From positions 3,195 through 67,194 of the forward strand of contig CAZOXU010000009.1 of NCBI GenBank assembly GCA_964583975.1: a stretch of DNA of 64,000 bases, written 5' to 3'. The translations under genes were made by a program, and so were the position numbers. The notes under the pieces are model-generated. The model ran no database searches and had not been told where the DNA came from. It was given only the letters and a program-made list of their open reading frames with translations. Below are positions 1-64,000 of this stretch, piece after piece (within the stretch, counting starts at the first letter, position 1; every line of letters starts with the position of its first letter). The DNA comes from an uncultured Planctomycetales bacterium (GTDB taxonomy: Bacteria > Omnitrophota > Gorgyraeia > Zapsychrales > Fredricksoniimonadaceae).

Positions 1-3000
1 TTAACTCAACAGGCAGATCAGCCATTAGCGGTTTTTGATACCAAGGAAGCTTTTTGGCGAGCAGCTCCTTTGTCAGGACAAATACTGGAATTAGAACGAA
101 CTCCGATTCAAACCGTTTATATAGCAACCATGGATCGCGAGGTTGCCTTAAGAACCCAACTCGAGGCAGAGGCAGAATCAAATCGAATTTTCAATCGTCA
201 ATCCCAGCTTGTTATTGTGGATGATTCTACCCAGGAGATCTTAAAAGCTAATCAGAAGACTTTGCAAGAGATGTACAAACGCTTTGGATGGCAGTCTTGG
301 CATATTACGCCACAATTAAGAGAGAAAGAATACGATCAATACACCGATGCCATATTAACACGATATCAAGAAGCCTTAGATCTCAATCAATTACGACCGC
401 AAATTCAAAATATTTTAGAAACAAAGCGAATTATAAGTGACGGCAAGATTGATAGAGTGGCTTTGCGAAAATATTTAGAAAAGAATGTGTTTAATCATAT
501 TTCAGGTGTGCGCAATCGAACCTTGCTTAAGGCCAAAGGCGAGTCAACCATTATGAGCATGGATGATGATGCTCCTCCGGAAACCTATGTGGTAGCCAAA
601 TCCCAACGTGAGCAGATTCGTAAAGATCGATTAGAAGTTCGAGAACAACAAATTCATCAGTTGTTACAAGAGGCAGGTGATTTGTTAGGGGAAACGATCG
701 ACACAGAAGAGCAATTGTATAGGGTATTAGCGAATTTAAATGGAAATATGAATTCCAGGGTTGAAGTGTTGATACAAAGATATTTTGGGTACAACCCTGT
801 TAATCGTGCCGGTCGCATTCCCTTGGCCATGGGAGAGATTCAAAAAAGAGACCAACAAATGTTAGATACTAATGGTTGGGGAGCTTATCTTGGAATTAGT
901 CACCAGAGGTACCACGGGCTTATGACGCCTAGTGCGCCCTATATGTTGACCATGAGTGATTTCGTTTATTCAAAACCCAGAACAGAGAAAAAGCAGGGAG
1001 CATTTGAAGTTCTTCCAGTTAATGTGCATCGGATGGGAGATCTTGTTGGGAAAAAGGCTGGGGAAACCGATCTGCCTCTGATGGGTTCTCCTTTAGATGG
1101 TAAGGGAGATTTAAGAGGAACCATGGCTCAGCCAGTGGAAGCTAAACAAAGAGATGCTTTAGGTCAAAGAACAATCACCTATGTGGCGGCTCCCTTTGTG
1201 GAAGATCAAGATACTTCTGCCGTAGCTCAATTTATTCGTTATCTTCAAATTGAGCATAAAAAAGCAGCCAACTTACAGCATGCCAATCAATCAGCCTTGC
1301 TTGTTGGGGGGGTGGGCGGATTTGTAGCGGATACCTATGTGATTTTTAATCGTGCGGCCTTAAGTAATCAAACGGTTTCTCCTTCCATTGGACGTGATCT
1401 TCGATTGGAGGAACCTCCTTATATTGCTTGGGTGAAGTCTCCAATGCTTAAAAATAGTGTGACGGTGGCCTATTCACCAGTTGCTGGTGGACAACAGCGT
1501 GAGATCGCTGAGCGATTATATGACATTAGTCGGCAAGATTATACAGAAGTAGTGGGTGTAGTCGCTAGGGCATCGTATGAACAAGCCGTACGAAGGTTTT
1601 ATCAAGAGCTTGCCAATAGGCTAGATCTACAGCAAGAAGATAAGCATTATGAACGTTTGAGATTGCTGGGGCAGATGTATATTCAAGAGGCAGAACTTTT
1701 TAAAACGACTCCAGAGCAACAAGAATCATTAGATTATCAAAGAAATGCACGAGCCATGATGCTAGGCGAATTATCTTCACAAAAGGCTAATCTAGAGAAA
1801 CAATTGGTGATTGATCCCACCAATTTGCAGTTAGCCCAGGTTATTCGAGATATAGATTTGATTTTTGTTCAATATGCGGAATCATTTACTTTTTATCATG
1901 CTAAAAAATCGAGTGATACAGATTTTGGTCCTAAAACGGATAGTTCGGATTTCTTTTATAGAATTAAAAGACAGGGCAATCGATTGTTCTGGGAGAGGGT
2001 AATACCTTATCTTGAAGTGGTTCCTGAGCGTGGAGTTAAGGTGGCTAGAAAAACACAATGGTTAAAGCATGGTACAAACGAATCAGGTCAAATTATGATT
2101 GATTCATTAATTGCTAAAGAAAACTTTGAGATAGAGGGTGGACGGGCAATTGTTCTAAGCGAAATCCCAAAAGAGGGAGAAGAGTTGATTGTTCCAGTAC
2201 TTTTTAATCAGATGAGAGAAGAATTTATAAGCAATGTTGAAAAGAAAGCTCGCGATCAAATTATTTCGGATGGAGAATTGATGTTGTTTTGGCCTGATTT
2301 GGTTGATGTGGCTATTCCTTGGCGAGAAGAAGCAAAGGATCTTGTAAGAAAACAAGCTGAAGACGATAAAATTATTGCTCGAATTCGTGCTCTTTCTGAA
2401 CAAAAGCAGGCGGCAGGTCCAGACGAAAAAACAATATTAGGGTCATCATTTTATCAGCTACCTAATCGTAGAGTCCAAAAGGGAAAATTCTCTCTACAAT
2501 TTAATCCCGACCGTGAAAAAAGAAGACCATCACAATATCAAGGAGGAGGGATACAACAACCATTTAATCCAGATGGATTTAACTTTAATAAAATAAGTTC
2601 AGAGGAGATTATCAGTGAAGGAGTATTGCAAGGCATGCAAGTGAGTACTATTGTCAATGCTAGACCATTTGCTGAAGGTCATTTTTTGCTGGTACCCCAA
2701 AGACAAGCGAATCATCCGCAATATTTAGACAAACCAGAATATATTCAGATGGTCTTAGAAAGAATGGCCAATGCAGACAAAGATAATTTGAAAATTACTT
2801 ACAATAGCATAGCAGCTTTCGCATCTTTGAATCATTTGCATTTTCAAGGGTTTTATTATGGAGGAGATCTAGAAGGACAGCCGTTATTCAATAATGGGCA
2901 ATTACCCGTTGAGAAAACGCCACGAGAAAAGATTTCCATCTTAAATGATGTGCAGATTTCCAAAGTCCTGGATTACCCTGCACATGCCCTCGCATTTACT

Positions 3001-3525
3001 GCTAAGGATCGAGTTAAATTAGCTCAGGCAGTTTTTCAATATGTCGATATCCTTAATCAGCGAAAGATAGCTTACAATATTCTTTTTAACAAAACTGAAG
3101 TTATTGTCTTTCCTCGACAGTATCAAAAAGTTAATTCCTTGGGGACTGGAACAGCAGTTTTAGAATTGAGTGGAGAATTTATTGTTAACGATCAAGAAAC
3201 ACTCAATCAAACTACGGAAGATGTAATTAAGCAAAACTTACAGGAAGCAACGATTGCAGAAGATTTATTTAAGGAAACTGTGACAGCATTGGTTGACAAA
3301 GCTATGTTAAGTAATACCGGTGGTATCGATCTAACCCCAGCCAAATTAAACCTGCAAACAAATAGCAATGGCGTAATCTCTGCCAAAGGCGGACCAGCCT
3401 CTGACTGGAAATTCAACCTAGATCCTGCCATGCTAAAGCAATTACAAAATTCCCCAGGCTTTGTACCAGTGATCATCAATATCCAGCCATTAAGAGATCT
3501 GAAATCCTTCCTTGATGTTGTCTAA
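1..3525 (+). CDS. Giant protein, 5' partial (frame open to position 1; first in-window start TTG at 70). The C-terminal ~210 aa is a GDP-L-galactose/GDP-D-glucose phosphorylase (VTC2/GDPGP1)-like HIT domain.
   Basis: 1151-aa ORF with no upstream stop before the window edge. The C-terminal region aligns motif by motif with plant VTC2: FNPDGFNFNK, GHFLLVPQ, YNSIAAFASLNHLHFQGFYY (HxHxQ GalT-branch HIT motif), ILFNKTEVIVFPRQ and AVLELSGEFIV. Confidence 0.7.
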   Translation, partial: LTQQADQPLAVFDTKEAFWRAAPLSGQILELERTPIQTVYIATMDREVALRTQLEAEAESNRIFNRQSQLVIVDDSTQEILKANQKTLQEMYKRFGWQSWHITPQLREKEYDQYTDAILTRYQEALDLNQLRPQIQNILETKRIISDGKIDRVALRKYLEKNVFNHISGVRNRTLLKAKGESTIMSMDDDAPPETYVVAKSQREQIRKDRLEVREQQIHQLLQEAGDLLGETIDTEEQLYRVLANLNGNMNSRVEVLIQRYFGYNPVNRAGRIPLAMGEIQKRDQQMLDTNGWGAYLGISHQRYHGLMTPSAPYMLTMSDFVYSKPRTEKKQGAFEVLPVNVHRMGDLVGKKAGETDLPLMGSPLDGKGDLRGTMAQPVEAKQRDALGQRTITYVAAPFVEDQDTSAVAQFIRYLQIEHKKAANLQHANQSALLVGGVGGFVADTYVIFNRAALSNQTVSPSIGRDLRLEEPPYIAWVKSPMLKNSVTVAYSPVAGGQQREIAERLYDISRQDYTEVVGVVARASYEQAVRRFYQELANRLDLQQEDKHYERLRLLGQMYIQEAELFKTTPEQQESLDYQRNARAMMLGELSSQKANLEKQLVIDPTNLQLAQVIRDIDLIFVQYAESFTFYHAKKSSDTDFGPKTDSSDFFYRIKRQGNRLFWERVIPYLEVVPERGVKVARKTQWLKHGTNESGQIMIDSLIAKENFEIEGGRAIVLSEIPKEGEELIVPVLFNQMREEFISNVEKKARDQIISDGELMLFWPDLVDVAIPWREEAKDLVRKQAEDDKIIARIRALSEQKQAAGPDEKTILGSSFYQLPNRRVQKGKFSLQFNPDREKRRPSQYQGGGIQQPFNPDGFNFNKISSEEIISEGVLQGMQVSTIVNARPFAEGHFLLVPQRQANHPQYLDKPEYIQMVLERMANADKDNLKITYNSIAAFASLNHLHFQGFYYGGDLEGQPLFNNGQLPVEKTPREKISILNDVQISKVLDYPAHALAFTAKDRVKLAQAVFQYVDILNQRKIAYNILFNKTEVIVFPRQYQKVNSLGTGTAVLELSGEFIVNDQETLNQTTEDVIKQNLQEATIAEDLFKETVTALVDKAMLSNTGGIDLTPAKLNLQTNSNGVISAKGGPASDWKFNLDPAMLKQLQNSPGFVPVIINIQPLRDLKSFLDVV

Positions 3526-3593
3526 TAATTTATCTTATTTATCTTCTGTATGTGTTCTGATATATTGACTGGATTAATTTTAGAAAGGCTCGT

Positions 3594-4142
3594 ATGGTTT
3601 GGATACTTTGTCTTTGTGTTGTGCTTTTAAGCAGTTGCCAGCAACAACCTCAAGAACGTCATTACACTGAAATAAATATTGAAGCTGTGCAAGTCGCTGT
3701 TCCTAGCGTTTCTGCAGCCGCTGATATGCTCACCTGGGAGATTCCCACGGGCTGGAGGCAAGTGGCTGGCGAAGGGATGCGCGTTGTCACCTTCCAGTTG
3801 ATTTCTGATGCAAAGGCGATAGATTGTTCGATAGTTGCTCTGGGTCGTATGGCAGGCACTTTAGAGGCTAATTTGCGCCGCTGGATGGGTCAGATCCAAC
3901 TTCAAGCATCATCGCAAGAATTAAAAACATTGATAGATGCCGCAGCGAGTGTTCGTATTAAAAGCGGGCAGGAAGCTCACATTTTTGATTTTACAAATTT
4001 GCCATCGGATCAGAGCATGATCGTGTCCATGATCACAATGGAAGATGCTACGGTTTTTGTAAAGATGACTGGTTCAGTTGTCTTGGTTAAAGAAAATAAG
4101 AATGGTTTCTTAAAATTATTAGGGTCAATATCCCGTCGATAA
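3594..4142 (+). CDS. Lipoprotein of unknown function (signal peptide plus lipobox LLSSC)
   Basis: N-terminal hydrophobic segment followed by Cys. RBS-like sequence upstream. Confidence 0.5.
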   Translation: MVWILCLCVVLLSSCQQQPQERHYTEINIEAVQVAVPSVSAAADMLTWEIPTGWRQVAGEGMRVVTFQLISDAKAIDCSIVALGRMAGTLEANLRRWMGQIQLQASSQELKTLIDAAASVRIKSGQEAHIFDFTNLPSDQSMIVSMITMEDATVFVKMTGSVVLVKENKNGFLKLLGSISRR

Positions 4143-4147
4143 ATCAA

Positions 4148-5191
4148 ATGATCAAATTCTTAAGTTCAACACGCCTTACCGTTATTTGCTTGTTTTTGTT
4201 ATTTGTCCTAACCTTCTGGGGAACCATTGCCCAAGTTCATCATGGACTTTATCTTGCCCAAGAACGTTTCTTTAATTCATTCGTCTTTCTAGCCGCAGGG
4301 TGCATACCTTTTCCAGGAGCACAGTTGGTTTTGTGGATTTTGTTTTTTAATCTGTTATGCACATCAATAGTTACCTTTAAGAAATATATACGATGGCCTT
4401 ACGCAGGGTTGCTGATGGTCCATGGAGGGCTTCTTTTATATTTTGTAGCTGCCTTCATGGTGTTTCATGTAGCTGAAGAATCACATGTACGTTTAACTCA
4501 AGGCGAGGCCACCAATGTTTCGACATCCTACTATGACTGGGAGGTGGCGTACTGGCCAGAGGGTAACAATCAGCAGTATCAAGTAACAGCGATTGATACT
4601 ACAGGTTTTAAAGAAGGGTATATCGTTCCTTTTTCAAGCCAAGATTTTGTTTTAAGTGTGAAGAAATTTTATTCCAATTGTGATGATTTTATAAGGCCTA
4701 AACCCATTCTTAAAGAGAGAGAGCAGAATATTGCAGGAGGGACTTTTGATATCACCTTTGAGGGTAAAAGTCATCATTTAATATTGTATGGGGCTGCGCT
4801 GCCGACAAAAGTCAATATAGCTGGGAAAACATATAATTTTATTTTGCGCCATAAACGTTACGTCTTACCTTTTACGATCAAATTAGACAGCTTTAAGGCT
4901 GAATTTTATCCAGGAACGCAGACAGCCAAAAGCTTTGAAAGCTTGGTCAACGTTTCTACAGGAACGCTCCAACGTCAGACGCGTATTTTTATGAACAATC
5001 CTTTGAGGTATAAGGACTACACTCTATATCAAGCCTCCTATGACGTAGATGCAAATGGAAGGGAACATTCGACTTTGGCGGTAGTTAAAAACTTTGCGAA
5101 ATTTTTGCCTTATATCGCCTGTTTTGTTGTTTTTCTGGGGCTGGCTTTGCATTTTTTGATTCAGGCCTTTAGTTCGAGGAATCGCCGATGA
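4148..5191 (+). CDS. ccsB: Cytochrome c biogenesis protein ResB/Ccs1-like (system II), short form
   Basis: N-terminal TM helices, large extracytoplasmic region and C-terminal TM. Its stop overlaps the ccsA start (ATGA coupling). Confidence 0.45.
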   Translation: MIKFLSSTRLTVICLFLLFVLTFWGTIAQVHHGLYLAQERFFNSFVFLAAGCIPFPGAQLVLWILFFNLLCTSIVTFKKYIRWPYAGLLMVHGGLLLYFVAAFMVFHVAEESHVRLTQGEATNVSTSYYDWEVAYWPEGNNQQYQVTAIDTTGFKEGYIVPFSSQDFVLSVKKFYSNCDDFIRPKPILKEREQNIAGGTFDITFEGKSHHLILYGAALPTKVNIAGKTYNFILRHKRYVLPFTIKLDSFKAEFYPGTQTAKSFESLVNVSTGTLQRQTRIFMNNPLRYKDYTLYQASYDVDANGREHSTLAVVKNFAKFLPYIACFVVFLGLALHFLIQAFSSRNRR

Positions 5192-6834
5192 TACTACGTT
5201 TATCTTTAGCGTTAGTGTTGATCTTATTGTTTTCTGGGAATGCTTTGGCTGAATTCAGGATTAATAGTTTTAAGAGTATTCCCGTGCTGGACAATGGCCG
5301 CCTTAAGCCTTTGGATACCTATGCTCGCAGTGTATTAACGCAATTCTCTGGCAGGGACCACTATGGTAAGCAAGAAGCGACCGACTGGTTGGCTTGTGTG
5401 TTCTTTAAATCTCAAACGACAAGTGACGATAAAATCTTTTTAATTAATAACCCTGAGATTGCAACGGCTTTGGGAATCTCTCCGGAAGACCATCGCAGAT
5501 ACGCGCCTGAGCAATTAATCAAATCGTATAGCAAGCTCGAGGTGCTTCACGAAGCAGCGCTGAAGATTCCTGAGCGTGAGCGCAGTCTGGTTGAGAATGA
5601 AATCCTACGTGTATTCGATAATGTTAATCTCTACGCCGAACTTTCGCATTCATTCGTCTTTGCTTTGCCTCAAAAAGATTTTACGATTCTGTCGAGAACT
5701 ACAAAGACAGAGCTTGGTTTGCCGTTAGCACAAGATCAATTTAGTTTTATCGATATTGCCTTAAGAGCAAAGGCCTTACAAAAGTTATTTAAAGGTTTAC
5801 AGAGTAAGTCGCCCTCACAATTTACAAAAGACGAAAGTGAATTGCTGCAAGTCACAGGTAATTTATTCCGTTGGTCTAAAGCTTATAAAGATTTACCTTT
5901 TAATGTGATACCTTCAAGAAATAAAGATCGATGGTTAAGTCCGTGGGATGCGCTGACGTCAGATTTTAGTAATTCCAACACTGTTGAGTTGCTTCTTCTT
6001 TGGAGTCAAATGGCCACAAGTTTTGCTCAAGATAATAAAGCACAATTTGATCTTGTGCTGCGATCTTACCAGAAGATTATTCCTTTAAGCTTGTCTAAGT
6101 CTGAACTAAAGAGTTTTAATAAATTTATCGTGGAATTGTTTTACCATGTTAGCTCTCCATTTACGTGGGCCATTATGTTTTATATTCTTACCTTTGTCTT
6201 TTTTGTCTTCTCATTTTCTTCTTCTAAAAAAATTTGGTATCAATGGGCCATGGCAAGCGCCTTTATAGGTTTTGCCATTCATGTGCTGGGTTTAGCGATG
6301 CGTATTGTGATTATGGGCCGCCCGCCAGTTTCCAGTCTTTATGAAACCTTTATTTTTGTTGGAGCAATCGCTGTCTTTTTAGGGCTAGCCATTGAACATT
6401 TTAATCGACAATGGTTGGGATTTGTGACAGCTGCTATCAGTGGTGCGGTTTTATTATTTATTGCTCATAAATATAGTGCTGAGGGTGACACTTTAAAGGT
6501 ATTGATTGCCGTATTAAATTCTAATTTCTGGTTAGCGACCCACGTAACGAGTATTACTATGGGTTATGCAGCCACCTGTGTAGGAGGAGTGCTTGGGCAT
6601 ATTTGGTTAATTCAGGCTGTTTTTAATAAAGACAGGAAAGTTCTCGATCAAACTTATAAAACAACATTAGGTATTTTAGGTGTAGCCTTGACCTTGACCT
6701 TTCTAGGTACCAATCTTGGTGGTATCTGGGCTGACCAAAGCTGGGGCCGATTTTGGGGGTGGGACCCTAAAGAAAATGGGGCCCTGATGATTGTGCTATG
6801 GATTGCGTTACTATTTCATGCCAAGATTGCTTAA
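5188..6834 (+). CDS. ccsA: Cytochrome c-type biogenesis protein CcsA/ResC. This is the N-terminal 548 aa, ending at an in-frame TAA.
   Basis: Polytopic membrane protein with the WWD heme-handling motif WGRFWGWDPKENGAL near its end. It stops just after the conserved LFHAK segment. Confidence 0.7.
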   Translation: MILRLSLALVLILLFSGNALAEFRINSFKSIPVLDNGRLKPLDTYARSVLTQFSGRDHYGKQEATDWLACVFFKSQTTSDDKIFLINNPEIATALGISPEDHRRYAPEQLIKSYSKLEVLHEAALKIPERERSLVENEILRVFDNVNLYAELSHSFVFALPQKDFTILSRTTKTELGLPLAQDQFSFIDIALRAKALQKLFKGLQSKSPSQFTKDESELLQVTGNLFRWSKAYKDLPFNVIPSRNKDRWLSPWDALTSDFSNSNTVELLLLWSQMATSFAQDNKAQFDLVLRSYQKIIPLSLSKSELKSFNKFIVELFYHVSSPFTWAIMFYILTFVFFVFSFSSSKKIWYQWAMASAFIGFAIHVLGLAMRIVIMGRPPVSSLYETFIFVGAIAVFLGLAIEHFNRQWLGFVTAAISGAVLLFIAHKYSAEGDTLKVLIAVLNSNFWLATHVTSITMGYAATCVGGVLGHIWLIQAVFNKDRKVLDQTYKTTLGILGVALTLTFLGTNLGGIWADQSWGRFWGWDPKENGALMIVLWIALLFHAKIA

Positions 6835-7038
6835 ATGATAGGGCCTTTAGGACTGGCCGTGGGATCCGTGATTGGTATGATGGTTGTCATGTGGGCTTGG
6901 TTTGGTGTTAATCTTTTAAGCGTAGGTCTTCATTCGTATGGATTTACTTCTGGAATTGTAACGACCTTGGTTATTTATGTAATTTGTGAAATAGTTTTTA
7001 TTACCATTACAGTTGGTGTATTAAGCAGGAAGAAATAA
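6835..7038 (+). CDS. ccsA: CcsA C-terminal fragment (67 aa), same frame as 5188..6834 and separated from it only by TAA
   Basis: Contains the conserved ResC/CcsA C-terminal motif FGVNLLSVGLHSYGF and a TM helix. Its ATG immediately follows the TAA. Confidence 0.6.
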   Translation: MIGPLGLAVGSVIGMMVVMWAWFGVNLLSVGLHSYGFTSGIVTTLVIYVICEIVFITITVGVLSRKK

Positions 7039-7047
7039 GGAGTATTA

Positions 7048-7935
7048 ATGTCAGTTCATTTTGCTTTTCGTTTTTATAAATCGGAGAATGTGCGATCCGA
7101 AGAATCTTTAGACTCGGAAGGTAATATTTTCTTTCAAGGGACTAATGGGGCCACGGTTATTCTTATTCATGGATTAACAGGATCGCCACGAGAAACTGCT
7201 TATCTGGCACAGTATTTGAATCGTAAGGGAGGTTATACCGTCCTTTGTCCACGTTTGGCAAATCACGGTCAACCCATGGATATCTTTCGAAAAACAAAGT
7301 GGCAGCAAATGTATGAGTCGGTGCGTAAGGCTTTTTTAGCAAGAGAGGCGGCTGGCGATAAAAATATTTTTGTCTCAGGACTGTCGGTTGGTGCTCTGTT
7401 AGCTTTACTTTTGGCACATGAATTTAAGGGAAGAGTAAAAGGAGTCAGTTGTTTATCTCCCATATTCTTTTTTGATGGATGGAATGCTCCTAAAACGCGA
7501 TTTCTTTTGCCGTTAGGGTTTTATACTCCTTTGAAGTACTATCTCTTCTTTAAAGATGGGTTTCCTTATGGCATTAAAAACGCGATCATCCGCCAAAGGA
7601 TCCATGAATACTATGATCAAAGGACAGTGCATGATTTAGGTGAAGTGACTAAGAATGGCTATCCATTTTATCCTATAGCGTTGCTTTACCAGCATCGGTT
7701 ATTGGTTTCTCATTTGAAACAAAAAATGGCTGACATTGAAGCTCCAGTACAGGTAATTCAAGCCCAAGAGGATGATATGAGCTCGGTTAAGAATGCGCAC
7801 TATGTTTGTGATCGAGTTAAATCCCAAGTTAAAGAGATTGTTTTATTGAAAGACTCCTACCATGTGATTGTTGCCGACCAAGAGCGTGAAAAGGTGGCCT
7901 ACGAATTACAGCGGTTCTTCGATTCTTTAATCTAG
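7048..7935 (+). CDS. Alpha/beta-hydrolase fold esterase/lipase (carboxylesterase or monoacylglycerol-lipase-like)
   Basis: HGLTGSP oxyanion region and GLSVGA nucleophile elbow (GxSxG). About 290 aa. Confidence 0.6.
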   Translation: MSVHFAFRFYKSENVRSEESLDSEGNIFFQGTNGATVILIHGLTGSPRETAYLAQYLNRKGGYTVLCPRLANHGQPMDIFRKTKWQQMYESVRKAFLAREAAGDKNIFVSGLSVGALLALLLAHEFKGRVKGVSCLSPIFFFDGWNAPKTRFLLPLGFYTPLKYYLFFKDGFPYGIKNAIIRQRIHEYYDQRTVHDLGEVTKNGYPFYPIALLYQHRLLVSHLKQKMADIEAPVQVIQAQEDDMSSVKNAHYVCDRVKSQVKEIVLLKDSYHVIVADQEREKVAYELQRFFDSLI

Positions 7936-8010
7936 ACATAATATAATAATCAGTTAAAATGCCATTTTTGTGTAAGCTTTATCCCCCAATAAACAAGGTT
8001 TATTTTAGAA

Positions 8011-9258
8011 ATGACTATAAAAAAGCGAAGAGTGGTAGTCACGGGCTTGGGTGTTTTAGCCTCCAATGGTATTGGTAAAGATCGTTTCTGGGAAGCTAAT
8101 CTTCAAGGCCGTTGCGCTATGGGGCCTATTAGTAAATTTGATGCTTCTGCCTATCAAACCCGCATTGCAGCTCAGCTAACAGGCTTTAATCCTTTAGATT
8201 TTATGCCAGAGGGGGTTGCTAGTAAGGTTGATGAGTTTGCCCAATTTGCTCTAGCGAGTGCCAGAATGGCCCAAAAAGACAGTGGTTTGAAACTCGAGGC
8301 AGAGAATCCTTATCGTTTAGGGGTTGTGATTGGTTCAGGTTTGGGCGGAATGTTTTTTTATGAACGTCAAATTACCGCCGTACTTGAGGCGGGCCCAAAA
8401 AAAGCACATCCTTCTTCGGTCTTACGGGTAATGCCCAATGCTCCTTCGGGAGTTGTTTCTATTGAACTTGGTTTAAAAGGCCCTAATATGACGGTTGCAA
8501 CAGCGTGTGCCTCGGGTAATCATGCCATTGGCCAAGCTTATGAAATGATTTGTCACAATAAGGCGGATGTTATTTTTGCGGGGGGAAGCGAGGCCCCGAT
8601 TGTTCCTTATACCTTTGCTGCCTTTGATAATATGCGCGTTATGTCTAGAAAGAATGATACACCGCTAGAAGCTTCCAGGCCTTTTGATAAGGCAAGGGAT
8701 GGGTTTGTGATGGGAGAGGGATCAGCCATGTTGGTTCTTGAAGAGTTAGAACATGCCCAAAAGAGAAATGCTCATATCTATGCCGAAATCGTTGGCTATG
8801 CTTTGACTTCGGGCGCTCAACATATGGTTATTCCTATTGCTGATGGCGAAGATGCAGCCCGCACCATGCGTTTGGCCTTAGCAGATGCCGGTTTGCAGCC
8901 AACGGAGGTTAGTTATATCAATGCTCACGGAACATCCACCACCGCGAATGATCGAGCTGAAACCCTGGCGATCAAGGAAGTTTTTAAAGAGCAAGCGTAT
9001 AAGATTCCAATTTCTTCTACAAAATCAATGGTTGGTCATACCATTGGGGCTGCTGCAGCTATTGAAGCTGTGGCATGTTGTTTGGCTATTCAAAATAATA
9101 TTGTTCCTCCGACAGCTAATTATCAACAGTCTGACGGGGAATGTGATTTAGATTATGTGCCAGGAGTGGCACGCGCTCATAAGGTGGATGTAGCTTTATC
9201 CAATTCTTTTGGGTTTGGAAGTAACAATGCTACGTTAATATTCAGGAGGTTAAAGTAA
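8011..9258 (+). CDS. fabF: 3-oxoacyl-ACP synthase II (KAS II, FabF-like)
   Basis: Active-site Cys in ATACASGNHAIG, the His motifs HGTSTTANDRAE and MVGHTIGAAAA, and a 415-aa length. Confidence 0.85.
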   Translation: MTIKKRRVVVTGLGVLASNGIGKDRFWEANLQGRCAMGPISKFDASAYQTRIAAQLTGFNPLDFMPEGVASKVDEFAQFALASARMAQKDSGLKLEAENPYRLGVVIGSGLGGMFFYERQITAVLEAGPKKAHPSSVLRVMPNAPSGVVSIELGLKGPNMTVATACASGNHAIGQAYEMICHNKADVIFAGGSEAPIVPYTFAAFDNMRVMSRKNDTPLEASRPFDKARDGFVMGEGSAMLVLEELEHAQKRNAHIYAEIVGYALTSGAQHMVIPIADGEDAARTMRLALADAGLQPTEVSYINAHGTSTTANDRAETLAIKEVFKEQAYKIPISSTKSMVGHTIGAAAAIEAVACCLAIQNNIVPPTANYQQSDGECDLDYVPGVARAHKVDVALSNSFGFGSNNATLIFRRLK

Positions 9259-9522
9259 ATGTCCACAGTAGATCCCGCAGCTATTGAATTAAAAGTGAAA
9301 CAAGCCTTAGCTAAAGTATTAAATATCAAAGAGGATACTATTACAGTAGAAAAGCGATTAGTTGAAGATTTGAATATTGATTCTTTTGGGGCTGTTGAAC
9401 TCGTATTTGAACTTGAAGACTTAACAGGCATTGAAATTCTACAAGCAGACTACATTAATTTAAAAACAGTTGGGGATGTCAGTTCTTTTATTTGTTCCCG
9501 TTTGGCTACTAAAAATGCTTAA
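9259..9522 (+). CDS. Acyl carrier protein (dedicated ACP)
   Basis: 87 aa with a DSFGAVELV phosphopantetheine-attachment Ser motif. Its start abuts the KAS stop (TAAATG). Confidence 0.8.
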   Translation: MSTVDPAAIELKVKQALAKVLNIKEDTITVEKRLVEDLNIDSFGAVELVFELEDLTGIEILQADYINLKTVGDVSSFICSRLATKNA

Positions 9523-10225
9523 GAATAAAAATTCAGAATATAAAGGCTTTCAACCAGCAGATTGTCGTGTTTTTTTTGATTTTGATAACACTATATCGAA
9601 GGGTGATGTGCTTGATGATATCATCCAACGTTTTTCCATCAATCGAGATTGGGTCGCTTTACAAGAGGCCTGGTTGGAAGAACGAATTAGTGCTAAGGAA
9701 TGTTTGTTAGGTCAAATGAAGGGAGTTCGGATTTCTCCTGCAGATTTGAGCCAATATTTGACCACCGTTGTTTTAGATCCACACTTTTCATCATTACTGG
9801 CCTGGTTGCGTAATTATGGCGTTGAGCCTATTATAGTCAGTGATAACTTCCAAACGATCATTGAGCAAGTTTTGCAGTATAATAATATCCACGGATTAAC
9901 GGTTTATGCCAACCATTTGGAATTTTCTAATGACAGTCTTGTTCCTTCTTTCCCATATCAAAATCCCAATTGTCGTTCTTGTGCGCATTGCAAGAAAACA
10001 CATTTTCAGAAAGATGATCCAAGAAGCATCGTTTACATTGGCGATGGACGTTCTGATATTTGTGCAGCCAAAGAATCAGACCGAGTGTATGCTAAGGATA
10101 CGCTTTTGAAATATTTCCAGAAACACAAATTAGCTTGTGTAGAGTTTGCAAATCTTGGCGATGTGCATGAGCATTTAAAGGAGGAGGCCAATGGAACAGT
10201 TGTTACGACGCAACGAAGGGGCTAA
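9515..10225 (+). CDS. HAD-superfamily phosphatase (DxDxT; MtnX/PSP-like)
   Basis: FFDFDNT motif I and IGDGRSD motif IV. I moved the start to the MLKNKN Met so it does not overlap the ACP. Confidence 0.6.
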   Translation: MLKNKNSEYKGFQPADCRVFFDFDNTISKGDVLDDIIQRFSINRDWVALQEAWLEERISAKECLLGQMKGVRISPADLSQYLTTVVLDPHFSSLLAWLRNYGVEPIIVSDNFQTIIEQVLQYNNIHGLTVYANHLEFSNDSLVPSFPYQNPNCRSCAHCKKTHFQKDDPRSIVYIGDGRSDICAAKESDRVYAKDTLLKYFQKHKLACVEFANLGDVHEHLKEEANGTVVTTQRRG

Positions 10226-11597
10226 GGACCAAAAACAAGAAGAGCTTTTAGCTAAAGAAGCCCAATATTGTTCTTGGGGTGATACAGTCCATTATGCCAA
10301 GGAAATTAAGGTTTTCAGCCGAACCGAAGGGATCTATGTTTATGACCGTCAAGGAGTCCAATACCTTGATTTGCAAATGTGGCATTCGGCTGCAAATTTC
10401 GGATATAAAAATGAACGTTTGAATAATATTTTAAAAGACCAGATCGATACCTTACCCCAGCTCAATAGCCAATATTTGCATGAAGAAAAGATTTTGCTTG
10501 CTGAAAAGATTGCTAAAAATGTTGAAAAAACTTTTGGCGTTAAAGGAAGGGTGCATTTTAATGTTGGTGGCGCGGCTGCTATTGAAGATGCGATCAAAAT
10601 TGTCCGTAATTATACAAAGAAAAATGCCATGTTTGCTTTTATGGGTGGTTATCATGGACGCACCTTAGGCGCAACCGCCATTACCTCAAGTTACCGTTAC
10701 CGAGAAAATTATGGAACATTCTCAGATCGGGCCTATTTCATAGAATATCCTTACCGTTTCCGTTGCACCGCTGCTAGTAAAGAAAAATGCTGTGACATGT
10801 CATGTTTCAAAGATTTTGAGAAGCTCTTTGATTCAGAATATTATTCGATCGTTAATCCTAAAACCAAAAATTGTGAATACGGAGCCTTCTTTGTCGAGCC
10901 AGTGCAGGCAACTGGCGGCTATATTGTGCCTCCTAAGGATTATTTTAAACAGCTTAAGAAGGTCTTAGACCGACATCAAGTCTTGTTTGTGGCTGATGAA
11001 GTTCACATGGGTTTCTTTAGAACAGGTAAGATGTGGGCGATTGAACATTTTGGCGTGGTCCCTGATATCATTGTGTTTGGCAAATCGTTTACCAATGGGC
11101 TTAATCCGCTTTCAGGAATATGGGCTAAGGAGCATTTGATTTCTCCAGAAATGTTTCCTGCAGGTTCAACGCATGCCACATTCTCTTCGAATCCTTTAGG
11201 AACAGCCGCTGCGCTGGGTGTCATGAATCTTATTGAAGATTCTGATTTCGCCACATCCGTCCCTCAGAAGGGCGAATATTTTGTCAAACGTCTTAAAAGT
11301 TTGATGAAAAAATACCCGGAAATTGGCGAGGTTGATGGTTTAGGATTGGCTTTGCGTATTGAAATCTGCCAGAAGGATGGCTTTACACCTAATCGTGAAT
11401 TGACCGATAAAATTATGAATATCGGATTAAAAGGTCAATTAACAGCTGGTGGTAAAGAACGTGGATTGCTCTTGAGCATTGGTGGATACTATAAGAATGT
11501 TTTTAATTTGGCTCCATCTTTGTATATTACTAATCAAGAAATAGATTTAGCTGTAGATTTATTTGATGAAGCTTTTACCAAAGCCTTGAAGACCTAA
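10191..11597 (+). CDS. Class-III (PLP, omega-type) aminotransferase
   Basis: AAIEDAIK, GGYHGRT, ADEVHMGFFRTG and FGK (PLP Lys) motifs. A strong RBS, AAAGGAGGAGG, lies upstream. Confidence 0.8.
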   Translation: MEQLLRRNEGAKDQKQEELLAKEAQYCSWGDTVHYAKEIKVFSRTEGIYVYDRQGVQYLDLQMWHSAANFGYKNERLNNILKDQIDTLPQLNSQYLHEEKILLAEKIAKNVEKTFGVKGRVHFNVGGAAAIEDAIKIVRNYTKKNAMFAFMGGYHGRTLGATAITSSYRYRENYGTFSDRAYFIEYPYRFRCTAASKEKCCDMSCFKDFEKLFDSEYYSIVNPKTKNCEYGAFFVEPVQATGGYIVPPKDYFKQLKKVLDRHQVLFVADEVHMGFFRTGKMWAIEHFGVVPDIIVFGKSFTNGLNPLSGIWAKEHLISPEMFPAGSTHATFSSNPLGTAAALGVMNLIEDSDFATSVPQKGEYFVKRLKSLMKKYPEIGEVDGLGLALRIEICQKDGFTPNRELTDKIMNIGLKGQLTAGGKERGLLLSIGGYYKNVFNLAPSLYITNQEIDLAVDLFDEAFTKALKT

Positions 11598-11694
11598 TTT
11601 TGTCGTGTGAATCAAATCAATTGACGAACCTCTCCATACCTTGTACTGTAAGCCGTCATTTATGCATCTTTTTCAACCAAGGCAGGGAGGACGA

Positions 11695-12699
11695 ATGAGA
11701 ATTACCGACGTAGCTCTACTTGTAAAAGGTGCAGTTGAGGGAAATGGTGAAATTGATATTATAGGCTTAAGTGGTCCAACTACGGCTAAGGCTAATGATT
11801 TAACCTTTGCTGTGGATGAATGCAAACTCTTAGTTGCTGAACAAAGCCTAACGGGTTGCATATTAACCACTAACACCGTCAGAAAATCTACTAAACCTCT
11901 CATCCGAGTCCATAATCCAAAGCTTGCTTTCTTAACTCTTTACCATGCATTGTATAAACCAGTTGTTAGGAAGTCTTTTGTCCATCCTACGGCCGCGATA
12001 GGTAATTTTGTAAAATTTGGGAATAATGTCTGGGTAGGTTCCCATGTAACAATCGAAGATAATGTTACTATCAAGGACAATAGTATTATCGAAAGTGGTT
12101 GCATCATTAAAAAGAATTGTTGTATAGGAGTCTCTTGTCATTTATATCCTCGCGTGCTTCTTTATGAAAATATTATATTAAAAGACAATGTCATCCTACA
12201 TGGCGGAGTCGTGGTTGGGTCTGATGGTTTTGGTTATGTGAAAGACCAAGGTGTAATTTATAAATTTCCGCAATTAGGTAAAGTTATTATTGAAGAAAAT
12301 GTCGAGATCGGATCTAATTCTACGATTGATAGGGGTTCTTTAGAGGATACGATCATAGGAGCTAATTCTAAAATCGATAATCTCTGCCATGTTGCTCACA
12401 ATGTGAAGATCGGAAAGAATCTCATTATGGCAGCACAAAGTGGGATTGCAGGAAGCACAGTGATAGGCGACAATGTTACGATCAGCGGACAGGTTGCCAT
12501 TACTGACAATGTCACAGTAGGCTCTAATGCTGTGATCGGTGGAAAAAGCGCTGTTATTGGTGATATCGATGATCGTTCGGTTGTTTGGGGAATTCCTGCT
12601 CGAAGCCTTGCTCAAACAAAAAGACAAATGGCTGTTGCTTCTTGGTTGACCAAGAATTTTTCCATAATTTCAAAGATTGTGAAACAAAAATCCTCTTGA
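11695..12699 (+). CDS. LpxD-like UDP-3-O-acylglucosamine N-acyltransferase (left-handed beta-helix / hexapeptide)
   Basis: N-terminal LpxD-type domain followed by long hexapeptide repeats (IGxNxxI). I set the start at the MRITD Met with a GGGAGG RBS rather than at 11641. Confidence 0.7.
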
Positions 12700-12727
12700 G
12701 AAATAACTTACAGAAGAGGAGTTAATT

Positions 12728-13000
12728 ATGATCCAAGAATTACCTATTCGAACTCCGCCGTTTACTCCGTTCAAATTTAAGAGATATTTTGAATCTAAAA
12801 ATAATAAGATCAGGATTTTTGGTTTATGCGAAGTGACAGGCAAGAATTTTGAAATATTTGTGCCGGTGGAAGGTTTTTTTGTCTATTTGCAGGGCTTTAA
12901 AAATATTGTAGAGGCTTTGTTTAGTTCTTCCAAAGAAGAGCGTGAGTTTATTTTGACAGGAACTTCGCCAGAAGGCTATAGAAGTCGTAGAGATCAATGA
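12728..13000 (+). CDS. Hypothetical small protein (90 aa)
   Basis: Good RBS (GAGGAG). Its stop overlaps the start of the downstream helicase. Confidence 0.35.
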   Translation: MIQELPIRTPPFTPFKFKRYFESKNNKIRIFGLCEVTGKNFEIFVPVEGFFVYLQGFKNIVEALFSSSKEEREFILTGTSPEGYRSRRDQ

Positions 13001-14385
13001 TGGATGCTTCCAAAGATTTTAAAAGTGTAGGTTTAAGTAAGGCCATGCTTGATAATCTCAAGTCCCTTGGTTATTTGGAGATGACACCTATTCAGGAAAA
13101 GGGCTTGCCATTTATTTTAAGTAAGCGGGATTTTATTGGTCAGGCTAATACTGGCAGCGGTAAAACAGCTGCCTTTGCTTTAGGCATCCTAGCCAAATTA
13201 GATTTAACCATTCCGATGCCACAGGCCCTGGTGTTGGTTCCTACGCGCGAATTAGCCGAGCAGGTAGCTAATGAAATCCGTCGCCTGGCACGCTTTACCA
13301 GTAATATTAAGGTGCTGACCATCTGCGGCGGTTCAGAAGAACGTCATAAGGTTAAGTCGCTCAAGCAGGGTGCGCATATCATTGTGGGAACTCCTGGTCG
13401 CATCACCAAATTACTCAAAACAGGAGTACTTATTACCAGTGATCTTAAGGTCTTGGTATTAGATGAAGCCGATCGTTTGCTAGAAATGGGATCAATTGAG
13501 GAAATAAACCGTATTGCCTCATTTACGCCCGTGGATCGCCAAACCATGTTGTTTTCTGCGACATTTCCTCACGGGATTAAAACATTAAGCGCCAGCCTGC
13601 AGGAAGATGCAGCGCAAGTGACTATTGACTCGCAACACCAAAATACAACCATCAAACAATTATTTTTTAAAGTCGAAGATCAAAAGAACGATGCCTTGTT
13701 GCGTCTTTTGGGACACTATAAACCAGAATCCTGCATTATTTTTTGTAATAGCAGGGAAGCGTGTAACACTGTCTCAGGATTGTTACGTACTAAAAAAATA
13801 GATTCTTTACAGATGCATTCAGATTTAGAGCAAGCTGACAGAACACTTATTTTAATCAAATTTGATAATAAAAGTTGCCGTATTATGGTTGCGACTGACT
13901 TAGCATCGCGTGGTCTGGATGTGAAGGATGTAGGTAGTATCATTAATTACGATTTGCCAAGCGACCCCGAGCTCTATGTTCATCGCATTGGAAGAACCGG
14001 ACGAGCGGGGCAAGAGGGGCTGGCGCTGAGCTTGTATACCCATAAAGAACGGGCCACTCTGAGAACGATGGGCACTTATTTAAAAACTGAGTGTATGATT
14101 AAAGAATTAAATGAATTGCATCCTATTCAACTGAGAGCTGACCGTCTTGTGGCAGAAATGTCGACCATTTATATTAGCGGCGGCAGGAAGGATAATATCC
14201 GTCCTGGCGATATCTTAGGTGCTTTGACCAAGGAAGCGGGGCGCAAAGCCCAGGACGTCGGGAAGATTCATATTTTAGAAGTTAATAGTTATGTAGCCAT
14301 CACCCCTGAAAAACAAGAAGAAGCAATCGAGCGACTGAACGCAGGGAAAATTAAAGGCCGAAAGTTTAGAGTTGGAAAAGCTTGA
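12997..14385 (+). CDS. dbpA: ATP-dependent DEAD-box RNA helicase, DbpA-like, with a C-terminal RNA-binding domain
   Basis: Motifs GSGKTAAF, PTRELA, DEAD, SAT and HRIGRTGRAG, plus a C-terminal DbpA RBD (GGRKDNIRPGDILGAL). Confidence 0.85.
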   Translation: MMDASKDFKSVGLSKAMLDNLKSLGYLEMTPIQEKGLPFILSKRDFIGQANTGSGKTAAFALGILAKLDLTIPMPQALVLVPTRELAEQVANEIRRLARFTSNIKVLTICGGSEERHKVKSLKQGAHIIVGTPGRITKLLKTGVLITSDLKVLVLDEADRLLEMGSIEEINRIASFTPVDRQTMLFSATFPHGIKTLSASLQEDAAQVTIDSQHQNTTIKQLFFKVEDQKNDALLRLLGHYKPESCIIFCNSREACNTVSGLLRTKKIDSLQMHSDLEQADRTLILIKFDNKSCRIMVATDLASRGLDVKDVGSIINYDLPSDPELYVHRIGRTGRAGQEGLALSLYTHKERATLRTMGTYLKTECMIKELNELHPIQLRADRLVAEMSTIYISGGRKDNIRPGDILGALTKEAGRKAQDVGKIHILEVNSYVAITPEKQEEAIERLNAGKIKGRKFRVGKA

Positions 14386-14454
14386 TTGATCCCTCCTTTT
14401 GTAGTTAGCAATTCTTTGTAGAATTACATAATTTTATACTCTCCGTAGATTTGT

Positions 14455-14480
14455 TATACCTTAGTACAATTGATTTATTT
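14455..14480 (+). promoter_or_regulatory. Conserved 26-nt motif TATACCTTAGTACAATTGATTTATTT, copy 1, upstream of the RR-HK-RR operon
   Basis: A near-identical copy (24/26) lies at 16887-16912. Contains GTACAA half-sites, repeated at 14489-14494. Confidence 0.45.
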
Positions 14481-14564
14481 GATGCTTTGTACAAAAATAT
14501 GCAAGTACACTAGATTTCTTGACGAGTTTTTGTATCTAATTTTGTTGATTTAAGGAGCAATGCC

Positions 14565-14957
14565 ATGACTTTATATAAAAAAAGAATTTATATTGTAGAT
14601 GATGACGAATCGGTGTGTCGTGCGCTTAAGACACTTTTAATGACTTTTGAGTTTGAAGTTAAAACATTTAATTCTGCACAAAGTTTCTTTGATGCTGTGC
14701 CCTATGATGAGCCTGGTTGTTTAGTTCTCGATATTCATATGCCAGGATTAGATGGATGGGCAACTCAGAAAAAGATTCTTGAATCTGGATCAAAACGTTC
14801 TGTTATTTTTATTTCTGCCGAGAAGCATGAAAATGCTGCGGACCGTGCTTTGGAAGTAGGGGCTGTGGGGTTTTTACAAAAACCGTTTAATGGTCAGACC
14901 TTGGTCGATCTTATTAATGTTGCCTCAGATAATATCGATATGACTGTGAAAAATTAA
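14565..14957 (+). CDS. Single-domain response regulator (CheY-like receiver)
   Basis: DD..D acidic pocket, LVLDIHMPGLDG phospho-Asp and a conserved K. Confidence 0.75.
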   Translation: MTLYKKRIYIVDDDESVCRALKTLLMTFEFEVKTFNSAQSFFDAVPYDEPGCLVLDIHMPGLDGWATQKKILESGSKRSVIFISAEKHENAADRALEVGAVGFLQKPFNGQTLVDLINVASDNIDMTVKN

Positions 14958-14960
14958 AAG

Positions 14961-16241
14961 ATGACTATTAAAATCAAATCAAAAGAAAAAACAACGGTTA
15001 ACCAAAAGAAGGTTAAAAAACCGTTATTGAGAAGAATAACTCGGAATATTTTAGAGGAGAAGGTGCGGCAACAAACAGATGAGCTGAAAATCAGAAGCGG
15101 GCAATTAAAACAAGGGGCCGATAGAGAGAAGATTGCAGAAGAAAAAATTCATATTCGAACCAAGGCTATGGAAGCCACATTAGATGGTATTTTTATTATT
15201 GATGCCAAGAAATCTAATTTTCCCATTATTTATGCCAATCCATCTTTATTGAGTATTACTGGTTATACAAAGAATGATGTCATTGGGCACAACTATTTTC
15301 TACTCTATGGATCAGATGCTGATTTGCGTATTGTTGATGAAATAAAGAAAACTATGTATCGAGGAGAATCGTTTTATGGAGAGATGTTAAATTTTAGGAA
15401 AAATGGCAAGAAATTTTGGAGTTTATTACGTATTGCTCCAGTGCGTGATACAAAGGGAAACGTCACCCATTATGTAGGGATTCAAACGGATACTACACTG
15501 ATAAAGCAAAGAGATTTAGAAATTGAAGAACAGCGCGAAGAGCTTTTGCATGTCACACGGGTAGGAAAGCTTGCGGAATTTGTTTCGTCTTTAGCACATG
15601 AAATTAGCCAACCTTTGACGGCTATTCTTTCTTATGCTCAAGCAGCTCAGCGTCTGTACGCAGGAAGGGAGCCCCAATTACAAGAAATTCTACAGTACAT
15701 TATTAATGATGATCAGAGGGCTGCTGAGGTTATTCGGCGTTTACGGTCGTTGTTAAAAAAGAACAAGCCAGCATTTGAGTATTTAGATATCAATGACCTT
15801 ATTAAGGATACAGTTAAACTTATTATGACCCATATTACTGTTAGGAATAAAATTATCGTATTCGATCTGGATACTAATCTTCCGCACATACAAGGGGATC
15901 GTATACAATTGCAACAGGTACTCTTGAATCTTATTAGCAACAGTTTAGAAGCAATGGATGATCGCACTGGTTCTCTGGAACTGTTGATTAGATCATCGCT
16001 TAAAGATGCCAATATAATTATGGTGGAAGTTAAGGATTCAGGATGCGGCATTCCAAAAGAAAATATGAAGAAGCTTTTTGCGCACTTTTTTACTAGCAAG
16101 CCAGATGGTTTGGGTATGGGTTTGTCGATTAGCCGTTCCATTGTGGAAGAGCATGGTGGTCGTTTAGAAGCAAAGAATAATCGTGATCACGGTGCAACTT
16201 TCCATTTCACAATTCCTGTTTATGTAAAGAAGGATCAATGA
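14961..16241 (+). CDS. PAS-domain sensor histidine kinase (FixL-like)
   Basis: PAS fold (residues ~60-180), a HisKA H-box LAHEISQPLTAI, and the HATPase N, G1 and G2 boxes. Confidence 0.8.
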   Translation: MTIKIKSKEKTTVNQKKVKKPLLRRITRNILEEKVRQQTDELKIRSGQLKQGADREKIAEEKIHIRTKAMEATLDGIFIIDAKKSNFPIIYANPSLLSITGYTKNDVIGHNYFLLYGSDADLRIVDEIKKTMYRGESFYGEMLNFRKNGKKFWSLLRIAPVRDTKGNVTHYVGIQTDTTLIKQRDLEIEEQREELLHVTRVGKLAEFVSSLAHEISQPLTAILSYAQAAQRLYAGREPQLQEILQYIINDDQRAAEVIRRLRSLLKKNKPAFEYLDINDLIKDTVKLIMTHITVRNKIIVFDLDTNLPHIQGDRIQLQQVLLNLISNSLEAMDDRTGSLELLIRSSLKDANIIMVEVKDSGCGIPKENMKKLFAHFFTSKPDGLGMGLSISRSIVEEHGGRLEAKNNRDHGATFHFTIPVYVKKDQ

Positions 16242-16861
16242 GTAATAGTCCTATTATTTATGTTGTTGATGATGATATTTCTGTGTGCAGAGCCTTAAAC
16301 TTATTATTAAAAGCACATGGATTTAAGGTTGAGACATTCATACGAGCCACCGATTTTCTGAATTTTAAACATCCCAAAATTCCCTCATGTTTGGTTCTTG
16401 ATATTCGTTTGCCAGATATCAATGGACTTCTCCTCCAGGAAAGAATGATACAGCAGAGGATTAATATCCCTATTATTTTTATTACAGGGCATGGCGATGT
16501 TCCCAAGAGTGTCAAAGCGATCAAAGCTGGAGCCATAGATTTCTTTATGAAACCTTTTACTGCAACAAAGCTTCTGGATGCCATTGCCCTCGGTATTACA
16601 GAGAGTAAGATCAAAAATAAAAAACAAGCTGAAATAGTGAAGATTTGGCGAAATATTAGAACTTTGTCCCCCAGAGAACTTGAGGTATTTCGCTTGGTAG
16701 TCAATGGGATGATGAATAAACAAATTGCCTCAAAGCGGGGAACAGCCCTTCAGACTATCAAGGTCCATCGTGGCCGGGTTATGCAAAAGATGCAAGCAAA
16801 CACAGTTACTGAACTCATCCATTTTGCTCAAAAAGCAGGCATCACATCCTCCTTAGATTAA
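16238..16861 (+). CDS. Response regulator with receiver plus LuxR/FixJ-type HTH
   Basis: Receiver domain (D at VLDIRLPDINGL) and a C-terminal LuxR HTH (ELEVFRLVVNGMMNKQIASK). Confidence 0.8.
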   Translation: MSNSPIIYVVDDDISVCRALNLLLKAHGFKVETFIRATDFLNFKHPKIPSCLVLDIRLPDINGLLLQERMIQQRINIPIIFITGHGDVPKSVKAIKAGAIDFFMKPFTATKLLDAIALGITESKIKNKKQAEIVKIWRNIRTLSPRELEVFRLVVNGMMNKQIASKRGTALQTIKVHRGRVMQKMQANTVTELIHFAQKAGITSSLD

Positions 16862-16886
16862 GGTTTCCATCGGCGTACCAGCTTAC

Positions 16887-16912
16887 TATACCTTGGTACA
16901 ATTGATTCATTT
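16887..16912 (+). promoter_or_regulatory. Conserved 26-nt motif, copy 2 (TATACCTTGGTACAATTGATTCATTT), upstream of the lipoprotein/entericidin/DUF1328/BON stress operon
   Basis: Matches 14455-14480 at 24/26 positions. Lies in the intergenic region downstream of the FixJ-like RR. Confidence 0.45.
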
Positions 16913-16978
16913 TCAGTTACTGCCTAAACTACTAACAGCAGCTTAAGGAATAAATATATTTTCAATTAGGAGATTCAT

Positions 16979-17374
16979 ATGAAGTTTAAAATTCTTATTC
17001 TTATTATATTGGTTCTTTCGGTTCCACTACTCTCTAGCTGTGCAGCTCTTCTCATCGGTGGCGTGGTAGGTTATGAGGTCAGCGCAGACAGTGTTAAAGC
17101 AGATATCGATACTTCTTATGCTAGAGCCTATGATGCGAGTCTTGAAACCATTCGCGCTATGGGAGGCTTAAGTATAGATAAGAAGACTGAAGGATGGATT
17201 AAGTCTGAGGTGGATAATTACAATGTGGCTGTTCATATAGAGAAACTCACTGAAAAAACAGTGCGAATTGCTGTTTCAGCCAGAAAACATACCTTGCCTA
17301 AATCACAATATGCGCGTGATGTATTGGCAGACATATTAAAGAGACTCAAACAACAACCAATCTGGATGCGTTAG
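16979..17374 (+). CDS. Lipoprotein (lipobox LLSSC) of unknown function
   Basis: Signal peptide plus lipobox. The downstream genes are stress-related. Confidence 0.5.
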   Translation: MKFKILILIILVLSVPLLSSCAALLIGGVVGYEVSADSVKADIDTSYARAYDASLETIRAMGGLSIDKKTEGWIKSEVDNYNVAVHIEKLTEKTVRIAVSARKHTLPKSQYARDVLADILKRLKQQPIWMR

Positions 17375-17385
17375 GGGGGATAGAA

Positions 17386-17523
17386 ATGAAAGTACTTATT
17401 TTAATAGTTATAGTAGCTATATGTTTAACTTCACTTACGGGCTGCAATATGCTTAAAGGTGCAGGAAAAGATGTTGAGAATGCTGGAAAAAGCGTTCAAA
17501 AGACCGTTGATCATAACGATTAA
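17386..17523 (+). CDS. Entericidin-like small lipoprotein (45 aa). Not in the ORF track.
   Basis: [45 protein letters not shown] matches the EcnA/B pattern (lipobox, then G.G.D....G..V). GGGGGA RBS. Confidence 0.6.
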
Positions 17524-17537
17524 GAAAGGAGTGTTCT

Positions 17538-17702
17538 ATGTTGAATTGGGCCGCTACATTTTTTGTGATCGCAATAGTTGCAGCAGTACTGGGATTTACT
17601 GGTATCGCGGGTTCAGCCATTGATATAGCTAAAATTTTATTTTTTGTATTTTTAGTCTTAGCAATTGTTTCTTTTATTTTTGGCAGAAAAGTATCTTCAT
17701 AG
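17538..17702 (+). CDS. UPF0391/DUF1328 (YtjA-like) small membrane protein (54 aa). Not in the ORF track.
   Basis: [46 protein letters not shown] matches the YtjA family consensus. AAGGAG RBS. Confidence 0.6.
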
Positions 17703-17770
17703 TCTCCAACAGATAGGCCTCATTTAGGGGTGATGGATTAAACAGTACGATTAGGGAAGGTGAGTGTTTT

Positions 17771-18544
17771 ATGAATTCGAATTATTTAAGATTATTCTTT
17801 GCAATTATGTCAGCAGTATTAGTCACTGCTTCATCTGTGCGTGCCTCTGAGACGGATGAACGCATTGAGTCATCTGCTCAAAAATCATACGTTTTTAAAA
17901 CTTATCTTAAGGACGATAGTATTAGAACCACATCCAAGGATGGTGTTGTGACATTGACAGGCGCTGTTAAGGAGGTGTCTCATAAATCTTTAGCTCAAGA
18001 GACCGTGGCAAATTTGCCTGGAGTTAAAAGTGTGGACAATCAATTGGTATTCAAAGGTGAACAACCTGCTGAGAATTCTGATGGTTGGTTAAGCATGCAG
18101 GTTAAGAGCGCCTTATTATTCAATCGTAACGTGAGTGCTGTTAAGACTCAGGTTTATGTCAACGATGGTATTGTTACTTTAAAAGGCGAAGCAGATAGCC
18201 AGGCTCAAAAGGATTTAGCTGGTGAATATGCCAAGGATATTGCAGGTGTTAGAGCTGTTAATAACGAGATGAGTATAGTAAAGACTGAAAACAAGAAACA
18301 AGAGACCATGGGCGATAAGATTGATGATGCATCTATTACGGCTCAGGTGAAAATGGCCTTCTTGTCACATCACTCAACCAGCGCTTTCAAGACTGGTGTG
18401 GAGACGAGTAATGGAGTAGTCACTTTAACTGGCGATGCCACTAGCGGTGCTGGAAAAGACATGGCTACCAAGGTAGCAGGCGATGTTCACGGTGTAACCA
18501 ATGTAGTTAATGACATGGTTGTTGTTCCTATTTTGTCTAAATAA
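17771..18544 (+). CDS. OsmY-like periplasmic protein with three BON domains
   Basis: Signal peptide and three repeats of the BON pattern (V.V..GVVTL.G.V.S...K..A). Confidence 0.7.
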   Translation: MNSNYLRLFFAIMSAVLVTASSVRASETDERIESSAQKSYVFKTYLKDDSIRTTSKDGVVTLTGAVKEVSHKSLAQETVANLPGVKSVDNQLVFKGEQPAENSDGWLSMQVKSALLFNRNVSAVKTQVYVNDGIVTLKGEADSQAQKDLAGEYAKDIAGVRAVNNEMSIVKTENKKQETMGDKIDDASITAQVKMAFLSHHSTSAFKTGVETSNGVVTLTGDATSGAGKDMATKVAGDVHGVTNVVNDMVVVPILSK

Positions 18545-18561
18545 TTTTAAAAGGAGATAAT

Positions 18562-18825
18562 ATGGAAAATTTAGAAGATCAATTGAAGAATAAAGGTCAA
18601 GAGAAGGACAAGGAATCTGCTCAAGTAGTAAAACAAGCCATTAAGGATGATCAAGCCCTAGCCCCTGTTGCTAGTGATATTCAGGTTACAGTTAAAGATG
18701 GTGTTATTACCTTGGATGGAGAAGTAGCCACAGAGCAACAAATGAACCTTGCTAGCAATACTGCTAAGGCTCTTGGAAAGGTCGAGAAAGTTAAAAATCG
18801 AATTGAAGTAACACATAATAAATAG
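18562..18825 (+). CDS. Single BON-domain protein
   Basis: IQVTVKDGVITLDGEV...K..A BON motif. Confidence 0.55.
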   Translation: MENLEDQLKNKGQEKDKESAQVVKQAIKDDQALAPVASDIQVTVKDGVITLDGEVATEQQMNLASNTAKALGKVEKVKNRIEVTHNK

Positions 18826-18939
18826 TTCATTTTGATCAATAAATAATTAGTGACAGGCGCTGATTTTCTGCGAATATATAAACGGAAATTAGTATCTGTC
18901 ACTATTATTTAGTAAAGTTTTAAAGAAGGGAGACACAAC

Positions 18940-19431
18940 ATGGATCAAGCTCAATACAAATTATCCTCACCGATCGGGCAATTATATTTGGTGGCTTCCC
19001 CAAAAGGTTTACGAAGTGTTGGTTGGAAGAAACAGGCTGTTCCATTAAAGAAATCATTGAATCGTTTTTCTTCTCAAGAAGAAATCTTAGATAAGGCGCG
19101 CATTCAGTTAACAGAATATTTTGGTGGTAAAAGACGACAATTTGAGATTCCTTTTGATTTAGAAGGGACTTCATTTCAGAAACAGGTTTGGAAGGGCTTG
19201 TTTGAAATACCCTTTGGCAAGACGGTTTCTTATAAAGACATTGCTAAAAGAATTAAGAATCCCAAAGCCGTTCGAGCCGTCGGGTCAGCTAATGGAAAAA
19301 ATCCTGTCTGTGTTATGATTCCTTGCCACCGGGTGATTGCAGCTGATGGATCTATCGGAGGTTATTCGGGCGGCCTTAGCATCAAGCAAAAGCTTTTGAA
19401 GCTCGAGGGTATCATTAAGTCGATCAGTTAG
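18940..19431 (+). CDS. ogt: Methylated-DNA-protein-cysteine methyltransferase
   Basis: PCHRVI active-site motif, YKDIAKRI HTH and a 163-aa length. Confidence 0.85.
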   Translation: MDQAQYKLSSPIGQLYLVASPKGLRSVGWKKQAVPLKKSLNRFSSQEEILDKARIQLTEYFGGKRRQFEIPFDLEGTSFQKQVWKGLFEIPFGKTVSYKDIAKRIKNPKAVRAVGSANGKNPVCVMIPCHRVIAADGSIGGYSGGLSIKQKLLKLEGIIKSIS

Positions 19432-19435
19432 CCCA

Positions 19436-19726
19436 ATGACAAATTTAATAATTATTTCCATAGTTTTTTTCCTTGTTGCTATTTTGTTCTTGGGGCTTTG
19501 GATGGTCTATCACAAGAAGACCAAGGGTTCGAATAAATCTTTCAAAGGACTTCCGATCTTGGCTGCTGCGATCATCTGGGCCATATTCGGGATTTATCTA
19601 TTGAATTTGTTTTTTGTGGCTCAAGCAACAACAGGAGTTAGCCAAATCCGCTTAGAATATCTGGTTGACCTTCCATTTCTTGGCTTGGTAAGTTTTATTG
19701 CCTTTATTAGTTATCTACTTGTATAG
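19436..19726 (+). CDS. Small integral membrane protein (3 TM)
   Basis: Hydrophobic segments only. Confidence 0.35.
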   Translation: MTNLIIISIVFFLVAILFLGLWMVYHKKTKGSNKSFKGLPILAAAIIWAIFGIYLLNLFFVAQATTGVSQIRLEYLVDLPFLGLVSFIAFISYLLV

Positions 19727-20872
19727 CTTGATAATTAACGGATAAACCTCGACACAGCGCATGATGACAAGTCCCACCACCATAAGTATCAATGAACCTA
19801 AAGCCCATCGTTGTCGCTGATAAAATCCGCACAACTCTTTTAATACATAGCAGGCTGTGATGATTCCCAAGGGAGCTAGGAAGATGTAATAACGTACCGA
19901 TAGTTCGTATCGTTCGGTGGGCACATGTCCATAGGTTATGGCTGAGATAAACAGCAGAGTGTTCAGAGAAAGAATCATTAATAGGATGCAAAATAAGAAT
20001 GCATCTGACGCTTTGGCGAGCTTCTTTTGTGTAAGTAATAGCACTGCAAGATAGAAGGTGGCTAGACAGAAAATGTCGGAAGCGACATTGGTTGTAATAA
20101 ACTTCCAAATCGATCCACTAAACCAAAACTGGTCGACGCGTGTATGGCTGTAATAGTATAGACAAATGGCTATTGGAACTATGGAAGAATAAGCATATTT
20201 CTTCCAATTTCTTTCTTTGAATATCCACAGCAGCAAGGTAATGACACTAATTTGTATGGCTGAGAAAATGACTGTAAAACTCAAGAGGAAGTTGACGATG
20301 GTAAAGCCAGTAAACCATGACGGGTAATTTTTCTTTGTGTTTAATAGTTGGGAGAAAATTAGCATCTGCACGGTTGTTAAAAGAAACCACAGCGCATAAG
20401 GTCGAGCTTCAGCCCAATAAGCCCAGACCATAAATGAAGATAGGCACAGCACCAGGGCATAGATTCCTAAACTCCACGAATAAAATCGGGCAAAGAAATA
20501 GAAAAGCAAGGTGATGGCCAGAGACATGCATACATTGGGTGCGATACGCAAAATGAACTGAGCTTTCGGATCAACAATAGTATTCACATCCCACGGTAGA
20601 GGAATTTTAAAACCAGCGATATCTCCAATGCATTTTTGGATGAGATAAAATAGAGGGCAAATATTTCCCTCAGGATTGTGTTCGAAAATAATTTGAGCAT
20701 AAGAGAGTTGTTGGATGCTATTGACTTGCGAGAAAGCTTCATCATTCCACAATGGTTTCTTAGAAGCTAACTGGAAACCAATGCTTAGTAAAGCTAGAAA
20801 AATGACGATAGATGCTACGAGGACAGCTAGAGATTTCTTCATAAAAAAATTATAGTGTGTTTTGAATAACAA
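19715..20872 (-). CDS. Polytopic membrane protein (~11 TM), possibly glycosyltransferase-C/polymerase-like
   Basis: 385 aa, mostly TM helices. No catalytic motif recognised. Confidence 0.4.
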   Translation of the reverse strand: MLFKTHYNFFMKKSLAVLVASIVIFLALLSIGFQLASKKPLWNDEAFSQVNSIQQLSYAQIIFEHNPEGNICPLFYLIQKCIGDIAGFKIPLPWDVNTIVDPKAQFILRIAPNVCMSLAITLLFYFFARFYSWSLGIYALVLCLSSFMVWAYWAEARPYALWFLLTTVQMLIFSQLLNTKKNYPSWFTGFTIVNFLLSFTVIFSAIQISVITLLLWIFKERNWKKYAYSSIVPIAICLYYYSHTRVDQFWFSGSIWKFITTNVASDIFCLATFYLAVLLLTQKKLAKASDAFLFCILLMILSLNTLLFISAITYGHVPTERYELSVRYYIFLAPLGIITACYVLKELCGFYQRQRWALGSLILMVVGLVIMRCVEVYPLIIKLYK

Positions 20873-21077
20873 ATCTATAGCTTATGGTTACTTTCGAATA
20901 GGTGATATAGGAGTAGGGCAATAATAGTCATTGTGCCTAACCGACTAATCAAGTATAGTAACAGCTAAATAGATAACTCTCACCCGACAGATCTCTCGAT
21001 GTTCTTATCTAGAATCTGCTAGCCCTACCTTCTATTGATTATTTATCTTCATTCTGAACAATAAGGGAGGCTTCACC
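20873..21077 (+). promoter_or_regulatory. Long (~200 nt) untranslated leader upstream of the CSD-protein/infA pair (possible cold-responsive 5'UTR)
   Basis: No ORF in the interval. Strong RBS AAGGGAGG at its 3' end. Flanked by convergent/divergent gene ends. Confidence 0.3.
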
Positions 21078-21320
21078 ATGCAGGTAGGAAGCGTTAGTAA
21101 ACTATTTCAAGATAAAGAATATGGTTGTATTAGAACCCAGAATGGGCAAGACATTCATTTTCATAAGCACTGTCTTTGGAATATTAAATTCTCAGAATTA
21201 ACCGAAGGTCAAATTGTAGAGTTTGAAATGCAGCCGTCTTATAAAGGCTATCTTGCCTTTCATATTCGCCCATGTCCTTTAGAAGTTTGTAGTAATGACA
21301 AGAAAGAGACTTATGCCTAA
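21078..21320 (+). CDS. Cold-shock-domain (OB-fold) protein, divergent
   Basis: CSD-like pattern [22 protein letters not shown]...[12 protein letters not shown]. About 200-nt leader upstream. Confidence 0.5.
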
Positions 21321-21534
21321 AGAAGAAGCCATTGAAGTAGAAGGAATTATTTCCAAAGCATTATCGAATGCTCAATTCACCGTGGAAATGCAAAACGGGC
21401 ATTTGATTACCGCTTATCCAGCTGGGAAAATGAAAAAGTTCTTTATCAAAATCCTTCCTGGAGACAAGGTCACTGTGGCCTTATCACCTTATGATTTAAA
21501 AAGAGGAAGAATTACATTTCGACATAAAGCGTAG
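21313..21534 (+). CDS. infA: Translation initiation factor IF-1
   Basis: [13 protein letters not shown]...[39 protein letters not shown] matches the IF-1 consensus. I set the start at the MPKEE Met. Confidence 0.85.
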
Positions 21535-21729
21535 TTTAGGGAAAGGAGAATATTTTGCTTAAAAAGATGGCAACTTCCAAAAAAGGAAGAAAGTGTAAAT
21601 ATCGTGGCTGTACGCATATTCTGAGTATTTACAATCATGAAACTTTTTGTCATGTCCATGCGCAACATTATGAAAAGAAACCAGCAGCCAAGTCCAAGTA
21701 GAATATAAGTGAAGGTGGTTCCTGCTTTT

Positions 21730-22506
21730 TTAAATTCCCAATGCTTGAAGCTTTTCTAATAAAAACCCTTGATTAAAACGGCCGATGTATTGATCGGATC
21801 CTGCCTGTGTGCATAATCTCATTGCTTCTTCAACAGCTTGAATAGATTCGACATCAATCCCCAGATTTTCTGGAAAGTAGGCATAGGTAATAATTTTAGT
21901 TTTAGCAAGATTATTTAAGCAGCGTATGGCGCCAATCAATTCAGGGGTAGAGGCAGTGTCTTGAAATAACACATCCATGATAATGGCGTGTGGAGTCATG
22001 CTTAAAGCTTTAGATAGAATTTCATCCGAACTGTGGGCGCTGAGTACTAAGTATTTCATTCCTTTTAGCACATTGACCATTTGGTCGATTACCACCTTAT
22101 GGCTGCCAGTAACCAGGATTTTGGGATATTTTTTGGCTTCATCCATGTCTTTTTGGACGTTTTTAATTTTCTCTAATAAGATATTTATATTGGTGGTCTT
22201 CTCGACAAAATTAGCAACACCAAGACTGGCGAAGGATTCTTTAAAGATAGCTTTATCAGTCACGATAATAATGGGAATATCTGCTGTTTTGGAATTCTTT
22301 TTAACTGCTTCGTAAAGATCAACGCCATCCATTTTTGGCATAACCACATCAGTGATAATTAGGTCGATGGATTGCTTGGATAAGACTTGCAGGGCTTCAA
22401 TCCCGTTGGCGGCAATATAGACCCAATAACCTTTGGATTCGAGCTGGGTTTTAACTAAAAGGGCGGTGCCGCGGTCATCTTCGGCTAAAAGAATGTTTTT
22501 AATCAT
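21730..22506 (-). CDS. Response regulator with a canonical receiver plus a second degenerate receiver-like domain
   Basis: LLAEDD...LIITDVVMPKMDG receiver. The C-terminal half has a receiver-like fold without clear output. Confidence 0.6.
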   Translation of the reverse strand: MIKNILLAEDDRGTALLVKTQLESKGYWVYIAANGIEALQVLSKQSIDLIITDVVMPKMDGVDLYEAVKKNSKTADIPIIIVTDKAIFKESFASLGVANFVEKTTNINILLEKIKNVQKDMDEAKKYPKILVTGSHKVVIDQMVNVLKGMKYLVLSAHSSDEILSKALSMTPHAIIMDVLFQDTASTPELIGAIRCLNNLAKTKIITYAYFPENLGIDVESIQAVEEAMRLCTQAGSDQYIGRFNQGFLLEKLQALGI

Positions 22507-22597
22507 GATGAAGTTATTATAGGACTAATCGTTAAACTATGTTAAATCATTTTATTATTAGCTAAGCCATTCGCCATGGTGTACACTTGGAATCCTT

Positions 22598-24499
22598 ATG
22601 GCACTGATTAGTCTACAAGAGATTACCTTGGCCTTTGGCGGCCCCTTATTATTTGAGCGATTAAGCCTGCAATTAGAAGCTGGTGAGCGGGTGGCTTTGC
22701 TCGGTCGCAATGGGGTCGGCAAAACCACCTTAATGAAGGTCATGGCTGGGCAAGTTGAAATTGATGGTGGTGAAATTGTCTACCAAAAAGGCATTAAGGT
22801 CACCCATCTGCCTCAGGAAGTGCCCCATGATATTAAAGGAACTGTCTTTGATGTGGTCTTTGAGGGCTTAGGCGAGCGAGCCAAACTCCTTAGTGACTAT
22901 CACCATGTCACTCATCGTTTACATACTGAACATACACCCGCTTTAATGCAAGAGCTTGATCGTTTACAAACTGAAATCGATAAAACCAATGGCTGGGACT
23001 TGGAGAATGAAGTTGAGTATGTCCTTTCCCAGATGAAATTAGACGGCGAGGCAGACTTTGAAAAACTCTCGGGAGGACAGAAACGACGTACCCTCCTGGC
23101 TCGGGCTTTGGTGGTCAAGCCTGAGATCCTGCTTTTAGATGAACCTACCAATCATTTGGATATCGATACCATCAATTGGCTGGAAGAATTCCTAAAAACC
23201 TACCCAGGCACCTTATTTTTTGTGACCCATGACCGTATGTTCATGACGCATTTGGCTACAAGGATTGTGGAGCTGGATCGAGGCAAGATTTATAACTGGT
23301 CGTGTGATTATGCGACATTTCTAGAACGTAAGAAGATGGTGTTGGATATCGAGGCAGCCCAGCGTGCAGATTTTGATAAGAAACTGGCTGAAGAAGAAGT
23401 TTGGATACGTAAAGGCGTTAAGGCGCGTCGTACCCGCAATGAAGGTCGTGTCAAAGCGCTCGAGCGTATGCGTGAAGAAAAGAAAAGCCAGCGTCAGATG
23501 ATAGGCAAGGCACGTATTGTGGCCCAGGAAGCTGAGAATTCTGGCCATCTGGTTATTAAAGCGGCGCATCTAGGGTTTCATTATGGTGAGCAGTGTATTA
23601 TCCGGGATTTCTCTACCCAAATCATGCGTGGCGATAAGATTGGGGTGATTGGGGCTAACGGTAGTGGCAAAACAACACTGCTGAGAATTCTTTTAGGACA
23701 ATTAGCACCGGAAAAAGGCAAGGTACGTTTAGGAACAAATTTAGAGGTGCTTTATTATGATCAATTGCGTGAACAATTAGATGAAGAAAAAACAGTCATT
23801 GAGAATGTGACTAAGGGCAGTGACACGGTGACCATCAATGGCAAGCCGCGCCACGTGATTGGCTACTTGCAGGATTTTTTATTCACGCCAGATCGGGCGC
23901 GTACGCCAGTCAAGGTGCTTTCAGGTGGTGAACGTAATCGACTTTTTCTAGCTCGTCTTTTTACTAAACCTTCTAATTTCTTGGTCATGGATGAGCCAAC
24001 CAATGATTTGGACATTGAGACACAGGAATTATTAGAAGAGCTGTTGATGGAGTATTCGGGCACCTTGATTTTGGTTAGTCATGATCGGGCCTTCTTAAAT
24101 AATGTGGTCACTTCAACCGTTGTGTTAGAAGGTCAAGGCGAAATCTATGAATATGCCGGTGGTTATGATGATTGGTTAGCCCAACGAAAGTCTCAAGCGA
24201 AGCTATCCGTAGCTGCACCTAAAGCAGAAAAGCCAGAGCCCAAGCCTGCCAAGGTCAAAGATATCCGTAAGCTTTCCTATAAAGAAGAAAGGGAATTAGA
24301 GCGTTTGCCAGAACAAATTGAAAAGCTCGAGGCAGAACATGAAGATCTGTATGCAAAATTAGCTGATCTAGGTTTTTATCAAAAAGATCCTAAGGAAGTA
24401 GCTAAAGCGCAAGCAAGAGTTGAGACTATTGGAGAAGAGCTCTTAAGGGCTTATGAACGTTGGGAATATCTAGAATCTTGTAAAAAGTTAAGTACATAA
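22598..24499 (+). CDS. uup: ABC-F family ATPase (Uup-like) with a C-terminal coiled-coil/DNA-binding tail
   Basis: Two ABC cassettes (GRNGVGKTT, LSGGQKRR, DEPTNHLD; GANGSGKTT, LSGGERNR, DEPTNDLD), no TM domain, charged C-terminal tail. Confidence 0.85.
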   Translation: MALISLQEITLAFGGPLLFERLSLQLEAGERVALLGRNGVGKTTLMKVMAGQVEIDGGEIVYQKGIKVTHLPQEVPHDIKGTVFDVVFEGLGERAKLLSDYHHVTHRLHTEHTPALMQELDRLQTEIDKTNGWDLENEVEYVLSQMKLDGEADFEKLSGGQKRRTLLARALVVKPEILLLDEPTNHLDIDTINWLEEFLKTYPGTLFFVTHDRMFMTHLATRIVELDRGKIYNWSCDYATFLERKKMVLDIEAAQRADFDKKLAEEEVWIRKGVKARRTRNEGRVKALERMREEKKSQRQMIGKARIVAQEAENSGHLVIKAAHLGFHYGEQCIIRDFSTQIMRGDKIGVIGANGSGKTTLLRILLGQLAPEKGKVRLGTNLEVLYYDQLREQLDEEKTVIENVTKGSDTVTINGKPRHVIGYLQDFLFTPDRARTPVKVLSGGERNRLFLARLFTKPSNFLVMDEPTNDLDIETQELLEELLMEYSGTLILVSHDRAFLNNVVTSTVVLEGQGEIYEYAGGYDDWLAQRKSQAKLSVAAPKAEKPEPKPAKVKDIRKLSYKEERELERLPEQIEKLEAEHEDLYAKLADLGFYQKDPKEVAKAQARVETIGEELLRAYERWEYLESCKKLST

Positions 24500-24548
24500 A
24501 GTTTGATTCTATTGGATTTTATCTTTATAGTAGATAAATAGATGAAGA

Positions 24549-24622
24549 TTCCTCGGCTAATGGCCTCGGAGATAAACCCGCTTGCCGGCAGGCAGGTTCG
24601 TCCCGTTAAGTTTCGGGACTCA
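24549..24622. repeat. GC-rich intergenic repeat element, copy A. Contains the palindrome CTTGCCGGCAGG and a TCGGCTAATGGCCTC loop motif.
   Basis: Shares TGCCGGCAGGCAGG with 32546-32559 and the TCGGCT..CCTC motif with the copies at 32588-32607 and 59158-59180. Also has the hairpin GTCCCG(n8)CGGGAC. Confidence 0.5.
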
Positions 24623-24637
24623 TTTAGGAGGAAGGTT

Positions 24638-25201
24638 ATGGATGACAGTTTAGCTAAACGTGGACACAGTCTTGAAGAGCTCTTCTTTAGAGAAAGATCG
24701 GCCCAGCTGATTGCCCAACGTCAAAAACTTGAACAAATGCAAAAAACTAAGGAAGATTTGGCCAAGGTGTCTCGGATCCAAAATCCTAAGGTTTTAGATA
24801 AATTAGTCGAACTTGAGATTTCACCCAGTGTTTTAGCATCACTGGCTATTCTTCCTTTGGTAGAGGTGGCCTGGGCTGATGGTCATTTAGATCAGAAAGA
24901 AAAAGATGCTGTTTTAGCTGGTGCAGCTAAAGGCGGAATTACCGAAGGTTCTGTTGATTACGATCTTCTTAATACTTGGCTTAAAGAGCGACCATCTCCT
25001 AAATTCTTAGAGGCCTGGCTTCATTTTATTGCAGGACTTCGTGAAGTTTTATCTCAAAGTGAATTAGATGCTTTAAAATCTGAATTGCTCGCCCGAGCTC
25101 GAAAAGTAGCTGAGGCCCAAGGAGGTATCTTAGGAGCTTTAAAGATATCTAAAGAAGAGCAGGCTGTTTTAAAGAAGATGGAAGATGCCTTCAAACGTTA
25201 A
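24638..25201 (+). CDS. TerB-like (tellurite-resistance/DjlA-N-type) domain protein
   Basis: LPLVEVAWADGHLDQKEKDAVL TerB-type helix pair. I set the start at the Met with a GGAGG RBS. Confidence 0.4.
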   Translation: MDDSLAKRGHSLEELFFRERSAQLIAQRQKLEQMQKTKEDLAKVSRIQNPKVLDKLVELEISPSVLASLAILPLVEVAWADGHLDQKEKDAVLAGAAKGGITEGSVDYDLLNTWLKERPSPKFLEAWLHFIAGLREVLSQSELDALKSELLARARKVAEAQGGILGALKISKEEQAVLKKMEDAFKR

Positions 25202-25208
25202 ATATTGA

Positions 25209-25487
25209 ATGTCTGATCCGTCACAATACCAACAATGGATGATGGAACAAGAAGCGCTCTGGGAAGCACGATGCACACGCTGTGGTGCTTGTTGTGGTTC
25301 TTTAGAAGATCCTTGCGAGAATCTCCGACGTAATGAAAATAATCAGTATTACTGTGCGGTCTATGAACGTCGTTTTGGTGTATGGCATACCATCTCTGGT
25401 AAAGAACTACGCTGCGTTCCTATCCGTCAGAAACTAGCCTTGGGTCAAAGTTGGCCTGGAGATCAACACTGCGGTTATAAACAATGA
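25209..25487 (+). CDS. CxxCxxCC zinc/iron-chelating domain protein (YkgJ/UPF0153-like)
   Basis: CTRCGACCGS motif plus additional Cys. Its stop overlaps the start of the next gene (ATGA). Confidence 0.5.
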   Translation: MSDPSQYQQWMMEQEALWEARCTRCGACCGSLEDPCENLRRNENNQYYCAVYERRFGVWHTISGKELRCVPIRQKLALGQSWPGDQHCGYKQ

Positions 25488-26374
25488 AATATTATTCCCC
25501 CCAACGACAAGATGATGCCCAAACTCGATTTCTTTCGGGTGTGCCGATTGATCCGAATCCACGGATACGCTTGGAGAATGGGTCTGGCGAATTGACCATG
25601 CGAGCGATGGATTTGATTTGTCCGATTGGTATGGGACAGCGTGGATTGATTGTGGCGCCGCCAGGATGTGGCAAAACAACCTTCTTAAAGCATTTGTGTC
25701 AGTCGATTCTTAAAGGTTACCCAGATATAAAATTGCATTGTCTTTTGATCGATGAACGCCCTGAAGAAGTCACTGATTTTACCCGCTCGGTAAAAGCCGA
25801 TGTGCGCAGTTCCTCTTCTGACCAAAGCTACGAACATCATTTGCAAACAGCCGATCAATTGATGCGCGATGTTTTCCAGGAAACAGCCCAGGGCGGCAAT
25901 GTCATGGTAGTGATTGATTCTTTGACCCGTCTGGCTCGGGTGCATAATGCCCAAAGGCCCTCAGGTGGCAGAACCCTTTCAGGAGGTGTGGATGCACGAG
26001 CCATGGAAGTGCCGAGGCGTATTTTTGGTTATGCCCGTAAGATTGAAGGTGGTGGCTCGCTGACAATTTTAGCAACCATCCTGGTTGAAACGGGTAGCCG
26101 TATGGATGAAGTTATTTTTGAGGAATTTAAAGGAACGGGTAATATGGAAATTGTGCTCTCGCGCGAGATAGCTAATCATCGTATTTTTCCAGCTATTGAT
26201 ATTGCCAAGAGTGCAACGCGTAAACAAGAGCTTTTATTTGAGGCCAAGCAGTATCAGCAGCTTGAGAAATTTAGACGTTCGCTCGCAGGGCTTAATAAGC
26301 TCGAGGCAGCCCAAGCGTTAGTTGAAAAGCTAAAAGCTAATCCTACCAACGACGGATTATTGAGTACGTATTAA
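25484..26374 (+). CDS. rho: Rho-family RNA-dependent ATPase lacking the N-terminal primary RNA-binding (OB/CSD) domain
   Basis: Aligns with E. coli Rho from about residue 120 to the end: P-loop [30 protein letters not shown]-loop region, SLTRLARV, R-loop GGVDA...[10 protein letters not shown], and [29 protein letters not shown]. Confidence 0.75.
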
Positions 26375-26377
26375 TTA

Positions 26378-26590
26378 TTATTCGTTTTCTCTTCGAACAT
26401 CCATCGTAACAATTTCTCCACCTCTGATCTTTAGGCATATGACAATAGGTGCGCAGCAGACTTCACAATCCACAATGAGTTCTTGGGTAGAGCCGGCTGT
26501 AAGGTCAAGCAAAAGTTCGTTGTCTTGACTGCAGTAAGGACAAGCAAAGGGTTCAAATTGTTCTAAAGACATACGTATGCAGTGTAACAT
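26378..26590 (-). CDS. CPXCG-motif cysteine-rich small protein
   Basis: FACPYCSQDNELLLD...ELIVDCEVCCAPIV matches the CPXCG family pattern. Confidence 0.55.
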   Translation of the reverse strand: MLHCIRMSLEQFEPFACPYCSQDNELLLDLTAGSTQELIVDCEVCCAPIVICLKIRGGEIVTMDVRRENE

Positions 26591-26691
26591 AAAGTAACAG
26601 AATTTTAAAGTTCAGTTGTAGGGTTATAAATCGTTGCAGCATATGTACTTATGGTATAGTTTTATTTGAATTTGAAATGACGGTCAATTTC

Positions 26692-26719
26692 TTGACAATC
26701 AAGAAATATGTGGTATCTT
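26692..26719 (+). promoter_or_regulatory. Sigma70-type promoter (TTGACA, 16-17 nt spacer, TGgTATCTT extended -10) with an overlapping 9-bp inverted repeat operator
   Basis: TTGACA at 26692-26697 and TGgTATCTT at 26711-26719. The palindrome ATTTCTTGA-caa-TCAAGAAAT spans 26687-26707. Confidence 0.5.
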
Positions 26720-26768
26720 TGCACTAAGTTTTTACCAATTTTTTATACTAATTTTACCCCAAAAATCT

Positions 26769-29700
26769 ATGAAACGTTCGATCGCCATAGGCATCCTTAT
26801 AAGCTTTGTTACTACTATCATCTGTCCAGCCCGTAGCTATGCTGCGCCAGGCCAGTTAAACCTACCTGTTCCTGGAACTATGGTGAATTTGAGCCAAAGC
26901 TTTGCACCCGTGATTTTAAAGGGTGTCAGAGTTTATCCCGATAATCCCTTACGTTTTGATTTTATTCTTGATACCGGAGATTCCAAATTAAAGGGCCAGG
27001 CGCTTAAAGATGAATCCAACCGTTTAATCAAATATTTCTTAGCCTCTTTGACTGTTCCAGAAAAGGATCTGTGGGTGAATCTTTCGCCATATGAAAAAGA
27101 TCGGATTGTTCCTGAATCTTTTGGTGTCACCCAAATGGGCCGCGATCTTTTGGCTGAGGATTATATTCTCAAGCAAATGACCGCTAGTCTTATCTATCCT
27201 GAAGATGAATTAGGTAAGAAGTTTTGGAAGAGAATCTACGAAGAAGCACAAGCCAAATATCACACCACCAATATCCCAGTAAATACCTTTAATAAAGTTT
27301 GGATTGTTCCAGAGCACGCCAGTGTTTATAAGAATGGTACCTCAGCATTCGTCACCAAGGCGCATTTGAAGGTTATGTTAGAGGCTGATTATTTAGCGAT
27401 GAATAAGAATGCCGTGTCTGCACAGGCGCAGGATGCAAATCAAATCGGCTCCCAAATCGTCCGTGAAATTGTCCTACCAGCTCTTGAAAAAGAAATTAAT
27501 GAAGGTCAAAACTTTATCCAACTTAGACAAATCTATAATTCTCTTATCCTAGCCATTTGGTTTAAACGTAATCTGAAGGAAAGTGTGCTTGGTAAAATCT
27601 ACATGGGCCAAAATAAAGTTGGTGGGGTAGATATTCAAGATAAGAATGAAAAACAAAAAATTTATCAATCGTATCTCGAAGCCTATAAAAAGGGCGTTTA
27701 TAACTATATTAAGGAAGACCGTGATCCGGTTACTCAAAAAACAACGCCTCGTAAATATTTCTCTGGTGGAGCTTGGATGTCGCGAGCAACAAATGTTTTT
27801 AGCGATGAAGCGACATTGGGTGATGTGTCGATCGATCCTGATCACGCCATGCTGGTCAAAGCTAATTTAAAAGCCGAAGAAGAGAATATTTCTGCCCCAA
27901 AAGATCGTGCTATGATTGCAGATATTCCTCGGGTGTTGCAAGATAAAGATGTTCCGGCATTCAGAAGTATTCGAGATCGAATTTTGTGGCTTTCTACTCG
28001 GATGATTGAAGAGGCTAATCGTAACAAAGAAGATGTGAATGTGGGCGGACATCAGGCTGCAGCTGCTTCGTCTTTGGATATCATGATGGCCTTAGAATTA
28101 TTTACTATGAATGGCCCTGATTTTGTGGCTCATAAACCTCACGCAGGTCCGGTTTATCATGCAATTCAATACCTTTTAGGAAAATTATCTAAAGAAACTT
28201 TAAGCCGCTTACGTGAAAATGCAATTTCTCCAGATTATAGTTCTCGTTTACAAGAAACAATTAAGGCTCTTCCGCCAGAAGCTGCTGAGCAATTCAGGGT
28301 TTTTCAGTCAAAATTATTAGAAGATCTTCCGCTTAGCGCCAATAGTGATTTAGATAAGGAAGGACTCCATTCATATCCAGGAATGGCAGATCCAGATCGA
28401 GTGCTTATTCCCACAGGTTCAGTGGGTCTTGGTCCTGCTGCAACAATTGCATTAGCACTCTCCTACAAATGGATGAAAGATCATGGGTATAATGTTCCTG
28501 ATCCACGGTTTTATGCTGTGGTTGGAGATTCTGAATTTGGTGAAGGTAATTATCAGGAAATACTGCCTTTAGTGCAGCAATTTGGTCTTAAAAATATAAC
28601 TCACATTTTGGATTATAATCGTCAATCCTTGGATGGTAATACCCAACAATGGCGTTTACAAAATATTAAAGATCGTTATGCAGCCAATGGTTGGAAGATC
28701 ATTGAGTTAAAGTGGGGCAGTAAGCTTAAGGCAGCTTTTGCTGATGGCGGCCAGAAATTCCGAGAAGTGATGGATGCTTTGCCTCAGGAAGAATATCAAG
28801 ATATGACGGGTAAAACTGGAGCAGAGATTCGAGAATATTTGATCAATAAAGAAACTTCATTAGCTAGATTTTTGGAGAAATATAATGATGAACAGCTTTA
28901 TGATCTATATACGGATTTGGCAGGACATGATTTGCAGGTATTAACTTCAGCATTGCAAGAAGCAAAGATCAGCGGACAATCGGTTGCTATTATCGCCCAT
29001 ACAATTAAGGGAAAAGGTTTAAGGCCATTGATTGGTCAGCCTGGCAATCATTCGATGCGTTTAACTCCAACTGCACTGGAAGATTTGCGTAAAGAAATGG
29101 GAATATCCGAAGTTGAACCTTTTCCTGCCTTTGATGCAGAATCTGTAGAAGGTAAGCTATTAAATAATCTAAAAGATAGGATCGATTTAGAACGTCAGGC
29201 TGCAGCAGAACTTATCAGTTCTAATTCTGGTGCTAATAAAACATTTGATGTAAGTAATATTCCAAGTCGTATAACACCATCTTCTGCGATAGTTCCTACA
29301 GGACTCTCCAATGTGTCTACCCAGGTTTGGTTTGGGTATATCATTTCCATGCTTCGGGGAATTTCTCAAAAGTCTGAGGCTGAATTAACTGATGAAGAAC
29401 GTTCTTGGTTGCCGATTGCTAAAAGAATTGTAACCATTTCTCCGGATGTGGCTACTTCCACAGGTGTTGGTAAAAAAGGAAAATTGGCAGGGTATGGACC
29501 TGATAGCTTAGAGGATACACATATTCGTCTGGGTATTGAAGAAATGAATGCTCTGACGGTTGCTGCAGCTTTAGGAAAAATGAGAGATTTCATGGGCCAA
29601 TCAATTCTGCCCGTTGTAACCATTTATGACATGTTTTTGTTTCGTCGCGCCTTAGACCCAGCATTTTACGCTCAATATTGGAAATCGCGTGTTCTTATGG

Positions 29701-31055
29701 TTGGAACACCATCAGGATCAACTCTTGCACCAGAAGGAGCTCAGCACCAGTCGATTACTTCAGCCGTTATTGGCGGGGCTTTGCCGAATACCATTGTTTG
29801 GGATCCAGCTTTCGGTGTTGAACTTGAATACATATTAGGCGATGAATTAAAAAGAACCTTAAGCGGTGACTATGAGGGAAGAAATGTAATCTATTTGCGA
29901 GGCTCAACCTTGGATCAAAGTCGTAAGGAATTAGCCGCTCGTTTGGCTGTTCAAAAACGTTTTAAAGGCCGTGAGATTTCAGAGAAGAATTTGCCGGAGG
30001 AATGGTCAGAAGACCTTTTAAAAGGCGGATATCGTTTGGTTGATTATACGGGTTACGCGGCTTATGATCCTAATGTGAATGTGGTTAATATTATTACCGT
30101 TGGCCCAATGGTCAAAGAGGCGCTCAGGGCTTCCGATAAACTTTTAGAACGAGGTATTTATGCGAATGTGATTGTAGTGAGTAGTTCATCGCTTTTACAT
30201 GGGAATTTAGGAAGAAAAGATAATTATCAACATCTAAGGAAATTGATTCCTGTTAACGAAACGTTTCTTACTCCAACAGTTGCTGTTGCTGATGCTTCTC
30301 CTGATTATTTGGCTGGGATCGCCGGTATTCTTGGTTTAAATTTGGAAATGCCAACCTTAGGTTTGCGTAAAAATGGAGTTTCAACTCGAGGAACAGCTCG
30401 TATTTATATTCATCATGGAATTTCGTTTAAAAATATTGCTGAAACAGCTTTGGCCGAGATTCGCCATAGAGATAGTGGTCATAGTCCCAAGGTTCAGATG
30501 ATGCAGCAGTGGGCTAGTAAACAATGGCAGGCAAAAATATATGCTGAAATAGCTCGTCTTGAAGATCTTTTAGAGAAAACATCATCTTTTGGTGGGGCAT
30601 ATATTCGTCAACAAATTGCGTTTTATGAAGAATTGCTAGAGAATGGAACTTTAGATGCAGCCATGAATGCCGCATTAAATGACCGATTAACAGAGTTGCG
30701 GTCTGTAATGGAAACAGCAGGGGATCTTACAGTGCGAACTATTTTGCAAAATGAAATTGATGGATTAGGTCATTTTGTGTCTGAAAAAGATTCTGCGCAA
30801 ACCGTAACCAAGAAACAAGAGCTTGGAGGTATCGACTTAAACGCAGCTAAGATGAATATTAAAGAAGAAGGTAATGATATTTCCGCCAGAGGCGGATCCG
30901 CCTTTGGCGGAAAACTTCCACCGGTGGACTTAAAAGCCTTTGAAAACAAGAATTTCAACGGCTTTACTCCAATTATTATTGAAATTGTTCCTATCAAAGA
31001 TCTTCCCATGGTTCTTGGAGCATCGCAGCCGCAAGAGAAACTTGCTTCAGTCTAG
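26769..31055 (+). CDS. Giant (1428 aa) signal-peptide protein containing a complete pyruvate dehydrogenase E1 (AceE-type, homodimeric TPP) domain, flanked by ~350-aa N-terminal and ~190-aa C-terminal extensions
   Basis: Sec signal MKRSIAIGILISFVTTIICPARSYA-AP. E1 motifs: VGGHQAAAASS, EGLHSYPG, GSVGLGPA, TPP-binding GDSEFGEGN...LDYNRQSLDG, and IIAHTIKGKG, plus a transketolase-like C-terminal domain. Confidence 0.75.
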   Translation: MKRSIAIGILISFVTTIICPARSYAAPGQLNLPVPGTMVNLSQSFAPVILKGVRVYPDNPLRFDFILDTGDSKLKGQALKDESNRLIKYFLASLTVPEKDLWVNLSPYEKDRIVPESFGVTQMGRDLLAEDYILKQMTASLIYPEDELGKKFWKRIYEEAQAKYHTTNIPVNTFNKVWIVPEHASVYKNGTSAFVTKAHLKVMLEADYLAMNKNAVSAQAQDANQIGSQIVREIVLPALEKEINEGQNFIQLRQIYNSLILAIWFKRNLKESVLGKIYMGQNKVGGVDIQDKNEKQKIYQSYLEAYKKGVYNYIKEDRDPVTQKTTPRKYFSGGAWMSRATNVFSDEATLGDVSIDPDHAMLVKANLKAEEENISAPKDRAMIADIPRVLQDKDVPAFRSIRDRILWLSTRMIEEANRNKEDVNVGGHQAAAASSLDIMMALELFTMNGPDFVAHKPHAGPVYHAIQYLLGKLSKETLSRLRENAISPDYSSRLQETIKALPPEAAEQFRVFQSKLLEDLPLSANSDLDKEGLHSYPGMADPDRVLIPTGSVGLGPAATIALALSYKWMKDHGYNVPDPRFYAVVGDSEFGEGNYQEILPLVQQFGLKNITHILDYNRQSLDGNTQQWRLQNIKDRYAANGWKIIELKWGSKLKAAFADGGQKFREVMDALPQEEYQDMTGKTGAEIREYLINKETSLARFLEKYNDEQLYDLYTDLAGHDLQVLTSALQEAKISGQSVAIIAHTIKGKGLRPLIGQPGNHSMRLTPTALEDLRKEMGISEVEPFPAFDAESVEGKLLNNLKDRIDLERQAAAELISSNSGANKTFDVSNIPSRITPSSAIVPTGLSNVSTQVWFGYIISMLRGISQKSEAELTDEERSWLPIAKRIVTISPDVATSTGVGKKGKLAGYGPDSLEDTHIRLGIEEMNALTVAAALGKMRDFMGQSILPVVTIYDMFLFRRALDPAFYAQYWKSRVLMVGTPSGSTLAPEGAQHQSITSAVIGGALPNTIVWDPAFGVELEYILGDELKRTLSGDYEGRNVIYLRGSTLDQSRKELAARLAVQKRFKGREISEKNLPEEWSEDLLKGGYRLVDYTGYAAYDPNVNVVNIITVGPMVKEALRASDKLLERGIYANVIVVSSSSLLHGNLGRKDNYQHLRKLIPVNETFLTPTVAVADASPDYLAGIAGILGLNLEMPTLGLRKNGVSTRGTARIYIHHGISFKNIAETALAEIRHRDSGHSPKVQMMQQWASKQWQAKIYAEIARLEDLLEKTSSFGGAYIRQQIAFYEELLENGTLDAAMNAALNDRLTELRSVMETAGDLTVRTILQNEIDGLGHFVSEKDSAQTVTKKQELGGIDLNAAKMNIKEEGNDISARGGSAFGGKLPPVDLKAFENKNFNGFTPIIIEIVPIKDLPMVLGASQPQEKLASV

Positions 31056-31118
31056 CCAATAATAATTTAATCCAGTAGTTTCTATCCACATGTATGTGCT
31101 TTCGTCAAATGAAAGGCA

Positions 31119-31146
31119 TTGCACATCAAGCGGGTTCTGTTACAAT
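31119..31146 (+). promoter_or_regulatory. Sigma70-like promoter for the rhlE-like helicase (TTGCAC, 16 nt spacer, TACAAT)
   Basis: TTGCAC at 31119-31124 and TACAAT at 31141-31146. Confidence 0.45.
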
Positions 31147-31179
31147 GAGCACCTATTTTAAACAAGAAAGAGGATTTTA

Positions 31180-32523
31180 ATGACAAAGCAAAACAACCAT
31201 GAACACAATGTCGCACCGGATAACCAGAACGGATTTTTTGGTTTAGGAATTGCCCCCAAGATTCTGGAAATCTTAGAGCGATTAAAGTTTAAATCACCTA
31301 CCCCTATTCAGCGTAAAGCTATTCCCATTGCCATTGAAGGTAAGGACGTTATTGGAATCGCCCAAACAGGGACTGGAAAAACCCATTCATTTGCCATACC
31401 AATGATCCAACAATTGGCCCAAAGAGATACAGTAGCGTTAGTTTTGGCCCCTACCCGAGAATTAGCTGTTCAGATTGATGAAGCTGTGAAAGTTTTAGCT
31501 CATCCTTTTGGGATGAGAACAGCTTGTTTAATTGGCGGTATGCCCATGCGCCCTCAAACCGAAGCTCTTCGCCGACGTCCACAAGTGATCATTGCCACTC
31601 CTGGTCGATTAATTGACCATATGGAAAACCAGAATTTCTCTTTAAGCAAAATAGGTATGTTTGTCATCGATGAAGCTGATCGTATGTTGGATATGGGTTT
31701 TGCGCCTTCAGTTGAGCGCATATTTAAAAGCATGTCCAAGGAACGTCAAACCATGCTATTTTCAGCGACCATGCCACAAGAAATTATGCGTTTGATTAAT
31801 ACGCATATGAAGCTTCCTGTGCAAATTGAAATGGCTCCTCCAGGAACCACGGCAGAAGGGATCACTCAAGAGCTTTATATTGTTAAACACGAAGCTAAAA
31901 TTGCTTTGTTAGATAAAATTCTAGCTAGCCGTCAAGGTTCGGTACTTTTATTTGCCCGTACCAAGCATGGGGCCCGTAAAATCACCAAATCTATCCGTGA
32001 TATGGGACACCGTGCTACCGAAATTCATTCTGACAAATCGATGTCGCAACGCGCTGATGCCTTAAATGGTTTTAAAGCGGGCCGTTTCCGTATTTTGGTT
32101 GCAACCGACATTGCTTCTCGAGGGATTGATGTGAGTAAGATCGAAACTGTTATCAATTTTGATCTACCGGATGATGTGGAAAATTATGTGCATAGAATTG
32201 GTCGTACTGGTCGAGCAGGAAGTAAGGGAGTGGCTATTTCTTTTGCGACTCCAGACCAGAAACGTGATGTTGATAATATTGAGAAATTAATCCGTAAACA
32301 ACTTCCTATCCTTAAACATCCGGATGTTCCTGCAGCTGATTTTCAACACGGGCACAGGGGAGGATCAGGCTCATCATTTCGTCCACGTCGTGCTGGTGGT
32401 GGAGCGAATTTTGGCCGTCATCACAGGTCTTCGTCATCGTCTTCTCACAAGAGTGGCTCTTCTCATAAATCTCCTCATAGCCATTTAAAGCTAAAAAGAG
32501 AAATTCAAAGAAGAACTAAGTAA
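31180..32523 (+). CDS. rhlE: ATP-dependent DEAD-box RNA helicase (RhlE-like) with a Gly/Ser/His/Arg-rich C-terminal tail
   Basis: Motifs AQTGTGKTHSF, PTRELA, DEAD, SAT and HRIGRTGRAG. Low-complexity basic tail. Confidence 0.8.
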   Translation: MTKQNNHEHNVAPDNQNGFFGLGIAPKILEILERLKFKSPTPIQRKAIPIAIEGKDVIGIAQTGTGKTHSFAIPMIQQLAQRDTVALVLAPTRELAVQIDEAVKVLAHPFGMRTACLIGGMPMRPQTEALRRRPQVIIATPGRLIDHMENQNFSLSKIGMFVIDEADRMLDMGFAPSVERIFKSMSKERQTMLFSATMPQEIMRLINTHMKLPVQIEMAPPGTTAEGITQELYIVKHEAKIALLDKILASRQGSVLLFARTKHGARKITKSIRDMGHRATEIHSDKSMSQRADALNGFKAGRFRILVATDIASRGIDVSKIETVINFDLPDDVENYVHRIGRTGRAGSKGVAISFATPDQKRDVDNIEKLIRKQLPILKHPDVPAADFQHGHRGGSGSSFRPRRAGGGANFGRHHRSSSSSSHKSGSSHKSPHSHLKLKREIQRRTK

Positions 32524-32540
32524 AATATCGTCATCTTAAG

Positions 32541-32612
32541 AGGCCTGCCGGCAGGCAGGAACGAAGGATCTCAACTAAAAGAGATTCTTCGGCTTCGCCT
32601 CAGAATGACAAA
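32541..32612. repeat. GC-rich intergenic repeat element, copy B, between the convergent rhlE-like and pilU genes
   Basis: Perfect 12-bp palindrome CCTGCCGGCAGG (32544-32555). ATTCT-TCGGCTTCGCCTC-AGAAT stem-loop, 28/31 identical to the copy at 59155-59185. Confidence 0.5.
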
Positions 32613-32629
32613 ATTATTTGAGTTTTTCG

Positions 32630-33673
32630 TTACATGAATCTACTTTTGTCGATAGCTTTGAAGTAGGCGTCTTGTTTGGCGACCTTGCCTTGAGTGACTA
32701 AATCCATGAGGCAGTTATCCATCAGAATCATTCCTGCAGCTTTATTGACTTGAATTTCATTAGAGAGTTTATTGACTTCACCATTTTGAATCAAATTGCT
32801 AATGGCTGAGGTTTGAATGAGTATTTCATAGGCACCCCAACGGCGGCCTCCTTTGATATCGGGTAGCAGTTGTTGGGCGACGATGGCGCTTAAGTTATTT
32901 GCTAGAATAGTACGAATCTGGTTCTTACGATTGGTTGGAAAGGTATCAATAATACGGTCGATGGTTTTTGCCGCGCAATTGGTATGCAAGGTAGCAAAAA
33001 CCAAGATGCCCATTTCTGAAGCATTAAGAGCTAGCTCCATAGTCTCGCGATCACGCATTTCACCCACCAGAATCACATTGGCATCACTTTTGATAGCGGT
33101 GCGCAGTCCGTTGGCAAAGCTTTGTGTGTCACGTCCCACTTCTCGGTGACAGATAATTGATTTTTTATTTTGATGCACGAACTCGAGCGGCTCTTCGAGC
33201 GTAATGATTTTATATTCATAGTTGGTGTTAATGTAGTCAATGAGTGCCGCGAGCGTGGTTGATTTTCCACTACCTGTAGGCCCTGTGACAAAGACCAGAC
33301 CTTTACGAAACTTGGCGAAATCTTTGATTTTCTCAGGGAGGCTTAATTCTTCAAACGAACGAATCACCGAGGGGATAAGTCTAAAAATGGCCCCTAATCC
33401 AAAGAAGTGTCGAAAATAATTTGCACGAAAGCGGGCCGAGCTGCCCAGCTCATAAGCAAAATCCAAATCTCCATGCTGGGTAAAGTATTGCCAACGATGT
33501 TCAGGTAGAATTTCTGACAACAGTTTTTTGATGCGCTCAGGCGAAAGGACTTCATCGGCAATGGGAGTCAAATGGCCATTGATGCGAGCCAGAGGCTGCT
33601 TGCCTTGTTGTAAATGAAGGTCAGAACCTTTGCGATCAATTAAAATTTGAAATAGTGCGTCAATTTCAGCCAT
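32630..33673 (-). CDS. pilU: Type IV pilus retraction ATPase, PilT/PilU family (second copy)
   Basis: PilT N-terminal domain, Walker A GPTGSGKST, and Asp and His boxes. 347 aa. Confidence 0.75.
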   Translation of the reverse strand: MAEIDALFQILIDRKGSDLHLQQGKQPLARINGHLTPIADEVLSPERIKKLLSEILPEHRWQYFTQHGDLDFAYELGSSARFRANYFRHFFGLGAIFRLIPSVIRSFEELSLPEKIKDFAKFRKGLVFVTGPTGSGKSTTLAALIDYINTNYEYKIITLEEPLEFVHQNKKSIICHREVGRDTQSFANGLRTAIKSDANVILVGEMRDRETMELALNASEMGILVFATLHTNCAAKTIDRIIDTFPTNRKNQIRTILANNLSAIVAQQLLPDIKGGRRWGAYEILIQTSAISNLIQNGEVNKLSNEIQVNKAAGMILMDNCLMDLVTQGKVAKQDAYFKAIDKSRFM

Positions 33674-34823
33674 TCGATAACACCTGAGGATTTTTAACGC
33701 GTTCTTTAGCTTGTTCCATGGATATTTTTCCTTCAGTCAGTAATTGCTTGATAGCATTATCCATCAACTGCATACCAGCAGCCTTACCGGTTGCCATCGC
33801 ATTGTTAATTTGCATAATTTTACCTTCACGAATCATGCTTGAGACTGGCGCGGTGACCATTAAGACTTCAAAGGCAGCGACCATAGATTTACTATCTACA
33901 GAAGGAATCAATTGCTGGCAAATCACCCCACGTAGAGATTCAGAAATCATGTTACGGATAATAGGCTGTTCGTCCGCTGGAAACGAGTCAACAACTCTGG
34001 AAATAGTCTGGGCTGCGCTTAAGGTGTTCATAGTACCGATGACCAAATGACCGGTCTCTGCTGCTGAAATGGCTAGCTGAATGCTTTCAAGATCGCGCAA
34101 TTCACTAACCACAATCACATCAGGGTCTTCGCGCATGGCAGCCCTCAGGGCATTTTGTTGATTGTGAGTATGTAAGCCTATTTCGCGTTGGGTAAATTCG
34201 CAATGATGTGGTTTGTAGACGATCTCGATCGGTTCTTCAATGCTGATAATATGGTCATGACGGTTCTGGTTGATCATCTCAACTAAGATGCCTAAGGTTG
34301 TTGTTTTGCCGCAGCCGGCCGGACCAGCGACAATGACCATGCCCTGGGCCCATTTGGTTAAACTGGCACACGAGGCAGGCATGCCGCTTGTTTCAAAAGA
34401 GGGAATGCTAGTAGAAATTAAGCGTATGGTTGCATCAATTCCAAGTCGTTGGCGCACCATGGCCATGCGGCATCGGCCAAAACCTTCAACCGTATGAACG
34501 TACTCTTTATCACCCGTTTGTAGAAGCTCTTGCATCACGGGCGCAGGCAGTGATTTGTTTAAAATTTTGGCGATAGCTTCATCCGTCAGCCGGGCAGTGC
34601 CAATTTTCTTTAGTTTTCCTAATTGACGAAAAATAATTGGTTCTCCAATCGTTAAATGAATATCGCTGGCGCCAGAAGCGCGAGCAAAGGCAATGATCTC
34701 ATTAAGTGAATTGGAGGGAGAAATTTCTGTGGGTACACTTAAAGCCGTAGAGCCTAATCCCGTCGAACCAATGAATTGTTCTGGGAGGGATTTAAGATTG
34801 CTTGGATTGTGTTCATGGCTCAT
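33666..34823 (-). CDS. pilT: Type IV pilus twitching-motility ATPase PilT
   Basis: GPAGCGKTT Walker A, GTMNTLSAAQTISR His box and an MIREGK-type C-terminal motif. Confidence 0.75.
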   Translation of the reverse strand: MSHEHNPSNLKSLPEQFIGSTGLGSTALSVPTEISPSNSLNEIIAFARASGASDIHLTIGEPIIFRQLGKLKKIGTARLTDEAIAKILNKSLPAPVMQELLQTGDKEYVHTVEGFGRCRMAMVRQRLGIDATIRLISTSIPSFETSGMPASCASLTKWAQGMVIVAGPAGCGKTTTLGILVEMINQNRHDHIISIEEPIEIVYKPHHCEFTQREIGLHTHNQQNALRAAMREDPDVIVVSELRDLESIQLAISAAETGHLVIGTMNTLSAAQTISRVVDSFPADEQPIIRNMISESLRGVICQQLIPSVDSKSMVAAFEVLMVTAPVSSMIREGKIMQINNAMATGKAAGMQLMDNAIKQLLTEGKISMEQAKERVKNPQVLSNG

Positions 34824-34921
34824 GAGAAAAATCTTAACAGATTATTGGTCAGGGACAATAGCCATTATAAATTTTGAACGAGGCTTGACAATCGCATTCT
34901 AAATGTTACTATTAAAGTAAC

Positions 34922-35335
34922 ATGAACAAGGATCTAAGGCTGTCTTCAGCCATTCATATTTTGGTTGCCTTGTATTACATGGGAAGTTCTTTGGATAGCA
35001 AGAAACTTGCTGTTAGCCTGCAGACCAATCCTGCTCTGATTAGAAGGATCTTATCGCAGTTGTCTAAAGCCGGACTCATCAGTACTGAAAAAGGCAAAGG
35101 CGGAGGCAGCAAGCTAGCCAAAAAGCTTTCCCAGATTACCATTGGTGATGTTTATCAAGCCTTGGGACAAACAAGGATATTTAAGTCTTTCGATAAGAAG
35201 CCTTTTGAGAAATGCAAGGTCAGCTGTTGTATGAAAGATACCTTGGACCATTTGTATGAAGATATTGAAAGCACCATGCTTAATCGCATGCATAAAATCA
35301 CCTTGGCTCAGGTGATTAAGGATATTGAGCGTTAG
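34922..35335 (+). CDS. Rrf2-family transcriptional regulator with three clustered Cys (likely Fe-S binding, IscR/NsrR-like)
   Basis: N-terminal wHTH (SSAIHILVALYY...) and the C-terminal cluster CKVSCC. Confidence 0.65.
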   Translation: MNKDLRLSSAIHILVALYYMGSSLDSKKLAVSLQTNPALIRRILSQLSKAGLISTEKGKGGGSKLAKKLSQITIGDVYQALGQTRIFKSFDKKPFEKCKVSCCMKDTLDHLYEDIESTMLNRMHKITLAQVIKDIER

Positions 35336-35442
35336 GACGTGTTTTCGAGGATATATTTTGGCATTTAACTCAAAAATAGTGTATCTTTAATACCAGTTTT
35401 ACACAGGTTTTATAAAATTAGTAGGGTGTCAGCCCTTAACAA

Positions 35443-36642
35443 ATGAAAGAGAGTTTTATGGAATTTCTTAAGCGATATACCGGGGTCATTGTGTTGGTAG
35501 TCGTCACGGCCTCGTTAGCTGTTTGGATTATTTTACCTCATAAGAATGCCCGTGCTTCTGCTCCAGCTGCTGCTCCTGCAGCTGTGCCTGTGACAGTGGC
35601 CACAATTGTGGAAAAACCCGTACGTACCTGGTCAGAGTTTTCTGGCCGCCTGCAGGCCGTAGATTTCGTAGAAATCCGTCCCGAGGTCAGCGGTACTATT
35701 ACAGAAATTAAATTTCAAGATGGGCAAATGGTTAAGGCTGGCGATGTTTTATTCGTGATCGACCCTCGAACCTATGAAGCTGCTGTAGCCAAAGCTCAAG
35801 CGGATTTAAATTCAGCTAAAACCAATGCCGAATTTTCTAAGACGGAATTTGAACGTGCTGAAGAGTTAATTAAGACCCAGGCCATCCCTGGTCGTGTCTA
35901 TGATGAACGTTCTAATGCTAATCGAATGGCCCAAGCCGCTGTGGCTGCAGCTCAAGCCAATTTAGAGCAAGCCCAAATTTCTTTAGATCATGCTAATTTA
36001 AAAGCACCCATCTCAGGCCGTGTATCACGTGCCGAGATTACCGTAGGCAATTTAGTAAATGCTAGTTTTAATGCTCCTGTATTAACCACTATCGTTTCGA
36101 ATAACGGCATTTATGCGGATTTCGAAGTCGATGAGCAAACCTATTTACAAAATATCCGTGCCTCGGCCAACGGTAGTGAAGAGGAACGTCAAATCCCCGT
36201 GCAATTGACCTTACAGGGGGATAAAGAACATTCGTATAAAGGCACAATCCATTCGTTTGATAATAAAATCAATCCTTCTTCTGGTACGATTCGTGCCCGC
36301 GCTAAGTTTGATAATGAAGATGGCCGTTTAATGCCAGGCATGTTTGTATCGATTAAATTAGGCAGCAGTGCTATGAATGATGCTTTGCTGGTTCCTGAGC
36401 GAGCCGTAGGCAGTGATCAAAATAAGAAATTCGTTTATGTGGTTGGTAAAGATAATAAGGTCATCTACCGTGAAGTCCAATTAGGGACCCAGGTTGATAA
36501 TCAGCGTATCGTTAATTCAGGTTTAAAATCAGGTGAGCGCGTGATTGTAGATGGTCTGCAGCATGTTCGACCTGATGCCTTGGTTGATCCCAAAGAAGCT
36601 GTTCCTAATGGCTCCAAAACCCCATCGGTGGAGTCAAAATAA
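35443..36642 (+). CDS. RND efflux membrane fusion protein (AcrA-like)
   Basis: Signal/anchor, lipoyl/hairpin/beta-barrel MFP pattern. The RND gene follows immediately. Confidence 0.8.
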   Translation: MKESFMEFLKRYTGVIVLVVVTASLAVWIILPHKNARASAPAAAPAAVPVTVATIVEKPVRTWSEFSGRLQAVDFVEIRPEVSGTITEIKFQDGQMVKAGDVLFVIDPRTYEAAVAKAQADLNSAKTNAEFSKTEFERAEELIKTQAIPGRVYDERSNANRMAQAAVAAAQANLEQAQISLDHANLKAPISGRVSRAEITVGNLVNASFNAPVLTTIVSNNGIYADFEVDEQTYLQNIRASANGSEEERQIPVQLTLQGDKEHSYKGTIHSFDNKINPSSGTIRARAKFDNEDGRLMPGMFVSIKLGSSAMNDALLVPERAVGSDQNKKFVYVVGKDNKVIYREVQLGTQVDNQRIVNSGLKSGERVIVDGLQHVRPDALVDPKEAVPNGSKTPSVESK

Positions 36643-36644
36643 CA

Positions 36645-39600
36645 ATGAATCTTTCGACATTTTTCGTTAACAGGCCTATTTTTGCAGGAGTTATCTCGGT
36701 CATGATTTTCTTGGCGGGGTTAATCTCCATGATACAACTGCCCATTTCTGAATATCCAGAAGTGACCCCACCATCAATTGTAGTCAGCGCCCAGTATCCT
36801 GGAGCTAATCCAAAAACAATTGCCGAGACTGTAGCTACACCGCTAGAAGAACAGATTAATGGTGTAGAGAATATGCTTTACATGCAATCTCAAACTTCTT
36901 CTGATGGAACCATGGCTCTGACGGTGACATTTAAAATAGGAACCGATGCTAATCTGGCCCAGCAACTGGTGCAAAATCGTGTGAATCAAGCTTTGCCTCG
37001 TTTACCAGAAGTAACGCGCCAATTAGGGCTCATCACTGTCAAAAGCTCTCCTGATTTAACCATGGTGGTGCATATAAAATCTCCTAGTGAGCGATACAAT
37101 GAATTGTATTTGAGAAATTATGCGGTGTTAAATGTCAAAGACCAATTGGCTAAAATTGAAGGAGTTGGCACCGTTCGGGTCTTTGGTTCTGGGGATTATG
37201 CCATGCGCATTTGGGTGAATCCCGACAAAATTGCCGAACGTGGGCTTACAGCAACCGAAGTAGTTAATGCCATTCGTTCTCAGAATGTTCAGGTGGCTGC
37301 TGGAGTCATCGGTGGTCCTCCTTATACGCAGAAGAATGAATTTCAAATGACCATCAATGCTCAAGGGCGTTTAACAGAGCCAGAGCAATTCGGTGAAATT
37401 ATTATTAAAAGAGAGAATGATGTCATCACTCGTCTTAAAGATGTGGCTCGTATTGAACTCGATTCTTCCATCTATAGTTTGAGATCTTTGTTGGACAATA
37501 AGCCCGCAGTCGCCGTTGCTATTTTTCAAGCTCCAGATTCCAATGCGATTGAAATTTCCAATCGTGTTCGTCAATCAATGAAGGAACTCAAGAAAAACTT
37601 TCCTGAAGGGGTGGATTTTTCCATTGTCTACGATCCAACGGTTTTCGTGCGAGGTTCCATTGAAGCTGTAATTCATACCATGCTTGAAGCGATTGGGCTG
37701 GTCGTCTTGGTGGTGATTTTATTTTTGCAAACCTGGCGCGCTTCGGTTATTCCACTCTTGGCCGTTCCTATTTCCATTATCGGAACCTTTGCCATCATGC
37801 ATTTGTTTGGTTTTTCTATTAACGTGCTTTCCTTATTCGGGATGGTTTTGGCAGTAGGGATTGTCGTTGATGATGCTATTGTAGTTGTTGAAAATGTGGA
37901 ACGTAATATTGAAAATGGGCTTTCCCCTCATGATGCAACCATTAAAGCCATGGGGGAGGTTACAGGACCTATTATTGCAATTATGTTGGTATTGTGTGCG
38001 GTGTTTATTCCGATTGCCTTTATCAGTGGTTTAACAGGACAATTCTATCGTCAATTTGCCTTAACCATTGCTTTTTCAACGATCATTTCCACATTCAATT
38101 CTTTGACCCTATCTCCAGCTCTTTGTGCTGTCTTACTTAAAGGTCACGATGCTCCCAAGGATAAATTAACAATTATCATGGATAAGATTTTTGGCGGATT
38201 TTTTGGATGGTTTAATCGTTTCTTTAAATCAAGTTCCACACAATATAGCAAGGGTGTAGGCGGTGTTATTCATCATAAGTCTAAGACGATTGGCGTTTAT
38301 CTGTTGCTTCTGGGGTTAACCTATGTTGGTTTTAAACACGTACCATCTGGATTTGTGCCTCTTCAAGATAAACAATATTTAATTAGTTTTGCCCAATTGC
38401 CTGAAGGAGCAACCCTTGATCGCACGGAGAAAGTTATTCGTGAAATGTCAGAAATTGCCATGAAAGAACCAGGCGTGCAAAATGCAGTTGCCTTTCCGGG
38501 GCTTTCTATTGCTGGATTTATGAACAGCTCTTCCGCAGGGATTGTTTTTGTGCCTTTGACATCTTTCGAAGAACGAAGAGGTAAACATCTTTCAGGTTTG
38601 GAGATTTCTCATAGTTTGCAAATGAAGTACATGGGCATAAAGGATGCCTTTATTGCAATTTTTCCACCTCCACCAGTTAGAGGGATTGGAACCATGGGAG
38701 GATTTAAATTACAAATTGAAGATAGAACTGATCTAGGCTATGAAGTTTTGGCAAGTACTGTACAGAAAATTACAGGAAAGGCTTATCAAACACCTGAACT
38801 GACCGGAGTCTTTTCTTCTTATAAGATTACTGTGCCTCAATTGTATGTGGATTTAGATCGCACCAAGGCCATGCAGTTGGGTGTGAATATTAAAGATGTC
38901 TTTGATACGATGCAGATTTATTTAGGGTCCATGTATGTGAATGATTTCAATAAATTTGGTCGTACCTATCAGGTGGTTGCCCAGGCAGACCGCGAGTTTC
39001 GTTCGACCAAGGAGGATATTCTTAAACTAAGGACCCGTAATGATAAAGGAGAAATGGTGCCCTTAGGTTCTGTGGTGCAAATCCAAGAAATGACAGGTCC
39101 AGAAACTGTGACTCGTTACAATGGCTTTCGTGCAGCTGATATTAACGGCGGTCCAGCCCCAGGCTTTTCTTCAGGTCAAGCCCAGGAAGTTATTACCAAG
39201 ATTCTTGATGAGAACTTGCCTAAAGGAATGACCTACGAATGGACAGATTTGGTGTATCAACAGATTTTGGCTGGAAACACTACCTTATTGGTTTTTCCAC
39301 TGTGCGTATTGTTGGTGTTTTTAGTGCTCTCAGCGCAGTATGAAAGCTTTGTTTTGCCCTTAGCGATTATTTTGATTGTACCGATGTGTCTATTCTCAGC
39401 GATTATGGGGGTTTGGGTCACAGGTGGAGACAATAATATTTTTACACAGATTGCTTTGTTTGTTTTGATTGGGCTAGCGTGTAAGAACGCGATTTTAATC
39501 GTGGAATTTGCCCATCAATTGGAGCTTCAGGGAAAAGAAACATTGGCTGCGGCCATTGAAGCTGCTCGGTTACGATTAAGACCTATTTTGATGACGTCTT

Positions 39601-39800
39601 TTGCTTTTATCATGGGGGTAACGCCGCTGGTATTGTCGCATGGAGCTGGTGCTGAAATGCGTCATGCTATGGGAATTGCAGTATTTGCTGGGATGTTAGG
39701 TGTCACCTTTTTTGGAATATTTTTAACCCCACTGTTTTATGTGATTTTAAGAATTTTAGAAAAACGCGTGAAGGGCCAGGGTCAGATCAAGCACGCTTAA
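36645..39800 (+). CDS. RND multidrug efflux transporter (AcrB/HAE1 family)
   Basis: 1051 aa, 12 TM with two large periplasmic loops. Begins with the MNLSTFFVNRPIFA motif typical of AcrB. Confidence 0.85.
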   Translation: MNLSTFFVNRPIFAGVISVMIFLAGLISMIQLPISEYPEVTPPSIVVSAQYPGANPKTIAETVATPLEEQINGVENMLYMQSQTSSDGTMALTVTFKIGTDANLAQQLVQNRVNQALPRLPEVTRQLGLITVKSSPDLTMVVHIKSPSERYNELYLRNYAVLNVKDQLAKIEGVGTVRVFGSGDYAMRIWVNPDKIAERGLTATEVVNAIRSQNVQVAAGVIGGPPYTQKNEFQMTINAQGRLTEPEQFGEIIIKRENDVITRLKDVARIELDSSIYSLRSLLDNKPAVAVAIFQAPDSNAIEISNRVRQSMKELKKNFPEGVDFSIVYDPTVFVRGSIEAVIHTMLEAIGLVVLVVILFLQTWRASVIPLLAVPISIIGTFAIMHLFGFSINVLSLFGMVLAVGIVVDDAIVVVENVERNIENGLSPHDATIKAMGEVTGPIIAIMLVLCAVFIPIAFISGLTGQFYRQFALTIAFSTIISTFNSLTLSPALCAVLLKGHDAPKDKLTIIMDKIFGGFFGWFNRFFKSSSTQYSKGVGGVIHHKSKTIGVYLLLLGLTYVGFKHVPSGFVPLQDKQYLISFAQLPEGATLDRTEKVIREMSEIAMKEPGVQNAVAFPGLSIAGFMNSSSAGIVFVPLTSFEERRGKHLSGLEISHSLQMKYMGIKDAFIAIFPPPPVRGIGTMGGFKLQIEDRTDLGYEVLASTVQKITGKAYQTPELTGVFSSYKITVPQLYVDLDRTKAMQLGVNIKDVFDTMQIYLGSMYVNDFNKFGRTYQVVAQADREFRSTKEDILKLRTRNDKGEMVPLGSVVQIQEMTGPETVTRYNGFRAADINGGPAPGFSSGQAQEVITKILDENLPKGMTYEWTDLVYQQILAGNTTLLVFPLCVLLVFLVLSAQYESFVLPLAIILIVPMCLFSAIMGVWVTGGDNNIFTQIALFVLIGLACKNAILIVEFAHQLELQGKETLAAAIEAARLRLRPILMTSFAFIMGVTPLVLSHGAGAEMRHAMGIAVFAGMLGVTFFGIFLTPLFYVILRILEKRVKGQGQIKHA

Positions 39801-39807
39801 AGGTAGA

Positions 39808-41217
39808 ATGATGAATAAGAAATTTTTATATTTAACTGTAATAGTTGGTTTTTTAAGCTCATGTGCTTCGCCTCATGTCTGGCAAGCATCCGGGGTTGAG
39901 ACGCCTTCTAAGTGGAGCCGATGGTTCGCTCCTAAGAAATCAAACAATTTGGATGCAACGCTGGTGGTCGATGACAAAGTACAAGTGGAGCATCACTGGT
40001 GGCGACATTTCAACGATCCTGTGCTCGATCAATTAATTGAGCAGGCAGTGGCTAATAATAAAACATTAGCGATGGCCAAGGCGCGCGTGGAGCAAGCCCG
40101 AGCCACCGTAGGTTTTGCTCGAGCTAATCAATTGCCTCAATTTGATTTGATTGCCAAACCTAAGCGTGGCTATGAAGGGCTCACCGAGGACGATAAGCCT
40201 AGAAACACCTTGGATGCTAATATTCAAGCCACCTGGGAAATTGATATTTTTGGACGTAATCTTCCAAGAAAGGCCCAGGCTCAGACCATTTTGCAATCTC
40301 AAGAAGCGAGCCGGCAGGCTGTTTTAGTAGGGCTCTTGGCTGAGGTGGGACGTAACTATTTTGATTTACGTAATTACGAACAACAAATTGCCATTACCAA
40401 AAAGAATTTGGAAAATCAACGTAAGACCTTGGACTTGATTAAGGCCCAGCTCAAGGGGGCTCTAGTCAGTGATTTTGATGTTCAGCGTGCAGGGGCCCAG
40501 GTTTCCACGACTGAATCCCAACTTCCATTATTACAAGGGGCTTATGAAGCAACCTTGAATCGTATCAATGTGCTCTTGGGTTCAGCGCCTGGCTCTAAAG
40601 ATGATTTAATTAAACCTCAAACGTCTCAAGGGGATTTGGATCAACATATTCTTGTGGCTGCTCCAGCAACGGTATTAGCCAATCGTCCAGATGTGGAAGC
40701 TGCCGAACGTTCTTTTGCAGCGAGCATCTCTAACAAGGAAGCAGCCCAGCGGCAATTTTTTCCAAAGATTTCTTTATTGAGTTTTTTTGGTGTTCATGAG
40801 TCTAATTTAATATCAAGCAATCCCTGGAGTGCGGGAATAACCTTGGTGCAGCCTATTTTAGATTTTGGAAGAATCCGTTCGGACATCAATCTAGCCAAGG
40901 CCCAAGAACGAGAAGCTTTTCTCAATTATCAACAAACCGTATTAGAAGCACTTGAAGATATGGAGAATGCTTTATCTGCCTATAAGAATGAAATGCTGCG
41001 TAATGCTTCACTCAAAACTTCCGTCGAACAAAATCGTAAAGCTGCCGATTTGGCTGAGCAACAATTCCAAAGCGGTTACACTGCGCTTTTAGATGTGCTG
41101 GTGGCTCAACGCAGCGTTTTGGATGCAGAATCTAATTTCGCTGACTCGCAAGCTAAGATAAGAAAGAATTTGATTGGGATCTATGCTGCTTCAGGTGGCG
41201 GTTGGCTGGTTGAATAG
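39808..41217 (+). CDS. Outer membrane factor lipoprotein (NodT/OprM family)
   Basis: Lipobox LSSCAS. Duplicated OEP helical/beta-barrel repeats. Confidence 0.8.
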   Translation: MMNKKFLYLTVIVGFLSSCASPHVWQASGVETPSKWSRWFAPKKSNNLDATLVVDDKVQVEHHWWRHFNDPVLDQLIEQAVANNKTLAMAKARVEQARATVGFARANQLPQFDLIAKPKRGYEGLTEDDKPRNTLDANIQATWEIDIFGRNLPRKAQAQTILQSQEASRQAVLVGLLAEVGRNYFDLRNYEQQIAITKKNLENQRKTLDLIKAQLKGALVSDFDVQRAGAQVSTTESQLPLLQGAYEATLNRINVLLGSAPGSKDDLIKPQTSQGDLDQHILVAAPATVLANRPDVEAAERSFAASISNKEAAQRQFFPKISLLSFFGVHESNLISSNPWSAGITLVQPILDFGRIRSDINLAKAQEREAFLNYQQTVLEALEDMENALSAYKNEMLRNASLKTSVEQNRKAADLAEQQFQSGYTALLDVLVAQRSVLDAESNFADSQAKIRKNLIGIYAASGGGWLVE

Positions 41218-41471
41218 TTGAGTTTTGCTTTAAGTTGATCCTTGACCTTTTGGGGCAAGGATTTTTCTTTTTGTGGTTGATAATTGCGTAAGAGATTGCG
41301 CATAGCATTAATTTGTTTTGAAAATTGAACACAAAGCGAACAAACAGTCCAATGTAGTTTTAAATCGAATGTTTCTTTAATAGAAAGTTTGCGTTCCATA
41401 GCCAGTGATGATAATCGGGTAGCTTCTTGGCAGGATACTATTGGTAATAGGTTTAATAATTTATTAATCAT
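41181..41471 (-). CDS. Zinc-finger anti-sigma factor (zf-HC2, ChrR-like), small
   Basis: H..C..C motif (LHWTVCSLCVQ). Its start overlaps the ECF sigma stop. Confidence 0.5.
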   Translation of the reverse strand: MINKLLNLLPIVSCQEATRLSSLAMERKLSIKETFDLKLHWTVCSLCVQFSKQINAMRNLLRNYQPQKEKSLPQKVKDQLKAKLNYSTSQPPPEAA

Positions 41472-42033
41472 GTGTGAACCAGTTTTTTTCTAGGCATGCT
41501 CGTAATTGAATACGTGCGCGATGTAGTAATACCCACAAATTAGTCGAAGAAATTCCTAAAACCTTACAAATTTCAGATGATTTCATAGCTTCAATTTCAC
41601 GTAACGCAAAAGCTTGGCTGGTTTTCTCAGGCAAACGACTTAAACAATTATTAAAGGTTTCCCAAAATTCTTTATTTTCCATTAAAACAGTAGGGTTAAA
41701 TTTCCAAGCCGTAGGTTCTTGAGCTAAATGACCACTTTGGCTATCAAAGAACCCTTCGATGGTTTTGTCGTCATCAATGAGTTGGGAGGCAGGAATTTCT
41801 TTATATTTAGCTCTTAAGTGATCAGTGATTTTATTTTTGAGGATACCAATCAGCCATGTTTTTTCAGAAGATTGGCTAGAGAAGGTGTGGTGATTTTTAA
41901 GTGCAGCTAGAAAGGTTTCTTGGATAAGATTCTGAGCTACATCATCCTGAGGGATAAACTTTAAAGCAAAGCAATAGAGGTCATCAGAATATAAATCTAC
42001 CCATTCAGTTGGAGTGCTTGGAACATTAAGCAT
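41464..42033 (-). CDS. ECF (sigma-70 family group IV) sigma factor
   Basis: Region 2 (LIQETFL) and region 4 HTH (SEICKVLGISSTNLWVLLHRARIQLR). Confidence 0.75.
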   Translation of the reverse strand: MLNVPSTPTEWVDLYSDDLYCFALKFIPQDDVAQNLIQETFLAALKNHHTFSSQSSEKTWLIGILKNKITDHLRAKYKEIPASQLIDDDKTIEGFFDSQSGHLAQEPTAWKFNPTVLMENKEFWETFNNCLSRLPEKTSQAFALREIEAMKSSEICKVLGISSTNLWVLLHRARIQLRACLEKNWFTHD

Positions 42034-42174
42034 GGAGTTAATTTAGCAGTTTTAATTCCATTGACAAGATTAAAAAAGATTGTAAGGTTTTAATGATTCG
42101 TACGACTAATTCATAACAAGGGCAGGGGCTCTGAAAAGAAAAGGTCAAAGAACAATGTACAAAGGGGAGGAAGT

Positions 42175-42786
42175 ATGAAAGGTATTGCATCAGTTTTCTC
42201 AGTAATGATTTTAGGATTAGGGCTCATATTGCCAGTATTATCAAGAGCAGAGATGAAAGATACAATGGCTAAAGATGTTTCTGTAAAAGCCGAGGCTCTT
42301 AAAGCTGATTCTGTAGTCGCTGTTAATGATGTGGCTCAAAATGTGAATACTTCACCAGCCTTGGATGGTTTTTGTGCCACCTGCATTATTAACGGGAACA
42401 AAACAATGGGTAGCGCAGAGTTTACATCAGTATATGAAGGCAAAACCTATATGTTTTCCTCTGCAGAAACAAAGAAAGTTTTCGATGTAAACCCAGCCTT
42501 AAATTCAAAATTAGCTGAGTTAAAATATGAAGCTATGAAAAATGAAGGAGCGAATGGTGGGGCTATGCAGGCGAAAGATGGCGTGATCAATCTTGGAGAC
42601 CTGTTGAAAGCTCAAGCCAAGAAAGATGGCGATCAAATGAAGCAAGAAGTTGCAAAAGATGTTGAAGGTATGAAGGATGCGATGAAAAAAGATGTAGATA
42701 TGATGAAAAGCGAAATGAAAAAAGAGGCCGGAACAATGGATTCTGTATTGACTGATGCGAAAACCAAAGAAGAAGTGAAGAAATAA
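42175..42786 (+). CDS. Periplasmic YHS-like domain protein with a Met/Lys/Asp-rich repetitive tail (putative Cu/metal binding)
   Basis: Signal peptide. DGFCATC...YEGKTYMFSSAETKKVFDVNPA (YHS-like). Tail DVEGMKDAMKKDVDMMKSEMKK. Confidence 0.5.
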   Translation: MKGIASVFSVMILGLGLILPVLSRAEMKDTMAKDVSVKAEALKADSVVAVNDVAQNVNTSPALDGFCATCIINGNKTMGSAEFTSVYEGKTYMFSSAETKKVFDVNPALNSKLAELKYEAMKNEGANGGAMQAKDGVINLGDLLKAQAKKDGDQMKQEVAKDVEGMKDAMKKDVDMMKSEMKKEAGTMDSVLTDAKTKEEVKK

Positions 42787-42845
42787 GAATTAAAGAATGG
42801 GGCTGGCTTAACAGCCAGCCCTTTAAATTTTTTAAGAGATCACTT

Positions 42846-43919
42846 ATGGTATCACAATTCATAGCTTTCTATTTTGCAGGGTTGGCTGTCAATCTGACAC
42901 CATGTGTTTATCCCATGTTGACAGTGACGGCGTCTTTGTTTAAACCTAAGAAAGATTCCCAAGAGACCATCAGGCATTCATTTTTAAAAGCCTTTATTTA
43001 CGTCCTTGGCATTGTTTTGATGTACAGCATCTTGGGATATTTGGCGGCTTTTGGGGGCAAATTATTTGGTTCAGCGCTTCAAAGTAGATGGGTTTTGGGA
43101 GCCGTCTCTTTGATGATGTTTGCACTAGCCTTATCCATGTTTGGATTGTTCCAAATTAGAATTCCTCAAGAATTGCTTAATAGCCTAAGTGGATTTAGAA
43201 AAGCTAATTATTTGGGATTGTTTATTTCCGGGATTCTGGTGGGTTATTTCGCGGCCCCCTGCATCGGTCCGCCAGTGCTTGCTTTATTAGCTGCGGTTGC
43301 CAATAGTGGAGATCCTAACTTTGGTTTTTGGGCCTTCTTCGTTTTTTCTTGGGGACTAGGAACTCCCTATTTATTATTAGGAACATTTTCAAAGTTAATC
43401 ACTAAATTGCCTAAAGCTGGACGATGGCTTGTTTGGGTTGAGCGATTTTTTGGGGTGGTGTTATTAGGTTTTGCATTTTGGTATTTATTCTTAGCCTTAC
43501 ATATCAGCGGTCCTAAAACCTCTAAGGAAGAAATTTTTAAGCCCTACACGCAAACGACGCTGGAACAGTTGATCAAAGAGCATAAGCCTGTTGTTTTAGA
43601 TTTTTATGCTGATTGGTGCATTGGTTGTATTGAAATGGATAAGAAAGTTTTTTCAAATCCCGCAATTAAACTAAAGCTTTCACAAATTACGACTCTTCGT
43701 GTTGATGCAACGAATATTGATGCTCCGGAAACTTCAAAGATCATTGATCAATTCGGCGTTATTGGCCTTCCAACGATTATTTTTTTAGATACAAACGGTC
43801 AAGAGATCAAAAGTGCAAGAATAGAGGGCGAGGAATCAGCCAAGGGTTTCCAGAAAGCATTAGATCTTTGGGCCCAGAAGGTCGGAGTTAATTTTTCGCC
43901 ACAGGCGGACCAGCCTTAG
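42846..43919 (+). CDS. dsbD: Thiol:disulfide interchange protein DsbD-like (CcdA-type TM domain plus C-terminal thioredoxin domain)
   Basis: TM Cys pair (LTPCVYP, APCIGP). C-terminal thioredoxin fold with WCIGC. Confidence 0.75.
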   Translation: MVSQFIAFYFAGLAVNLTPCVYPMLTVTASLFKPKKDSQETIRHSFLKAFIYVLGIVLMYSILGYLAAFGGKLFGSALQSRWVLGAVSLMMFALALSMFGLFQIRIPQELLNSLSGFRKANYLGLFISGILVGYFAAPCIGPPVLALLAAVANSGDPNFGFWAFFVFSWGLGTPYLLLGTFSKLITKLPKAGRWLVWVERFFGVVLLGFAFWYLFLALHISGPKTSKEEIFKPYTQTTLEQLIKEHKPVVLDFYADWCIGCIEMDKKVFSNPAIKLKLSQITTLRVDATNIDAPETSKIIDQFGVIGLPTIIFLDTNGQEIKSARIEGEESAKGFQKALDLWAQKVGVNFSPQADQP

Positions 43920-43942
43920 GTTGGTAATATTAGGATGCGGTC

Positions 43943-44476
43943 ATGCACAAGTTATTCTTGATTGCTGTTTTTCTTTCAGCGGGTTTATTGATGGCGCATG
44001 CCAAGGGGGAAAATATGAATATTATAAAGGCCGGCAAAATTCGTATTTGGGATGTTAAAAGCAATTCTTATCAAGAAGTTGATAAGATTATTAAATCTGA
44101 TGCAGAATGGAAAAAGATTTTAACTCCCCAGCAATACGAAGTTACACGCGCGCATGGAACTGAGCGTGCTTTTTGTGGGCTTCCCACCAAAGATCATAAA
44201 AAAGGGATTTATAAATGTGTTGGCTGTAATACCGACCTTTTCAAGGCTGGTGAGAAATTTGAATCAGGCACAGGTTGGCCATCTTTTTGGCAGCCGCTCA
44301 ATGAAGCCAATGTCGGTTACACTGAAGATTTTGATTTTGGTATGCATCGTACTGAGGTGCATTGTGCTCGATGTGGAGGGCATTTAGGTCATGTGTTTGA
44401 TGATGGTCCTCCACCAACCGGTAAACGATATTGTATTAATTCAGTGGCGCTGAAATTTGTGCCGGATGGAAAATAG
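43943..44476 (+). CDS. msrB: Peptide-methionine (R)-S-oxide reductase MsrB, periplasmic (signal peptide)
   Basis: CxxC pairs, GTGWPSF and HLGHVFDDGP motifs. Confidence 0.85.
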   Translation: MHKLFLIAVFLSAGLLMAHAKGENMNIIKAGKIRIWDVKSNSYQEVDKIIKSDAEWKKILTPQQYEVTRAHGTERAFCGLPTKDHKKGIYKCVGCNTDLFKAGEKFESGTGWPSFWQPLNEANVGYTEDFDFGMHRTEVHCARCGGHLGHVFDDGPPPTGKRYCINSVALKFVPDGK

Positions 44477-44484
44477 GAATTCCT

Positions 44485-45099
44485 ATGCGGCTACCATTTT
44501 TATTTTTAGCATTATTAATATTTAGTACTGTATCGGTTCACGCCAAGGAGGAAGGTATGAAGCAGGATCAATTACAGAAAGCTACATTTGCAGGAGGATG
44601 CTTTTGGTGTATGCAACCTTTTTTTGATCGTCTTAAAGGAGTGAAGCAAAGTTTAGTAGGTTACACAGGCGGACATACCAATAATCCCACTTACGAAGAG
44701 GTTTCTATGGGCGATACGGGGCATGCAGAGGCCATTGAAATTACCTTTGATCCCAAAGAGACAAGCTATGAGCAATTGTTAAATATTTATTGGCGCAATA
44801 TTGATCCAACGGTTGAGAATGCCCAATTTGTAGATCATGGCACACAGTATCGAAGTGCTATTTTTTATCACAGTGAGGAGCAGAAGCGTTTAGCAGAGTT
44901 TTCTAAAAAAGAATTGGCTGATTCGGGTCGATTTGATAAACCAATCGTCACCCCCATTGTGCCTGCGACTAAATTTTATCCTGCCGAAGATTATCATCAG
45001 AAATACTATCAAAAAAGTCCTATCAGGTACAAGATGTATCATGACAATTCAGGCCGTGATGAGTTCTTGGAACATATTTGGGGTAAGCAGTCCCACTAG
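44485..45099 (+). CDS. msrA: Peptide-methionine (S)-S-oxide reductase MsrA, periplasmic (signal peptide)
   Basis: GCFWC active-site motif. 204 aa. Confidence 0.85.
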   Translation: MRLPFLFLALLIFSTVSVHAKEEGMKQDQLQKATFAGGCFWCMQPFFDRLKGVKQSLVGYTGGHTNNPTYEEVSMGDTGHAEAIEITFDPKETSYEQLLNIYWRNIDPTVENAQFVDHGTQYRSAIFYHSEEQKRLAEFSKKELADSGRFDKPIVTPIVPATKFYPAEDYHQKYYQKSPIRYKMYHDNSGRDEFLEHIWGKQSH

Positions 45100-45166
45100 G
45101 GAACTTTTGGGGAAGTTTTTGTGTCTAAGCTAATGAAGACTAGCACAAAAACCTAGGAGGTAGAAT

Positions 45167-45781
45167 ATGTTAGCGTTCAAGAAATTCTTATTCGTTGTTT
45201 CTTTTGCAGCCTTAGTTTTATTAGCCCAGTCATCTCAGGCTCAGGCTTCTTCATGGTCTGTTAATATTGGTGTAGGAGATCATCATCACAGGCAATATCA
45301 AAGCCATTGCCGTGTTTTACCACATGGATATCATCCTGTGAGAGGTTTTGGAGGACATCGTTATTACTATTATGATGGAGTTTATTATCGAGGATATCCA
45401 GGAAATTATGTGCTCATTTCAGCTCCTGTAGGAGTAGTTGTTTCGTCGATCCCTTGGGGGCATCATAAGGTATGGATTGGTGGTAGATATTATTACGAGT
45501 ACGAAGGAACCTATTATCAGCCTATTGCAGGCGGCTATCAAGTTGTTCAGTCCCCAGTAGTTGTCCAATCTCCGGTGCTGGTCAGCAGCCCTACGACAGC
45601 CCCATCAAATGTTGTGACCGTTGATGGACAGGAAGACCTAACAGTTAATGTGCCTAATTCGCAAGGCGGCTTTACACCTGTTATACTTAAAAGGTCAGGA
45701 GAAGGTTTTATTGGACCCCAAGGAGAATTTTATACGCAATTTCCAAAGATAGCTCAACTGAAGGTTATGTATGGAAAATAA
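45167..45781 (+). CDS. Secreted Tyr/Gly-rich repeat protein of unknown function
   Basis: Signal peptide. Repeated YYYYDGVYYRGYPGNY and GGRYYYEYEGTYYQP segments. Confidence 0.4.
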   Translation: MLAFKKFLFVVSFAALVLLAQSSQAQASSWSVNIGVGDHHHRQYQSHCRVLPHGYHPVRGFGGHRYYYYDGVYYRGYPGNYVLISAPVGVVVSSIPWGHHKVWIGGRYYYEYEGTYYQPIAGGYQVVQSPVVVQSPVLVSSPTTAPSNVVTVDGQEDLTVNVPNSQGGFTPVILKRSGEGFIGPQGEFYTQFPKIAQLKVMYGK

Positions 45782-45793
45782 TAGGAGGAGCAG

Positions 45794-46021
45794 ATGAAAA
45801 CAAAATTGATAGGATTATGGACCGTGGGTATACTGGCTTTATCAATCCCTGTTGTTTATGCCTGTGGCGGCAATGGAGGTAACTTTGTAGGTGGACAATC
45901 TAATGCTGGACATGACAGATCTGTGAGCGATACGCATAAAAAACATGGAAAAGCCAAACATGATTGTCAGCTGGCTAGCCAATCGAAAAAAGACTGCGGT
46001 TGCAAATCCCGCCATAGATAA
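45794..46021 (+). CDS. Small secreted His/Cys/Lys-rich protein
   Basis: Signal peptide. 75 aa. Confidence 0.3.
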   Translation: MKTKLIGLWTVGILALSIPVVYACGGNGGNFVGGQSNAGHDRSVSDTHKKHGKAKHDCQLASQSKKDCGCKSRHR

Positions 46022-46056
46022 TTTGTGCTTCTTAAAGTCATGCAAAGAAACTACTT

Positions 46057-46081
46057 AGGCCTAAACGCAATGTTTAGGCCT
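46057..46081 (+). terminator. Perfect 10-bp stem-loop (AGGCCTAAAC-gcaat-GTTTAGGCCT) downstream of the small secreted-protein gene. Terminator-like with a weak U tract.
   Basis: Inverted repeat read directly. Followed by TTGCTGTAAAAAC. Confidence 0.35.
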
Positions 46082-46224
46082 TGCTGTAAAAACATTAATT
46101 CTTAATAAAACCTGCCTTGTTTAGCAATTCCTAAAATATTTCATTTTGGGGTTGCGTATATATACATTCACATTTAATATAAAAATACATTTTTGATAAA
46201 ATTTCCTAACTAGGGAGGAGTTTC

Positions 46225-47880
46225 TTGAAAAGACCATTCAGGTTTCTGTGTATTTTATCGATGGTTTTTGCTGTTTTTCTGCACCAATCCCCATTGCATG
46301 CTTTAGACGCTGCAATGCCTCTCGAATCGAAGAAAATATCTTTAGACTACAAGAATGCTGAATTGACCGATGTGCTCAAAGCCATGTCTTATTCTTACAA
46401 TCTTAATATCGTGGTGGCTAAGGACATTACCGGCAAAGTATCAGCCCAATTAAAAGACGTGACCGCTGAAGAAGCTTTAAATGCTATTTTGACCGGCAGC
46501 AGTTATGCCTATATGCGTAAAGGTGACATTATTTACGTCCAGTCTAAAGAAGAGATGGATCTGGTGACGGAAACCCTCGTTTTGAATTATATTCCCCTCG
46601 AACAAGCCCAAACGTTATTAAGTGGTGCTATCACTCGATTAAAAGCTAACATTCAGGTCAATAAAGATGCCAATGCTTTGGTGGTGACAACCAATCCAGG
46701 AGATTTAGAAAAATTAAAAGTGATTTTGCAGGGCATTGACGTTCCTCCGATTCAGGTCTTAATTGAAGCCCAGATCGTCGATATTAATAGATCTGATATT
46801 CAACAGATTGATAGCGCTGTTAGTCTGATTTATTCAGCTAATCAAGTGGGAGGGACGTTCTCCAAATTTAGTCCCAACGTTACAGCAGGATCTGCCTCTA
46901 ATACAGCAGCGACAAGCACATCTAACACTTCATCTTCATCCACATCTTCCACTTCAGGAGATCAGGGTGTGTTTTCTTTTGCTAATAACAATTATTCTCA
47001 AATGTCTATTACAGCCTTAGTTAATCAACATAAAGCACGTGTTATCGCTTCTCCGTCGATTGCAACTCTTAATGGCCATGAAGCTAGCATTGTGATTGGG
47101 GAGAAATATCCTGTTGTGACCTCAACGTCTTCGGCTGGAGGGACGGGTGGCAGCATTGTCAATCAAACTACCACATCTTATATCGATATTGGAACCAAGC
47201 TTAAAGTCACTCCTCGCGTTTCACCAGATGGTTGGATTACTATGAAAATTGAACCCGAAGTTTCTTCCGTGTTAGGTGTAACGTCCAATGGAAATCCTAA
47301 CATTGCGACCCGTTCAGCCAATACAGAGGTTCGGGTGAGAGATAATGAAACGATCGTGATAGGGGGCCTAAAAAGTAAAAGTGATTTGCGAGATAAAAAT
47401 GGTATTCCAGGCTTAAAAGATATCCCCATTCTTGGAGCTTTATTTCAAAGTCATAATAAATCCTTGGTTGACGGGGAATTGACTGTTTTAATTACACCAC
47501 ATGTCATCCCTATGGTCCATCCAGAGAAAGCAAAAAATCCTCCACCAAGGAAAGTTATGACAGGTGAAGATAGCGTACTGGTCCATAACATCTTGAATTA
47601 TATTGATACTCTCGAGGCAGATAGGTCTAAGGATCGGGCTAAAAATCTTTACCTAAGCGGGGAACAAATTAAAGCTTACAGAATGCTTTTGCAGGAATTT
47701 CCTGCTTCGGGTAAAGGAGATTATTGCCTTTATAGAATTGCTTTGAAATATGCTAAGGACTTTGGTAATTGCAAGGCAGCTAAAGAAACTTTTGCGGAGT
47801 TACAGGAGTTGTTTCCCACAAGTTCTTTTATTCCTGTGACAGAATCTTTGGTCGATGCTTGTACAGCTGTGCAGCTTTAA
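46225..47880 (+). CDS. pilQ: Type IV pilus secretin PilQ-like (TTG start)
   Basis: Signal peptide, N-terminal secretin-N domains, an S/T-rich linker, and a C-terminal secretin domain (ATLNGHEASIVIGEKYPV..., GGLKSK...IPILGALF). Confidence 0.8.
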   Translation: MKRPFRFLCILSMVFAVFLHQSPLHALDAAMPLESKKISLDYKNAELTDVLKAMSYSYNLNIVVAKDITGKVSAQLKDVTAEEALNAILTGSSYAYMRKGDIIYVQSKEEMDLVTETLVLNYIPLEQAQTLLSGAITRLKANIQVNKDANALVVTTNPGDLEKLKVILQGIDVPPIQVLIEAQIVDINRSDIQQIDSAVSLIYSANQVGGTFSKFSPNVTAGSASNTAATSTSNTSSSSTSSTSGDQGVFSFANNNYSQMSITALVNQHKARVIASPSIATLNGHEASIVIGEKYPVVTSTSSAGGTGGSIVNQTTTSYIDIGTKLKVTPRVSPDGWITMKIEPEVSSVLGVTSNGNPNIATRSANTEVRVRDNETIVIGGLKSKSDLRDKNGIPGLKDIPILGALFQSHNKSLVDGELTVLITPHVIPMVHPEKAKNPPPRKVMTGEDSVLVHNILNYIDTLEADRSKDRAKNLYLSGEQIKAYRMLLQEFPASGKGDYCLYRIALKYAKDFGNCKAAKETFAELQELFPTSSFIPVTESLVDACTAVQL

Positions 47881-47919
47881 GTAATGACTCTATAACGTAG
47901 AAACCCTAGAAAGATTTTT

Positions 47920-48297
47920 ATGACCGATCAAGTAAAGAAAAAGGTGCTGGTTGTTGATGATGATCCCATGATTGTGACTTTAATGGTTAAAACGTTAGAG
48001 TCTCTAGGTTTTGAAGTGCTAAAAGGGACTAATGGGGTCGAAGCATTAGCGATAGTTAAACAAACAATTCCTGATTTAATCATCCTTGATCAAATGATGC
48101 CTAAAATGGATGGTATAAAAGCCTGCGCTCTGCTCAAAGCAGATAAACGATATTTAAATATCCCGATCATTATGTTTACAGCCAGCGCCGATGAAGCTGA
48201 TAAGCAACTTAGTAAGCAGATGGGCGCCAATGAGTATTGTAATAAGCCTTTAAATGTGGCTGAGCTAAAACAAAAAATCGAACTATTGCTTAAATAA
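47920..48297 (+). CDS. Single-domain response regulator (PilH/PilG-like) within the pilus operon
   Basis: VVDDDP...IILDQMMPKMDG receiver motifs. Confidence 0.7.
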   Translation: MTDQVKKKVLVVDDDPMIVTLMVKTLESLGFEVLKGTNGVEALAIVKQTIPDLIILDQMMPKMDGIKACALLKADKRYLNIPIIMFTASADEADKQLSKQMGANEYCNKPLNVAELKQKIELLLK

Positions 48298-48308
48298 ACA
48301 AAATCGTT

Positions 48309-49934
48309 ATGAGTAATTACGTTAAAAAATCGATGGGAGAGTTATTGTTGGAAAAAGGCTACATCTCCGGGGCCCAATGGGAAGAGGTGCGTAGCGAACA
48401 ACAAAAAACCGGAGAATCGATTTTTAGAATATTGCCAAGACTAGGATTTATTACACAAGAAACCATGGTTGATTTTATTGCCGAACAAAGCGGGGTTACT
48501 CGACTTGATTTAGCTAGTATGATCATTGACCCTAAAACTGTTGAACTAGTACCTGAAGAGATGGCCCGCAAGCATCTGGTCATTCCTGTTTTAAAAATAG
48601 GAGGTTCTTTAACATGTGCCATGGTCGATGTTTTTAACATTTATATGCAAGATGAGTTAGCAGCAAAAACAGGTTTAACGATCGATCCGGCTATTGCTAC
48701 TGAGAATGAAATTACCAAAGCCATTAATCAGTTATACACAGTTAAAGGTGATGTGCAGGATATCATCAAATCTTTTGATGAAGCCAAATCTGAGAATAAT
48801 CAGACTGATGATGCTGAAGTTCATCGTTTGCAGGTGACTGGCGGGCAAGACGATGCTCCCGTGGTTAAATTTGTCAATTTGATGATTGTTCAGGCCGTTT
48901 CGGATGGTGCTTCCGATATTCATATTGAACCCGAAGAAAATACATTAGCCATCCGATTTCGTGTTGATGGGGTTTTACGTAAACAGACAGCTCCACCTAA
49001 GCAATTTCAAGCTGCGCTGATTTCTCGTATTAAGATTTTGGCTAAACTCGACATTTCTGAAACGCGTAAACCGCAAGATGGACGCATTCAAATTAAAATG
49101 GAAAATAAACGTGTCGACATTCGTGTGTCTTGTTTGCCGACGGTTTATGGGGAAAATCTTGTCTTAAGACTTTTGGATACCAGTAATATTCTCATCGGTC
49201 TTGAACAAATTGGTTTTGAGAAAGAAATTTTAGAGAAATATAAAAGTCTTTTGTTTAGACCTAATGGGATTGTGTTGGTGACGGGTCCTACAGGAAGTGG
49301 AAAAACAACAACCCTGTATTCATCTTTAAGTACCATCAATGATCCGAGCAAGTCCATTGTCACGATTGAAGATCCGGTGGAATACCGTTTACCTGGGATT
49401 CGCCAAACCCAGGTCAATCCAAAGGTTGATTTGACCTTTGCTAATGGATTGCGTTCTATTCTTAGACAAGATCCCAATGTAATCATGGTCGGGGAAATTC
49501 GTGACGTAGATACAGCGCAAATTGCCATTCAAGCTGCGTTAACAGGACACCTTGTATTAGCAACGCTGCATACTAATAATGCGGCCGGTGCTGTGACCCG
49601 TCTTTTGGATATTGGGGTAGAACCATTTTTATTGGCTTCCTCGATCATTGGAGTTTTAGCTCAACGTTTGGTGCGTTTAAAGTGTAAAGACTGTGCCGGT
49701 AAAGGTTGTAAAACTTGCGGTGAAACAGGCTATAAGGGCCGAACCAGCATTTTTGAATTACTTGTTTTTAATGAACAAATACGCGCTTTGACTTTAAAGA
49801 AAGCTTCGGCAGATGAAATTCACCGTTTGGCGGTTTCCGAAGGAATGAAAAGTATGCGCGATAATGGTATGGATAAGGTGGCTAAAGGACTTACAACCCA
49901 GGAAGAAATTATTAGGGTTACCCAATTAGAATAA
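48309..49934 (+). CDS. pilB: Type IV pilus assembly ATPase PilB (GspE family)
   Basis: N-terminal GSPII domain, Walker A GPTGSGKTTT, a tetracysteine motif (CKDCAGKGCKTC) and Asp/His boxes. Confidence 0.85.
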   Translation: MSNYVKKSMGELLLEKGYISGAQWEEVRSEQQKTGESIFRILPRLGFITQETMVDFIAEQSGVTRLDLASMIIDPKTVELVPEEMARKHLVIPVLKIGGSLTCAMVDVFNIYMQDELAAKTGLTIDPAIATENEITKAINQLYTVKGDVQDIIKSFDEAKSENNQTDDAEVHRLQVTGGQDDAPVVKFVNLMIVQAVSDGASDIHIEPEENTLAIRFRVDGVLRKQTAPPKQFQAALISRIKILAKLDISETRKPQDGRIQIKMENKRVDIRVSCLPTVYGENLVLRLLDTSNILIGLEQIGFEKEILEKYKSLLFRPNGIVLVTGPTGSGKTTTLYSSLSTINDPSKSIVTIEDPVEYRLPGIRQTQVNPKVDLTFANGLRSILRQDPNVIMVGEIRDVDTAQIAIQAALTGHLVLATLHTNNAAGAVTRLLDIGVEPFLLASSIIGVLAQRLVRLKCKDCAGKGCKTCGETGYKGRTSIFELLVFNEQIRALTLKKASADEIHRLAVSEGMKSMRDNGMDKVAKGLTTQEEIIRVTQLE

Positions 49935-49941
49935 TTTAACC

Positions 49942-51201
49942 ATGAGCAAATATTCTTATAAAGCCAGAAATAATGAAGGTCAGTCGGTCACAGGGATATT
50001 GGAAGCGACTTCTGAGCAAGAGGCTCTTTTTCAGTTAGGAAAGATGCAGTACACTCCTATTTCTATTGTACTTAACGAAACAGCTGCAGCATCTGGTAAA
50101 GAGCAGTCTAAGGGTTTTTGGGATTTTTCTTTTAGTTCTTTTGGTACTGAAACAAAGGTCAGCGTTAAAGATGTTATGGCGTTTTGTTCTAATCTTTCAA
50201 GTATGACGTCTGCCGGGGTACCGTTGTTGGGGGCGATCACAACCATTGCCGAGCAATTTCAAAATCCAACGATGACTAAGACTTTACGTAAGGTTGCTCA
50301 ATTAGTCTCGCAGGGATCTTCCTTCTCAGAGGCCTTGGCCATTTTCCCAAAAGTTTTTTCACCTTTCTTTGTCAGCATGGTGAAGGTAGGGGAAATGTCA
50401 GGTACCTTGGAAGAAACACTCAACGCTTTAAGTGTTTATTTGGAGAAACAAGAGCGTCTAAGACAAACAGTCCGAGGTATCTTAATTTATCCTTCTATTT
50501 TATTAGTGGTGGGAACAGCAGTCGTGGTTTTGATCGTAGTCTTTTTAATGCCTAAATTTGTGGATATCTTTACTAAAGCCGGTGTAGAGCTTCCTATTCC
50601 TACCAAAATGCTTTATGCTTTAAGTCTTTTTTTAAAGATGTATTGGATATGGACTGTTCTTACGATAGCTGCTTTGGTTTTTGGGATTAGAATGTCTTTT
50701 ATGAAAGAAAAAACGCGGGCACTGTGGGACCGTTTATTTATAAAATTGCCTTTGGTTGGAAGTCTTTTGATCAAAGTTCAGGTGGCCCGTTTTTGTAGAA
50801 CTTTAGGGATCATGGTGAATTCAGGGGTTTCTATTTTGGTCGCTTTGAACATGGTTAGACAAGTTTTAAGTAATGTTGTCTTTGTTGAAATTTTAAAAGA
50901 AGTTTATGATAGTGTGGAAAAAGGCGAAGGGATCCACAAGCCATTAATTCCTCGCAAAGAGATCCCCAAAGATGTGACCTATATGATCTCTGTAGGTGAA
51001 CAATCTGGTAATATTGGTCAAATGCTGAACAAAATAGCTGATTTTTATGAATCTAAGGTGGAATTTGAAGTTAAAGATCTTGTTACTTTGATTGAACCAA
51101 TATTTATTTGTATTTTAGGTGCTGTAGTTGGGGTTATTATGGCTTCCATGATTTTACCAATGTTTGACATGATTAAAACGATCGAAATGAAACATCATTA
51201 A
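49942..51201 (+). CDS. pilC: Type IV pilus inner-membrane platform protein PilC (GspF family)
   Basis: Two GspF repeats. About 419 aa with 3-4 TM. Confidence 0.8.
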   Translation: MSKYSYKARNNEGQSVTGILEATSEQEALFQLGKMQYTPISIVLNETAAASGKEQSKGFWDFSFSSFGTETKVSVKDVMAFCSNLSSMTSAGVPLLGAITTIAEQFQNPTMTKTLRKVAQLVSQGSSFSEALAIFPKVFSPFFVSMVKVGEMSGTLEETLNALSVYLEKQERLRQTVRGILIYPSILLVVGTAVVVLIVVFLMPKFVDIFTKAGVELPIPTKMLYALSLFLKMYWIWTVLTIAALVFGIRMSFMKEKTRALWDRLFIKLPLVGSLLIKVQVARFCRTLGIMVNSGVSILVALNMVRQVLSNVVFVEILKEVYDSVEKGEGIHKPLIPRKEIPKDVTYMISVGEQSGNIGQMLNKIADFYESKVEFEVKDLVTLIEPIFICILGAVVGVIMASMILPMFDMIKTIEMKHH

Positions 51202-51234
51202 ACCAAGAGTTTACAAAAAACAAAAGGAGATAAA

Positions 51235-51675
51235 ATGAAAAAAGGTTTTACTATATTGGAATTGTTGGTTGTTGTGTCGGTGTTGGTTATCCTGATTGGC
51301 ATAGCCATTCCAAGATTCAAGGGTATGCAAGATGCTGCAAGGGTAGCTCAGGCCAAGGGTGAATTACAAACCATGCAGTCTGCTGTTGAAACATATTATA
51401 TGAATGTGACACCAAAGGCTTACCCAGTAAACAGTGCAACGGTGGGTGCAAGCGTGTTATCTACAGCAACGCCACAGGTTATCACCACAACTCCTCCGTA
51501 TGATCCGTTTGCGGCAGCGAATGTGGAATACAATTACAAAGTAGCAGCTGACGGTAAGTACTATGTGCTTAGTTCTGTGGGAGCAGCTGGTACTGGTACA
51601 ACGAGTATTGTCAGTGGTGGGACAGTTACGATTGCTAACAATGCTTTATGTGTAACTAATGGTGGTGGTTGTTAA
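51235..51675 (+). CDS. pilA: Type IV (major) pilin, copy 1
   Basis: Prepilin leader MKKG/FTILELLVV (G-1, F+1, E+5). C-terminal disulfide loop CVTNGGGC. Confidence 0.8.
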   Translation: MKKGFTILELLVVVSVLVILIGIAIPRFKGMQDAARVAQAKGELQTMQSAVETYYMNVTPKAYPVNSATVGASVLSTATPQVITTTPPYDPFAAANVEYNYKVAADGKYYVLSSVGAAGTGTTSIVSGGTVTIANNALCVTNGGGC

Positions 51676-51701
51676 CTTTAATATTATTAACGGAGGATAA
51701 A

Positions 51702-52142
51702 ATGAAAAAAGGTTTTACTATATTGGAATTGTTGGTTGTTGTATCGGTGTTGGTTATCCTGATTGGTATAGCCATTCCAAGATTCAAAGGTATGCAAGAT
51801 GCTGCAAGGGTAGCTCAGGCCAAGGGTGAATTACAAACCATGCAGTCTGCTGTTGAAACATATTATATGAATGTGACACCAAAGGCTTACCCAGTAAACA
51901 GTGCAACGGTGGGTGCAAGTTTGTTATCAACCGCAACACCACAGGTTATCACCACAATTCCTCCGTATGATCCGTTTGCGGCATCGAATGTGGAATACAA
52001 CTACAAGAGATCTGCAGATGGTTATTATTATGTTCTAACTTCTGTTGGAGCAAGCGGCAATGGAACAACAACAATTGTCAGTGGTGGGACAGTTACGATT
52101 AGTAATAATGCTTTATGTGTAACTAATGGCGGTGGTTGTTAA
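51702..52142 (+). CDS. pilA: Type IV (major) pilin, copy 2. Tandem near-identical paralog.
   Basis: Same leader and ~90% identical to copy 1; differences cluster in the C-terminal half. Own GGAGGA RBS. I moved the start from 51669 to the MKKGF Met. Confidence 0.8.
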   Translation: MKKGFTILELLVVVSVLVILIGIAIPRFKGMQDAARVAQAKGELQTMQSAVETYYMNVTPKAYPVNSATVGASLLSTATPQVITTIPPYDPFAASNVEYNYKRSADGYYYVLTSVGASGNGTTTIVSGGTVTISNNALCVTNGGGC

Positions 52143-52151
52143 GCAAGGACA

Positions 52152-52523
52152 ATGAAAATTAGAAAAATTTTCAAAAGCAGAGGCTTTACTCTCTTGGAAA
52201 TTGTACTTTCCACCGTTCTCATTACGATTGGTGTGACTGCAGTTGTTCGAGTTATTTCAACAGGCATTTATACAGACAATGCTAGTGAAGGGAAAATCAT
52301 CGCGTTAAATTATGCCGTACAGAAGATGGAAGACCTATTAAATACTTCTTATAGTAGTCTTTCTTCTAGTTCAGATACGCCTACCACAGGTTTTACAAGA
52401 ACTTGGACAATCACTGATAATACAAATTATAAGACGCTCAAGGTGACAGTCAGTTGGTATTATAAAAGAGTTCAAATGTCGGTTAATTTAGCGAGCTATC
52501 TTGCCAATGTTACTACTTCCTAA
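52152..52523 (+). CDS. Minor (pseudo)pilin, PilV/PilE-like
   Basis: Leader ...KSRG/FTLLEIVL. Confidence 0.65.
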   Translation: MKIRKIFKSRGFTLLEIVLSTVLITIGVTAVVRVISTGIYTDNASEGKIIALNYAVQKMEDLLNTSYSSLSSSSDTPTTGFTRTWTITDNTNYKTLKVTVSWYYKRVQMSVNLASYLANVTTS

Positions 52524-54738
52524 TCGAATAAGAAACAAAGTAGGCTTTTCCTTGGTTGAAATTGTGGTGGTTATGGGTATGCTGGTTTTTTTAACAGTGT
52601 CCATAACCAAGGTTTTTACAGGGACCTTCCGAGCTTTTGGTTTTAGCCAAGACCGCGCTCAAGCAACTAATCGCATCTCCCTAGCATTTCAGAAAATGGT
52701 AGATGAACTCCAGCAGTCAGATGGAATTAAGTCCTGTGATGGTTTAAGTGTTACATTCTCCTTGGCAGGTTCTTTTTATAAATATCAAGTAAGCTCAAAT
52801 CAATTACAAAGAATAGATCCTAACAATAGAAAAGAAATATTAGTTAACTATGTGAAAACTCCTGGTTCTGGCGGGGCATATTCTTTGCCATGGTTGTGTT
52901 CAGGAGGAACGGTAAGGATTGATTTGACTACCTATAATCCTGCTTTTAGTTCAACCTTGACAACTAATAATACATCACATTTTGTAACTACTGTTACACC
53001 TAGAGGAATTCCTTATGGTTTAGTGTATTGGTGGAAGTTAAATGAAGGCACAGATACAACACTTTATGATTTAGGTGGCAGATACCCAAGTGGGAATATG
53101 GATGGTATTCCAGCATATTTAACGGGTGATTCTGGGGGACCCGCTTGGACTACGGGGATAGCAAATGGGGCTTTAACTTTTACAGCATCTAATAATGACT
53201 ATCTTTATTTGAATGAACCTATTGGGGGTTATGGAGAGCTTAATGGGCATAATTCTTGGACTGTAAGTTTTTGGTTTAAGGCGACTACTCTTAAAGCATA
53301 TGCTAGTGGGCAATCTCCAGGAATGTTCATTGCTTCTAGAGGAGCGCCAGCGGGAATATTTATATCCACAGATAATTGGATATATCGGGGTGCAGATGAT
53401 GCGGATAATACAGTCGCAACAACGACAAGTGTGGGCTGTTGGTATCATTTGGCTATGAGCTTTGATGCTTCATCTGGTAGTGTGATGGTTTATAAGAATG
53501 GCGATCTTTTAGGTACCATCACCCATCAGGATTCATTGGAAAATAGTGGGTATTATTTCGATACCATTGGAACTGATTATACGAACTATTTTAATGGAGT
53601 TATGGATGATATACGTTTTTATAATTATGTTTTAAGTAATGATGAGATAGCCAAGCTATCTCGATACTTGCCCTATTATAGTTCTTCGGCCCTTGCTATT
53701 GCTGATATTTATACAGATGCTAATAATTGCGGAGCTATCGGCACCGTCTGTGCAGGGGGTACTTCATGCTATAGCGGAAAATGTTGTACAACAGGTTACA
53801 CCAATTGCAGCACTACTGGTGGACTCTGTGGAACTTGCTATTCGATGGCTAGCAGCTCCACTAATTGTGGTAATTGTGGCAACGCTTGTGCGGGAGGTAA
53901 AAGTTGTTCAGATGGGTATTGCTGTACTACAGGTTTGACCAATTGTTTCACGGGAGTAAATGCTTGTCAAAATTTGACCAATGATTCTAGTAATTGTGGA
54001 TCTTGCGGGAATGCTTGTGGGGTAGGAACTCCAACATGTTGTTCTTCTTCTTGTGTGAATACTACAACTAATTCAAGTAACTGTGGATCTTGTGGGAATG
54101 CTTGTACTTCAGGAACAACGCCTGCCTGTTGTAGCTCATCGTGTGTTGACGAATATGTGAATACAAGTAATTGTGGTGCATGTGGTACAACTTGTGGTGG
54201 GGGGACTCCATATTGTTGCCATGGATCGTGTAGTGCTCTGGCTCCTACAGGTACTGTCTGTACAGTAAATGGAGAATGTTGTAGTAACGTATGTTCATGT
54301 TTTACCTCTGGAACTAAGGTTTTACTGATTAATGGCAAAAAGATTGCCATTGAAAAACTTAAGGTGGGAGACGTATTGTTGGGTTCAAATAGAACTCATA
54401 ATAAAGTCATTCGACTAGACGTAAGACCTAAAGAAGTAAGAAAAATTTATTCTTTCAATGATGGGCGTTATTTTGTGACGGAAAATCATCCCTTTATGAC
54501 CAAAGAAGGATGGAAGGCCCTTAATCCTCAATTGGCCCAATTAGAACAAAGCCAGATTAAGATAGGTCAACTTAATATTGGAGATGAGATTGTAACCCAG
54601 AAAGGTTTTGTTAAACTTAAAAAGATTAAATTTAAAACTATAAATACAGTTGTGTACAATCCTCAATTAGATGGCAGTCATGATTATTATGCAGATGGTT
54701 TTTTAGTGCACAATAAAGGAGCTAAACATTGCACATAA
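52501..54738 (+). CDS. Large pilin-like protein: prepilin N-terminus, LamG/ConA-like domain, tandem Cys-rich modules, and a C-terminal Hint (intein/hedgehog-type) domain
   Basis: Leader ...NKVG/FSLVEIVVV. LamG signature ...DDIRFYNYVLSNDEIAKL. At least four repeats of NCGxCGNAC..G....CC..SC. Hint begins CFTSGTKVLLINGK..., has block-B-like VTENHPF, and ends GFLVHN plus 6 aa. Confidence 0.7.
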   Translation: MPMLLLPNRIRNKVGFSLVEIVVVMGMLVFLTVSITKVFTGTFRAFGFSQDRAQATNRISLAFQKMVDELQQSDGIKSCDGLSVTFSLAGSFYKYQVSSNQLQRIDPNNRKEILVNYVKTPGSGGAYSLPWLCSGGTVRIDLTTYNPAFSSTLTTNNTSHFVTTVTPRGIPYGLVYWWKLNEGTDTTLYDLGGRYPSGNMDGIPAYLTGDSGGPAWTTGIANGALTFTASNNDYLYLNEPIGGYGELNGHNSWTVSFWFKATTLKAYASGQSPGMFIASRGAPAGIFISTDNWIYRGADDADNTVATTTSVGCWYHLAMSFDASSGSVMVYKNGDLLGTITHQDSLENSGYYFDTIGTDYTNYFNGVMDDIRFYNYVLSNDEIAKLSRYLPYYSSSALAIADIYTDANNCGAIGTVCAGGTSCYSGKCCTTGYTNCSTTGGLCGTCYSMASSSTNCGNCGNACAGGKSCSDGYCCTTGLTNCFTGVNACQNLTNDSSNCGSCGNACGVGTPTCCSSSCVNTTTNSSNCGSCGNACTSGTTPACCSSSCVDEYVNTSNCGACGTTCGGGTPYCCHGSCSALAPTGTVCTVNGECCSNVCSCFTSGTKVLLINGKKIAIEKLKVGDVLLGSNRTHNKVIRLDVRPKEVRKIYSFNDGRYFVTENHPFMTKEGWKALNPQLAQLEQSQIKIGQLNIGDEIVTQKGFVKLKKIKFKTINTVVYNPQLDGSHDYYADGFLVHNKGAKHCT

Positions 54739-54753
54739 TATTTTAATATTAGT

Positions 54754-55947
54754 ATGAAGAAAATGGCTATTTTGCATAAAAATGGAATACTTTTAGTTTC
54801 GCTATCAATCATGATGACACTCATGACCTTGGCCATGGTTTTTATTCAAAGGGTTTTAGGGACAGCTAAAACAGCTCAGGCTGAGGTGGATCGAATACAA
54901 GCTTTATATGCAGCTGAAGCAGGCTTACAAAAAGCTATTTATTATCTTAACTATACAGCTCCAGATAGTACAATAGGAGGGTCATATAGAATTGGTACTG
55001 CTTCTAGTACGGCCTGTCCTTCAACAGGAGGATCAGCAGGTTTGTCAGAAACATTAACCATATCTACTGGCAATACAGCGACCTATACTATGTGCATTGA
55101 AAACTCAGGTTACAATGTTCAAATTACTTCAACAGGCACGGTCGTTAGCGGTATTAATGGAAATGTGAGCCGAACAGTTCAAGCTAAAACATCACAACCA
55201 CTTCTTGCAACAACCAGTGGGGGAGTCAATGCTGCCAATTTATTTGCACGTTGGGATTTGGCTTTGATAGTTCCTGGTTTAGGAACAACAGATGTTAGTG
55301 GTAATGGTTATACAGCATGGTTTGGGGGTAGTCCTACATCGTCTACAGCAGCATTAAATGATGGGGTAACACATAATACTTTAACTTTTGATTCAGCTGC
55401 GTATGCTTTGACCTACACACCAGCGATAAAAGGTTCATTTACAGTTACTGGATGGATCAAGCCAACAAATGCTTGCCTGGCAGGTGGAGCTGCAATTGGT
55501 TTTTTTGGAAATTCCTATGCAGCAAGTTCATTGGGGATGGGGTATCATCTAGTTTTTGATAATACAGTATTAGCTTTAAAGATTGAAGCCTCCAATGGAA
55601 CAACTTATTCTTGTTCAAAAAGTGTTGCAGCATGGAACAATACAACATGGTATCACTTTGCAGCAGTGTATGATAATACAATTCAGTATGGAACAATGTA
55701 TCTTAATGGTGTAGCTGGTACATCGGCGGCTATGAAGAATTCTTATCGCCATTCTTGGTATTATTATCTTGGTGTAGGTGTTTTTTGGGGTAATGATCCA
55801 GATACGCCATATACCAATAAGTTTTCTGGTTCTTTAGCAGATCTTCGAATTTATGATCGAGCTTTAAATGCGAATGAGATTGCACAAATCTATAATGGTT
55901 ATGGTTCATCTATCAAAATGTTAAAAGGATCGTTTAAGGAATTATAA
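54754..55947 (+). CDS. PilX-like minor pilin with a LamG/ConA-like lectin domain (putative tip adhesin)
   Basis: N-terminal hydrophobic pilin-like helix (HKNG/ILLVS...). C-terminal LamG signature SLADLRIYDRALNANEIAQIYNG. Confidence 0.6.
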   Translation: MKKMAILHKNGILLVSLSIMMTLMTLAMVFIQRVLGTAKTAQAEVDRIQALYAAEAGLQKAIYYLNYTAPDSTIGGSYRIGTASSTACPSTGGSAGLSETLTISTGNTATYTMCIENSGYNVQITSTGTVVSGINGNVSRTVQAKTSQPLLATTSGGVNAANLFARWDLALIVPGLGTTDVSGNGYTAWFGGSPTSSTAALNDGVTHNTLTFDSAAYALTYTPAIKGSFTVTGWIKPTNACLAGGAAIGFFGNSYAASSLGMGYHLVFDNTVLALKIEASNGTTYSCSKSVAAWNNTTWYHFAAVYDNTIQYGTMYLNGVAGTSAAMKNSYRHSWYYYLGVGVFWGNDPDTPYTNKFSGSLADLRIYDRALNANEIAQIYNGYGSSIKMLKGSFKEL

Positions 55948-55948
55948 T

Positions 55949-57625
55949 ATGGCAGTGTCGATTAATAATAGATCGGTCATAGGGATTGACATTGATGCTA
56001 CTAGCATCAATGTGGTGCAGCGAATCTCTGCCCAAGGTCAAGTTAGGATTACAAAACTTGTCATTGAGAAAATCCTTTTTGAACAAAATAAAACTAAAGA
56101 AGCTGTCATTGTTGAGGCGCTTGCTAGGGCCGTTGCGAAGTTTAAGATTCAGAATTCAGATGTCATTTGTACCATATGCGACCAGAAATTTATCTTAGAT
56201 CACATCACCTTGCCTGTGATGCCCCCCGAAGAGCTTGCTCAGGCTGTTAAATTACAAGCCAGCAATTCTCAACACTACCCCATCGATAATCCTGTTTATG
56301 ATTTTGAAGTTCAAGGACGGATCATGGATAAGGGGGTTGAGAAAAACAATGTAAAATTAGCTGCTCTGGCGAAAATTTCTTTAGACAATTTTATTAATCG
56401 ATTCAAATTGCCTGTCAATGATGTTACCGGACAATTAAGAAAATTATTACGTGTTGATAGCTTGATGGGTTTAAACATTGCTCGTGTGATTCCTCTTTCT
56501 TTAGCAATCGGTAATATTGTTCAGTATTCCAAGAATTCAAAAGTGGTTGCTGTGTTCTATATGGGATCATCTAATGCTGAGTTGAATATCTATCGAGAAA
56601 TGAAGTTAGAATCTTCTAGAAAGATTAATGTTAATGGCAGTGATTTTACCAAGGCTTTAACCGGCGCTTTGTTTTCTGACAGCGGAAAGACAGAATTAAA
56701 CATCGCTGAAGCTGAGAATCTCAAAAAAGAATATGGTATTCCAACTGCTGGAGATAATTTCTTAATTAGAGGAAAGATTACAGCTAATCAGGCGCTGTCA
56801 TTGCTGCGACCTCGAGTAGAACAGTTGAGTCGGGAAATTAGCCGCTCTTTTGATTATTATTATGATCGAAATCAGGTTAAGAAAATAGACGAGATCGTAT
56901 TAATGGGTGAGGCTGCCCATCTTAAGAGATTAAATGAAGTTTTAAATGCTGAACTTGGAATTCCTGTGGTCGTGGGCAATCCTTTAGAAGGGTTGAATGT
57001 TTCTGATGAGGCGGCTTCTCAAATGAATGCAGAGAACATCCAATCTCTTATACCTGCACTGGGCGCATCTTTAGCAGATCCATCCACTGGGATTAATCTT
57101 CTTCCTGCAGATTTAAGGAATGTTGAGAAAAAATTCAAAGAGCGAATTTGGATGGTTTTGACAGGTTTGGCCATTGTAGGCATATCCCTAGCTTTTTGTT
57201 TGGTGTTATTTATGCAATGCCTAATCACTGGGCAGCAGCTTGCTAAATCCAAGAAAGCATATCAAGATACGACCATAAAGATTAAAGATTTGAAAAATAG
57301 ACTTTATCTCGAACGTGATATTAAACATCGTATGAAAATAGGCGCATTTTTAATGAATTTAAGCCATTTGCCTAGCAGGGTGAGCTTAACGCAGTTAAAA
57401 ATGGAAAATGGTAATTTGGAATTATTTGGAATGGTCGGTGCGCAGAGCGCTGATCCTAAAGTGATATTGGATGAATTAGTTCGGGAAATTAGCAAGAATG
57501 CTTTTTATGATGTCAAAGTGGCATCTGTGAAAGGTGATGAATCTAAGGATGAATTCTTAGAGTTTGTCATTAAGGGGAATTACAAAATGGAGAAATACAC
57601 GCATGAAGATCCAGTTCAAAATTGA
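55949..57625 (+). CDS. PilM-PilN fusion protein (actin-like ATPase PilM fused to the bitopic PilN)
   Basis: PilM-like region (residues ~1-375). Then the PilN hallmark INLLPADLR followed by a TM helix and a periplasmic coiled/ferredoxin-like part. Confidence 0.7.
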   Translation: MAVSINNRSVIGIDIDATSINVVQRISAQGQVRITKLVIEKILFEQNKTKEAVIVEALARAVAKFKIQNSDVICTICDQKFILDHITLPVMPPEELAQAVKLQASNSQHYPIDNPVYDFEVQGRIMDKGVEKNNVKLAALAKISLDNFINRFKLPVNDVTGQLRKLLRVDSLMGLNIARVIPLSLAIGNIVQYSKNSKVVAVFYMGSSNAELNIYREMKLESSRKINVNGSDFTKALTGALFSDSGKTELNIAEAENLKKEYGIPTAGDNFLIRGKITANQALSLLRPRVEQLSREISRSFDYYYDRNQVKKIDEIVLMGEAAHLKRLNEVLNAELGIPVVVGNPLEGLNVSDEAASQMNAENIQSLIPALGASLADPSTGINLLPADLRNVEKKFKERIWMVLTGLAIVGISLAFCLVLFMQCLITGQQLAKSKKAYQDTTIKIKDLKNRLYLERDIKHRMKIGAFLMNLSHLPSRVSLTQLKMENGNLELFGMVGAQSADPKVILDELVREISKNAFYDVKVASVKGDESKDEFLEFVIKGNYKMEKYTHEDPVQN

Positions 57626-58121
57626 GGAGTATTTTCCATACCTTATTGTGCTAGGGTTTTTGTTTTTTGTTTTGGTGATTGTTTTTGTTAGCAAACCCAT
57701 GCTCAAAAATATTAAACAAAATAAGGAACAGTCTCAAGAATATATCAAAGAGGCAGCATCTTTAAACAAATTGTCACAGGAAGGTCAAAACAAGTCTGCT
57801 ATTAATTTAATTACTGAACAACAAGGCAGAGAGCTCCAAAGTAAGATCAAGAACATTGCTGTTAAAAACAAGATTTACTTAAGTTTCAAGAATTTGGGTG
57901 TGGTGGGTGAGGTTCAGATGACCTCAGATTTATATAAATTGTTAATGTTCGAAGGTAAGGCTTCAGGAAACTATAAGAATTTTGCTACTTTTTTAACTGA
58001 AATTAGAAACATTTCAGAAGGATTTATTGACGTAGAGAAAATAGCGATTATTGGTGATTCGACAGCGACTTCCAATATTACAGCACAGATAACATTGTCC
58101 ATTTTTATAGCAAACACATGA
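57603..58121 (+). CDS. PilO-like pilus assembly protein (TM plus coiled coil)
   Basis: Position and architecture. I set the start at the MKIQF Met. Confidence 0.5.
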   Translation: MKIQFKIEEYFPYLIVLGFLFFVLVIVFVSKPMLKNIKQNKEQSQEYIKEAASLNKLSQEGQNKSAINLITEQQGRELQSKIKNIAVKNKIYLSFKNLGVVGEVQMTSDLYKLLMFEGKASGNYKNFATFLTEIRNISEGFIDVEKIAIIGDSTATSNITAQITLSIFIANT

Positions 58122-58684
58122 TAAAGATAAACAAAACCCTCATTGTCTATATTGTTTTGATCGTTATTTTTGTTGGTGGTGTGGTGTCTATTTTTTCAAA
58201 TTCTGGTTATAAAAGTGCTCGGGTAACGCCTCCGGGGGCAGATAGAGAATTAAGAGATTTAATGTCAGTTCAGGAGGATGAATTAGATGTTTCATCTAAG
58301 GGGAGTACCAGAAATCCTTTTGTCATCTCCTATGTTAAAGAAGAAAGTGGTTTTAAATTCTTAGGAATATTCTGGGGTTCTGAAACTCCCAGTGTAATTA
58401 TTAATAATAAAGTTTATGGTCTGGGAGATGCGGTTGATGGGATGAAAATTACCGAGATTAAAGATGGAGAGCTTGTCTTAACGGACGAGTCTGGTGCGCA
58501 AAAGATTTTTTCATTGAAAGAGAATGCTCCTGTAACTGAACCTAAGCTTGAGGATAATGCTACTGCACAAGCTGATCAAAAGAATCCTAATCGATTACCA
58601 TTAAATAAAAGAAAACCTAATCAATTGCCTAGGTCTTTAAATCCAGCTGATTTTGTTCCTGCGAATGAATTAGCACCTAAGTAA
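58118..58684 (+). CDS. PilP-like pilus assembly protein (N-terminal TM/anchor plus beta domain)
   Basis: Position after the pilMNO-like genes. Membrane anchor. Low sequence specificity. Confidence 0.4.
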   Translation: MIKINKTLIVYIVLIVIFVGGVVSIFSNSGYKSARVTPPGADRELRDLMSVQEDELDVSSKGSTRNPFVISYVKEESGFKFLGIFWGSETPSVIINNKVYGLGDAVDGMKITEIKDGELVLTDESGAQKIFSLKENAPVTEPKLEDNATAQADQKNPNRLPLNKRKPNQLPRSLNPADFVPANELAPK

Positions 58685-58699
58685 TAATCATAAAATTCT

Positions 58700-59149
58700 A
58701 TGAGAAATAGTTTAGTTTTTATCTGCGTCTTTTTTTTGTTGTTACCAAGTTTAGTTTATGCCAAGAGCCAAAGAGTTCATTTAAGTACGGTTGAAATCGA
58801 ACGGTTAGAGAAATCCAAGCAAGTGCTAGCAGAGGTGGATGAAAAATCGTTGAAACAATCGATCGCAGAGCTAGAACAAGCTGCTAATCCCAGAGTCGCT
58901 TTACTAATTAAAGAAGCTATGGCCAAGACCTATGCTGATATCGTAGTTGAACAAAAAGTGGTAGGCTTAAGCAAAAAGAGATGGCTGTATAGTATGGTGG
59001 CCCTCAATATGGCGTATTTACAGTTTGAAGGCAGTAAAGATTCTGCCGGCAAAACTTCTAATCTTAATAAACTCATTCGTTATAAATTAAAGAAATATCT
59101 TCCTGCTAATATATTTGACCAACCAGGGTTTCATAGTTCCTTAGGCTAA
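58700..59149 (+). CDS. Secreted protein of unknown function, last gene of the pilus operon
   Basis: Signal peptide, ~149 aa, helical. Confidence 0.35.
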   Translation: MRNSLVFICVFFLLLPSLVYAKSQRVHLSTVEIERLEKSKQVLAEVDEKSLKQSIAELEQAANPRVALLIKEAMAKTYADIVVEQKVVGLSKKRWLYSMVALNMAYLQFEGSKDSAGKTSNLNKLIRYKLKKYLPANIFDQPGFHSSLG

Positions 59150-59154
59150 AATTA

Positions 59155-59214
59155 GATCCTTCGGCTACGCCTCAGGATGACAGAAGTAACAAAAATAGGG
59201 AGCTGTCCCTAATT
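59155..59214. repeat. GC-rich intergenic repeat element, copy C, plus a terminator-like hairpin between convergent genes
   Basis: ATCCT-TCGGCTACGCCTC-AGGAT stem-loop, with base pairs covarying relative to copy B. AGGGAGCTGTCCCT hairpin; on the minus strand it is followed by ATTTTTGTT. Confidence 0.5.
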
Positions 59215-60699
59215 TCCAATTAAAGGGGAAGTCTGCAGAGCTTCTAGGAAAACGTCGACAATGTCTTGGTCGATTTCATTTTTCATAGTGCGCAGAATAT
59301 GCATGGCCTCGAGTTTGGTTTTCTTGGCACGGTAAGGGCGTTCAGTGGTAAGGGCATCATAGACATCGGCTACGGTTAGAATACGCACCAGGGGAGAAAT
59401 TTCTTCAGCTTTTAATCTGTCCGGATAACCAGTACCATCTAGTTTCTCATGGTGATGTCGGATAATATCGCATAAAGGCTGTAGCGAATGGACAGGTTTG
59501 ATAATGCTTTCGCCAATTTCAGGATGACGCCGCATAATAATCCATTCCTCAGGGTTTAACTCGCCTTCTTTACGTAGAATTTCATCAGGAATGCCAATTT
59601 TCCCTAAATCATGAAGTTTAGCTGCATCACGCAGGGTGTTTAAATCCTCAGTATCAAGCCCTAGTTTTTTACCAATTAAAGTGACATAATCGGCTACACG
59701 ATCAAGGTGTCCTCGAGAATATCTGTCTTTTGCATCAACAGCTAAAGCCAAAGCCGAAATTGTTTCGAAATAGGTTTTTTCAATATCGTTGTTAAGTTTG
59801 GAGTTCTCCAAAGCAACTGCTGTTTGGGAAGCAAGATTAAAAACTAGATTGATATCATCTTTGGAAAAATCTTCATGATTACCTTCAGCTTTTGTAATGG
59901 TTAAAATGCCATTGGCCTTATCACGATAGACCAAGGGAACGCAAAGGATGGTTTCACCAAAGAGTTTAGAGAGTTGAGGGTTATTTAAGTCTTGTAAGAA
60001 TATTCCAGAGACCGTGGTGGGTTGTTTCTTTTCTAAAGTTTTTAAGAAAGGAGAACCTTGAAAGAGTTTAATGTGTAGCGGGTCATGAATTTGAGGGTCA
60101 TAATCGCTGCCGTAAACGGTATTAATGACAAGGTCTGTTTTCCGATCATTTAAAAGCATAAGTGTAGAAACTTTGCCATTAAGAGCATTGGTCATGGTCT
60201 CAAGAATGAGATTGAGGAAGGTGTCGATCTTTTCCATGTTGGAAATGCCTTGCCCAACTTTCTCCATCACCGATTGCAGTGTTTTTTTAGCTGCTTCTAA
60301 GCTTTTAATATTATCTTCAAGTTGATTAGTGACTACTGAAAAAGAACGGCTCAGTACCGCAATTTCGTTTTCTCCCTGATTTAGCTGTTTCATGGTTTCA
60401 GGTGAAAGGACTTTCTCCAAGGACTTACGATTTTGCTCAGTAATGCTAATGACTTTCTTAAGCATCGCGCGCATGGAGTAATAACCTACAAAAACCCCCA
60501 AAGCCATAAAAAACATGGCTAATCTAAAGTTTTCCTCGGATAAATCAATATGCCCGCTCTTATTGTGTTGAAAATAAATAAAATAGAGTAAGGCCATTGG
60601 AACGATCGAAGCCAAAAGAAAAAGAATCGTAAATTTACGAATGATAGAGGCGTCTTCGAAGGAAGAAATATAAAAGAGTTTTTTGTCGTTTTTGTTCAT
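59209..60699 (-). CDS. HD-GYP c-di-GMP phosphodiesterase with an N-terminal 2-TM sensor region and a GAF domain
   Basis: HD motif (HDLGKIGIP), HHEKLDGTGYP (GYP), GAF-like region (residues 160-300), and two N-terminal TM helices. Confidence 0.75.
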   Translation of the reverse strand: MNKNDKKLFYISSFEDASIIRKFTILFLLASIVPMALLYFIYFQHNKSGHIDLSEENFRLAMFFMALGVFVGYYSMRAMLKKVISITEQNRKSLEKVLSPETMKQLNQGENEIAVLSRSFSVVTNQLEDNIKSLEAAKKTLQSVMEKVGQGISNMEKIDTFLNLILETMTNALNGKVSTLMLLNDRKTDLVINTVYGSDYDPQIHDPLHIKLFQGSPFLKTLEKKQPTTVSGIFLQDLNNPQLSKLFGETILCVPLVYRDKANGILTITKAEGNHEDFSKDDINLVFNLASQTAVALENSKLNNDIEKTYFETISALALAVDAKDRYSRGHLDRVADYVTLIGKKLGLDTEDLNTLRDAAKLHDLGKIGIPDEILRKEGELNPEEWIIMRRHPEIGESIIKPVHSLQPLCDIIRHHHEKLDGTGYPDRLKAEEISPLVRILTVADVYDALTTERPYRAKKTKLEAMHILRTMKNEIDQDIVDVFLEALQTSPLIGN

Positions 60700-60811
60700 A
60701 AGGTTTTGGAATTAGAAGGACAAGTAAAATATAACTTTAATGTTACCTCTTGCAAAGCAAAAACTTGTTTAAATCTTATATTGTTATTGAAAACAATATT
60801 ACCCGGGGGTA

Positions 60812-62500
60812 TTGTTAATAAATATGAACCGACCTTTCGAACCAAAATTAATTACTGTTTTTCGTGAAGGCTATACTTTTCAGTTATTTAAGCAGGATCT
60901 CTTGGCAGGGATTATTGTTGGAATAGTGGCCATTCCCTTATCAATTGCTTTTGCAATAGCTTCTGGCGTGAAACCTGAACAAGGTCTTGTTACCGCAGTC
61001 ATAGCAGGTTTCTTGATTTCATTTTTGAGTGGAAGTCGTTTCCAAATAGGAGGACCAACAGGAGCTTTTATTGTTATTGTTTATGGGATTGTTCAGAAAT
61101 ATGGCTATGACGGTTTGGCTTTGGCCTCCATTATGGCCGGTGTCATGCTTATTATTTTAGGAATTTCCCGTATGGGAGATGTGATTAAGTATATTCCTTA
61201 TCCTGTGACCATTGGATTTACCGCAGGCATTGCGTTAATCATTTTTACAACAGAGATAAAGGATGTTTTGGGGTTGCATTACACAATGCCTGCGGAACAT
61301 TTTGTTGATAAATGGTTGGCCTATATTCTGAGTATTGGAACGTTTAATGTTTATGCTTTTGCTATTGGGGCTTTGACTATTGTTATTGTCTTGTATTGGA
61401 GAAAGGTCACAGATCGCCTGCCAGGCCCTTTGGTGGCCATTTTAACAACAACCCTGCTGGCTCGATGGTTAAATTTGCCTGTTGATACTATTGGTTCTCG
61501 TTTTGGTGAGGTGCCCAATCATTTTGCTCTTCCACATTTTCCTCCTGTGAGTTTGGAATTGTTAATTAAAATGTCGCAACCAGCTTTTGCCATTGCTTTA
61601 TTGGCGGGTATTGAGTCGCTGCTTTCAGCTGTTGTGGCCGATGGGATGACAGGACGGCGTCACCGTTCTAATATGGAGTTAATCGCCCAAGGGGTGGCCA
61701 ATATCATAACACCGATTTTCCAAGGTATCCCCGCTACAGGTGCTATCGCACGCACGGCGACCAATATTAAAAATGGGGGACAGACCCCTATTGCAGGAAT
61801 TATTCACGCCATTACAGTTTTAATTATTTTTTTATTTTTCGGAAAACTGGCTTCCTATATCCCCATGGCCTGTCTGGCTGGTATTTTGATTGTGGTAGCT
61901 TTTAACATGAGTGAATGGCCATTATTTATTGGTTTATTCCGTGGGCCTAAAAGCGATGTGATGGTTTTGTTGATCACCTTTTTCTTGACCGTTCTTATTG
62001 ATTTGGTGGTGGCTATAGAGGTGGGGGTTATTTTAGCTGCTTTTCTTTTTATGCGAAGGATGATCGAAGTTACCCAGGTTAATAATTTGAATGAAGCTTT
62101 GGAGGACGAAAGCGTTTTAGATCCAGAGGCGATCCATAAAGAAGATATTCCTCAGGGTGTAGAAGTTTTTGAAATCAATGGACCGTTCTTTTTTGGAGCT
62201 GCTGATAAATTTGAGGACAATATACGACAGATGAAAAGAAGGCCAAAGGTTTTGATCTTACGCCTGCGGTTTGTTCCGGCCATTGATGCTACAGGGTTAC
62301 ACGCTTTAGAGAATTTATTAAAAAGAACACAAAAGGACAAGGTGGAAGTCATTTTCTCAGGAGTACATGCTCAGCCTTTAAAAACATTAAAAGAAGCAGG
62401 AATTATTGAAAAGTTGGGTGAAGATCATTTTTATTGGGATATCAAGAAGGCTCTTGAGTTTGCTAAAGGGCTTTTAAATAGGTCTGCTTCAAGAATATAA
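60812..62500 (+). CDS. SulP-family anion (sulfate/bicarbonate) permease with a C-terminal STAS domain
   Basis: SulP TM core and STAS (...VLILRLRFVPAIDATGLHALE...). Confidence 0.8.
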   Translation: MLINMNRPFEPKLITVFREGYTFQLFKQDLLAGIIVGIVAIPLSIAFAIASGVKPEQGLVTAVIAGFLISFLSGSRFQIGGPTGAFIVIVYGIVQKYGYDGLALASIMAGVMLIILGISRMGDVIKYIPYPVTIGFTAGIALIIFTTEIKDVLGLHYTMPAEHFVDKWLAYILSIGTFNVYAFAIGALTIVIVLYWRKVTDRLPGPLVAILTTTLLARWLNLPVDTIGSRFGEVPNHFALPHFPPVSLELLIKMSQPAFAIALLAGIESLLSAVVADGMTGRRHRSNMELIAQGVANIITPIFQGIPATGAIARTATNIKNGGQTPIAGIIHAITVLIIFLFFGKLASYIPMACLAGILIVVAFNMSEWPLFIGLFRGPKSDVMVLLITFFLTVLIDLVVAIEVGVILAAFLFMRRMIEVTQVNNLNEALEDESVLDPEAIHKEDIPQGVEVFEINGPFFFGAADKFEDNIRQMKRRPKVLILRLRFVPAIDATGLHALENLLKRTQKDKVEVIFSGVHAQPLKTLKEAGIIEKLGEDHFYWDIKKALEFAKGLLNRSASRI

Positions 62501-62509
62501 GAAATTGTT

Positions 62510-63211
62510 ATGGTTGATTATATAAGAGATATTTTCTCCAGTGGTTCTCTTGGAAAAATTATGATTGCTGTGGCCCTAGCCGGGGCTGTGGCTTCGTTGA
62601 CCTCCTGCACCATTGCTCGATTGCCCGTACTGTTGGGACTTGTCAGTAATAGAGGAAAATCACAACCGCGTGAATTTCATCTGGCCCTGGCTTTCTGTGG
62701 CGGTTTAATTATTACCTATACTATCTTTGGTTTCTTATTTGGTTTAGTGGCCCATTTAGCTTCTGGGCTTATAGGGATTAGTTCGTACCTTTATTTAACT
62801 ATGGGGGTACTTATGCTAATAGGCGGTGCTTTTTTTGCTGGATTGATCCCTCATTCAATCGGATGGTTCAATGCACGCTGTGAGCAGATGGTTAAAGGAG
62901 GCAGGACAGTACCTTCAGCCTTTGGTTTTGGGATTGTTTTTGCTTTTTTAGAGATGCCAGCGTGTGCTTGTTGCGGCTCAGTGATGCTGTTGATTGCCAG
63001 TATGGTTGCTATAAAAGGTTCTCTAATCTTTTCAGGAGTAGTTTTCTTTAGCTTTGCCGTAGGTCAAAGCCTGCCAATTTTAATTTTAGGGTTCTCAGCT
63101 GGTTTGCTTAAAAATGTTATTCCTATAACTCAAAAACTTGAAGGGATAGTAAGTTTTGTAGTTGGAAATATTTTGATGATCACAGGTATCTTTTTAATTT
63201 TAATTTCTTAA
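62510..63211 (+). CDS. Polytopic membrane protein with TM-embedded Cys motifs (DsbD_2/CcdA-like or metal-transport-like)
   Basis: LTSCTIARLP in TM1 and EMPACACCGSV in a later TM. About 6 TM. Confidence 0.4.
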   Translation: MVDYIRDIFSSGSLGKIMIAVALAGAVASLTSCTIARLPVLLGLVSNRGKSQPREFHLALAFCGGLIITYTIFGFLFGLVAHLASGLIGISSYLYLTMGVLMLIGGAFFAGLIPHSIGWFNARCEQMVKGGRTVPSAFGFGIVFAFLEMPACACCGSVMLLIASMVAIKGSLIFSGVVFFSFAVGQSLPILILGFSAGLLKNVIPITQKLEGIVSFVVGNILMITGIFLILIS

Positions 63212-63214
63212 AGT

Positions 63215-63856
63215 ATGACATCTAAAAAACACCCCCATGAATGCTGTCAACACGATGATCACTGCCATGATCATCCTCAAATGAGTCTGCCTACACGATG
63301 GTTGATAAGCTTGGTAATTATTGTCGTTGCCTTGATTTTCTTACGAAGTTTCATTTTAGAACAAATGTTTGTCCGCGTTACTTCCTATGCCTCGTATAAT
63401 TCCTCTGATGAAGTGATTCGTCTGTGTAAGAAGATAATCTTTGTTGATAAAGGCAATATACAAGCATGGACATCTTTAGGTTATGCGTATCTGGATAAGA
63501 AAGATATGAATGCGGCCATGGGGGCCTTTAATCAAGTTGTTGTATTAAATCCACAGGATAGAGGAGCTGCTACCTTTGAACTGGCCAAGATTTATTTTTA
63601 CAAGGATGATTTTGCTAAGGCCAGATTTTATTTTGAATCAATCAGATCTTCGAGCGTTCGCGCAGGGGCATTATTAGATGCTGATATTTTGAAATATCGC
63701 CATGGGGCTGCTAGTTTTCGCAGTTTAAATAGCATGCAGAATTTGCTTGGCATGTTAATGGAGTGTTACGAGCAACTTGGAGATAAACTCAATGCCCAAG
63801 AAGTTAAAAAAGAGTATGAATTGTACAAAGCCAAAGGCCCCCGAAAGTTCTTTTAG
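63215..63856 (+). CDS. TPR-repeat protein with an N-terminal His/Cys-rich metal-binding motif and one TM helix
   Basis: HPHECCQHDDHCHDHPQ, then a TM helix, then TPR-like repeats. Confidence 0.45.
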   Translation: MTSKKHPHECCQHDDHCHDHPQMSLPTRWLISLVIIVVALIFLRSFILEQMFVRVTSYASYNSSDEVIRLCKKIIFVDKGNIQAWTSLGYAYLDKKDMNAAMGAFNQVVVLNPQDRGAATFELAKIYFYKDDFAKARFYFESIRSSSVRAGALLDADILKYRHGAASFRSLNSMQNLLGMLMECYEQLGDKLNAQEVKKEYELYKAKGPRKFF

Positions 63857-63923
63857 TAGTTCGTATAAAAAATATATTTGACATTTGTTTTTTTTAAGCT
63901 ATAAATAGAAACCATTTTTATTT

Positions 63924-64000
63924 ATGAACACAACCCATATTGCCAAACTCAAATCACAGAAATTAAAACTGACGCCTAAACGCAAGGCGATCTTGGATTG
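63924..64000 (+). CDS. Fur-family transcriptional regulator, 3' partial (runs off the window)
   Basis: MNTTHIAKLKSQKLKLTPKRKAILD resembles the Fur N-terminus (LKKAGLKVTLPRLKILE). Promoter TTGACA-16-TATAAA at 63878-63905. Confidence 0.4.
   Translation, partial: MNTTHIAKLKSQKLKLTPKRKAILD

Follow-up and report, generated by a model that had tools for sequence, protein, structure and literature searches.

The open reading frame (ORF) at 26769..31055 of the window, i.e., the whole 64,000-nt stretch of DNA analyzed here, probably encodes one version, defined by its cargo, of a phylum-wide and apparently undescribed chassis for export or targeting, in which an E1-like ThDP enzyme acts independently of E2 and outside the cytoplasm of the producing cell. 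The ORF is present on the plus strand exactly as a first-pass annotation had claimed. Its product consists, in order, of a signal peptide, a conserved N-module, a linker, the E1-like cargo, a second linker, and a conserved C-tail. The features of the locus are as follows:

26769..31055, plus strand: complete CDS, 1428 aa, 158.5 kDa, ATG start
26769..26843, plus strand: predicted Sec-type signal peptide, aa 1-25, MKRSIAIGILISFVTTIICPARSYA followed by AP
26844..27770, plus strand: conserved N-module, spanning aa 26-334, with LPVPG near its start (32-36) and the invariant PRKYFSGG at its end (327-334)
27771..27953, plus strand: acidic linker on the N side of the cargo, aa 335-395, containing D358HAM and D379RAM (both D-x-A-M)
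27954..30503, plus strand: E1-like ThDP enzyme core, aa 396-1245, cysteine-free
30504..30824, plus strand: linker on the C side of the cargo, aa 1246-1352, containing D1296AAM and a variant, D1341SAQ
30825..31052, plus strand: conserved C-tail, aa 1353-1428, GGIDLN...NGFTPIIIEIVPIKDLPMVLG...KLASV, of the "I-x-GF" subtype
within 26687..26719, plus strand: best match to a candidate sigma-70-like promoter, TTGACA-16 nt-TATCTT with TG (26692-26719), by match to the consensus
26687-26707: perfect 9-nt inverted repeat, ATTTCTTGA/TCAAGAAAT, overlapping the -35 hexamer of the candidate promoter
1..3525, plus strand: a further gene of the family, truncated at its 5' end where the window begins

The flanks of the protein belong to a very large family. 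The N-module (pI 9.1, cysteine-free) carries all of the invariant family marks at aa 32-334 (LPxPG, WVNLSPYE, GRD, TFNKxW, LRQ, and PRKYFSGG) and is 55-68% identical to those of the other members seen. The C-tail follows the pattern GGIDL...GF.P.I..I.P...LP..LG at aa 1353-1417, after which come 11 residues ending in KLASV; a C-tail stands at the extreme C terminus of 103 of the top 120 homologs, and the second family member in the window ends in one of the "NAPGF" subtype (3319-3522). By word index, at least 4,804 hits have only the N-terminal ~25% of the protein in common, at 55-66% identity, with different Pfam cargo behind it. An exhaustive phmmer search returned at least 8,100 clusters, 6,275 of them at E <= 1e-30. 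The module is always N-terminal, with one copy per protein, and is better conserved than any cargo. Family proteins in the sample seen range from 376 to 4,969 aa and mostly lack internal transmembrane (TM) helices. Verified cargo includes TIM+GAPDH+aldolase, GAPDH, PFK, Ser/Thr kinase, and HPr; the repertoire extends to phosphatases (PP2C), methyltransferases, response regulators, HTH proteins, and a MutS-like ATPase. Individual MAGs contain several family genes, frequently arranged in tandem, and species genomes contain 569 loci in all; among the best 80, all informative titles but one are Omnitrophota.

Neither flank has a match in Pfam, NCBIfam, or PDB: aa 1-395 gave no Pfam match at E <= 1, aa 1241-1428 gave none in NCBIfam or Pfam, and the N-module gave none in PDB by sequence or by structure. 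A weak predicted model of the N-module (pLDDT 59) is helix-rich alpha/beta. So far as seen, the family is specific to Omnitrophota, and it seems not to have been reported before. The first-pass annotation had regarded the two extensions as novel, the protein as without known precedent, and ~540 aa as unknown sequence. Both extensions are instead conserved modules and, far from an appendage, the key feature of the protein. An identical arrangement of signal peptide, N-module, and C-tail recurs across the clusters above with many cytoplasm-type enzyme cargos, and two preprints (cited below) had already reported long Omnitrophota proteins that combine signal peptides with metabolic domains. No evidence was found for a suggested role as a moonlighting adhesin.

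The two flanks vary together. Distances among N-modules and among C-tails are correlated (Mantel r 0.82, p 0.001). Single genomes can contain both pairs of flank subtypes. Such co-variation could reflect joint inheritance, without physical or functional coupling. The D-x-A-M motif is 15-fold enriched in the family (486 observed vs 31 expected) and concentrated in the linkers. No consistently adjoining dedicated transporter, protease, or partner gene was found at the family loci. A T2SS/T4P cluster lies in the window 15 kb from the E1-cargo gene, a circumstantial link.

The N terminus points to export. Residues K2 and R3 precede a hydrophobic stretch at 5-23, the sole TM-like segment of the protein, which leads into S-Y-A followed by A-P. 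The protein shows the charged n-region, h-region (here 5-18; 10-18 hydrophobic residues by the usual definition for a Sec signal peptide), small residues at -3/-1, and lack of any further TM segment expected of a Sec/SPase I substrate. Across the family, K/R precedes the hydrophobic region in 95% of members, a small-x-small motif lies upstream of LPxPG in 163 of 186 (consensus A-x-A followed by Q-D/E-F-x-LPxPG), and the overall pattern is seen in about 93-95% of the members analyzed. Hence, the signal-peptide-like N terminus reported earlier is genuine and conserved at the protein level. A start codon past the hydrophobic segment is excluded, because codons 2-37 contain no in-frame ATG, GTG, or TTG and the family-invariant LPxPG occupies residues 32-36; M1 is the only possible start. 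We conclude that the protein carries a predicted Sec-type, cleavable signal peptide.

A second line of evidence comes from cysteine content. The mature protein contains no cysteine in 1,403 residues, and the lone cysteine of the ORF, C19, lies in the signal peptide. The family mean is 0.09%, vs 1.12% for non-family ORFs at the same loci and 0.74% for free-standing E1 homologs, none of 119 of which is cysteine-free (p = 6e-47). The family is depleted ~12-fold, both against cytoplasmic-like proteins encoded in the same genomes and against free-standing E1 homologs. Predicted exported proteins of these genomes are cysteine-poor as well, whereas cytoplasmic-like proteins are not. The GAPDH cargo of one member has kept its catalytic cysteine. 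Since cysteine exclusion is documented for Sec-exported proteins of some bacteria (PMC2823432), the depletion independently supports an extracytoplasmic fate for the family.

Export might end at the envelope. In a possible but rather unlikely alternative, the proteins are retained in the periplasm or on the surface as a multi-enzyme assembly, the C-tail of each docking into the N-module of another member or into its own. Such docking would give non-covalent enzyme strings or coats, a modular counterpart of the giant multi-enzyme proteins of the phylum. The C-tail has no autonomous fold in AF2 models (extended, no strands; pTM 0.20), as might be expected of a peptide that folds on binding. The subtypes of N-module and C-tail co-vary even within genomes, the DPAML motif of one C-tail subtype reappears in linkers, the N-module has many invariant polar residues beside its high conservation, and cysteine exclusion fits this alternative as well. 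In addition, very large surface proteins, described as a "coat" and bearing metabolic domains, have been reported in the phylum. Two preprints on the giant Omnitrophota proteins ("archaeovorins" and other long ones) describe signal peptides or TM helices together with methyltransferase, kinase, PPDK, phosphoglucomutase, and other metabolic Pfam domains, and their authors raise the same topology paradox and note nearby T2SS/T4P genes (bioRxiv 10.1101/2023.11.21.568195; 10.64898/2026.06.07.730766). Those proteins are roughly 5,000 to 147,000 aa long, in contrast to the lengths seen in our sample, and neither preprint contains a description of the N-module, the C-tail, or D-x-A-M. Against an envelope assembly, the N-module is never internal or repeated, and the work of ATP-, NAD-, and ThDP-dependent enzymes outside the cytoplasm is left unexplained.

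It is less probable still that the proteins are not exported at all. On that view, the hydrophobic N terminus would only anchor the protein in the membrane or serve as a helix for assembly, the N-module would be a scaffold or a regulator in the cytoplasm, and the cargo, the E1-like protein included, would act in the cytoplasm of the producing cell. The great majority of the cargo is of kinds usual in the cytoplasm (glycolysis, kinases, PP2C, response regulators, HTH, and MutS-like ATPase) and relies on cytoplasmic cofactors. Published metabolic reconstructions report glycolytic genes for every Omnitrophota genome and draw no line between fused and free copies. However, a cleaved signal peptide agrees with the K/R on the N side, the acidic residues past A-x-A, the shortness of the hydrophobic region, and the -3/-1 rule; our protein also has no second TM segment to bring the chain back to the cytoplasm. 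The cysteine depletion also speaks against this explanation, as does the existence of a separate canonical cytoplasmic PDH in the phylum.

What, then, is the cargo? Judged from its sequence, the core is a divergent E1-like ThDP protein and not an AceE equivalog. All of the E1 landmarks quoted in the first-pass annotation are found in the order given (VGGHQAAAASS, EGLHSYPG, GSVGLGPA, GDSEFGEGN, LDYNRQSLDG, and IIAHTIKGKG); the core itself stands, and its limits move from residues ~350-1240 to about aa 396-1245. Profile searches confirmed E1-type similarity, with Pfam matches to Transketolase_N (E 3.8e-16), PDH_E1_M (8.4e-11), and Transket_pyr (9.4e-11), and the top PDB match of the protein is E. 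coli E1 (1l8a, E 6.5e-37). The core comprises a ThDP-binding (PP) domain with GDSEF...N617, a Pyr domain at about 884-1032, and a transketolase-C-like domain at about 1096-1207. The catalytic residues are intact: kept relative to E. coli E1, with equivalents from a MAFFT alignment to E. coli AceE in brackets, are H106 (H428), H142 (H458), Y177 (Y536), D230 (D587), N260 (N617), Q262, K392, E571 (E925), Y599, F602, E636, and H640 (H993). The core resembles AceE (1L8A) in its three-domain ThDP fold and domain order, its Mg/ThDP motif GD[GS]...N, its activating Glu (E571 to E925), and its active-site His and Tyr.

The description of the core as a full AceE-type enzyme does not hold. The match to TIGR00759 aceE (E 1.9e-55) reaches 188.3 bits vs a curated cutoff of 859.9, and identity to E. 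coli AceE is 24%. Alignment with E. coli E1 starts only at its residue ~77, upstream of which our protein has the family linker and N-module; the E2-binding N terminus, which we take to be about residues 1-55 of E. coli E1, is therefore missing. H407, in the lipoyl-interacting loop of AceE, is not conserved in register, and the core has a ~45-aa insertion relative to AceE near aa 485-530. Further differences from AceE are the added signal peptide and family flanks, the lack of cysteine in the mature protein, and the lack of E2/E3 genes: as noted earlier, none is adjacent, and we found none in the whole 64-kb window or adjoining the E1-cargo orthologs. All four of these orthologs have retained signal peptide, N-module, and C-tail. 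Against TIGR00759, a genuine Omnitrophota AceE reaches 1393 bits, and one Omnitrophota MAG has a canonical aceE-aceF-lpd operon without N-modules. The free-standing proteins nearest to the cargo (33-39% identity across 97-99% of the core) are a family of ~790-aa "E1 component / transketolase-like TK C-terminal" proteins and a group of ~937-aa Bdellovibrio-type "pyruvate dehydrogenase" proteins. They share its substitutions relative to AceE, e.g., the NHS loop and K at Q140, but lack the signal peptide, N-module, and C-tail and contain cysteines; we found no characterized function for either.

That the gene encodes the plain PDH E1 (AceE) of the organism, with lineage-specific extensions and E2/E3 encoded elsewhere, is highly improbable: AceE is its best match in both PDB and NCBIfam, and its product has kept the catalytic residues, but the low score and identity, the missing E2-binding region, the displaced H407, the lack of E2/E3 genes in the window or beside orthologs, and the true operon of the phylum without N-module all oppose it, and a cytoplasmic PDH complex is hard to reconcile with the signal peptide and the exclusion of cysteine. 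We read the E1-like enzyme as something other than the E1 component of a pyruvate dehydrogenase complex.

Several known systems resemble the family in part. T9SS cargo likewise combines an N-terminal Sec signal with a conserved ~70-90-aa element at the extreme C terminus across unrelated cargo, but its ~80-aa sorting domain (CTD) is a beta-sandwich of a Bacteroidota system; our C-tail matched no CTD model and is predicted to be extended without strands, and the 310-aa N-module is extra. TpsA proteins of two-partner secretion have a signal peptide, a ~250-aa N-terminal TPS domain of secretion type, and a long variable passenger, an arrangement similar to ours. Type V passengers are generally cysteine-poor. 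TpsA was rejected, with no Pfam TPS/haemagglutination match and a helix-rich alpha/beta N-module model rather than a beta-helix; no neighboring TpsB (POTRA/ShlB-type) gene was found. Cellulosomes, in which many enzymes share a common ~70-aa C-terminal docking module, offer a possible model for docking between C-tail and N-module. A dockerin was rejected: there is no PF00404 match, there are no duplicated Ca-binding loops, and the cargo does not consist of carbohydrate-active enzymes. Polymorphic toxin systems pair conserved trafficking domains with variable toxin domains (PMC3482391), and share with our family the swappable domains, many paralogs per genome, and tandem arrays. They differ in that the variable part of our family is internal, between two conserved flanks, that its cargo consists of housekeeping-type enzymes and not of nucleases or deaminases, and that there is no sequence similarity. 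With cargo that is internal and enzymatic, no immunity genes seen, and unrelated housekeeping genes downstream, this candidate was also rejected.

We favor a chassis with exchangeable cargo, which might work as follows. First, the signal peptide would direct the unfolded chain through Sec, with cleavage predicted after ARSYA. Second, the co-varying N-module and C-tail may act jointly to target or dock the different proteins to one machine or partner that they have in common. Third, the enriched D-x-A-M motifs, which mark the boundaries between flanks and cargo in the linkers, may be processing or binding sites. Finally, the E1-like cargo, E2-independent and catalytically competent as far as residue conservation indicates, would act outside the cytoplasm of its producer by decarboxylating pyruvate or a different 2-oxoacid. 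Activity in the periplasm or outside the cell is hard to explain, because the cargo needs ThDP, ATP, NAD, and SAM, which are not expected there, unless the cytoplasm of another cell is reached. Since a dependence on hosts is predicted for these bacteria, the enzyme most likely acts at the cell surface, at the host interface, or inside a host or prey cell. If true, this chassis would represent an undescribed way in which Omnitrophota nanobacteria place metabolic enzymes outside their own cytoplasm.

At 26769-31055 (+), the window encodes a protein of 1428 aa in which a signal peptide, an N-module, linkers, an E1-like core, and a C-tail follow one another. The first-pass annotation had proposed this ORF, a signal-type N terminus (MKRSIAIGILISFVTTIICPARSYA↓AP), and similarity to the E1 component of pyruvate dehydrogenase, and all three held: every quoted landmark is present, the N-terminal segment is the sole TM-like segment of the whole protein, and the core is matched by Pfam and NCBIfam profiles and by a PDB relative (1l8a). 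The GC content of the ORF equals that of the flanking DNA. The reading frame contains no ATG, GTG, or TTG between codons 2 and 37, and a family-invariant LPxPG motif occupies residues 32-36; therefore, a later start codon cannot bypass the signal segment. Hence neither doubt raised at the outset (a start past the hydrophobic segment, or a lack of E1 profile matches) applies.

The N- and C-terminal extensions, by contrast with their initial description as novel, turned out to be conserved modules of a very large family. With the whole protein as query, at least 4,804 significant matches were obtained, whose named sources are Candidatus Omnitrophica/Omnitrophota. Just two of them (P0002 and P0003) have the E1 core in common with the query; the remainder share only its first ~25%, at 55-66% identity, and carry other Pfam domains. 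An exhaustive phmmer search of 1.84 billion representative proteins with aa 1-336 yielded at least 8,100 N-module clusters, 6,275 of them at E <= 1e-30. By alignment, the N-module spans aa ~27-334, contains many invariant polar and aromatic residues, and ends abruptly at an invariant PRKYFSGG; among the 150 matches listed, it always starts within the first ~60 residues of proteins that range from 376 to 4,969 aa. The C-tail (~70-88 aa; consensus GGIDLNP..LN.Q..G..I.F..P..L..L.N...GF.PVIINI.P..NLP.FLG) sits at the extreme C terminus in 103 of the 120 top homologs, often followed by ~10 residues with a ..LS.. ending, and is not predicted to fold autonomously. Neither flank matched Pfam or NCBIfam (E <= 1), PHROGs or PADLOC (E <= 0.01), or PDB sequences. 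Weak ADAM matches raised a metalloprotease reading, which we rejected as HExxH is absent. An assembly chimera was likewise rejected, since the same architecture occurs in thousands of independent contigs (NCBI, JGI, ENA, and Logan).

A profile search with the C-tail recovered mostly C-terminal fragments on short contigs. Five proteins of 73-202 aa (P0336, P0366, P0373, P0387, and P0425) consist of barely more than the C-tail and lie on contigs of 40-218 kb; they could represent tail peptides encoded on their own or pieces of frameshifted genes. A second family member occupies positions 1-3525 (+) of the window, its 5' end beyond the window edge and its C-tail, of a subtype marked by "NAPGF," at 3319-3522. 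Its cargo of more than 1,100 aa has no Pfam match at 1e-4 and contains an "NHLHFQ" (H-x-H-x-Q) motif that we take to resemble those of GalT/HIT-type nucleotidyltransferases.

The part between the flanks is interchangeable. We confirmed directly a triosephosphate isomerase (TIM), GAPDH, and class I aldolase combined in one protein, and GAPDH, phosphofructokinase, Ser/Thr kinase, and HPr in further members. Further cargoes listed in precomputed annotations are PGK, PGI, PPDK, phosphoglucomutase, UDP-glucose pyrophosphorylase, PP2C, M48 peptidase with ABC1 kinase, methyltransferases, GNAT, NUDIX, HAD, PLD, response regulator, FHA, and HEAT/TPR repeats. A cargo combination of ~2,400 aa, Peptidase_M48 plus ABC1/UbiB-type kinase, recurs in P0025, P0030, P0039, P0051, P0102, and others of the top 120, which suggests conserved multi-domain cargo sets and not random shuffling alone.

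When one genome per GTDB species was scanned, at least 569 N-module loci were confirmed. Among the best 80, the title names Omnitrophota or Omnitrophica in 50 (counting Ca. Aceula, which NCBI places in Omnitrophota), 29 bear the generic metagenome-assembled genome (MAG) label "uncultured Planctomycetales," and one, Ca. Elulimicrobium, is the sole informative title outside the phylum. The family is thus modular, very large, and, by the informative titles of the best 80 loci bar one, confined to Omnitrophota. In these 80 loci, up to 6-7 come from single MAGs and 11 contain two or three family genes; several family genes begin just downstream of another member's C-tail. The Candidatus Elulimicrobium (Patescibacteria group) gene, at 112-1248 of a 6.3-kb contig (L050), could reflect mis-binning or lateral transfer. 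Three IMG/VR contigs classed as viral (L084, L085, and L086) also carry N-module genes, at 54-58% identity; these may be host fragments that were misclassified, DNA flanking a prophage, or true phage carriage.

Two lines of evidence bear on where these proteins go. First, among 186 members analyzed, K/R precedes the hydrophobic region in 95%, the n-region carries net positive charge in 93%, and LPxPG is preceded by a small-x-small motif in 163; the family consensus ahead of the N-module reads A-x-A↓Q-(D/E)-F-x-L-P-x-P-G. The proteins would accordingly be exported by Sec and cleaved. A lipoprotein reading was rejected because the family is without a lipobox, and a type IV prepilin reading because the G↓FTLIE motif is absent. 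Second, the family excludes cysteine. In the window protein, C19 lies in the signal peptide and no other cysteine follows over 1,403 residues; family and non-family proteins differ in cysteine content with a Mann-Whitney p of 6e-47.

Cysteine content of the family and of comparison sets
N-module family (mean length ~1,400 aa): 0.09% pooled; 42% cysteine-free
Non-family ORFs, same loci: 1.12% pooled; 6.6% cysteine-free
Other ORFs of the window: 1.17% pooled; 11.6% cysteine-free
Free-standing E1-like homologs: 0.74% pooled; 0 of 119 cysteine-free
Predicted signal-peptide proteins, same genomes (crude classifier): 0.52% median; 34% cysteine-free
Cytoplasmic-like proteins, same genomes (crude classifier): 1.11% median; 9% cysteine-free

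The avoidance is selective, since one GAPDH cargo retains its catalytic cysteine (SCTTNA). Cysteine exclusion in Sec-exported proteins is a documented adaptation to oxidizing extracytoplasmic conditions (PMC2823432), and here, among independent lines of evidence, it speaks most strongly for an extracytoplasmic fate of the family. A purely cytoplasmic role is disfavored, as both the topology signals and the cysteine statistics speak against it.

The two flanks co-vary. The pairwise distances among N-modules are correlated with those among C-tails (Mantel r 0.82, p 0.001, n = 186 proteins): the "DNPF" N-type is paired with "NAPGF" tails (83 versus 12) and the "DNPL" N-type with "I-x-GF" tails (35 versus 4). 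Both pair types occur together in single MAGs and in the genome of the window, so the coupling operates at the level of paralogs while cargo changes freely. The linkers are punctuated by a D-x-A-M motif, observed 486 times in the family against 31 expected (15.5-fold). It occurs in the window protein as D358HAM, D379RAM, and D1296AAM, with D1341SAQ as a further site, and D-x-A-M(-L/V) is built into one tail subtype as "LDPAML." The motif may serve either processing or binding.

D-x-A-M occurrences per 1000 aa
100 aa after the N-module: 9.9
60 aa before the tail: 7.2
Tail, as "DPAML": 5.2
Cargo: 0.8
N-module: 0

We next consider the E1-like cargo of the window protein, in which Pfam identified the following segments.
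aa 537-652: Transketolase_N
aa 884-1032: PDH_E1_M/Transket_pyr
aa 1096-1207: transketolase-C, weak matches

The NCBIfam aceE model matched at E 1.9e-55 with 188 bits, below its cutoff of 860, and the closest solved structure is E. coli E1 (1l8a, E 6.5e-37). Alignment with E. coli AceE taken from NC_000913 shows that the cargo keeps the full thiamine diphosphate (ThDP) machinery, with an active site that is intact at the level of sequence. E. coli H407 has no conserved counterpart in register, and a nearby "NHS" histidine is conserved in the lineage of the cargo.

Equivalent residues in E. coli E1 and the window protein
H106: H428
H142: H458
Y177: Y536
D230: D587
N260: N617
Q262: Q619
K392: K747
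E571: E925
Y599: Y953
F602: F956
E636: E989
H640: H993

Features of the pyruvate dehydrogenase (PDH) complex are absent. The alignment starts only at E. coli residue ~77, and the E2-binding region of E. coli E1 is therefore missing. The nearest free-standing relatives (33-39% identity) fall into two groups, "E1 component / transketolase-like" proteins of ~790 aa and Bdellovibrio-type proteins of ~937 aa. Only three further N-module proteins with E1 cargo were found.
P0002: 52% identity
P0121/P0003: 50% identity
L037, Omnitrophica WOR_2 GWA2_47_8: E1 core at 72% identity; the seeming break of its gene into two ORFs is an N-run gap

All three retain signal peptide, N-module, and C-tail, and the extra cargo ahead of the E1 core varies from 0 to ~860 aa. 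E2 or E3 genes adjoin none of them, and their surroundings show no synteny. Another Omnitrophota MAG has a canonical aceE-aceF-lpd operon without N-modules (L047, 3902-9638, minus strand), transcribed divergently from an N-module gene at 9989-15211; its aceE (1393 bits) and lpd both exceed equivalog cutoffs. Omnitrophota thus own a conventional PDH, and the window cargo belongs to a separate, E2-independent lineage, most plausibly acting as a stand-alone 2-oxoacid decarboxylase or carboligase.

The surroundings of the E1-cargo gene include the following features, together with an RND efflux system.
25484-26374 (+): 296-aa protein, solely an ATP-synt_ab-type nucleotide-binding domain; directly upstream of the intergenic region of the E1-cargo gene, with small Cys-rich ORFs
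26378-26590 (-): CPXCG protein, one of these small ORFs
Within 26687-26719: perfect 9-nt inverted repeat, ATTTCTTGA-caa-TCAAGAAAT
32630-34823 (-): two tandem PilT-type T2SSE ATPases, adjoining the DEAD-box helicase gene that succeeds the E1-cargo gene
46225-59149 (+): complete T2SS/T4P-like cluster with secretin, GspE bearing a c-di-GMP-type MshEN domain, GspF, three pseudopilins, and PilM
52501-54738: prepilin-like protein (745 aa) with Laminin_G_3, Stig1-like, and Hint (intein-like autoprocessing) domains
54754-55947: second LamG protein of the cluster
59209-60699 (-): GAF and HD-GYP protein, c-di-GMP phosphodiesterase-type

The best promoter-like site (TTGACA-16-TATCTT with TG) lies ~50 nt ahead of the E1-cargo start codon; the inverted repeat overlaps its -35 hexamer and could serve as an operator. 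Rfam gave no match to a riboswitch or known RNA anywhere in the window. Published work has described T2SS and pilus genes close to the genes for giant Omnitrophota proteins (bioRxiv 10.1101/2023.11.21.568195 and 10.64898/2026.06.07.730766) and has inferred host-dependent or predatory lifestyles for these bacteria. The context is compatible with T2SS/pilus-type machinery serving the family. Clustering of 810 neighboring ORFs from the best 80 loci revealed no transporter or protease consistently adjacent to family genes; the only recurrent neighbors were generic receiver/GAF-HD-GYP signaling proteins, a histidine kinase, and an ABC-F ATPase. The most recurrent cluster (14 of 80 loci) includes the GAF and HD-GYP protein of the window, and GGDEF genes lie directly upstream of the P0002 ortholog (L002). 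Such neighbors may hint at c-di-GMP control or simply mirror the abundance of these domains in the phylum.

We suggest that the N-module and tail would work jointly as a targeting or docking device and that the cargo would be active outside the cytoplasm of the producer. Given that the cargoes depend on ATP, NAD, ThDP, or SAM, the destination that makes most sense is the cytoplasm of another cell or a tight cell-cell interface. The main rival is a surface or periplasmic multi-enzyme assembly held together by docking of tails to N-modules. Building on delivery to another cell, a joint reading that we advance only tentatively, and consider rather doubtful, is that a phylum-wide chassis of signal peptide, N-module, and C-tail delivers enzyme sets into or onto host or prey cells, with D-x-A-M as cargo release sites. 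The sets would comprise most glycolytic steps, PPDK, kinases, phosphatases, methyltransferases, and an E2-independent E1-like ThDP enzyme, an "exported metabolism" by which host carbon flux is run or hijacked to the benefit of the parasite. The two preprints already report very long Omnitrophota proteins in which metabolic domains occur together with signal peptides or TM helices, and discuss the same topology paradox; we found no description of the N-module, C-tail, their co-variation, D-x-A-M punctuation, or cysteine exclusion in the searchable literature, Pfam, NCBIfam, or PDB. We rate the family as belonging with modular secreted proteins, which have conserved trafficking parts and swappable functional domains; it could prove categorically new if host delivery or self-assembly were demonstrated.

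The uncultivated Omnitrophota, widespread and ultra-small bacteria, are thought to live by depending or preying on other microbes. Their giant proteins, for which annotation is poor, form a recognized puzzle. Our analysis isolates from it a simple, recurring, and abundant building plan, with at least 8,100 clusters and several to many copies per genome, in which two co-evolving flanks put ordinary cytoplasmic enzymes behind a signal peptide under an extreme anti-cysteine bias. A vague paradox of metabolic domains on secreted proteins thereby becomes testable through binding partners, location, D-x-A-M cleavage, and action in other cells. The flanks could double as portable export or display tags, and KEGG-style reconstructions of Omnitrophota may count exported fusion proteins as cytoplasmic pathway steps. 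If export is confirmed, the family would be an unusual case of core metabolism systematically relocated.

Follow-up and report, generated by a model that had tools for sequence, protein, structure and literature searches.

A tightly packed type IVa-class pilus gene cluster of an uncultured Omnitrophota bacterium, with a Hint/BIL domain predicted in a minor pilin

In the window, by which we mean the whole stretch of 64,000 nucleotides that was analysed, the locus at 46225-59149 is, judged from its sequence, a genuine and tightly packed type IVa pilus (T4aP) gene cluster of an uncultured Omnitrophota bacterium, and the machine it encodes is very likely of the type IVa class. Loci of this type were previously known from the phylum; what is unexpected is a predicted tip pilin that ends in an intein-like Hint/BIL domain. 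Homology identifies PilQ as the outer-membrane secretin, and PilC, a PilM-PilN fusion, PilO and a PilP-like protein as the inner-membrane platform. It likewise identifies a PilB-type ATPase for extension, two unlinked PilT-family ATPases for retraction and two near-identical short-leader pilins as the subunits of the filament; I-, J- and K-like minor pilins may prime its assembly and sit at its tip. Since the J- and K-like pilins each carry a LamG (concanavalin-A-like) module, the pilus would most likely be an adhesion and retraction organelle, with the LamG modules binding glycans, be it on surfaces or on the cells of hosts or prey.

Organization and conservation of the cluster

The cluster consists of 13 genes on one strand which, by ORF spacing, overlap or lie at most 39 nt apart: a secretin, a stand-alone receiver, a PilB-type ATPase, PilC, two pilins, three minor pilins, a natural PilM-PilN fusion, PilO, a PilP-like protein and a secreted protein of 149 aa. 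These and the neighbouring features are as follows.

32630-34823, minus strand: pair of neighbouring PilT-family ATPases for retraction (347 and 385 aa), located 11.4 kb upstream of the cluster
46174-46202, plus strand: promoter-like site with weak evidence (TTAATA-17-TAAAAT with TG)
46225-47880, plus strand: PilQ-type secretin (551 aa); STN/N0, Secretin_N and secretin domains, C-terminal helical TPR-like extension of about 105 aa
47920-48297, plus strand: stand-alone CheY-like receiver (125 aa), acceptor pocket intact
48309-49934, plus strand: PilB-type extension ATPase (541 aa); N-terminal MshEN domain, shortened tetracysteine motif
49942-51201, plus strand: PilC/GspF platform protein (419 aa) of the T2SSF family
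51235-51675, plus strand: major pilin copy 1 (146 aa) with the leader MKKG followed by FTILE and with a disulfide loop, CVTNGGGC, at its C-terminus
51702-52142, plus strand: major pilin copy 2 (146 aa), tandem duplicate of copy 1
52152-52523, plus strand: PilV/GspI-type minor pilin (123 aa); N_methyl, with TIGR02523 (2e-6) and GspI (5e-5) both below cutoff
52501-54738, plus strand: modular minor pilin (745 aa, 743 aa in the public call), tail KGAKHCT
54298-54714, plus strand: putative Hint/BIL autoprocessing domain, part of the 745-aa minor pilin; residue 600 as Cys1, T-x-x-H, terminal His-Asn at 737-738
54754-55947, plus strand: PilX/GspK-type minor pilin (397 aa) without Glu5, with a LamG module
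55949-57625, plus strand: natural PilM-PilN fusion (558 aa); actin-like PilM part at 1-376, INLLP at 382-386, transmembrane helix, periplasmic PilN part
57603-58121, plus strand: PilO-like protein of 172 aa if it starts at 57603 and of 185 aa if it starts at a TTG at 57564; its orthologues match PF04350
58118-58684, plus strand: PilP/GspC-HR-like protein (188 aa); N-terminal transmembrane helix, RNPF motif
58700-59149, plus strand: signal-peptide protein (149 aa), 52-61% identity in the related loci L001, L068 and L069
59209-60699, minus strand: predicted GAF-HD-GYP c-di-GMP phosphodiesterase anchored in the membrane, its gene convergent with the cluster

Counted from pilQ onward, the junctions measure 39, 11, 7, 33, 26, 9, -23, 15, 1, -23 or -62, -4 and 15 nt, a spacing that suggests a single transcription unit. 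The promoter-like site lies in an AT-rich gap of 203 nt 5' of pilQ; sites of this kind showed no enrichment compared to shuffled sequence, and terminator-like hairpins were not in excess (13, against 11.8 in shuffles). Every gene listed in the original prediction was found where it had been placed, with a corrected start for pilin copy 2, most likely 51702 (RBS GGAGGA, 146 aa) rather than 51669, and possibly for PilO, which may start at 57603. The homology assigned to the secretin, GspE, GspF and pilin genes likewise holds in profile and solved-structure searches.

The nearest genomes are Candidatus Omnitrophota MAGs (GspF/PilC identity 72% and 53%), and the gene order is conserved in six related loci (L001, L067, L068, L069 and two ENA contigs). 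Outside the model proteobacteria, pil or gsp genes commonly form compact clusters. The idea that a secretin-first single locus is unusual stands for the secretin-first order, the sole lineage-specific feature of the layout, since distantly related loci that also have this PilMN fusion (L070, L071) carry the secretin last. It fails for the one-locus layout as such, T4aP clusters having been published for almost all Omnitrophota and proposed to serve in host attachment and motility on host cells (PMC10066038, Seymour et al. 2023). The T4aP account of that paper reports presence or absence together with linkage to an F-type ATPase, and within that account no mention is made of gene order, a PilMN fusion, an embedded receiver, LamG pilins or Hint. 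No F-type ATPase adjoins the present cluster, the sole ATP-synt_ab match in the window (25484-26374) being a Rho fragment.

The pilus assembly machine

Among the features by which a T4aP is recognized, the locus and its window hold a class III pilin, PilB, a PilC with two T2SSF stretches, PilM, PilN, PilO and, marginally, PilP, as well as PilQ and PilT. The cluster had been called complete, which the analysis does not bear out: the prepilin peptidase PilD (Peptidase_A24) was absent among the larger ORFs scanned in the window up to 62500, Pfam and NCBIfam found no PilY1-type domain in the cluster proteins, and the minor pilins number just three (I-, J- and K-like) instead of the four core ones. 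The PilD gene may lie elsewhere in the genome, and the LamG modules may substitute for the missing PilY1 or fourth minor pilin.

In the secretin, Pfam recognizes Secretin (8e-48), STN and Secretin_N and no AMIN domain, and the top PDB sequences are PilQ of M. xanthus, Neisseria and V. cholerae; its C-terminal extension is 51-62% conserved in all four Omnitrophota loci compared and missing in L070 and L071. The extension ATPase matches T2SSE (6.8e-136) and MshEN (PF05157, 1.2e-18), and scores 594 bits against TIGR02538, under the cutoff of 675. Its alignments with M. xanthus PilB (481 bits) and with the PDB entries for PilB/PilF of M. xanthus, Thermus and Geobacter span the whole protein, whereas PDB GspE chains align only to the C-terminal ~285 aa; its N-terminus matches MshEN and the c-di-GMP-binding domains of PilF. 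Both PilT-family ATPases score above the TIGR01420 PilT/PilU cutoff of 319 bits, at 411 and 354, in agreement with the earlier placement of pilT/pilU apart from the cluster. PilC carries T2SSF (1.3e-61) in two stretches and has GspF as its best NCBIfam match (351 bits, compared to 308 for the PilC model), under the NCBIfam cutoffs.

The fusion protein matches PilM_2 (4e-23) and, at 127 bits, falls under the TIGR01175 cutoff of 133; its PilM part matches PDB 5eou, 2ych and 3jc8_M, and its PilN part is indicated by the INLLP motif, the transmembrane helix and PF05137 on orthologues. PilO was identified via the L001 orthologue (35% identity; PF04350 at 1.2e-6). For the 188-aa protein, the top two PDB sequences of the orthologue profile are M. 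xanthus PilP (E 0.011) and the GspC HR domain (E 0.027), a GspC signal was seen at E 0.006, and the R-N-P-F motif is kept among orthologues; its assignment to PilP is marginal (E about 0.01). The 149-aa secreted protein had no family or PDB relative in profile and PDB sequence searches.

The two major pilins share 91% of their DNA and 135 of 146 residues (92%). Both have a class III signal peptide (MKKG/FTILE, hence Gly-1, Phe+1 and Glu+5) with N_methyl and TIGR02532 matches, and a PDB sequence search placed the pilin helix closest to T4a pilins. They also match Pfam T2SSG at 23.9 and 21.2 bits, above the gathering cutoff of 21, and their best NCBIfam equivalog is GspG (TIGR01710; 51 and 48 bits, cutoff 88.85). 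Because of this T2SSG score and the best, though sub-cutoff, NCBIfam matches to GspG and GspF, a secretion-type pseudopilus has to be weighed as another reading. The locus would then encode a type II secretion-like system (T2SS) in which a short GspG-like pseudopilus confined to the periplasm pushes LamG/Cys-rich cargo or other exoproteins through the secretin, and the PilM-PilN fusion plays the role of GspL. GspL has indeed been viewed as a PilM+PilN fusion, and it shares with the 558-aa protein a PilM-like cytoplasmic and a PilN-like periplasmic part (PMC10191384); the PilP-like protein, too, weakly resembles the GspC HR domain. The 558-aa protein, however, retains PilM-family sequence and the INLLP motif of PilN, and neither Pfam nor PDB searches match it to GspL. 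A T2SS would be expected to have a GspE whose N1E domain pairs with GspL, alongside GspM and GspC. Scores for GspG, GspF, GspE and GspD all stay under the equivalog cutoffs, neither a GspC PDZ domain nor a GspM or GspN family was detected, the pilins possess a C-terminal disulfide loop and the minor pilins adhesin-type modules. We consider secretion unlikely and favour a T4aP since the ATPase has a MshEN/PilB-type N-terminus and aligns to GspE over its catalytic half only, the fusion matches PilM, the best secretin matches are PilQ, the pilin helix is closest to T4a, the INLLP, PilN and PilO signatures occur in orthologues and PilT paralogues are present in the window.

In its parts list the T4aP machine resembles those of M. 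xanthus, Thermus thermophilus and Geobacter (PilB, C, M, N, O, P, Q and T), which provide the best solved relatives of its ATPase, PilM and secretin and likewise have short-leader pilins with Phe1 and Glu5. It differs from them in having PilM and PilN as one polypeptide, a secretin that comes first, lacks AMIN and bears a helical C-terminal extension, an embedded receiver, three rather than four core minor pilins without PilY1, a shortened PilB Zn-finger region and a pilin globular domain that fits the T2SSG model.

Candidate regulators

An HD-GYP gene had been predicted to be convergent at the 3' end, and the GAF-HD-GYP gene was located there. Its product carries GAF and HD_5; both the HD at residue 363 and HHHEKLDGTGYP (415-426) are intact, and two N-terminal transmembrane helices are predicted from its sequence. 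The gene is convergent in four of six loci covering the 3' end (kept in L001, L069 and one ENA contig, missing in L067 and L068). MshEN domains have the tandem consensus RLGxx(L/V/I)(L/V/I)xxG(L/V/I)(L/V/I)xxxxLxxxLxxQ. In the ATPase, the NCBIfam c-di-GMP motif model NF053729 reaches 41.3 bits (cutoff 38), but motif I reads SMGELLLEKGYISGAQWEEVRSEQ, with Ser for the key Arg1 and S-M-G for R-L-G, and motif II lacks Arg and Gly; other Omnitrophota orthologues lose Gly residues and are more degenerate. The GAF-HD-GYP protein may lower c-di-GMP, which the MshEN domain of the ATPase could sense; this is the least secure step of our proposal. The c-di-GMP control put forward earlier is plausible but weak: the adjacent HD-GYP gene speaks for it, while the position of that gene on the other strand, its absence from two of six loci, the degenerate MshEN motif and the failure to find a c-di-GMP riboswitch speak against it.

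A further reading makes c-di-GMP central, in that its binding to an MshE-like ATPase would switch on extension of an MSH-type pilus, with the HD-GYP protein as the off switch. Besides the MshEN domain, its NF053729 score and the HD-GYP neighbour, this could account for the match of MshE (5htl) to the ATPase at 59.8 bits, for a GGDEF protein gene upstream in L070 and for the L071 order PilMN-PilO-x-secretin-AAA-TPR-ATPase, which recalls the mshIJKLMNE order of the msh operon. The secretin, however, scores only 119 bits against MshL (cutoff 250), far under PilQ/GspD (212-215), the Omnitrophota loci are without MshM and MshN genes and without AAA or TPR accessory genes, and MshEN is also found in T4aP PilB/PilF, which score higher. 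Together with the altered motifs this makes an MSH-type pilus improbable compared to the T4aP machine.

The original prediction had also pointed to a response regulator between secretin and motor, and this placement is not incidental. The receiver (Response_reg, 2.9e-28) retains its acceptor residues D13/D14, D57, T87 and K109 in orthologues from three phyla, and all of the related loci have an orthologous receiver next to the gene for the ATPase or the platform protein (five of Omnitrophota, one of Elusimicrobia and one of Thermodesulfobacteriota). Given this conservation beside the motor, it is probably an integral component of the pilus machine, and it probably couples an unlinked histidine kinase to PilB, PilC or PilMN activity via protein-protein contact. 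The c-di-GMP link is weaker than this receiver link because the HD-GYP gene is adjacent in only part of the loci and the MshEN motif is degenerate.

Modular minor pilins and the Hint/BIL domain

The 745-aa minor pilin comprises a pilin part (~15-180), LamG (246-384), a Cys-rich region (~400-597) and Hint/BIL (600-738). Laminin_G_3 was found by Pfam on both this protein and the 397-aa minor pilin, the L001 orthologue of which matches PilX_N at 2e-5. Both fit the design of modular pilins such as S. sanguinis PilC (lectin) and PilB (vWA); PF13385/LamG is described among the commonest grafted pilin modules and S. sanguinis PilC as a known adhesin design (PMC8179133, PMC9934059). The text and supplements of PMC8179133, as far as their treatment of modular pilins goes, mention no Hint/BIL module among the architectures that they cover, and no earlier description of a pilin with a Hint/BIL domain was found in the literature.

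As read from the sequence, the predicted catalytic set of the Hint/BIL domain is intact: C600, T660..H663 and H737-N738 are conserved across 12 family members, H and N being invariant and T and H near-invariant. An AF2 model of the domain (pLDDT 92.5) had as its top Foldseek match the Tetrahymena BIL2 domain 6y75 (E 4e-9, TM 0.79), followed by mini-inteins, the C. thermocellum BIL 2lwy and Hedgehog 1at0; the 47 PDB matches at E<=1e-3 were nearly all BIL, intein or Hedgehog autoprocessing domains. A canonical intein, which would have a Cys, Ser or Thr nucleophile at the +1 extein position and sit in a conserved site of an essential protein, was rejected, as the +1 residue is Lys and the hosts are variable secreted proteins; relatives have P, P, V, A, K, N or R at this position, and Ser once only. 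With A-type BIL domains (Amitai 2003 and Dassa 2004, reviewed in PMC7765530) and the Tetrahymena BUBL BIL2 (6y75) the domain shares the Hint fold, Cys1, T-x-x-H, C-terminal His-Asn, the lack of a homing endonuclease, a non-nucleophilic +1 residue and hosts that are variable, secreted and non-conserved. Unlike them, it has type IV pilins as hosts, and its sequence identity to solved BILs is only ~22%.

We propose that the J-like tip pilin gained its C-terminal Hint/BIL domain in this genome only. The modelled domain would undergo an N-S acyl shift at Cys600 and detach itself by cleavage; what remains, pilin, LamG and Cys-rich region, would carry a transient thioester or end in a new C-terminus.

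Hint domains related to the one at the C-terminus of the tip pilin occur elsewhere inside the globular domain of major-pilin homologues (P0058, P0175, P0044 and P0054). Among the closest 150 major-pilin homologues, 31 are much longer (at least 244 aa), and Pfam detected fn3, LamG, Lcl_C or Hint modules in the ten long ones that were scanned. Further long homologues have, as judged by eye, Cys-rich extensions.

Gene content and transcription of the pilus cluster

ORF listing and profile searches bore out every gene that had been named from the bare sequence at window positions 46225-59149, where 13 co-directional genes encode the following products:

Secretin, 551 aa: Secretin domain (8e-48) with STN and Secretin_N
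Receiver, 125 aa: profile match at 2.9e-28
T2SSE ATPase, 541 aa: 6.8e-136, with an MshEN N-domain
T2SSF platform protein, 419 aa
Two prepilins, 146 aa each
Three minor pilins, 123, 745 and 397 aa
PilM-family protein, 558 aa
Three small proteins, about 172-185, 188 and 149 aa

No public names are on record for the proteins of the window. The junctions between the genes measure at most 39 nt or overlap, a spacing that suggests a single transcription unit, and an AT-rich gap of 203 nt lies upstream of the secretin gene. Compared with shuffled sequences, neither hairpin-plus-T terminator sites (13 observed versus 11.8 expected) nor sigma-70 sites were enriched, which makes both scans uninformative on internal transcription units. 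A sigma-54 promoter ahead of the pilins was rejected, its matches being at chance level and none correctly placed. For the second pilin, 51702 is the most likely start, after a GGAGGA site, which makes it 146 aa long; the two copies are identical at 135 of 146 positions. Aromatic residues make up an unremarkable 11 of the 142 residues of the mature pilin (7.7%), and a conductive "e-pilin" was discarded as a candidate.

Outside the cluster, the two ATPases at 32630-34823 score above the PilT/PilU family cutoff, as expected of the predicted retraction motors, and the convergent gene at 59209-60699 encodes a GAF domain, the intact HD...HHExxDGxGYP signature and, as read by eye, two apparent transmembrane helices. 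The original prediction further described the system as complete and its single-locus layout as distinctive. Completeness is not demonstrated: no Peptidase_A24 protein was found among the larger ORFs scanned in the window up to 62500, the minor pilins number three rather than four, and PilY1 is absent. The layout is unremarkable in itself, because pil or gsp genes commonly form compact clusters.

Class of filament

NCBIfam equivalogs were ambiguous for the cluster proteins, with every score below cutoff: the ATPase scored 594 bits for PilB versus 587 for GspE, the platform protein 351 for GspF versus 308 for PilC and the secretin 215 for GspD versus 212 for PilQ, while the pilins matched GspG best. 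Comparison with solved proteins gives a clearer signal. Residues 8 to 463 of the ATPase align with Myxococcus xanthus PilB, Thermus PilF and Geobacter PilB, whereas GspE aligns with the catalytic half only, and the first 145 residues resemble the MshEN-type domains of PilB, PilF and MshE. The 558-aa protein matches PilM structures, GspL being absent from its matches, and carries C-terminal to the PilM domain the PilN hallmark G-I-N-L-L-P followed by a transmembrane helix; its orthologues match the PilN Pfam model. For the gene after this PilM-PilN (PilMN) fusion, the orthologue in the related Omnitrophota locus L001 matches PilO, and the top two PDB sequences for the 188-aa family profile are M. 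xanthus PilP and the GspC HR domain, both marginal (E 0.011 and 0.027). The nearest solved relatives of the secretin are PilQ proteins, and the pilins, whose helix is closest to that of T4a pilins, have a four-residue leader, Phe1, Glu5 and a C-terminal disulfide loop. Together with the PilT paralogues nearby in the window, these matches and pilin features make T4aP the best-fitting class for the system, in which the PilM+PilN fusion is GspL-like and the pilin head putatively GspG-like.

This assignment agrees with a published survey of the Omnitrophota, which reports T4aP clusters in nearly all members and links them to host attachment (PMC10066038). Since such loci are already near-universal in the phylum, the pilus cluster as such adds little: the original prediction correctly annotates a system whose kind is known and already documented in this phylum, and the reasons given for its interest were partly overstated. 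The added value lies in a conserved sub-architecture of receiver plus PilMN fusion and, above all, in a bacterial intein-like (BIL) domain on and within pilins, which make this a moderately interesting variant.

Conservation of gene order

In a scan of one genome per species, the best matches to the platform protein, 72% and 53% identical, came from two MAGs of Candidatus Omnitrophota, all others being at or below 36%. The gene order of the window is repeated in locus L001, starting at msrB-msrA and running past the cluster as far as the convergent HD-GYP gene. Three further Omnitrophota loci (L067, L068 and L069; PilMN identity 41-43%) and two ENA contigs were reached through homologues of the 558-aa protein. 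Gene order is kept across these related lineages: secretin, receiver, ATPase, platform protein, pilin(s), variable minor pilins, PilMN, PilO and PilP-like gene, with the 149-aa gene ending the cluster in most of the Omnitrophota loci. More distant PilMN fusions come from one MAG each of Elusimicrobia (L070) and Thermodesulfobacteriota (L071), where their clusters likewise contain an orthologous receiver. In both, the secretin comes after pilMN-pilO-pilP, as in ordinary pilMNOPQ operons, and by this comparison of loci the secretin-first order is a rearrangement of the Omnitrophota. With it goes a secretin extension of about 105 aa at the C-terminus, which among the loci compared is 51-62% conserved within the Omnitrophota and absent outside.

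Several smaller features were observed in the same loci. The secretin extension (window 47530-47880, residues ~436-551) is helical with a weak TPR_6 match, and is present in every Omnitrophota locus examined and in none of the Elusimicrobia and Thermodesulfobacteriota relatives; that it works like a fused pilotin is no more than a guess. In the ATPase (window 49680-49720, residues 459-470) the tetracysteine Zn finger is pared down to CxxC-x4-CxxC in all Omnitrophota orthologues, which makes the region some 27-32 residues shorter there than its counterpart in L070 and L071. The 149-aa signal-peptide protein (window 58700-59149) has no relative in Pfam, NCBIfam or PDB; at 52-61% identity it is conserved more strongly than PilO or PilP, and it may be a component of the machine that has so far gone unrecognised. 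L067 has two extra major-pilin copies (L067:12673-13820) after the PilP-like gene, where other loci place the 149-aa gene, and zero minor pilins between the first pilin and PilMN.

Receiver, PilM-PilN fusion and c-di-GMP

The predicted receiver between secretin and motor is indeed present and conserved: it keeps D13/D14, D57, T87 and K109, long stretches of its sequence are conserved in the orthologues of all seven loci, which span three phyla, and its gene always adjoins that of the ATPase or the platform protein. The receiver probably serves as an integral regulatory subunit, working through protein contact. Histidine kinases are adjacent in three loci (L070, L071 and L072); the closest one in the window is 30 kb off. 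This sole kinase found in the window, a PAS histidine kinase, belongs to a three-gene unit with a receiver and a LuxR-type response regulator (14565-16861), and is a candidate partner for the pilus receiver despite the distance.

Omnitrophota, Elusimicrobia and Thermodesulfobacteriota have a sub-architecture in common, made up of a PilM-PilN fusion, an orthologous receiver embedded in the cluster and a PilB of MshEN type. This sub-architecture points to a conserved, unstudied coupling of phosphorelay to pilus extension and bears on the origin of the GspL fusion in type II secretion. Its INLLP motif being intact, the natural PilMN fusion could be the kind of intermediate that gave rise to T2SS GspL.

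For the suggested control by c-di-GMP the evidence is mixed. The convergent HD-GYP gene was confirmed and is a conserved neighbour in four of six loci, and the ATPase narrowly clears the NCBIfam c-di-GMP-motif model (41.3 bits against a cutoff of 38). On the other hand, its MshEN motif I reads S-M-G instead of the expected R-L-G and motif II is degenerate, and no c-di-GMP riboswitch or other Rfam family was found in the window, the pilQ leader included. The sister Omnitrophota ATPases have lost the motif glycines; those of Elusimicrobia and Thermodesulfobacteriota keep K-L-G or S-L-G.

A Hint/BIL domain on and within pilins

Laminin_G_3 domains are present in the 745-aa (6.5e-18) and 397-aa (7.3e-19) minor pilins. 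LamG is among the commonest grafts of "modular pilins" and acts as a lectin in Streptococcus sanguinis PilC (PMC8179133). In the 745-aa protein the LamG is followed by a Cys-rich region and then by a 139-residue domain (window 54298-54714) that matches five Hint-clan Pfam models, each below gathering score; orthologues in other Omnitrophota end upstream of it. A predicted model built with 11 metagenomic homologues (pLDDT 92.5) has as best structural match the Tetrahymena BIL2 domain (E 4e-9, TM 0.79), with mini-inteins, a Clostridium thermocellum BIL domain and Hedgehog as further matches. The catalytic set is conserved (Cys1, a T-x-x-H block and the terminal His-Asn), and the +1 residue is Lys, followed by just six more residues, a pattern that denotes an A-type BIL domain and not a canonical intein (PMC7765530). 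Here and in the related proteins named below the +1 residue is K, P, V or A, and these domains are therefore not canonical inteins.

The same family sits at one identical site within the globular domain of four major-pilin homologues, all metagenomic proteins:

P0044 and P0054: Hint insertion inside a major-pilin homologue
P0058 and P0175: Hint insertion inside a full-length prepilin

P0175 matches N_methyl and also Hom_end_hint, the latter above its gathering cutoff, and a 1327-aa modular pilin-fn3 protein (P0064) has the domain mid-protein. Among the 150 closest representatives of the major pilin, 31 have C-terminal extensions and three this Hint domain. Two non-pilin Cys-rich secreted proteins, of 427 and 705 aa, end in the same family (L073:2199-3482 and L075:6345-8462); two apparently stand-alone 153-aa Hint proteins (P0045 and P0051) were dismissed after ORF listing revealed them as the mis-called C-termini of these proteins. 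We tentatively propose, with some doubt, that a Hint/BIL family with its catalytic residues intact may have colonised Omnitrophota type IV pilins. Full-text literature searches of incomplete coverage turned up no paper in which BIL or Hint domains are connected with type IV pilins, which is absence of evidence only, and no Hint or intein InterPro identifier was found in 32 kb of supplement text of the modular-pilin paper (PMC8179133).

Homology shows a T4aP machine equipped with motors for both extension and retraction, in which the I-, J- and K-like minor pilins may form a tip complex displaying two LamG modules for glycan adhesion, the phosphorylatable receiver would adjust the motor or platform, and the HD-GYP protein may feed an MshEN-type sensor of doubtful competence. 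Judged by its conserved catalytic residues, the Hint domain is predicted to undergo an N-S acyl shift at Cys600 and remove itself, and cyclisation of Asn738 would also release the KGAKHCT tail; hydrolysis, ligation or transfer are candidate fates of the resulting thioester. If the domain is active, exported pilus subunits would be cut, spliced or left with a reactive C-terminal thioester, with covalent target attachment, pilin-pilin cross-linking and subunit diversification as possible uses. We know of no such cutting, splicing or C-terminal thioester formation after export in type IV filaments; the proposed chemistry can be likened to that of BUBL BIL domains, which drive enzyme-free conjugation. 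Hint/BIL domains on and inside pilins would be unexpected for a pilus or intein specialist, and could bring to light a self-processing of subunits after export in uncultured nanobacteria that are possibly predators or parasites.

Neighbouring genes

An F-type ATPase next to T4aP genes is described for many Omnitrophota (PMC10066038). Such a "symbiotic" ATPase was rejected here, the sole ATP-synt_ab protein in the window being the C-terminal part of Rho. This 296-aa ORF (25484-26374) matches Rho positions 128-411 only (367 bits), without the N-terminal RNA-binding part in the same ORF, and an unannotated 219-aa ORF (24542-25201) lies just upstream. ORFs at 70-3525 (1151 aa), 3594-4142 (182 aa) and, on the minus strand, 19715-20872 (385 aa) had no Pfam or NCBIfam match. 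In a 1428-aa protein (26769-31055), transketolase/PDH-E1-like domains are confined to the C-terminal two-thirds, some 520 N-terminal residues being without domain assignment.

Two kinds of neighbour recur beside the pilus clusters. A DUF6515 protein (35-40% identity) is found within a few kb, and immediately upstream of the cluster four Omnitrophota loci carry the gene for a DsbD-like thiol-disulfide transporter that has a thioredoxin domain, and then msrB and msrA, an adjacency that might reflect redox care of Cys-rich pilins or plain conserved synteny:

DUF6515, upstream: window 45167-45781
DUF6515, downstream: L067:17957-18670; L068:18086-18625; L069:17335-17985
DsbD-like/msrB/msrA block: window 42846-45099; L001:3868-6110; L068:126-2362; L069:55-1616

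Follow-up and report, generated by a model that had tools for sequence, protein, structure and literature searches.

We found that the gene at positions 52501–54738 (+ strand) of the window, the 64,000-nucleotide stretch of DNA that was analysed, codes for a modular minor pilin of type IV that ends in a Hint domain. The gene lies between those for a PilV/GspI-like and a PilX-like minor pilin. Judged by its sequence, the Hint domain appears to be an intact, A-type-like bacterial intein-like (BIL) domain, with the catalytic residues of its family all present. The reading that we favour, and consider probable, is that of a modular minor pilin with a lineage-specific Hint that would excise itself in the periplasm and would be accessory to the pilin. 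The architecture put forward in the original prediction (prepilin leader, LamG domain, Cys-rich modules, Hint/BIL domain) survived testing throughout, with a correction to the number and size of the Cys-rich modules.

The open reading frame is a single unbroken gene of 745 amino acids with a TTG start (ORF list). An in-frame ATG at 52507, giving the 743-amino-acid protein of public-collection entry P0001, is likely to be the true start. A Logan contig from an independent assembly (L001, 3754 nt) spans the entire gene and shows no difference from the window anywhere along its length. This rules out a chimera specific to one assembler, and an unrecognised frameshift between two genes, which the original prediction had named as a possible objection to its single gene, is unnecessary. 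The gene does derive from a metagenome assembly, and PT-HINT (PF07591) matches it weakly (E 9.6e-4; 19.9 bits versus a cut-off of 27.7); one might thus suspect an assembly chimera or erroneous two-gene fusion, or else a polymorphic toxin whose Hint frees the toxin. We regard all this as extremely improbable. Besides the identity of L001 and the continuous frame, the same junction of Cys module and Hint recurs in P0016, P0045, P0062 and other proteins from different samples, and assembly chimerism was rejected on these grounds. As in the PT-HINT proteins of polymorphic toxin systems (MafB, CdiA/FhaB-type, Rhs), a BIL-type Hint is here part of a secreted bacterial surface protein. In contrast to them, no toxin domain follows the Hint (seven residues only), there is no immunity gene, and the next gene encodes a PilX-like LamG pilin, so that a toxin/immunity pair is absent and a toxin-releasing PT-HINT was rejected. 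The next gene is in frame, and read-through of the stop codon at 54736 would turn the Hint into an intein flanked by two pilins. We rejected this as well: the downstream protein starts with a PilX-type N-terminal helix of its own, one in three neighbouring genes would share the frame by chance alone, and at the P0003 locus, which has no Hint, the same downstream gene is likewise separate.

The protein begins with a class III prepilin leader (amino acids 1–15; 52501..52545, + strand) that ends in Gly15 and reads MPMLLLPNRIRNKVG/FSLVEIVVV. The cleavage point would be between G15 and F16 (motif RNKVG/FSLVE), which places E20 in the Glu5 position. As in other class III signal peptides, the leader is short and basic, has Gly as its last residue and is followed by a hydrophobic N-terminus with Glu5; the match to the Pfam N_methyl model is weak (E of only 0.41). 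In an alignment of three orthologues, N12, K13 and G15 of the leader are invariant, as are F16, L18 and E20. This conservation, together with the location of the gene inside a type IV pilus operon, bears out the leader that had been proposed. The pilin module proper (amino acids 16–175; 52546..53025, + strand) consists, according to motif conservation and AlphaFold, of a hydrophobic N-terminal helix, an alpha-1C helix and then a beta-sheet. The full-length AlphaFold model has a helix at 51–72 followed by strands at 75–144, with a pLDDT of about 80 for amino acids 61–120 and below 50 for the N-terminal helix. The top PDB fold matches of this model include no pilin, being dominated by Hint matches that alternate with LamG/ConA-like ones, and a PDB sequence search with amino acids 1–400 gave nothing significant; NCBIfam matches the module weakly to prepilin-peptidase-dependent proteins. 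The predicted N-terminal module may thus have a pilin-like fold, the model of it being of only moderate confidence.

The surrounding co-directional cluster (upstream part 46225..52523, downstream part 54754..58684, + strand) was annotated using Pfam, NCBIfam and the ORF list. Upstream it encodes a secretin (46225–47880), a response regulator (47920–48297), a PilB/GspE ATPase (48309–49934), PilC/GspF (49942–51201), two GspG/PilA-type major pilins (51235–51675 and 51702–52142) and the PilV/GspI-like minor pilin (52152–52523). Downstream follow the PilX-like minor pilin (54754–55947), PilM(-N) (55949–57625; PilM_2 E 4e-23) and two small membrane proteins (57564–58121 and 58118–58684; ORF list). 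The PilX-like protein carries a LamG domain (Laminin_G_3 E 7e-19; PilX_N weak), in agreement with the expectation that the neighbour is a second LamG minor pilin. Two PilT-like ATPases are encoded elsewhere in the window, at 32630–34823, and of the window's ORFs with 150 amino acids or more, none was found to encode a prepilin peptidase (peptidase A24).

After the pilin module comes a LamG, or concanavalin-A-like, lectin jelly roll (53026..53664, + strand). The LamG/ConA-like domain of the original prediction is thus confirmed: the Laminin_G_3 (PF13385) core, amino acids 246–384 (53236–53652), scores above the gathering threshold (E 6.5e-18; 65.8 bits versus a cut-off of 27.6), and the fold matches are to lectin-like jelly rolls, among them carbohydrate-binding domain 4 of AbnA, the lectin-like Hc domains of clostridial neurotoxins and a pentraxin. 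Modular type IV pilins, such as Streptococcus sanguinis PilC with its ConA-like lectin module, have been surveyed by Raynaud et al. 2021 (PMC8179133), and a pilin with PF13385 is the commonest architecture there, with 229 proteins in Dataset S1; this part of our protein is therefore ordinary. It shares with the surveyed pilins functional modules grafted C-terminally onto the pilin module and probably displayed at the tip, and differs from them in a chain that ends in a predicted self-processing domain.

The lectin domain is followed by a Cys-rich stalk with 38 Cys (53725..54297, + strand), matched by Pfam Stig1 (E 7e-13) and by the NCBIfam MXAN_6577-like model (E 4.5e-14, far under its 100-bit cut-off). 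Tandem Cys-rich modules are present as foreseen; parsing them, however, gave five NCG-type modules in place of 'at least four' of about 35 residues, two of 43–46 residues (amino acids 409–454 and 455–497) and three of 29–30 (498–526, 527–556 and 557–586). A 13-residue CC mini-module, CTVNGECCSNVCS (amino acids 587–599), stands after the fifth, directly before the Hint. The tandem repeats noticed in the DNA of this region were recovered as copies at 53984, 54071 and 54161 that are 71–72% identical and spaced by 87–90 nt; Tandem Repeats Finder missed them, and they were detected by a second repeat search.

The Hint domain occupies amino acids 600–738 (139 residues; 54298..54714, + strand), as supported by profiles, AlphaFold, Foldseek and conservation. 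Its residues in the catalytic positions are Cys600 (54298–54300), Thr660 (54478–54480) and His663 (54487–54489) of the block-B TxxH, which reads T660-E-N-H663 inside VTENHPF, and the C-terminal pair His737 (54709–54711) and Asn738 (54712–54714). A C-extein tail of seven residues, KGAKHCT (Lys739 being +1 and Cys744 being +6), and a TAA stop follow (54715..54738, + strand); the six residues counted originally were one too few. Six Pfam Hint-clan models match the single sequence with E values from 7.6e-6 to 0.12 and together span both halves of the domain, none of them at the gathering score (the best has 26.5 bits versus 32.1). A PDB sequence search found the BIL structure 2lwy (E 2.9e-5) over its full length. 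With a profile of 16 close relatives (17 sequences), the E values were 1.2e-15 for BUBL BIL2, 5.9e-11 for the Clostridium thermocellum BIL and 1e-9 for the gp41-1 intein. The AlphaFold model of amino acids 590–745 has a pLDDT of 91.6 and a pTM of 0.86, and its best Foldseek match in the PDB reaches an E of 2e-10 and a TM of 0.77, with BIL and mini-intein structures on top; all of the top 50 PDB matches have the HINT fold (BILs, inteins, Hedgehog, Vint). The proposal of a Hint/BIL domain had been made to depend on a profile or fold match for amino acids 600–745, and both were found. Among 224 complete Hint copies, Cys1 is conserved in 99%, the Thr in 94%, the His in 100%, and the final His and Asn in 95% and 97%. 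Our domain matches at all of these positions and carries the consensus residue at each of the 25 positions where conservation is 80% or higher.

Non-catalytic Hint-like folds exist, and the domain might remain attached as a binding or structural module at the end of the stalk. An AXH module is indeed matched weakly, and Cys600 could be disulfide-bonded in the periplasm; the retention of every catalytic residue, at 94–100% conservation across the 224 copies, is nevertheless not what is expected of a purely structural domain, and we hold a non-catalytic role to be very unlikely.

We compared the domain with the known Hint classes. A-type BIL domains were reportedly described by Amitai et al. in 2003. 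With these domains, of which that of C. thermocellum (PDB 2LWY) is one, our domain shares the Hint fold, Cys1, the block-B TxxH, the C-terminal His-Asn, a +1 residue other than Cys, Ser or Thr and a location in the variable region of a non-conserved secreted protein, and its C-terminal VYN...H.Y.A.G.LVHN aligns to 2lwy. A conserved C-terminal His-Asn is among the published BIL features (PMC7765530). On the other hand, identity to 2lwy is only about 23%, every Pfam Hint model stays below its threshold, the subfamily has a strongly conserved +1 Lys, frequent downstream Cys and tandem arrays, and its host is a type IV pilin, which is absent from the BIL literature that we searched. A canonical (class 1) intein was rejected: the +1 residue is Lys, the C-extein has seven residues, the orthologues stop some 20 residues short of the Hint, and a homing endonuclease would not fit into 139 residues. 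The layout of a secreted functional N-terminal part and a C-terminal Hint resembles that of Hedgehog proteins, where a thioester at the first Cys frees the N-terminal part, as it might by analogy here, and the fold of Hedgehog 1AT0 is matched (E 2.5e-5, TM 0.59). In contrast to Hog domains, a sterol- or adduct-recognition region is missing (only KGAKHCT follows) and a terminal His-Asn is present. PF01079 is below threshold (E 1.8e-3; 18.3 bits versus 29.7) and Hedgehog structures rank well under BILs and mini-inteins; a Hedgehog/Hog autoprocessing domain was therefore rejected.

Only three orthologues of the pilin (P0002, P0003 and P0004) were found in 5.8 billion clusters. They are encoded in the same pilus operon, differ in the number of Cys modules and are without Hint: P0002 and P0003 (conclusively) and P0004 (probably) stop after the Cys modules, about 20 residues ahead of the Hint position. 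Having no counterpart in the three same-operon orthologues, the Hint is therefore a lineage-specific addition, and it would be accessory and not essential to the pilin. The added segment comprises amino acids 579–745, including the pre-Hint mini-module. The same C..C..CC..C mini-module is also found ahead of the Hint in P0045, P0049 and P0050, which suggests transfer as a cassette. In GC3 the Hint segment does not differ from the remainder of the gene; the Hint is therefore not a very recent foreign insert.

The family to which the Hint belongs is large, with more than 4000 cluster representatives at 50% clustering, and copies of the same subclade are scattered over many hosts that are unrelated proteins, and also form tandem arrays of 2–7. 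This scatter, the Hint-free orthologues and the shared mini-module in the added segment would all fit a selfish or neutral passenger, with no adaptive role in the pilus, which would have been carried about by recombination from one set of Cys-rich modules to another and kept because self-excision makes it harmless. Such a passenger, which overlaps mechanistically with our preferred explanation because both involve self-excision, seems unlikely to us. Neither a homing endonuclease nor any other known mobility device is present in the domain. Furthermore, the closest family members sit preferentially in pilin-type proteins: among the nearest copies (at least 54% identity, range 54–70%), 17 of about 30 distinct ones are in pilins, pseudopilins or proteins with an Flp leader, and in metagenomes the subclade is found repeatedly in proteins of the pilin, pseudopilin and Flp/TadE types. 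In tandem arrays of major-pilin paralogues, each paralogue is interrupted by a Hint at one and the same site, with the catalytic residues intact. Both the enrichment and the arrays argue for selection.

From its sequence, the most likely activity of the domain is periplasmic self-excision via a thioester at Ser599-Cys600, with ligation to an amine as a minority possibility. The original prediction that the adhesin-like module could be cleaved from, or ligated through, its C terminus follows naturally from a Hint of the BIL type, and none of our results speaks against it. After membrane insertion and removal of the leader, the C-terminal modules would fold in the periplasm, and attack of Cys600 on the Ser599 carbonyl would give the thioester by an N-S acyl shift; cyclisation of Asn738 would release KGAKHCT. 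Since the +1 residue is Lys and not Cys, Ser or Thr, hydrolysis would be the main fate of the thioester, as it reportedly is with BIL domains, so that the Hint would remove itself and the mature adhesin-type pilin would end at Ser599. BIL domains lack a +1 nucleophile, and most of their products are N- and C-cleaved (PMC7664689, PMC7765530). A minority of the pilin molecules may regain the heptapeptide, joined via an amine. With its lectin and stalk exposed, the processed pilin would prime or cap the pilus, and the Hint may thus serve as a removable C-terminal pro-domain; alternatively, it may be a tolerated self-removing passenger, domain-shuffled among pilus and Cys-rich secreted proteins. 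Located right behind 38 disulfide-forming Cys in an oxidising compartment, Cys600 could also be caught in a disulfide bond, with Cys744 for instance.

Simple hydrolysis may fall short of a full account of this family. Lys is found at +1 in 205 of 256 family copies (80%), even where the protein stops at HN/K (the HN pair itself being present in 244 of the 256), and the C-extein is under selection in Hint-interrupted pilins; the retention of Lys as a last residue and the selected C-exteins are what suggest this. A Cys lies within +1 to +8 in 142 of 219 copies, and some family members have Cys-rich C-exteins of 40–130 residues that could be released. The thioester could instead be resolved in trans by an amine or another nucleophile, joining Ser599 to another pilus subunit, the cell envelope or a molecule of a target cell as an ATP-independent 'harpoon' or cross-link. 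Along with the +1 Lys and the attachment to an adhesin-type pilin, the closest solved relative by both profile (E 1.2e-15) and fold (TM 0.77) speaks for it: BIL2 of Tetrahymena thermophila BUBL1 (PDB 6Y75/6TMM) is likewise a Hint without a classical +1 nucleophile, and is reported by its depositors to form an isopeptide between a Lys epsilon-amine and the C terminus of the N-extein, and to couple the N-extein to various substrates (PMC8616854). The title of the paper on the C. thermocellum BIL likewise speaks of ligation without nucleophilic side chains. BUBL1 BIL2, however, is eukaryotic and cytoplasmic, has ubiquitin-like domains on its flanks and is only about 21% identical to our domain. 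Moreover, no acceptor can be identified from sequence, BIL domains are reported to yield mainly cleavage products, the orthologues function without Hint, and a periplasmic thioester would probably be hydrolysed before the tip meets its target, unless a redox or conformational trap holds it. We consider covalent ligation quite unlikely, and just as guardedly view as doubtful the specific analogy, in which the Hint would furnish the adhesin of the pilus with a C-terminal thioester for an amine to accept, as Lys does with BUBL BIL2. If true, type IV pili would possess an extracellular protein-ligation chemistry independent of ATP, by which subunits could be cross-linked or the tip bonded covalently to the surface of a host or of prey, and the Hint-interrupted major-pilin paralogues of related metagenomes would be part of the same system.

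Type IV pili are thought to acquire functions via binding modules grafted onto pilins; covalent or self-processing chemistry has, to our knowledge, so far been outside this picture. Isopeptide and thioester bonds are features of Gram-positive sortase pili. A literature search for Hint, intein or BIL with pilin returned no natural case described, the sole trace being one line of a supplementary table. That line is a single pilin with PF07591 (PT-HINT) in the modular-pilin survey, the main text of which is silent on Hint and intein (PMC8179133). The combination is therefore already catalogued, once, and is not known to have been studied; its parts, the modular pilin and the BIL domain, are known. 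What we add is a BIL-type Hint, catalytically intact by its residues, on a minor pilin, and the recurrence of its subclade in pilin-type proteins. If the Hint is active, pilus subunits of this lineage would be matured by protein autoprocessing and might also be spliced or ligated. For the intein and BIL field, this opens up a large uncharacterised family with +1 Lys and tandem arrays, for which pilus assembly and adhesion provide a clear biological read-out, and possibly a natural ligation domain for an oxidising extracellular setting.

We scanned GTDB species genomes for relatives of the system. The orthologue alignment A1 found none; PilB found relatives at 49–59% only, the best in Omnitrophota, with no Hint within 10 kb and no homologue of the N-terminal part of our protein. 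The nearest relatives of the pilus operon are in Omnitrophota MAGs, and the host lineage is probably Omnitrophota-like. Members of the Omnitrophota are suspected of attaching to other cells. As a separate observation, an AcrB-like gene is 76% identical to genes of many Proteobacteria, and its transfer is probable.

The gene under study (window 52501-54738, plus strand), which encodes a modular type IV minor pilin, is one open reading frame of 745 codons with a TTG start; an ATG at 52507, two codons into it, gives the 743-residue protein of public collections (P0001). A Logan contig from an independent assembly pipeline (L001, SRR12487046, 3754 nt) covers the whole gene and is identical to the window over its full length. 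This makes a frameshift or a chimera specific to one assembler very unlikely, and the single uninterrupted gene of the original prediction stands. At the N-terminus, MPMLLLPNRIRNKVG is followed directly by FSLVEIVVVMGMLVF, and G15, F16, L18 and E20 are invariant in an alignment with three orthologues, in agreement with the prepilin leader read there originally, though the Pfam N_methyl model gave an E-value of only 0.41.

The full-length AlphaFold model was of mixed quality (mean pLDDT 64): aa 51-144 form a helix and then a β-sheet (pLDDT about 80), the LamG jelly roll and the C-terminal Hint (hedgehog/intein-type autoprocessing) domain are confident, and the Cys-rich stalk is disordered or uncertain. 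The expected LamG domain was recovered as Pfam Laminin_G_3 at aa 246-384 (E 6.5e-18, above threshold), and the PDB fold matches of the model outside the Hint domain were lectin-like jelly rolls (AbnA domain 4, clostridial neurotoxin Hc and pentraxin). The Cys-rich region, with 38 cysteines, contains Stig1-type repeats at aa 486-539 (Pfam, E 7e-13, above threshold) and an MXAN_6577-like NCBIfam match below its cut-off. The sequence parses into five modules of the NCG type (two with 43-46 aa, three with 29-30 aa) and, after them, a 13-residue CC mini-module, CTVNGECCSNVCS; the three short modules correspond to DNA repeats at 53984, 54071 and 54161 that are 71-72% identical. The overall architecture described originally, tandem Cys-rich modules included, was thus right, but the number and size of the modules (at least four, of about 35 aa) and the length of the tail needed correction.

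The Hint domain starts at Cys600 (codon 54298-54300), holds Thr660-Glu-Asn-His663 and ends in His737-Asn738, as had been read from its Cys start and HN end; the tail after it is seven residues (KGAKHCT) rather than six. Searched as a single sequence, it matched six Hint-clan Pfam models (Hom_end_hint, Vint, PT-HINT, Hint, Hint_2 and Intein_splicing), which jointly span both halves of the domain, every one scoring below its gathering score; taken alone, these matches are suggestive of a Hint identity. A PDB sequence search matched 2LWY, a bacterial intein-like (BIL) domain from Clostridium thermocellum, over its full length (E 2.9e-5). Among solved structures, a profile of 16 close relatives matched BIL2 from the BUBL1 locus of Tetrahymena best (E 1.2e-15), then 2LWY (5.9e-11) and the gp41-1 mini-intein (1e-9). 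An AlphaFold2 model made with the close-relative alignment was confident (pLDDT 91.6, pTM 0.86), and all 50 of its top 50 Foldseek matches in the PDB have the HINT fold, led by BUBL BIL2 (E 2e-10, TM 0.77), gp41-1, the Ssp DnaB mini-intein and 2LWY, with Hedgehog (1AT0) and Vint ranking lower. Across 224 complete Hint copies from an exhaustive search, conservation was 99% for Cys1, 94% and 100% for the block-B Thr and His, and 95% and 97% for the terminal His and Asn; our protein carries the consensus residue at 25 of the 25 positions conserved at 80% or more. Together, these matches, the modelled fold and the conservation show that the domain is a non-degenerate Hint. The profile and fold comparisons that the original prediction had called for thus both returned the Hint/BIL domain it proposed, with intact catalytic residues.

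The hallmarks of A-type BIL domains are a terminal His-Asn without Cys, Ser or Thr at +1 (the first residue after the terminal Asn) and location in a non-conserved exported protein (PMC7765530; PMC7664689). Our domain shares them: its +1 residue is Lys, and the protein that it terminates is exported and not conserved. By its sequence it would thus behave like an A-type BIL. It is not a canonical intein, given the Lys at +1 and the lack of room within it for a homing endonuclease, nor a Hog domain, as no sterol- or adduct-recognition region follows it; a toxin-releasing PT-HINT module was also rejected, as neither a C-terminal toxin domain nor an immunity gene follows. BIL domains are reported to yield mainly N- and C-terminal cleavage products, an outcome attributed to the absent +1 nucleophile (PMC7664689).

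Among 5.8 billion protein clusters, the pilin has only three orthologues (P0002-P0004, 45-54% identity), and all of them finish after the Cys-rich modules, at about the equivalent of aa 578. P0002 has the operon order of the window, with a LamG-pilin gene 4 nt downstream; in P0003 the stop codon is followed 26 nt on by the start of a PilX-like gene; and the stop codon of P0004 lies 36 nt short of the contig end. The segment gained in the window lineage is hence aa 579-745, comprising a linker, the mini-module, the Hint domain and the tail. The same C..C..CC..C mini-module also precedes the Hint domain in three other hosts (P0045, P0049 and P0050), which suggests that the two moved as a cassette. 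GC3 of the Hint segment equals that of the remainder of the gene. The acquired domain might be a passenger with no adaptive role, which we consider unlikely.

We searched 1.84 billion representatives exhaustively by phmmer, with aa 590-745 as the query, and obtained 4208 proteins at E<=1e-3, of which 1497 reached E<=1e-10 and 114 reached E<=1e-30. The best 150, pooled with earlier matches, gave 163 proteins with 280 Hint copies, their hosts being mostly Sec-signal or Cys-rich extracellular proteins. In this set, Cys occupies position 1 in 238 of 241 copies and HN terminates 244 of 256, while +1 is Lys in 205 of 256 (80%), also in proteins that end with this Lys. Between +1 and +8, 142 of 219 copies have a Cys (background frequency 2.2%), with enrichment at +2 to +7 and a peak at +4; ours is at +6. 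The conserved Lys and the nearby Cys may serve as amine or thiol acceptor, or as a redox trap with Cys1. The protein ends within 10 residues of the Hint domain in 48 of 147 cases, and 74 proteins have 2-7 copies in tandem, only a few residues apart. Such arrays (for example P0032, 4119 aa with 5 copies, P0065 with 7, P0033, P0034, P0038 and P0155) have linkers of 2-6 residues, as in HN/KGGS/CF, and often lie in giant proteins; we know of no role for them. Several Sec-signal, Cys-rich proteins (L004:2199-3482, the same as in L005 and L102; L008:28-1248; P0062; P0045) end with the same Hint domain and a short tail, and their gene neighbours (glmS, L27, a methylase) are unrelated to pili, so the Cys-rich-plus-Hint cassette is found beyond pilus operons too.

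Of about 30 distinct Hint copies with 54% or more identity to ours, 17 lie in pilin-type proteins; the pairing of pilin and Hint is therefore a recurrent natural architecture rather than a single case. Homologues of the two major pilins of the window (P0071, P0067, P0068, P0017, P0029 and genes in contigs L090, L091, L096, L098-L100 and L103; P0071 is 59% identical to the window pilins) carry the Hint domain at a fixed site, ...YYVISSVGPNGxxG/C[FL]...LVHN/x...GVV..G.DDICVTNGxGC, ahead of the final strand and the C-terminal disulfide loop. One such gene lies at L090:11973-12881, and L091:1-4438 holds five in tandem within 4.4 kb (for example 681-1565 and 1611-2501). Their +1 residue is variable (A, I, V, P, R, N, T, S or K). 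As the polypeptide downstream of the Hint domain (the C-extein) is still pilin-like, it is under selection. This implies that the Hint domain is either spliced out without a +1 nucleophile or kept in place as an insertion, so that simple cleavage does not suffice to account for the whole family. These genes look like pilins with intein-like elements, and we found no description of them. Other pilin-type hosts are an fn3 pseudopilin (P0050, 1327 aa), an N_methyl-positive protein (P0074), two pilin-leader proteins that end exactly at the Lys after HN (P0107, P0126), TadE-positive proteins (P0040, P0134) and Flp-like proteins (P0057, P0073), of which P0057 (in L094) adjoins PilB, PilC, PilM and secretin genes.

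In the window, the gene lies within a co-directional type IV pilus cluster: secretin (46225), a response regulator, PilB/GspE (48309), PilC/GspF (49942), two tandem GspG/PilA-type major pilins (51235-51675 and 51702-52142; 91% DNA and 92% protein identity), both ending in CVTNGGGC and neither containing Hint, a PilV/GspI-like minor pilin (52152) directly before our gene, a PilX-like protein with its own LamG (54754) directly after it, then PilM(-N) (55949) and two small membrane proteins. A retractile pilus is suggested by two neighbouring genes for PilT/PilU-like ATPases (T2SSE, 346 and 384 aa) on the minus strand at 32630-34823; no prepilin peptidase was found among the window ORFs of at least 150 aa. 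In GTDB species representatives, the operons closest to this one belong to Candidatus Omnitrophota MAGs (PilB 49-59% identity, a weak placement). Our gene and the one at 54754 are in frame with each other, with a single TAA and five codons between them (54736-54756), and the P0002 contig has a similar arrangement; we judged this to be chance, as the protein encoded downstream has an N-terminal helix of the PilX type itself.

The architecture, the intact catalytic residues, the BIL-type termini, the operon, the accessory nature of the Hint domain and the association of its family with pilus proteins are established. For the function, a mundane, self-removing role appears most likely. The C-terminal parts of prepilins face the periplasm, where the Hint domain would fold. 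Cys600 would form a thioester with the Ser599 carbonyl, Asn738 would cyclise to release KGAKHCT, and the thioester, with no +1 thiol or hydroxyl, would be resolved by water. Hint would thereby be lost, and a mature pilin of 584 residues (aa 16-599) with lectin and stalk would enter the pilus, probably at its tip alongside the PilV-like and PilX-like proteins. We regard this hydrolytic course as probable. It would depend on Cys600 staying reduced beside 19 probable disulfides, and a redox trap could arise through Cys744 at +6. Alternatively, an amine and not water might accept the thioester: in BUBL BIL2, the closest solved relative, the depositors describe its resolution by a Lys ε-amine to give an isopeptide (PMC8616854), and Lys is conserved at +1. 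Both points favour such ligation, which we nevertheless hold to be quite improbable here.

Modular pilins are well established (InterPro survey, Raynaud et al. 2021, PMC8179133), the commonest architecture being pilin plus PF13385 (LamG), with 229 proteins, so the LamG-pilin part of our protein is ordinary. Dataset S1 of that survey lists one protein with pilin plus PF07591 (PT-HINT), and its main text mentions neither Hint nor intein. Full-text literature searches, in which subscription journals were thinly covered and absence is not proof, returned no description of a natural Hint, intein or BIL domain in a pilin. With the Hint superfamily itself known, what appears new is the combination, together with evidence that a whole Hint subclade is tied to pilus subunits. 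The pairing would come as a surprise to pilus specialists and lends itself to direct testing.

Several further features of the window are of note. Periplasmic thiol-redox machinery adjoins the operon for this 43-Cys pilin with a thiol-dependent Hint domain: a DsbD/CcdA-type membrane protein with a fused thioredoxin, followed by MsrB and MsrA (42846-45099), lie just upstream of the secretin gene, and a second DsbD_TM protein (62510-63211) lies downstream of the operon. Right after the operon, a protein with GAF and HD-GYP-type (HD_5) domains is encoded on the opposite strand (59209-60699, minus) and may point to cyclic-di-GMP control. ORFs 70-3525, 19715-20872 (minus), 24542-25201 and 3594-4142 (1151, 385, 219 and 182 aa) had no Pfam match at E<=1e-5, and the last three had none at E<=1e-3. 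An AcrB-type RND pump (36645-39800) shares 74-77% identity with those of numerous Proteobacteria, a Geomonas and a Verrucomicrobium, whereas for the pilus genes identity to anything in the species genomes is only about 50%, which suggests that the efflux operon (35443-41217) was horizontally transferred.
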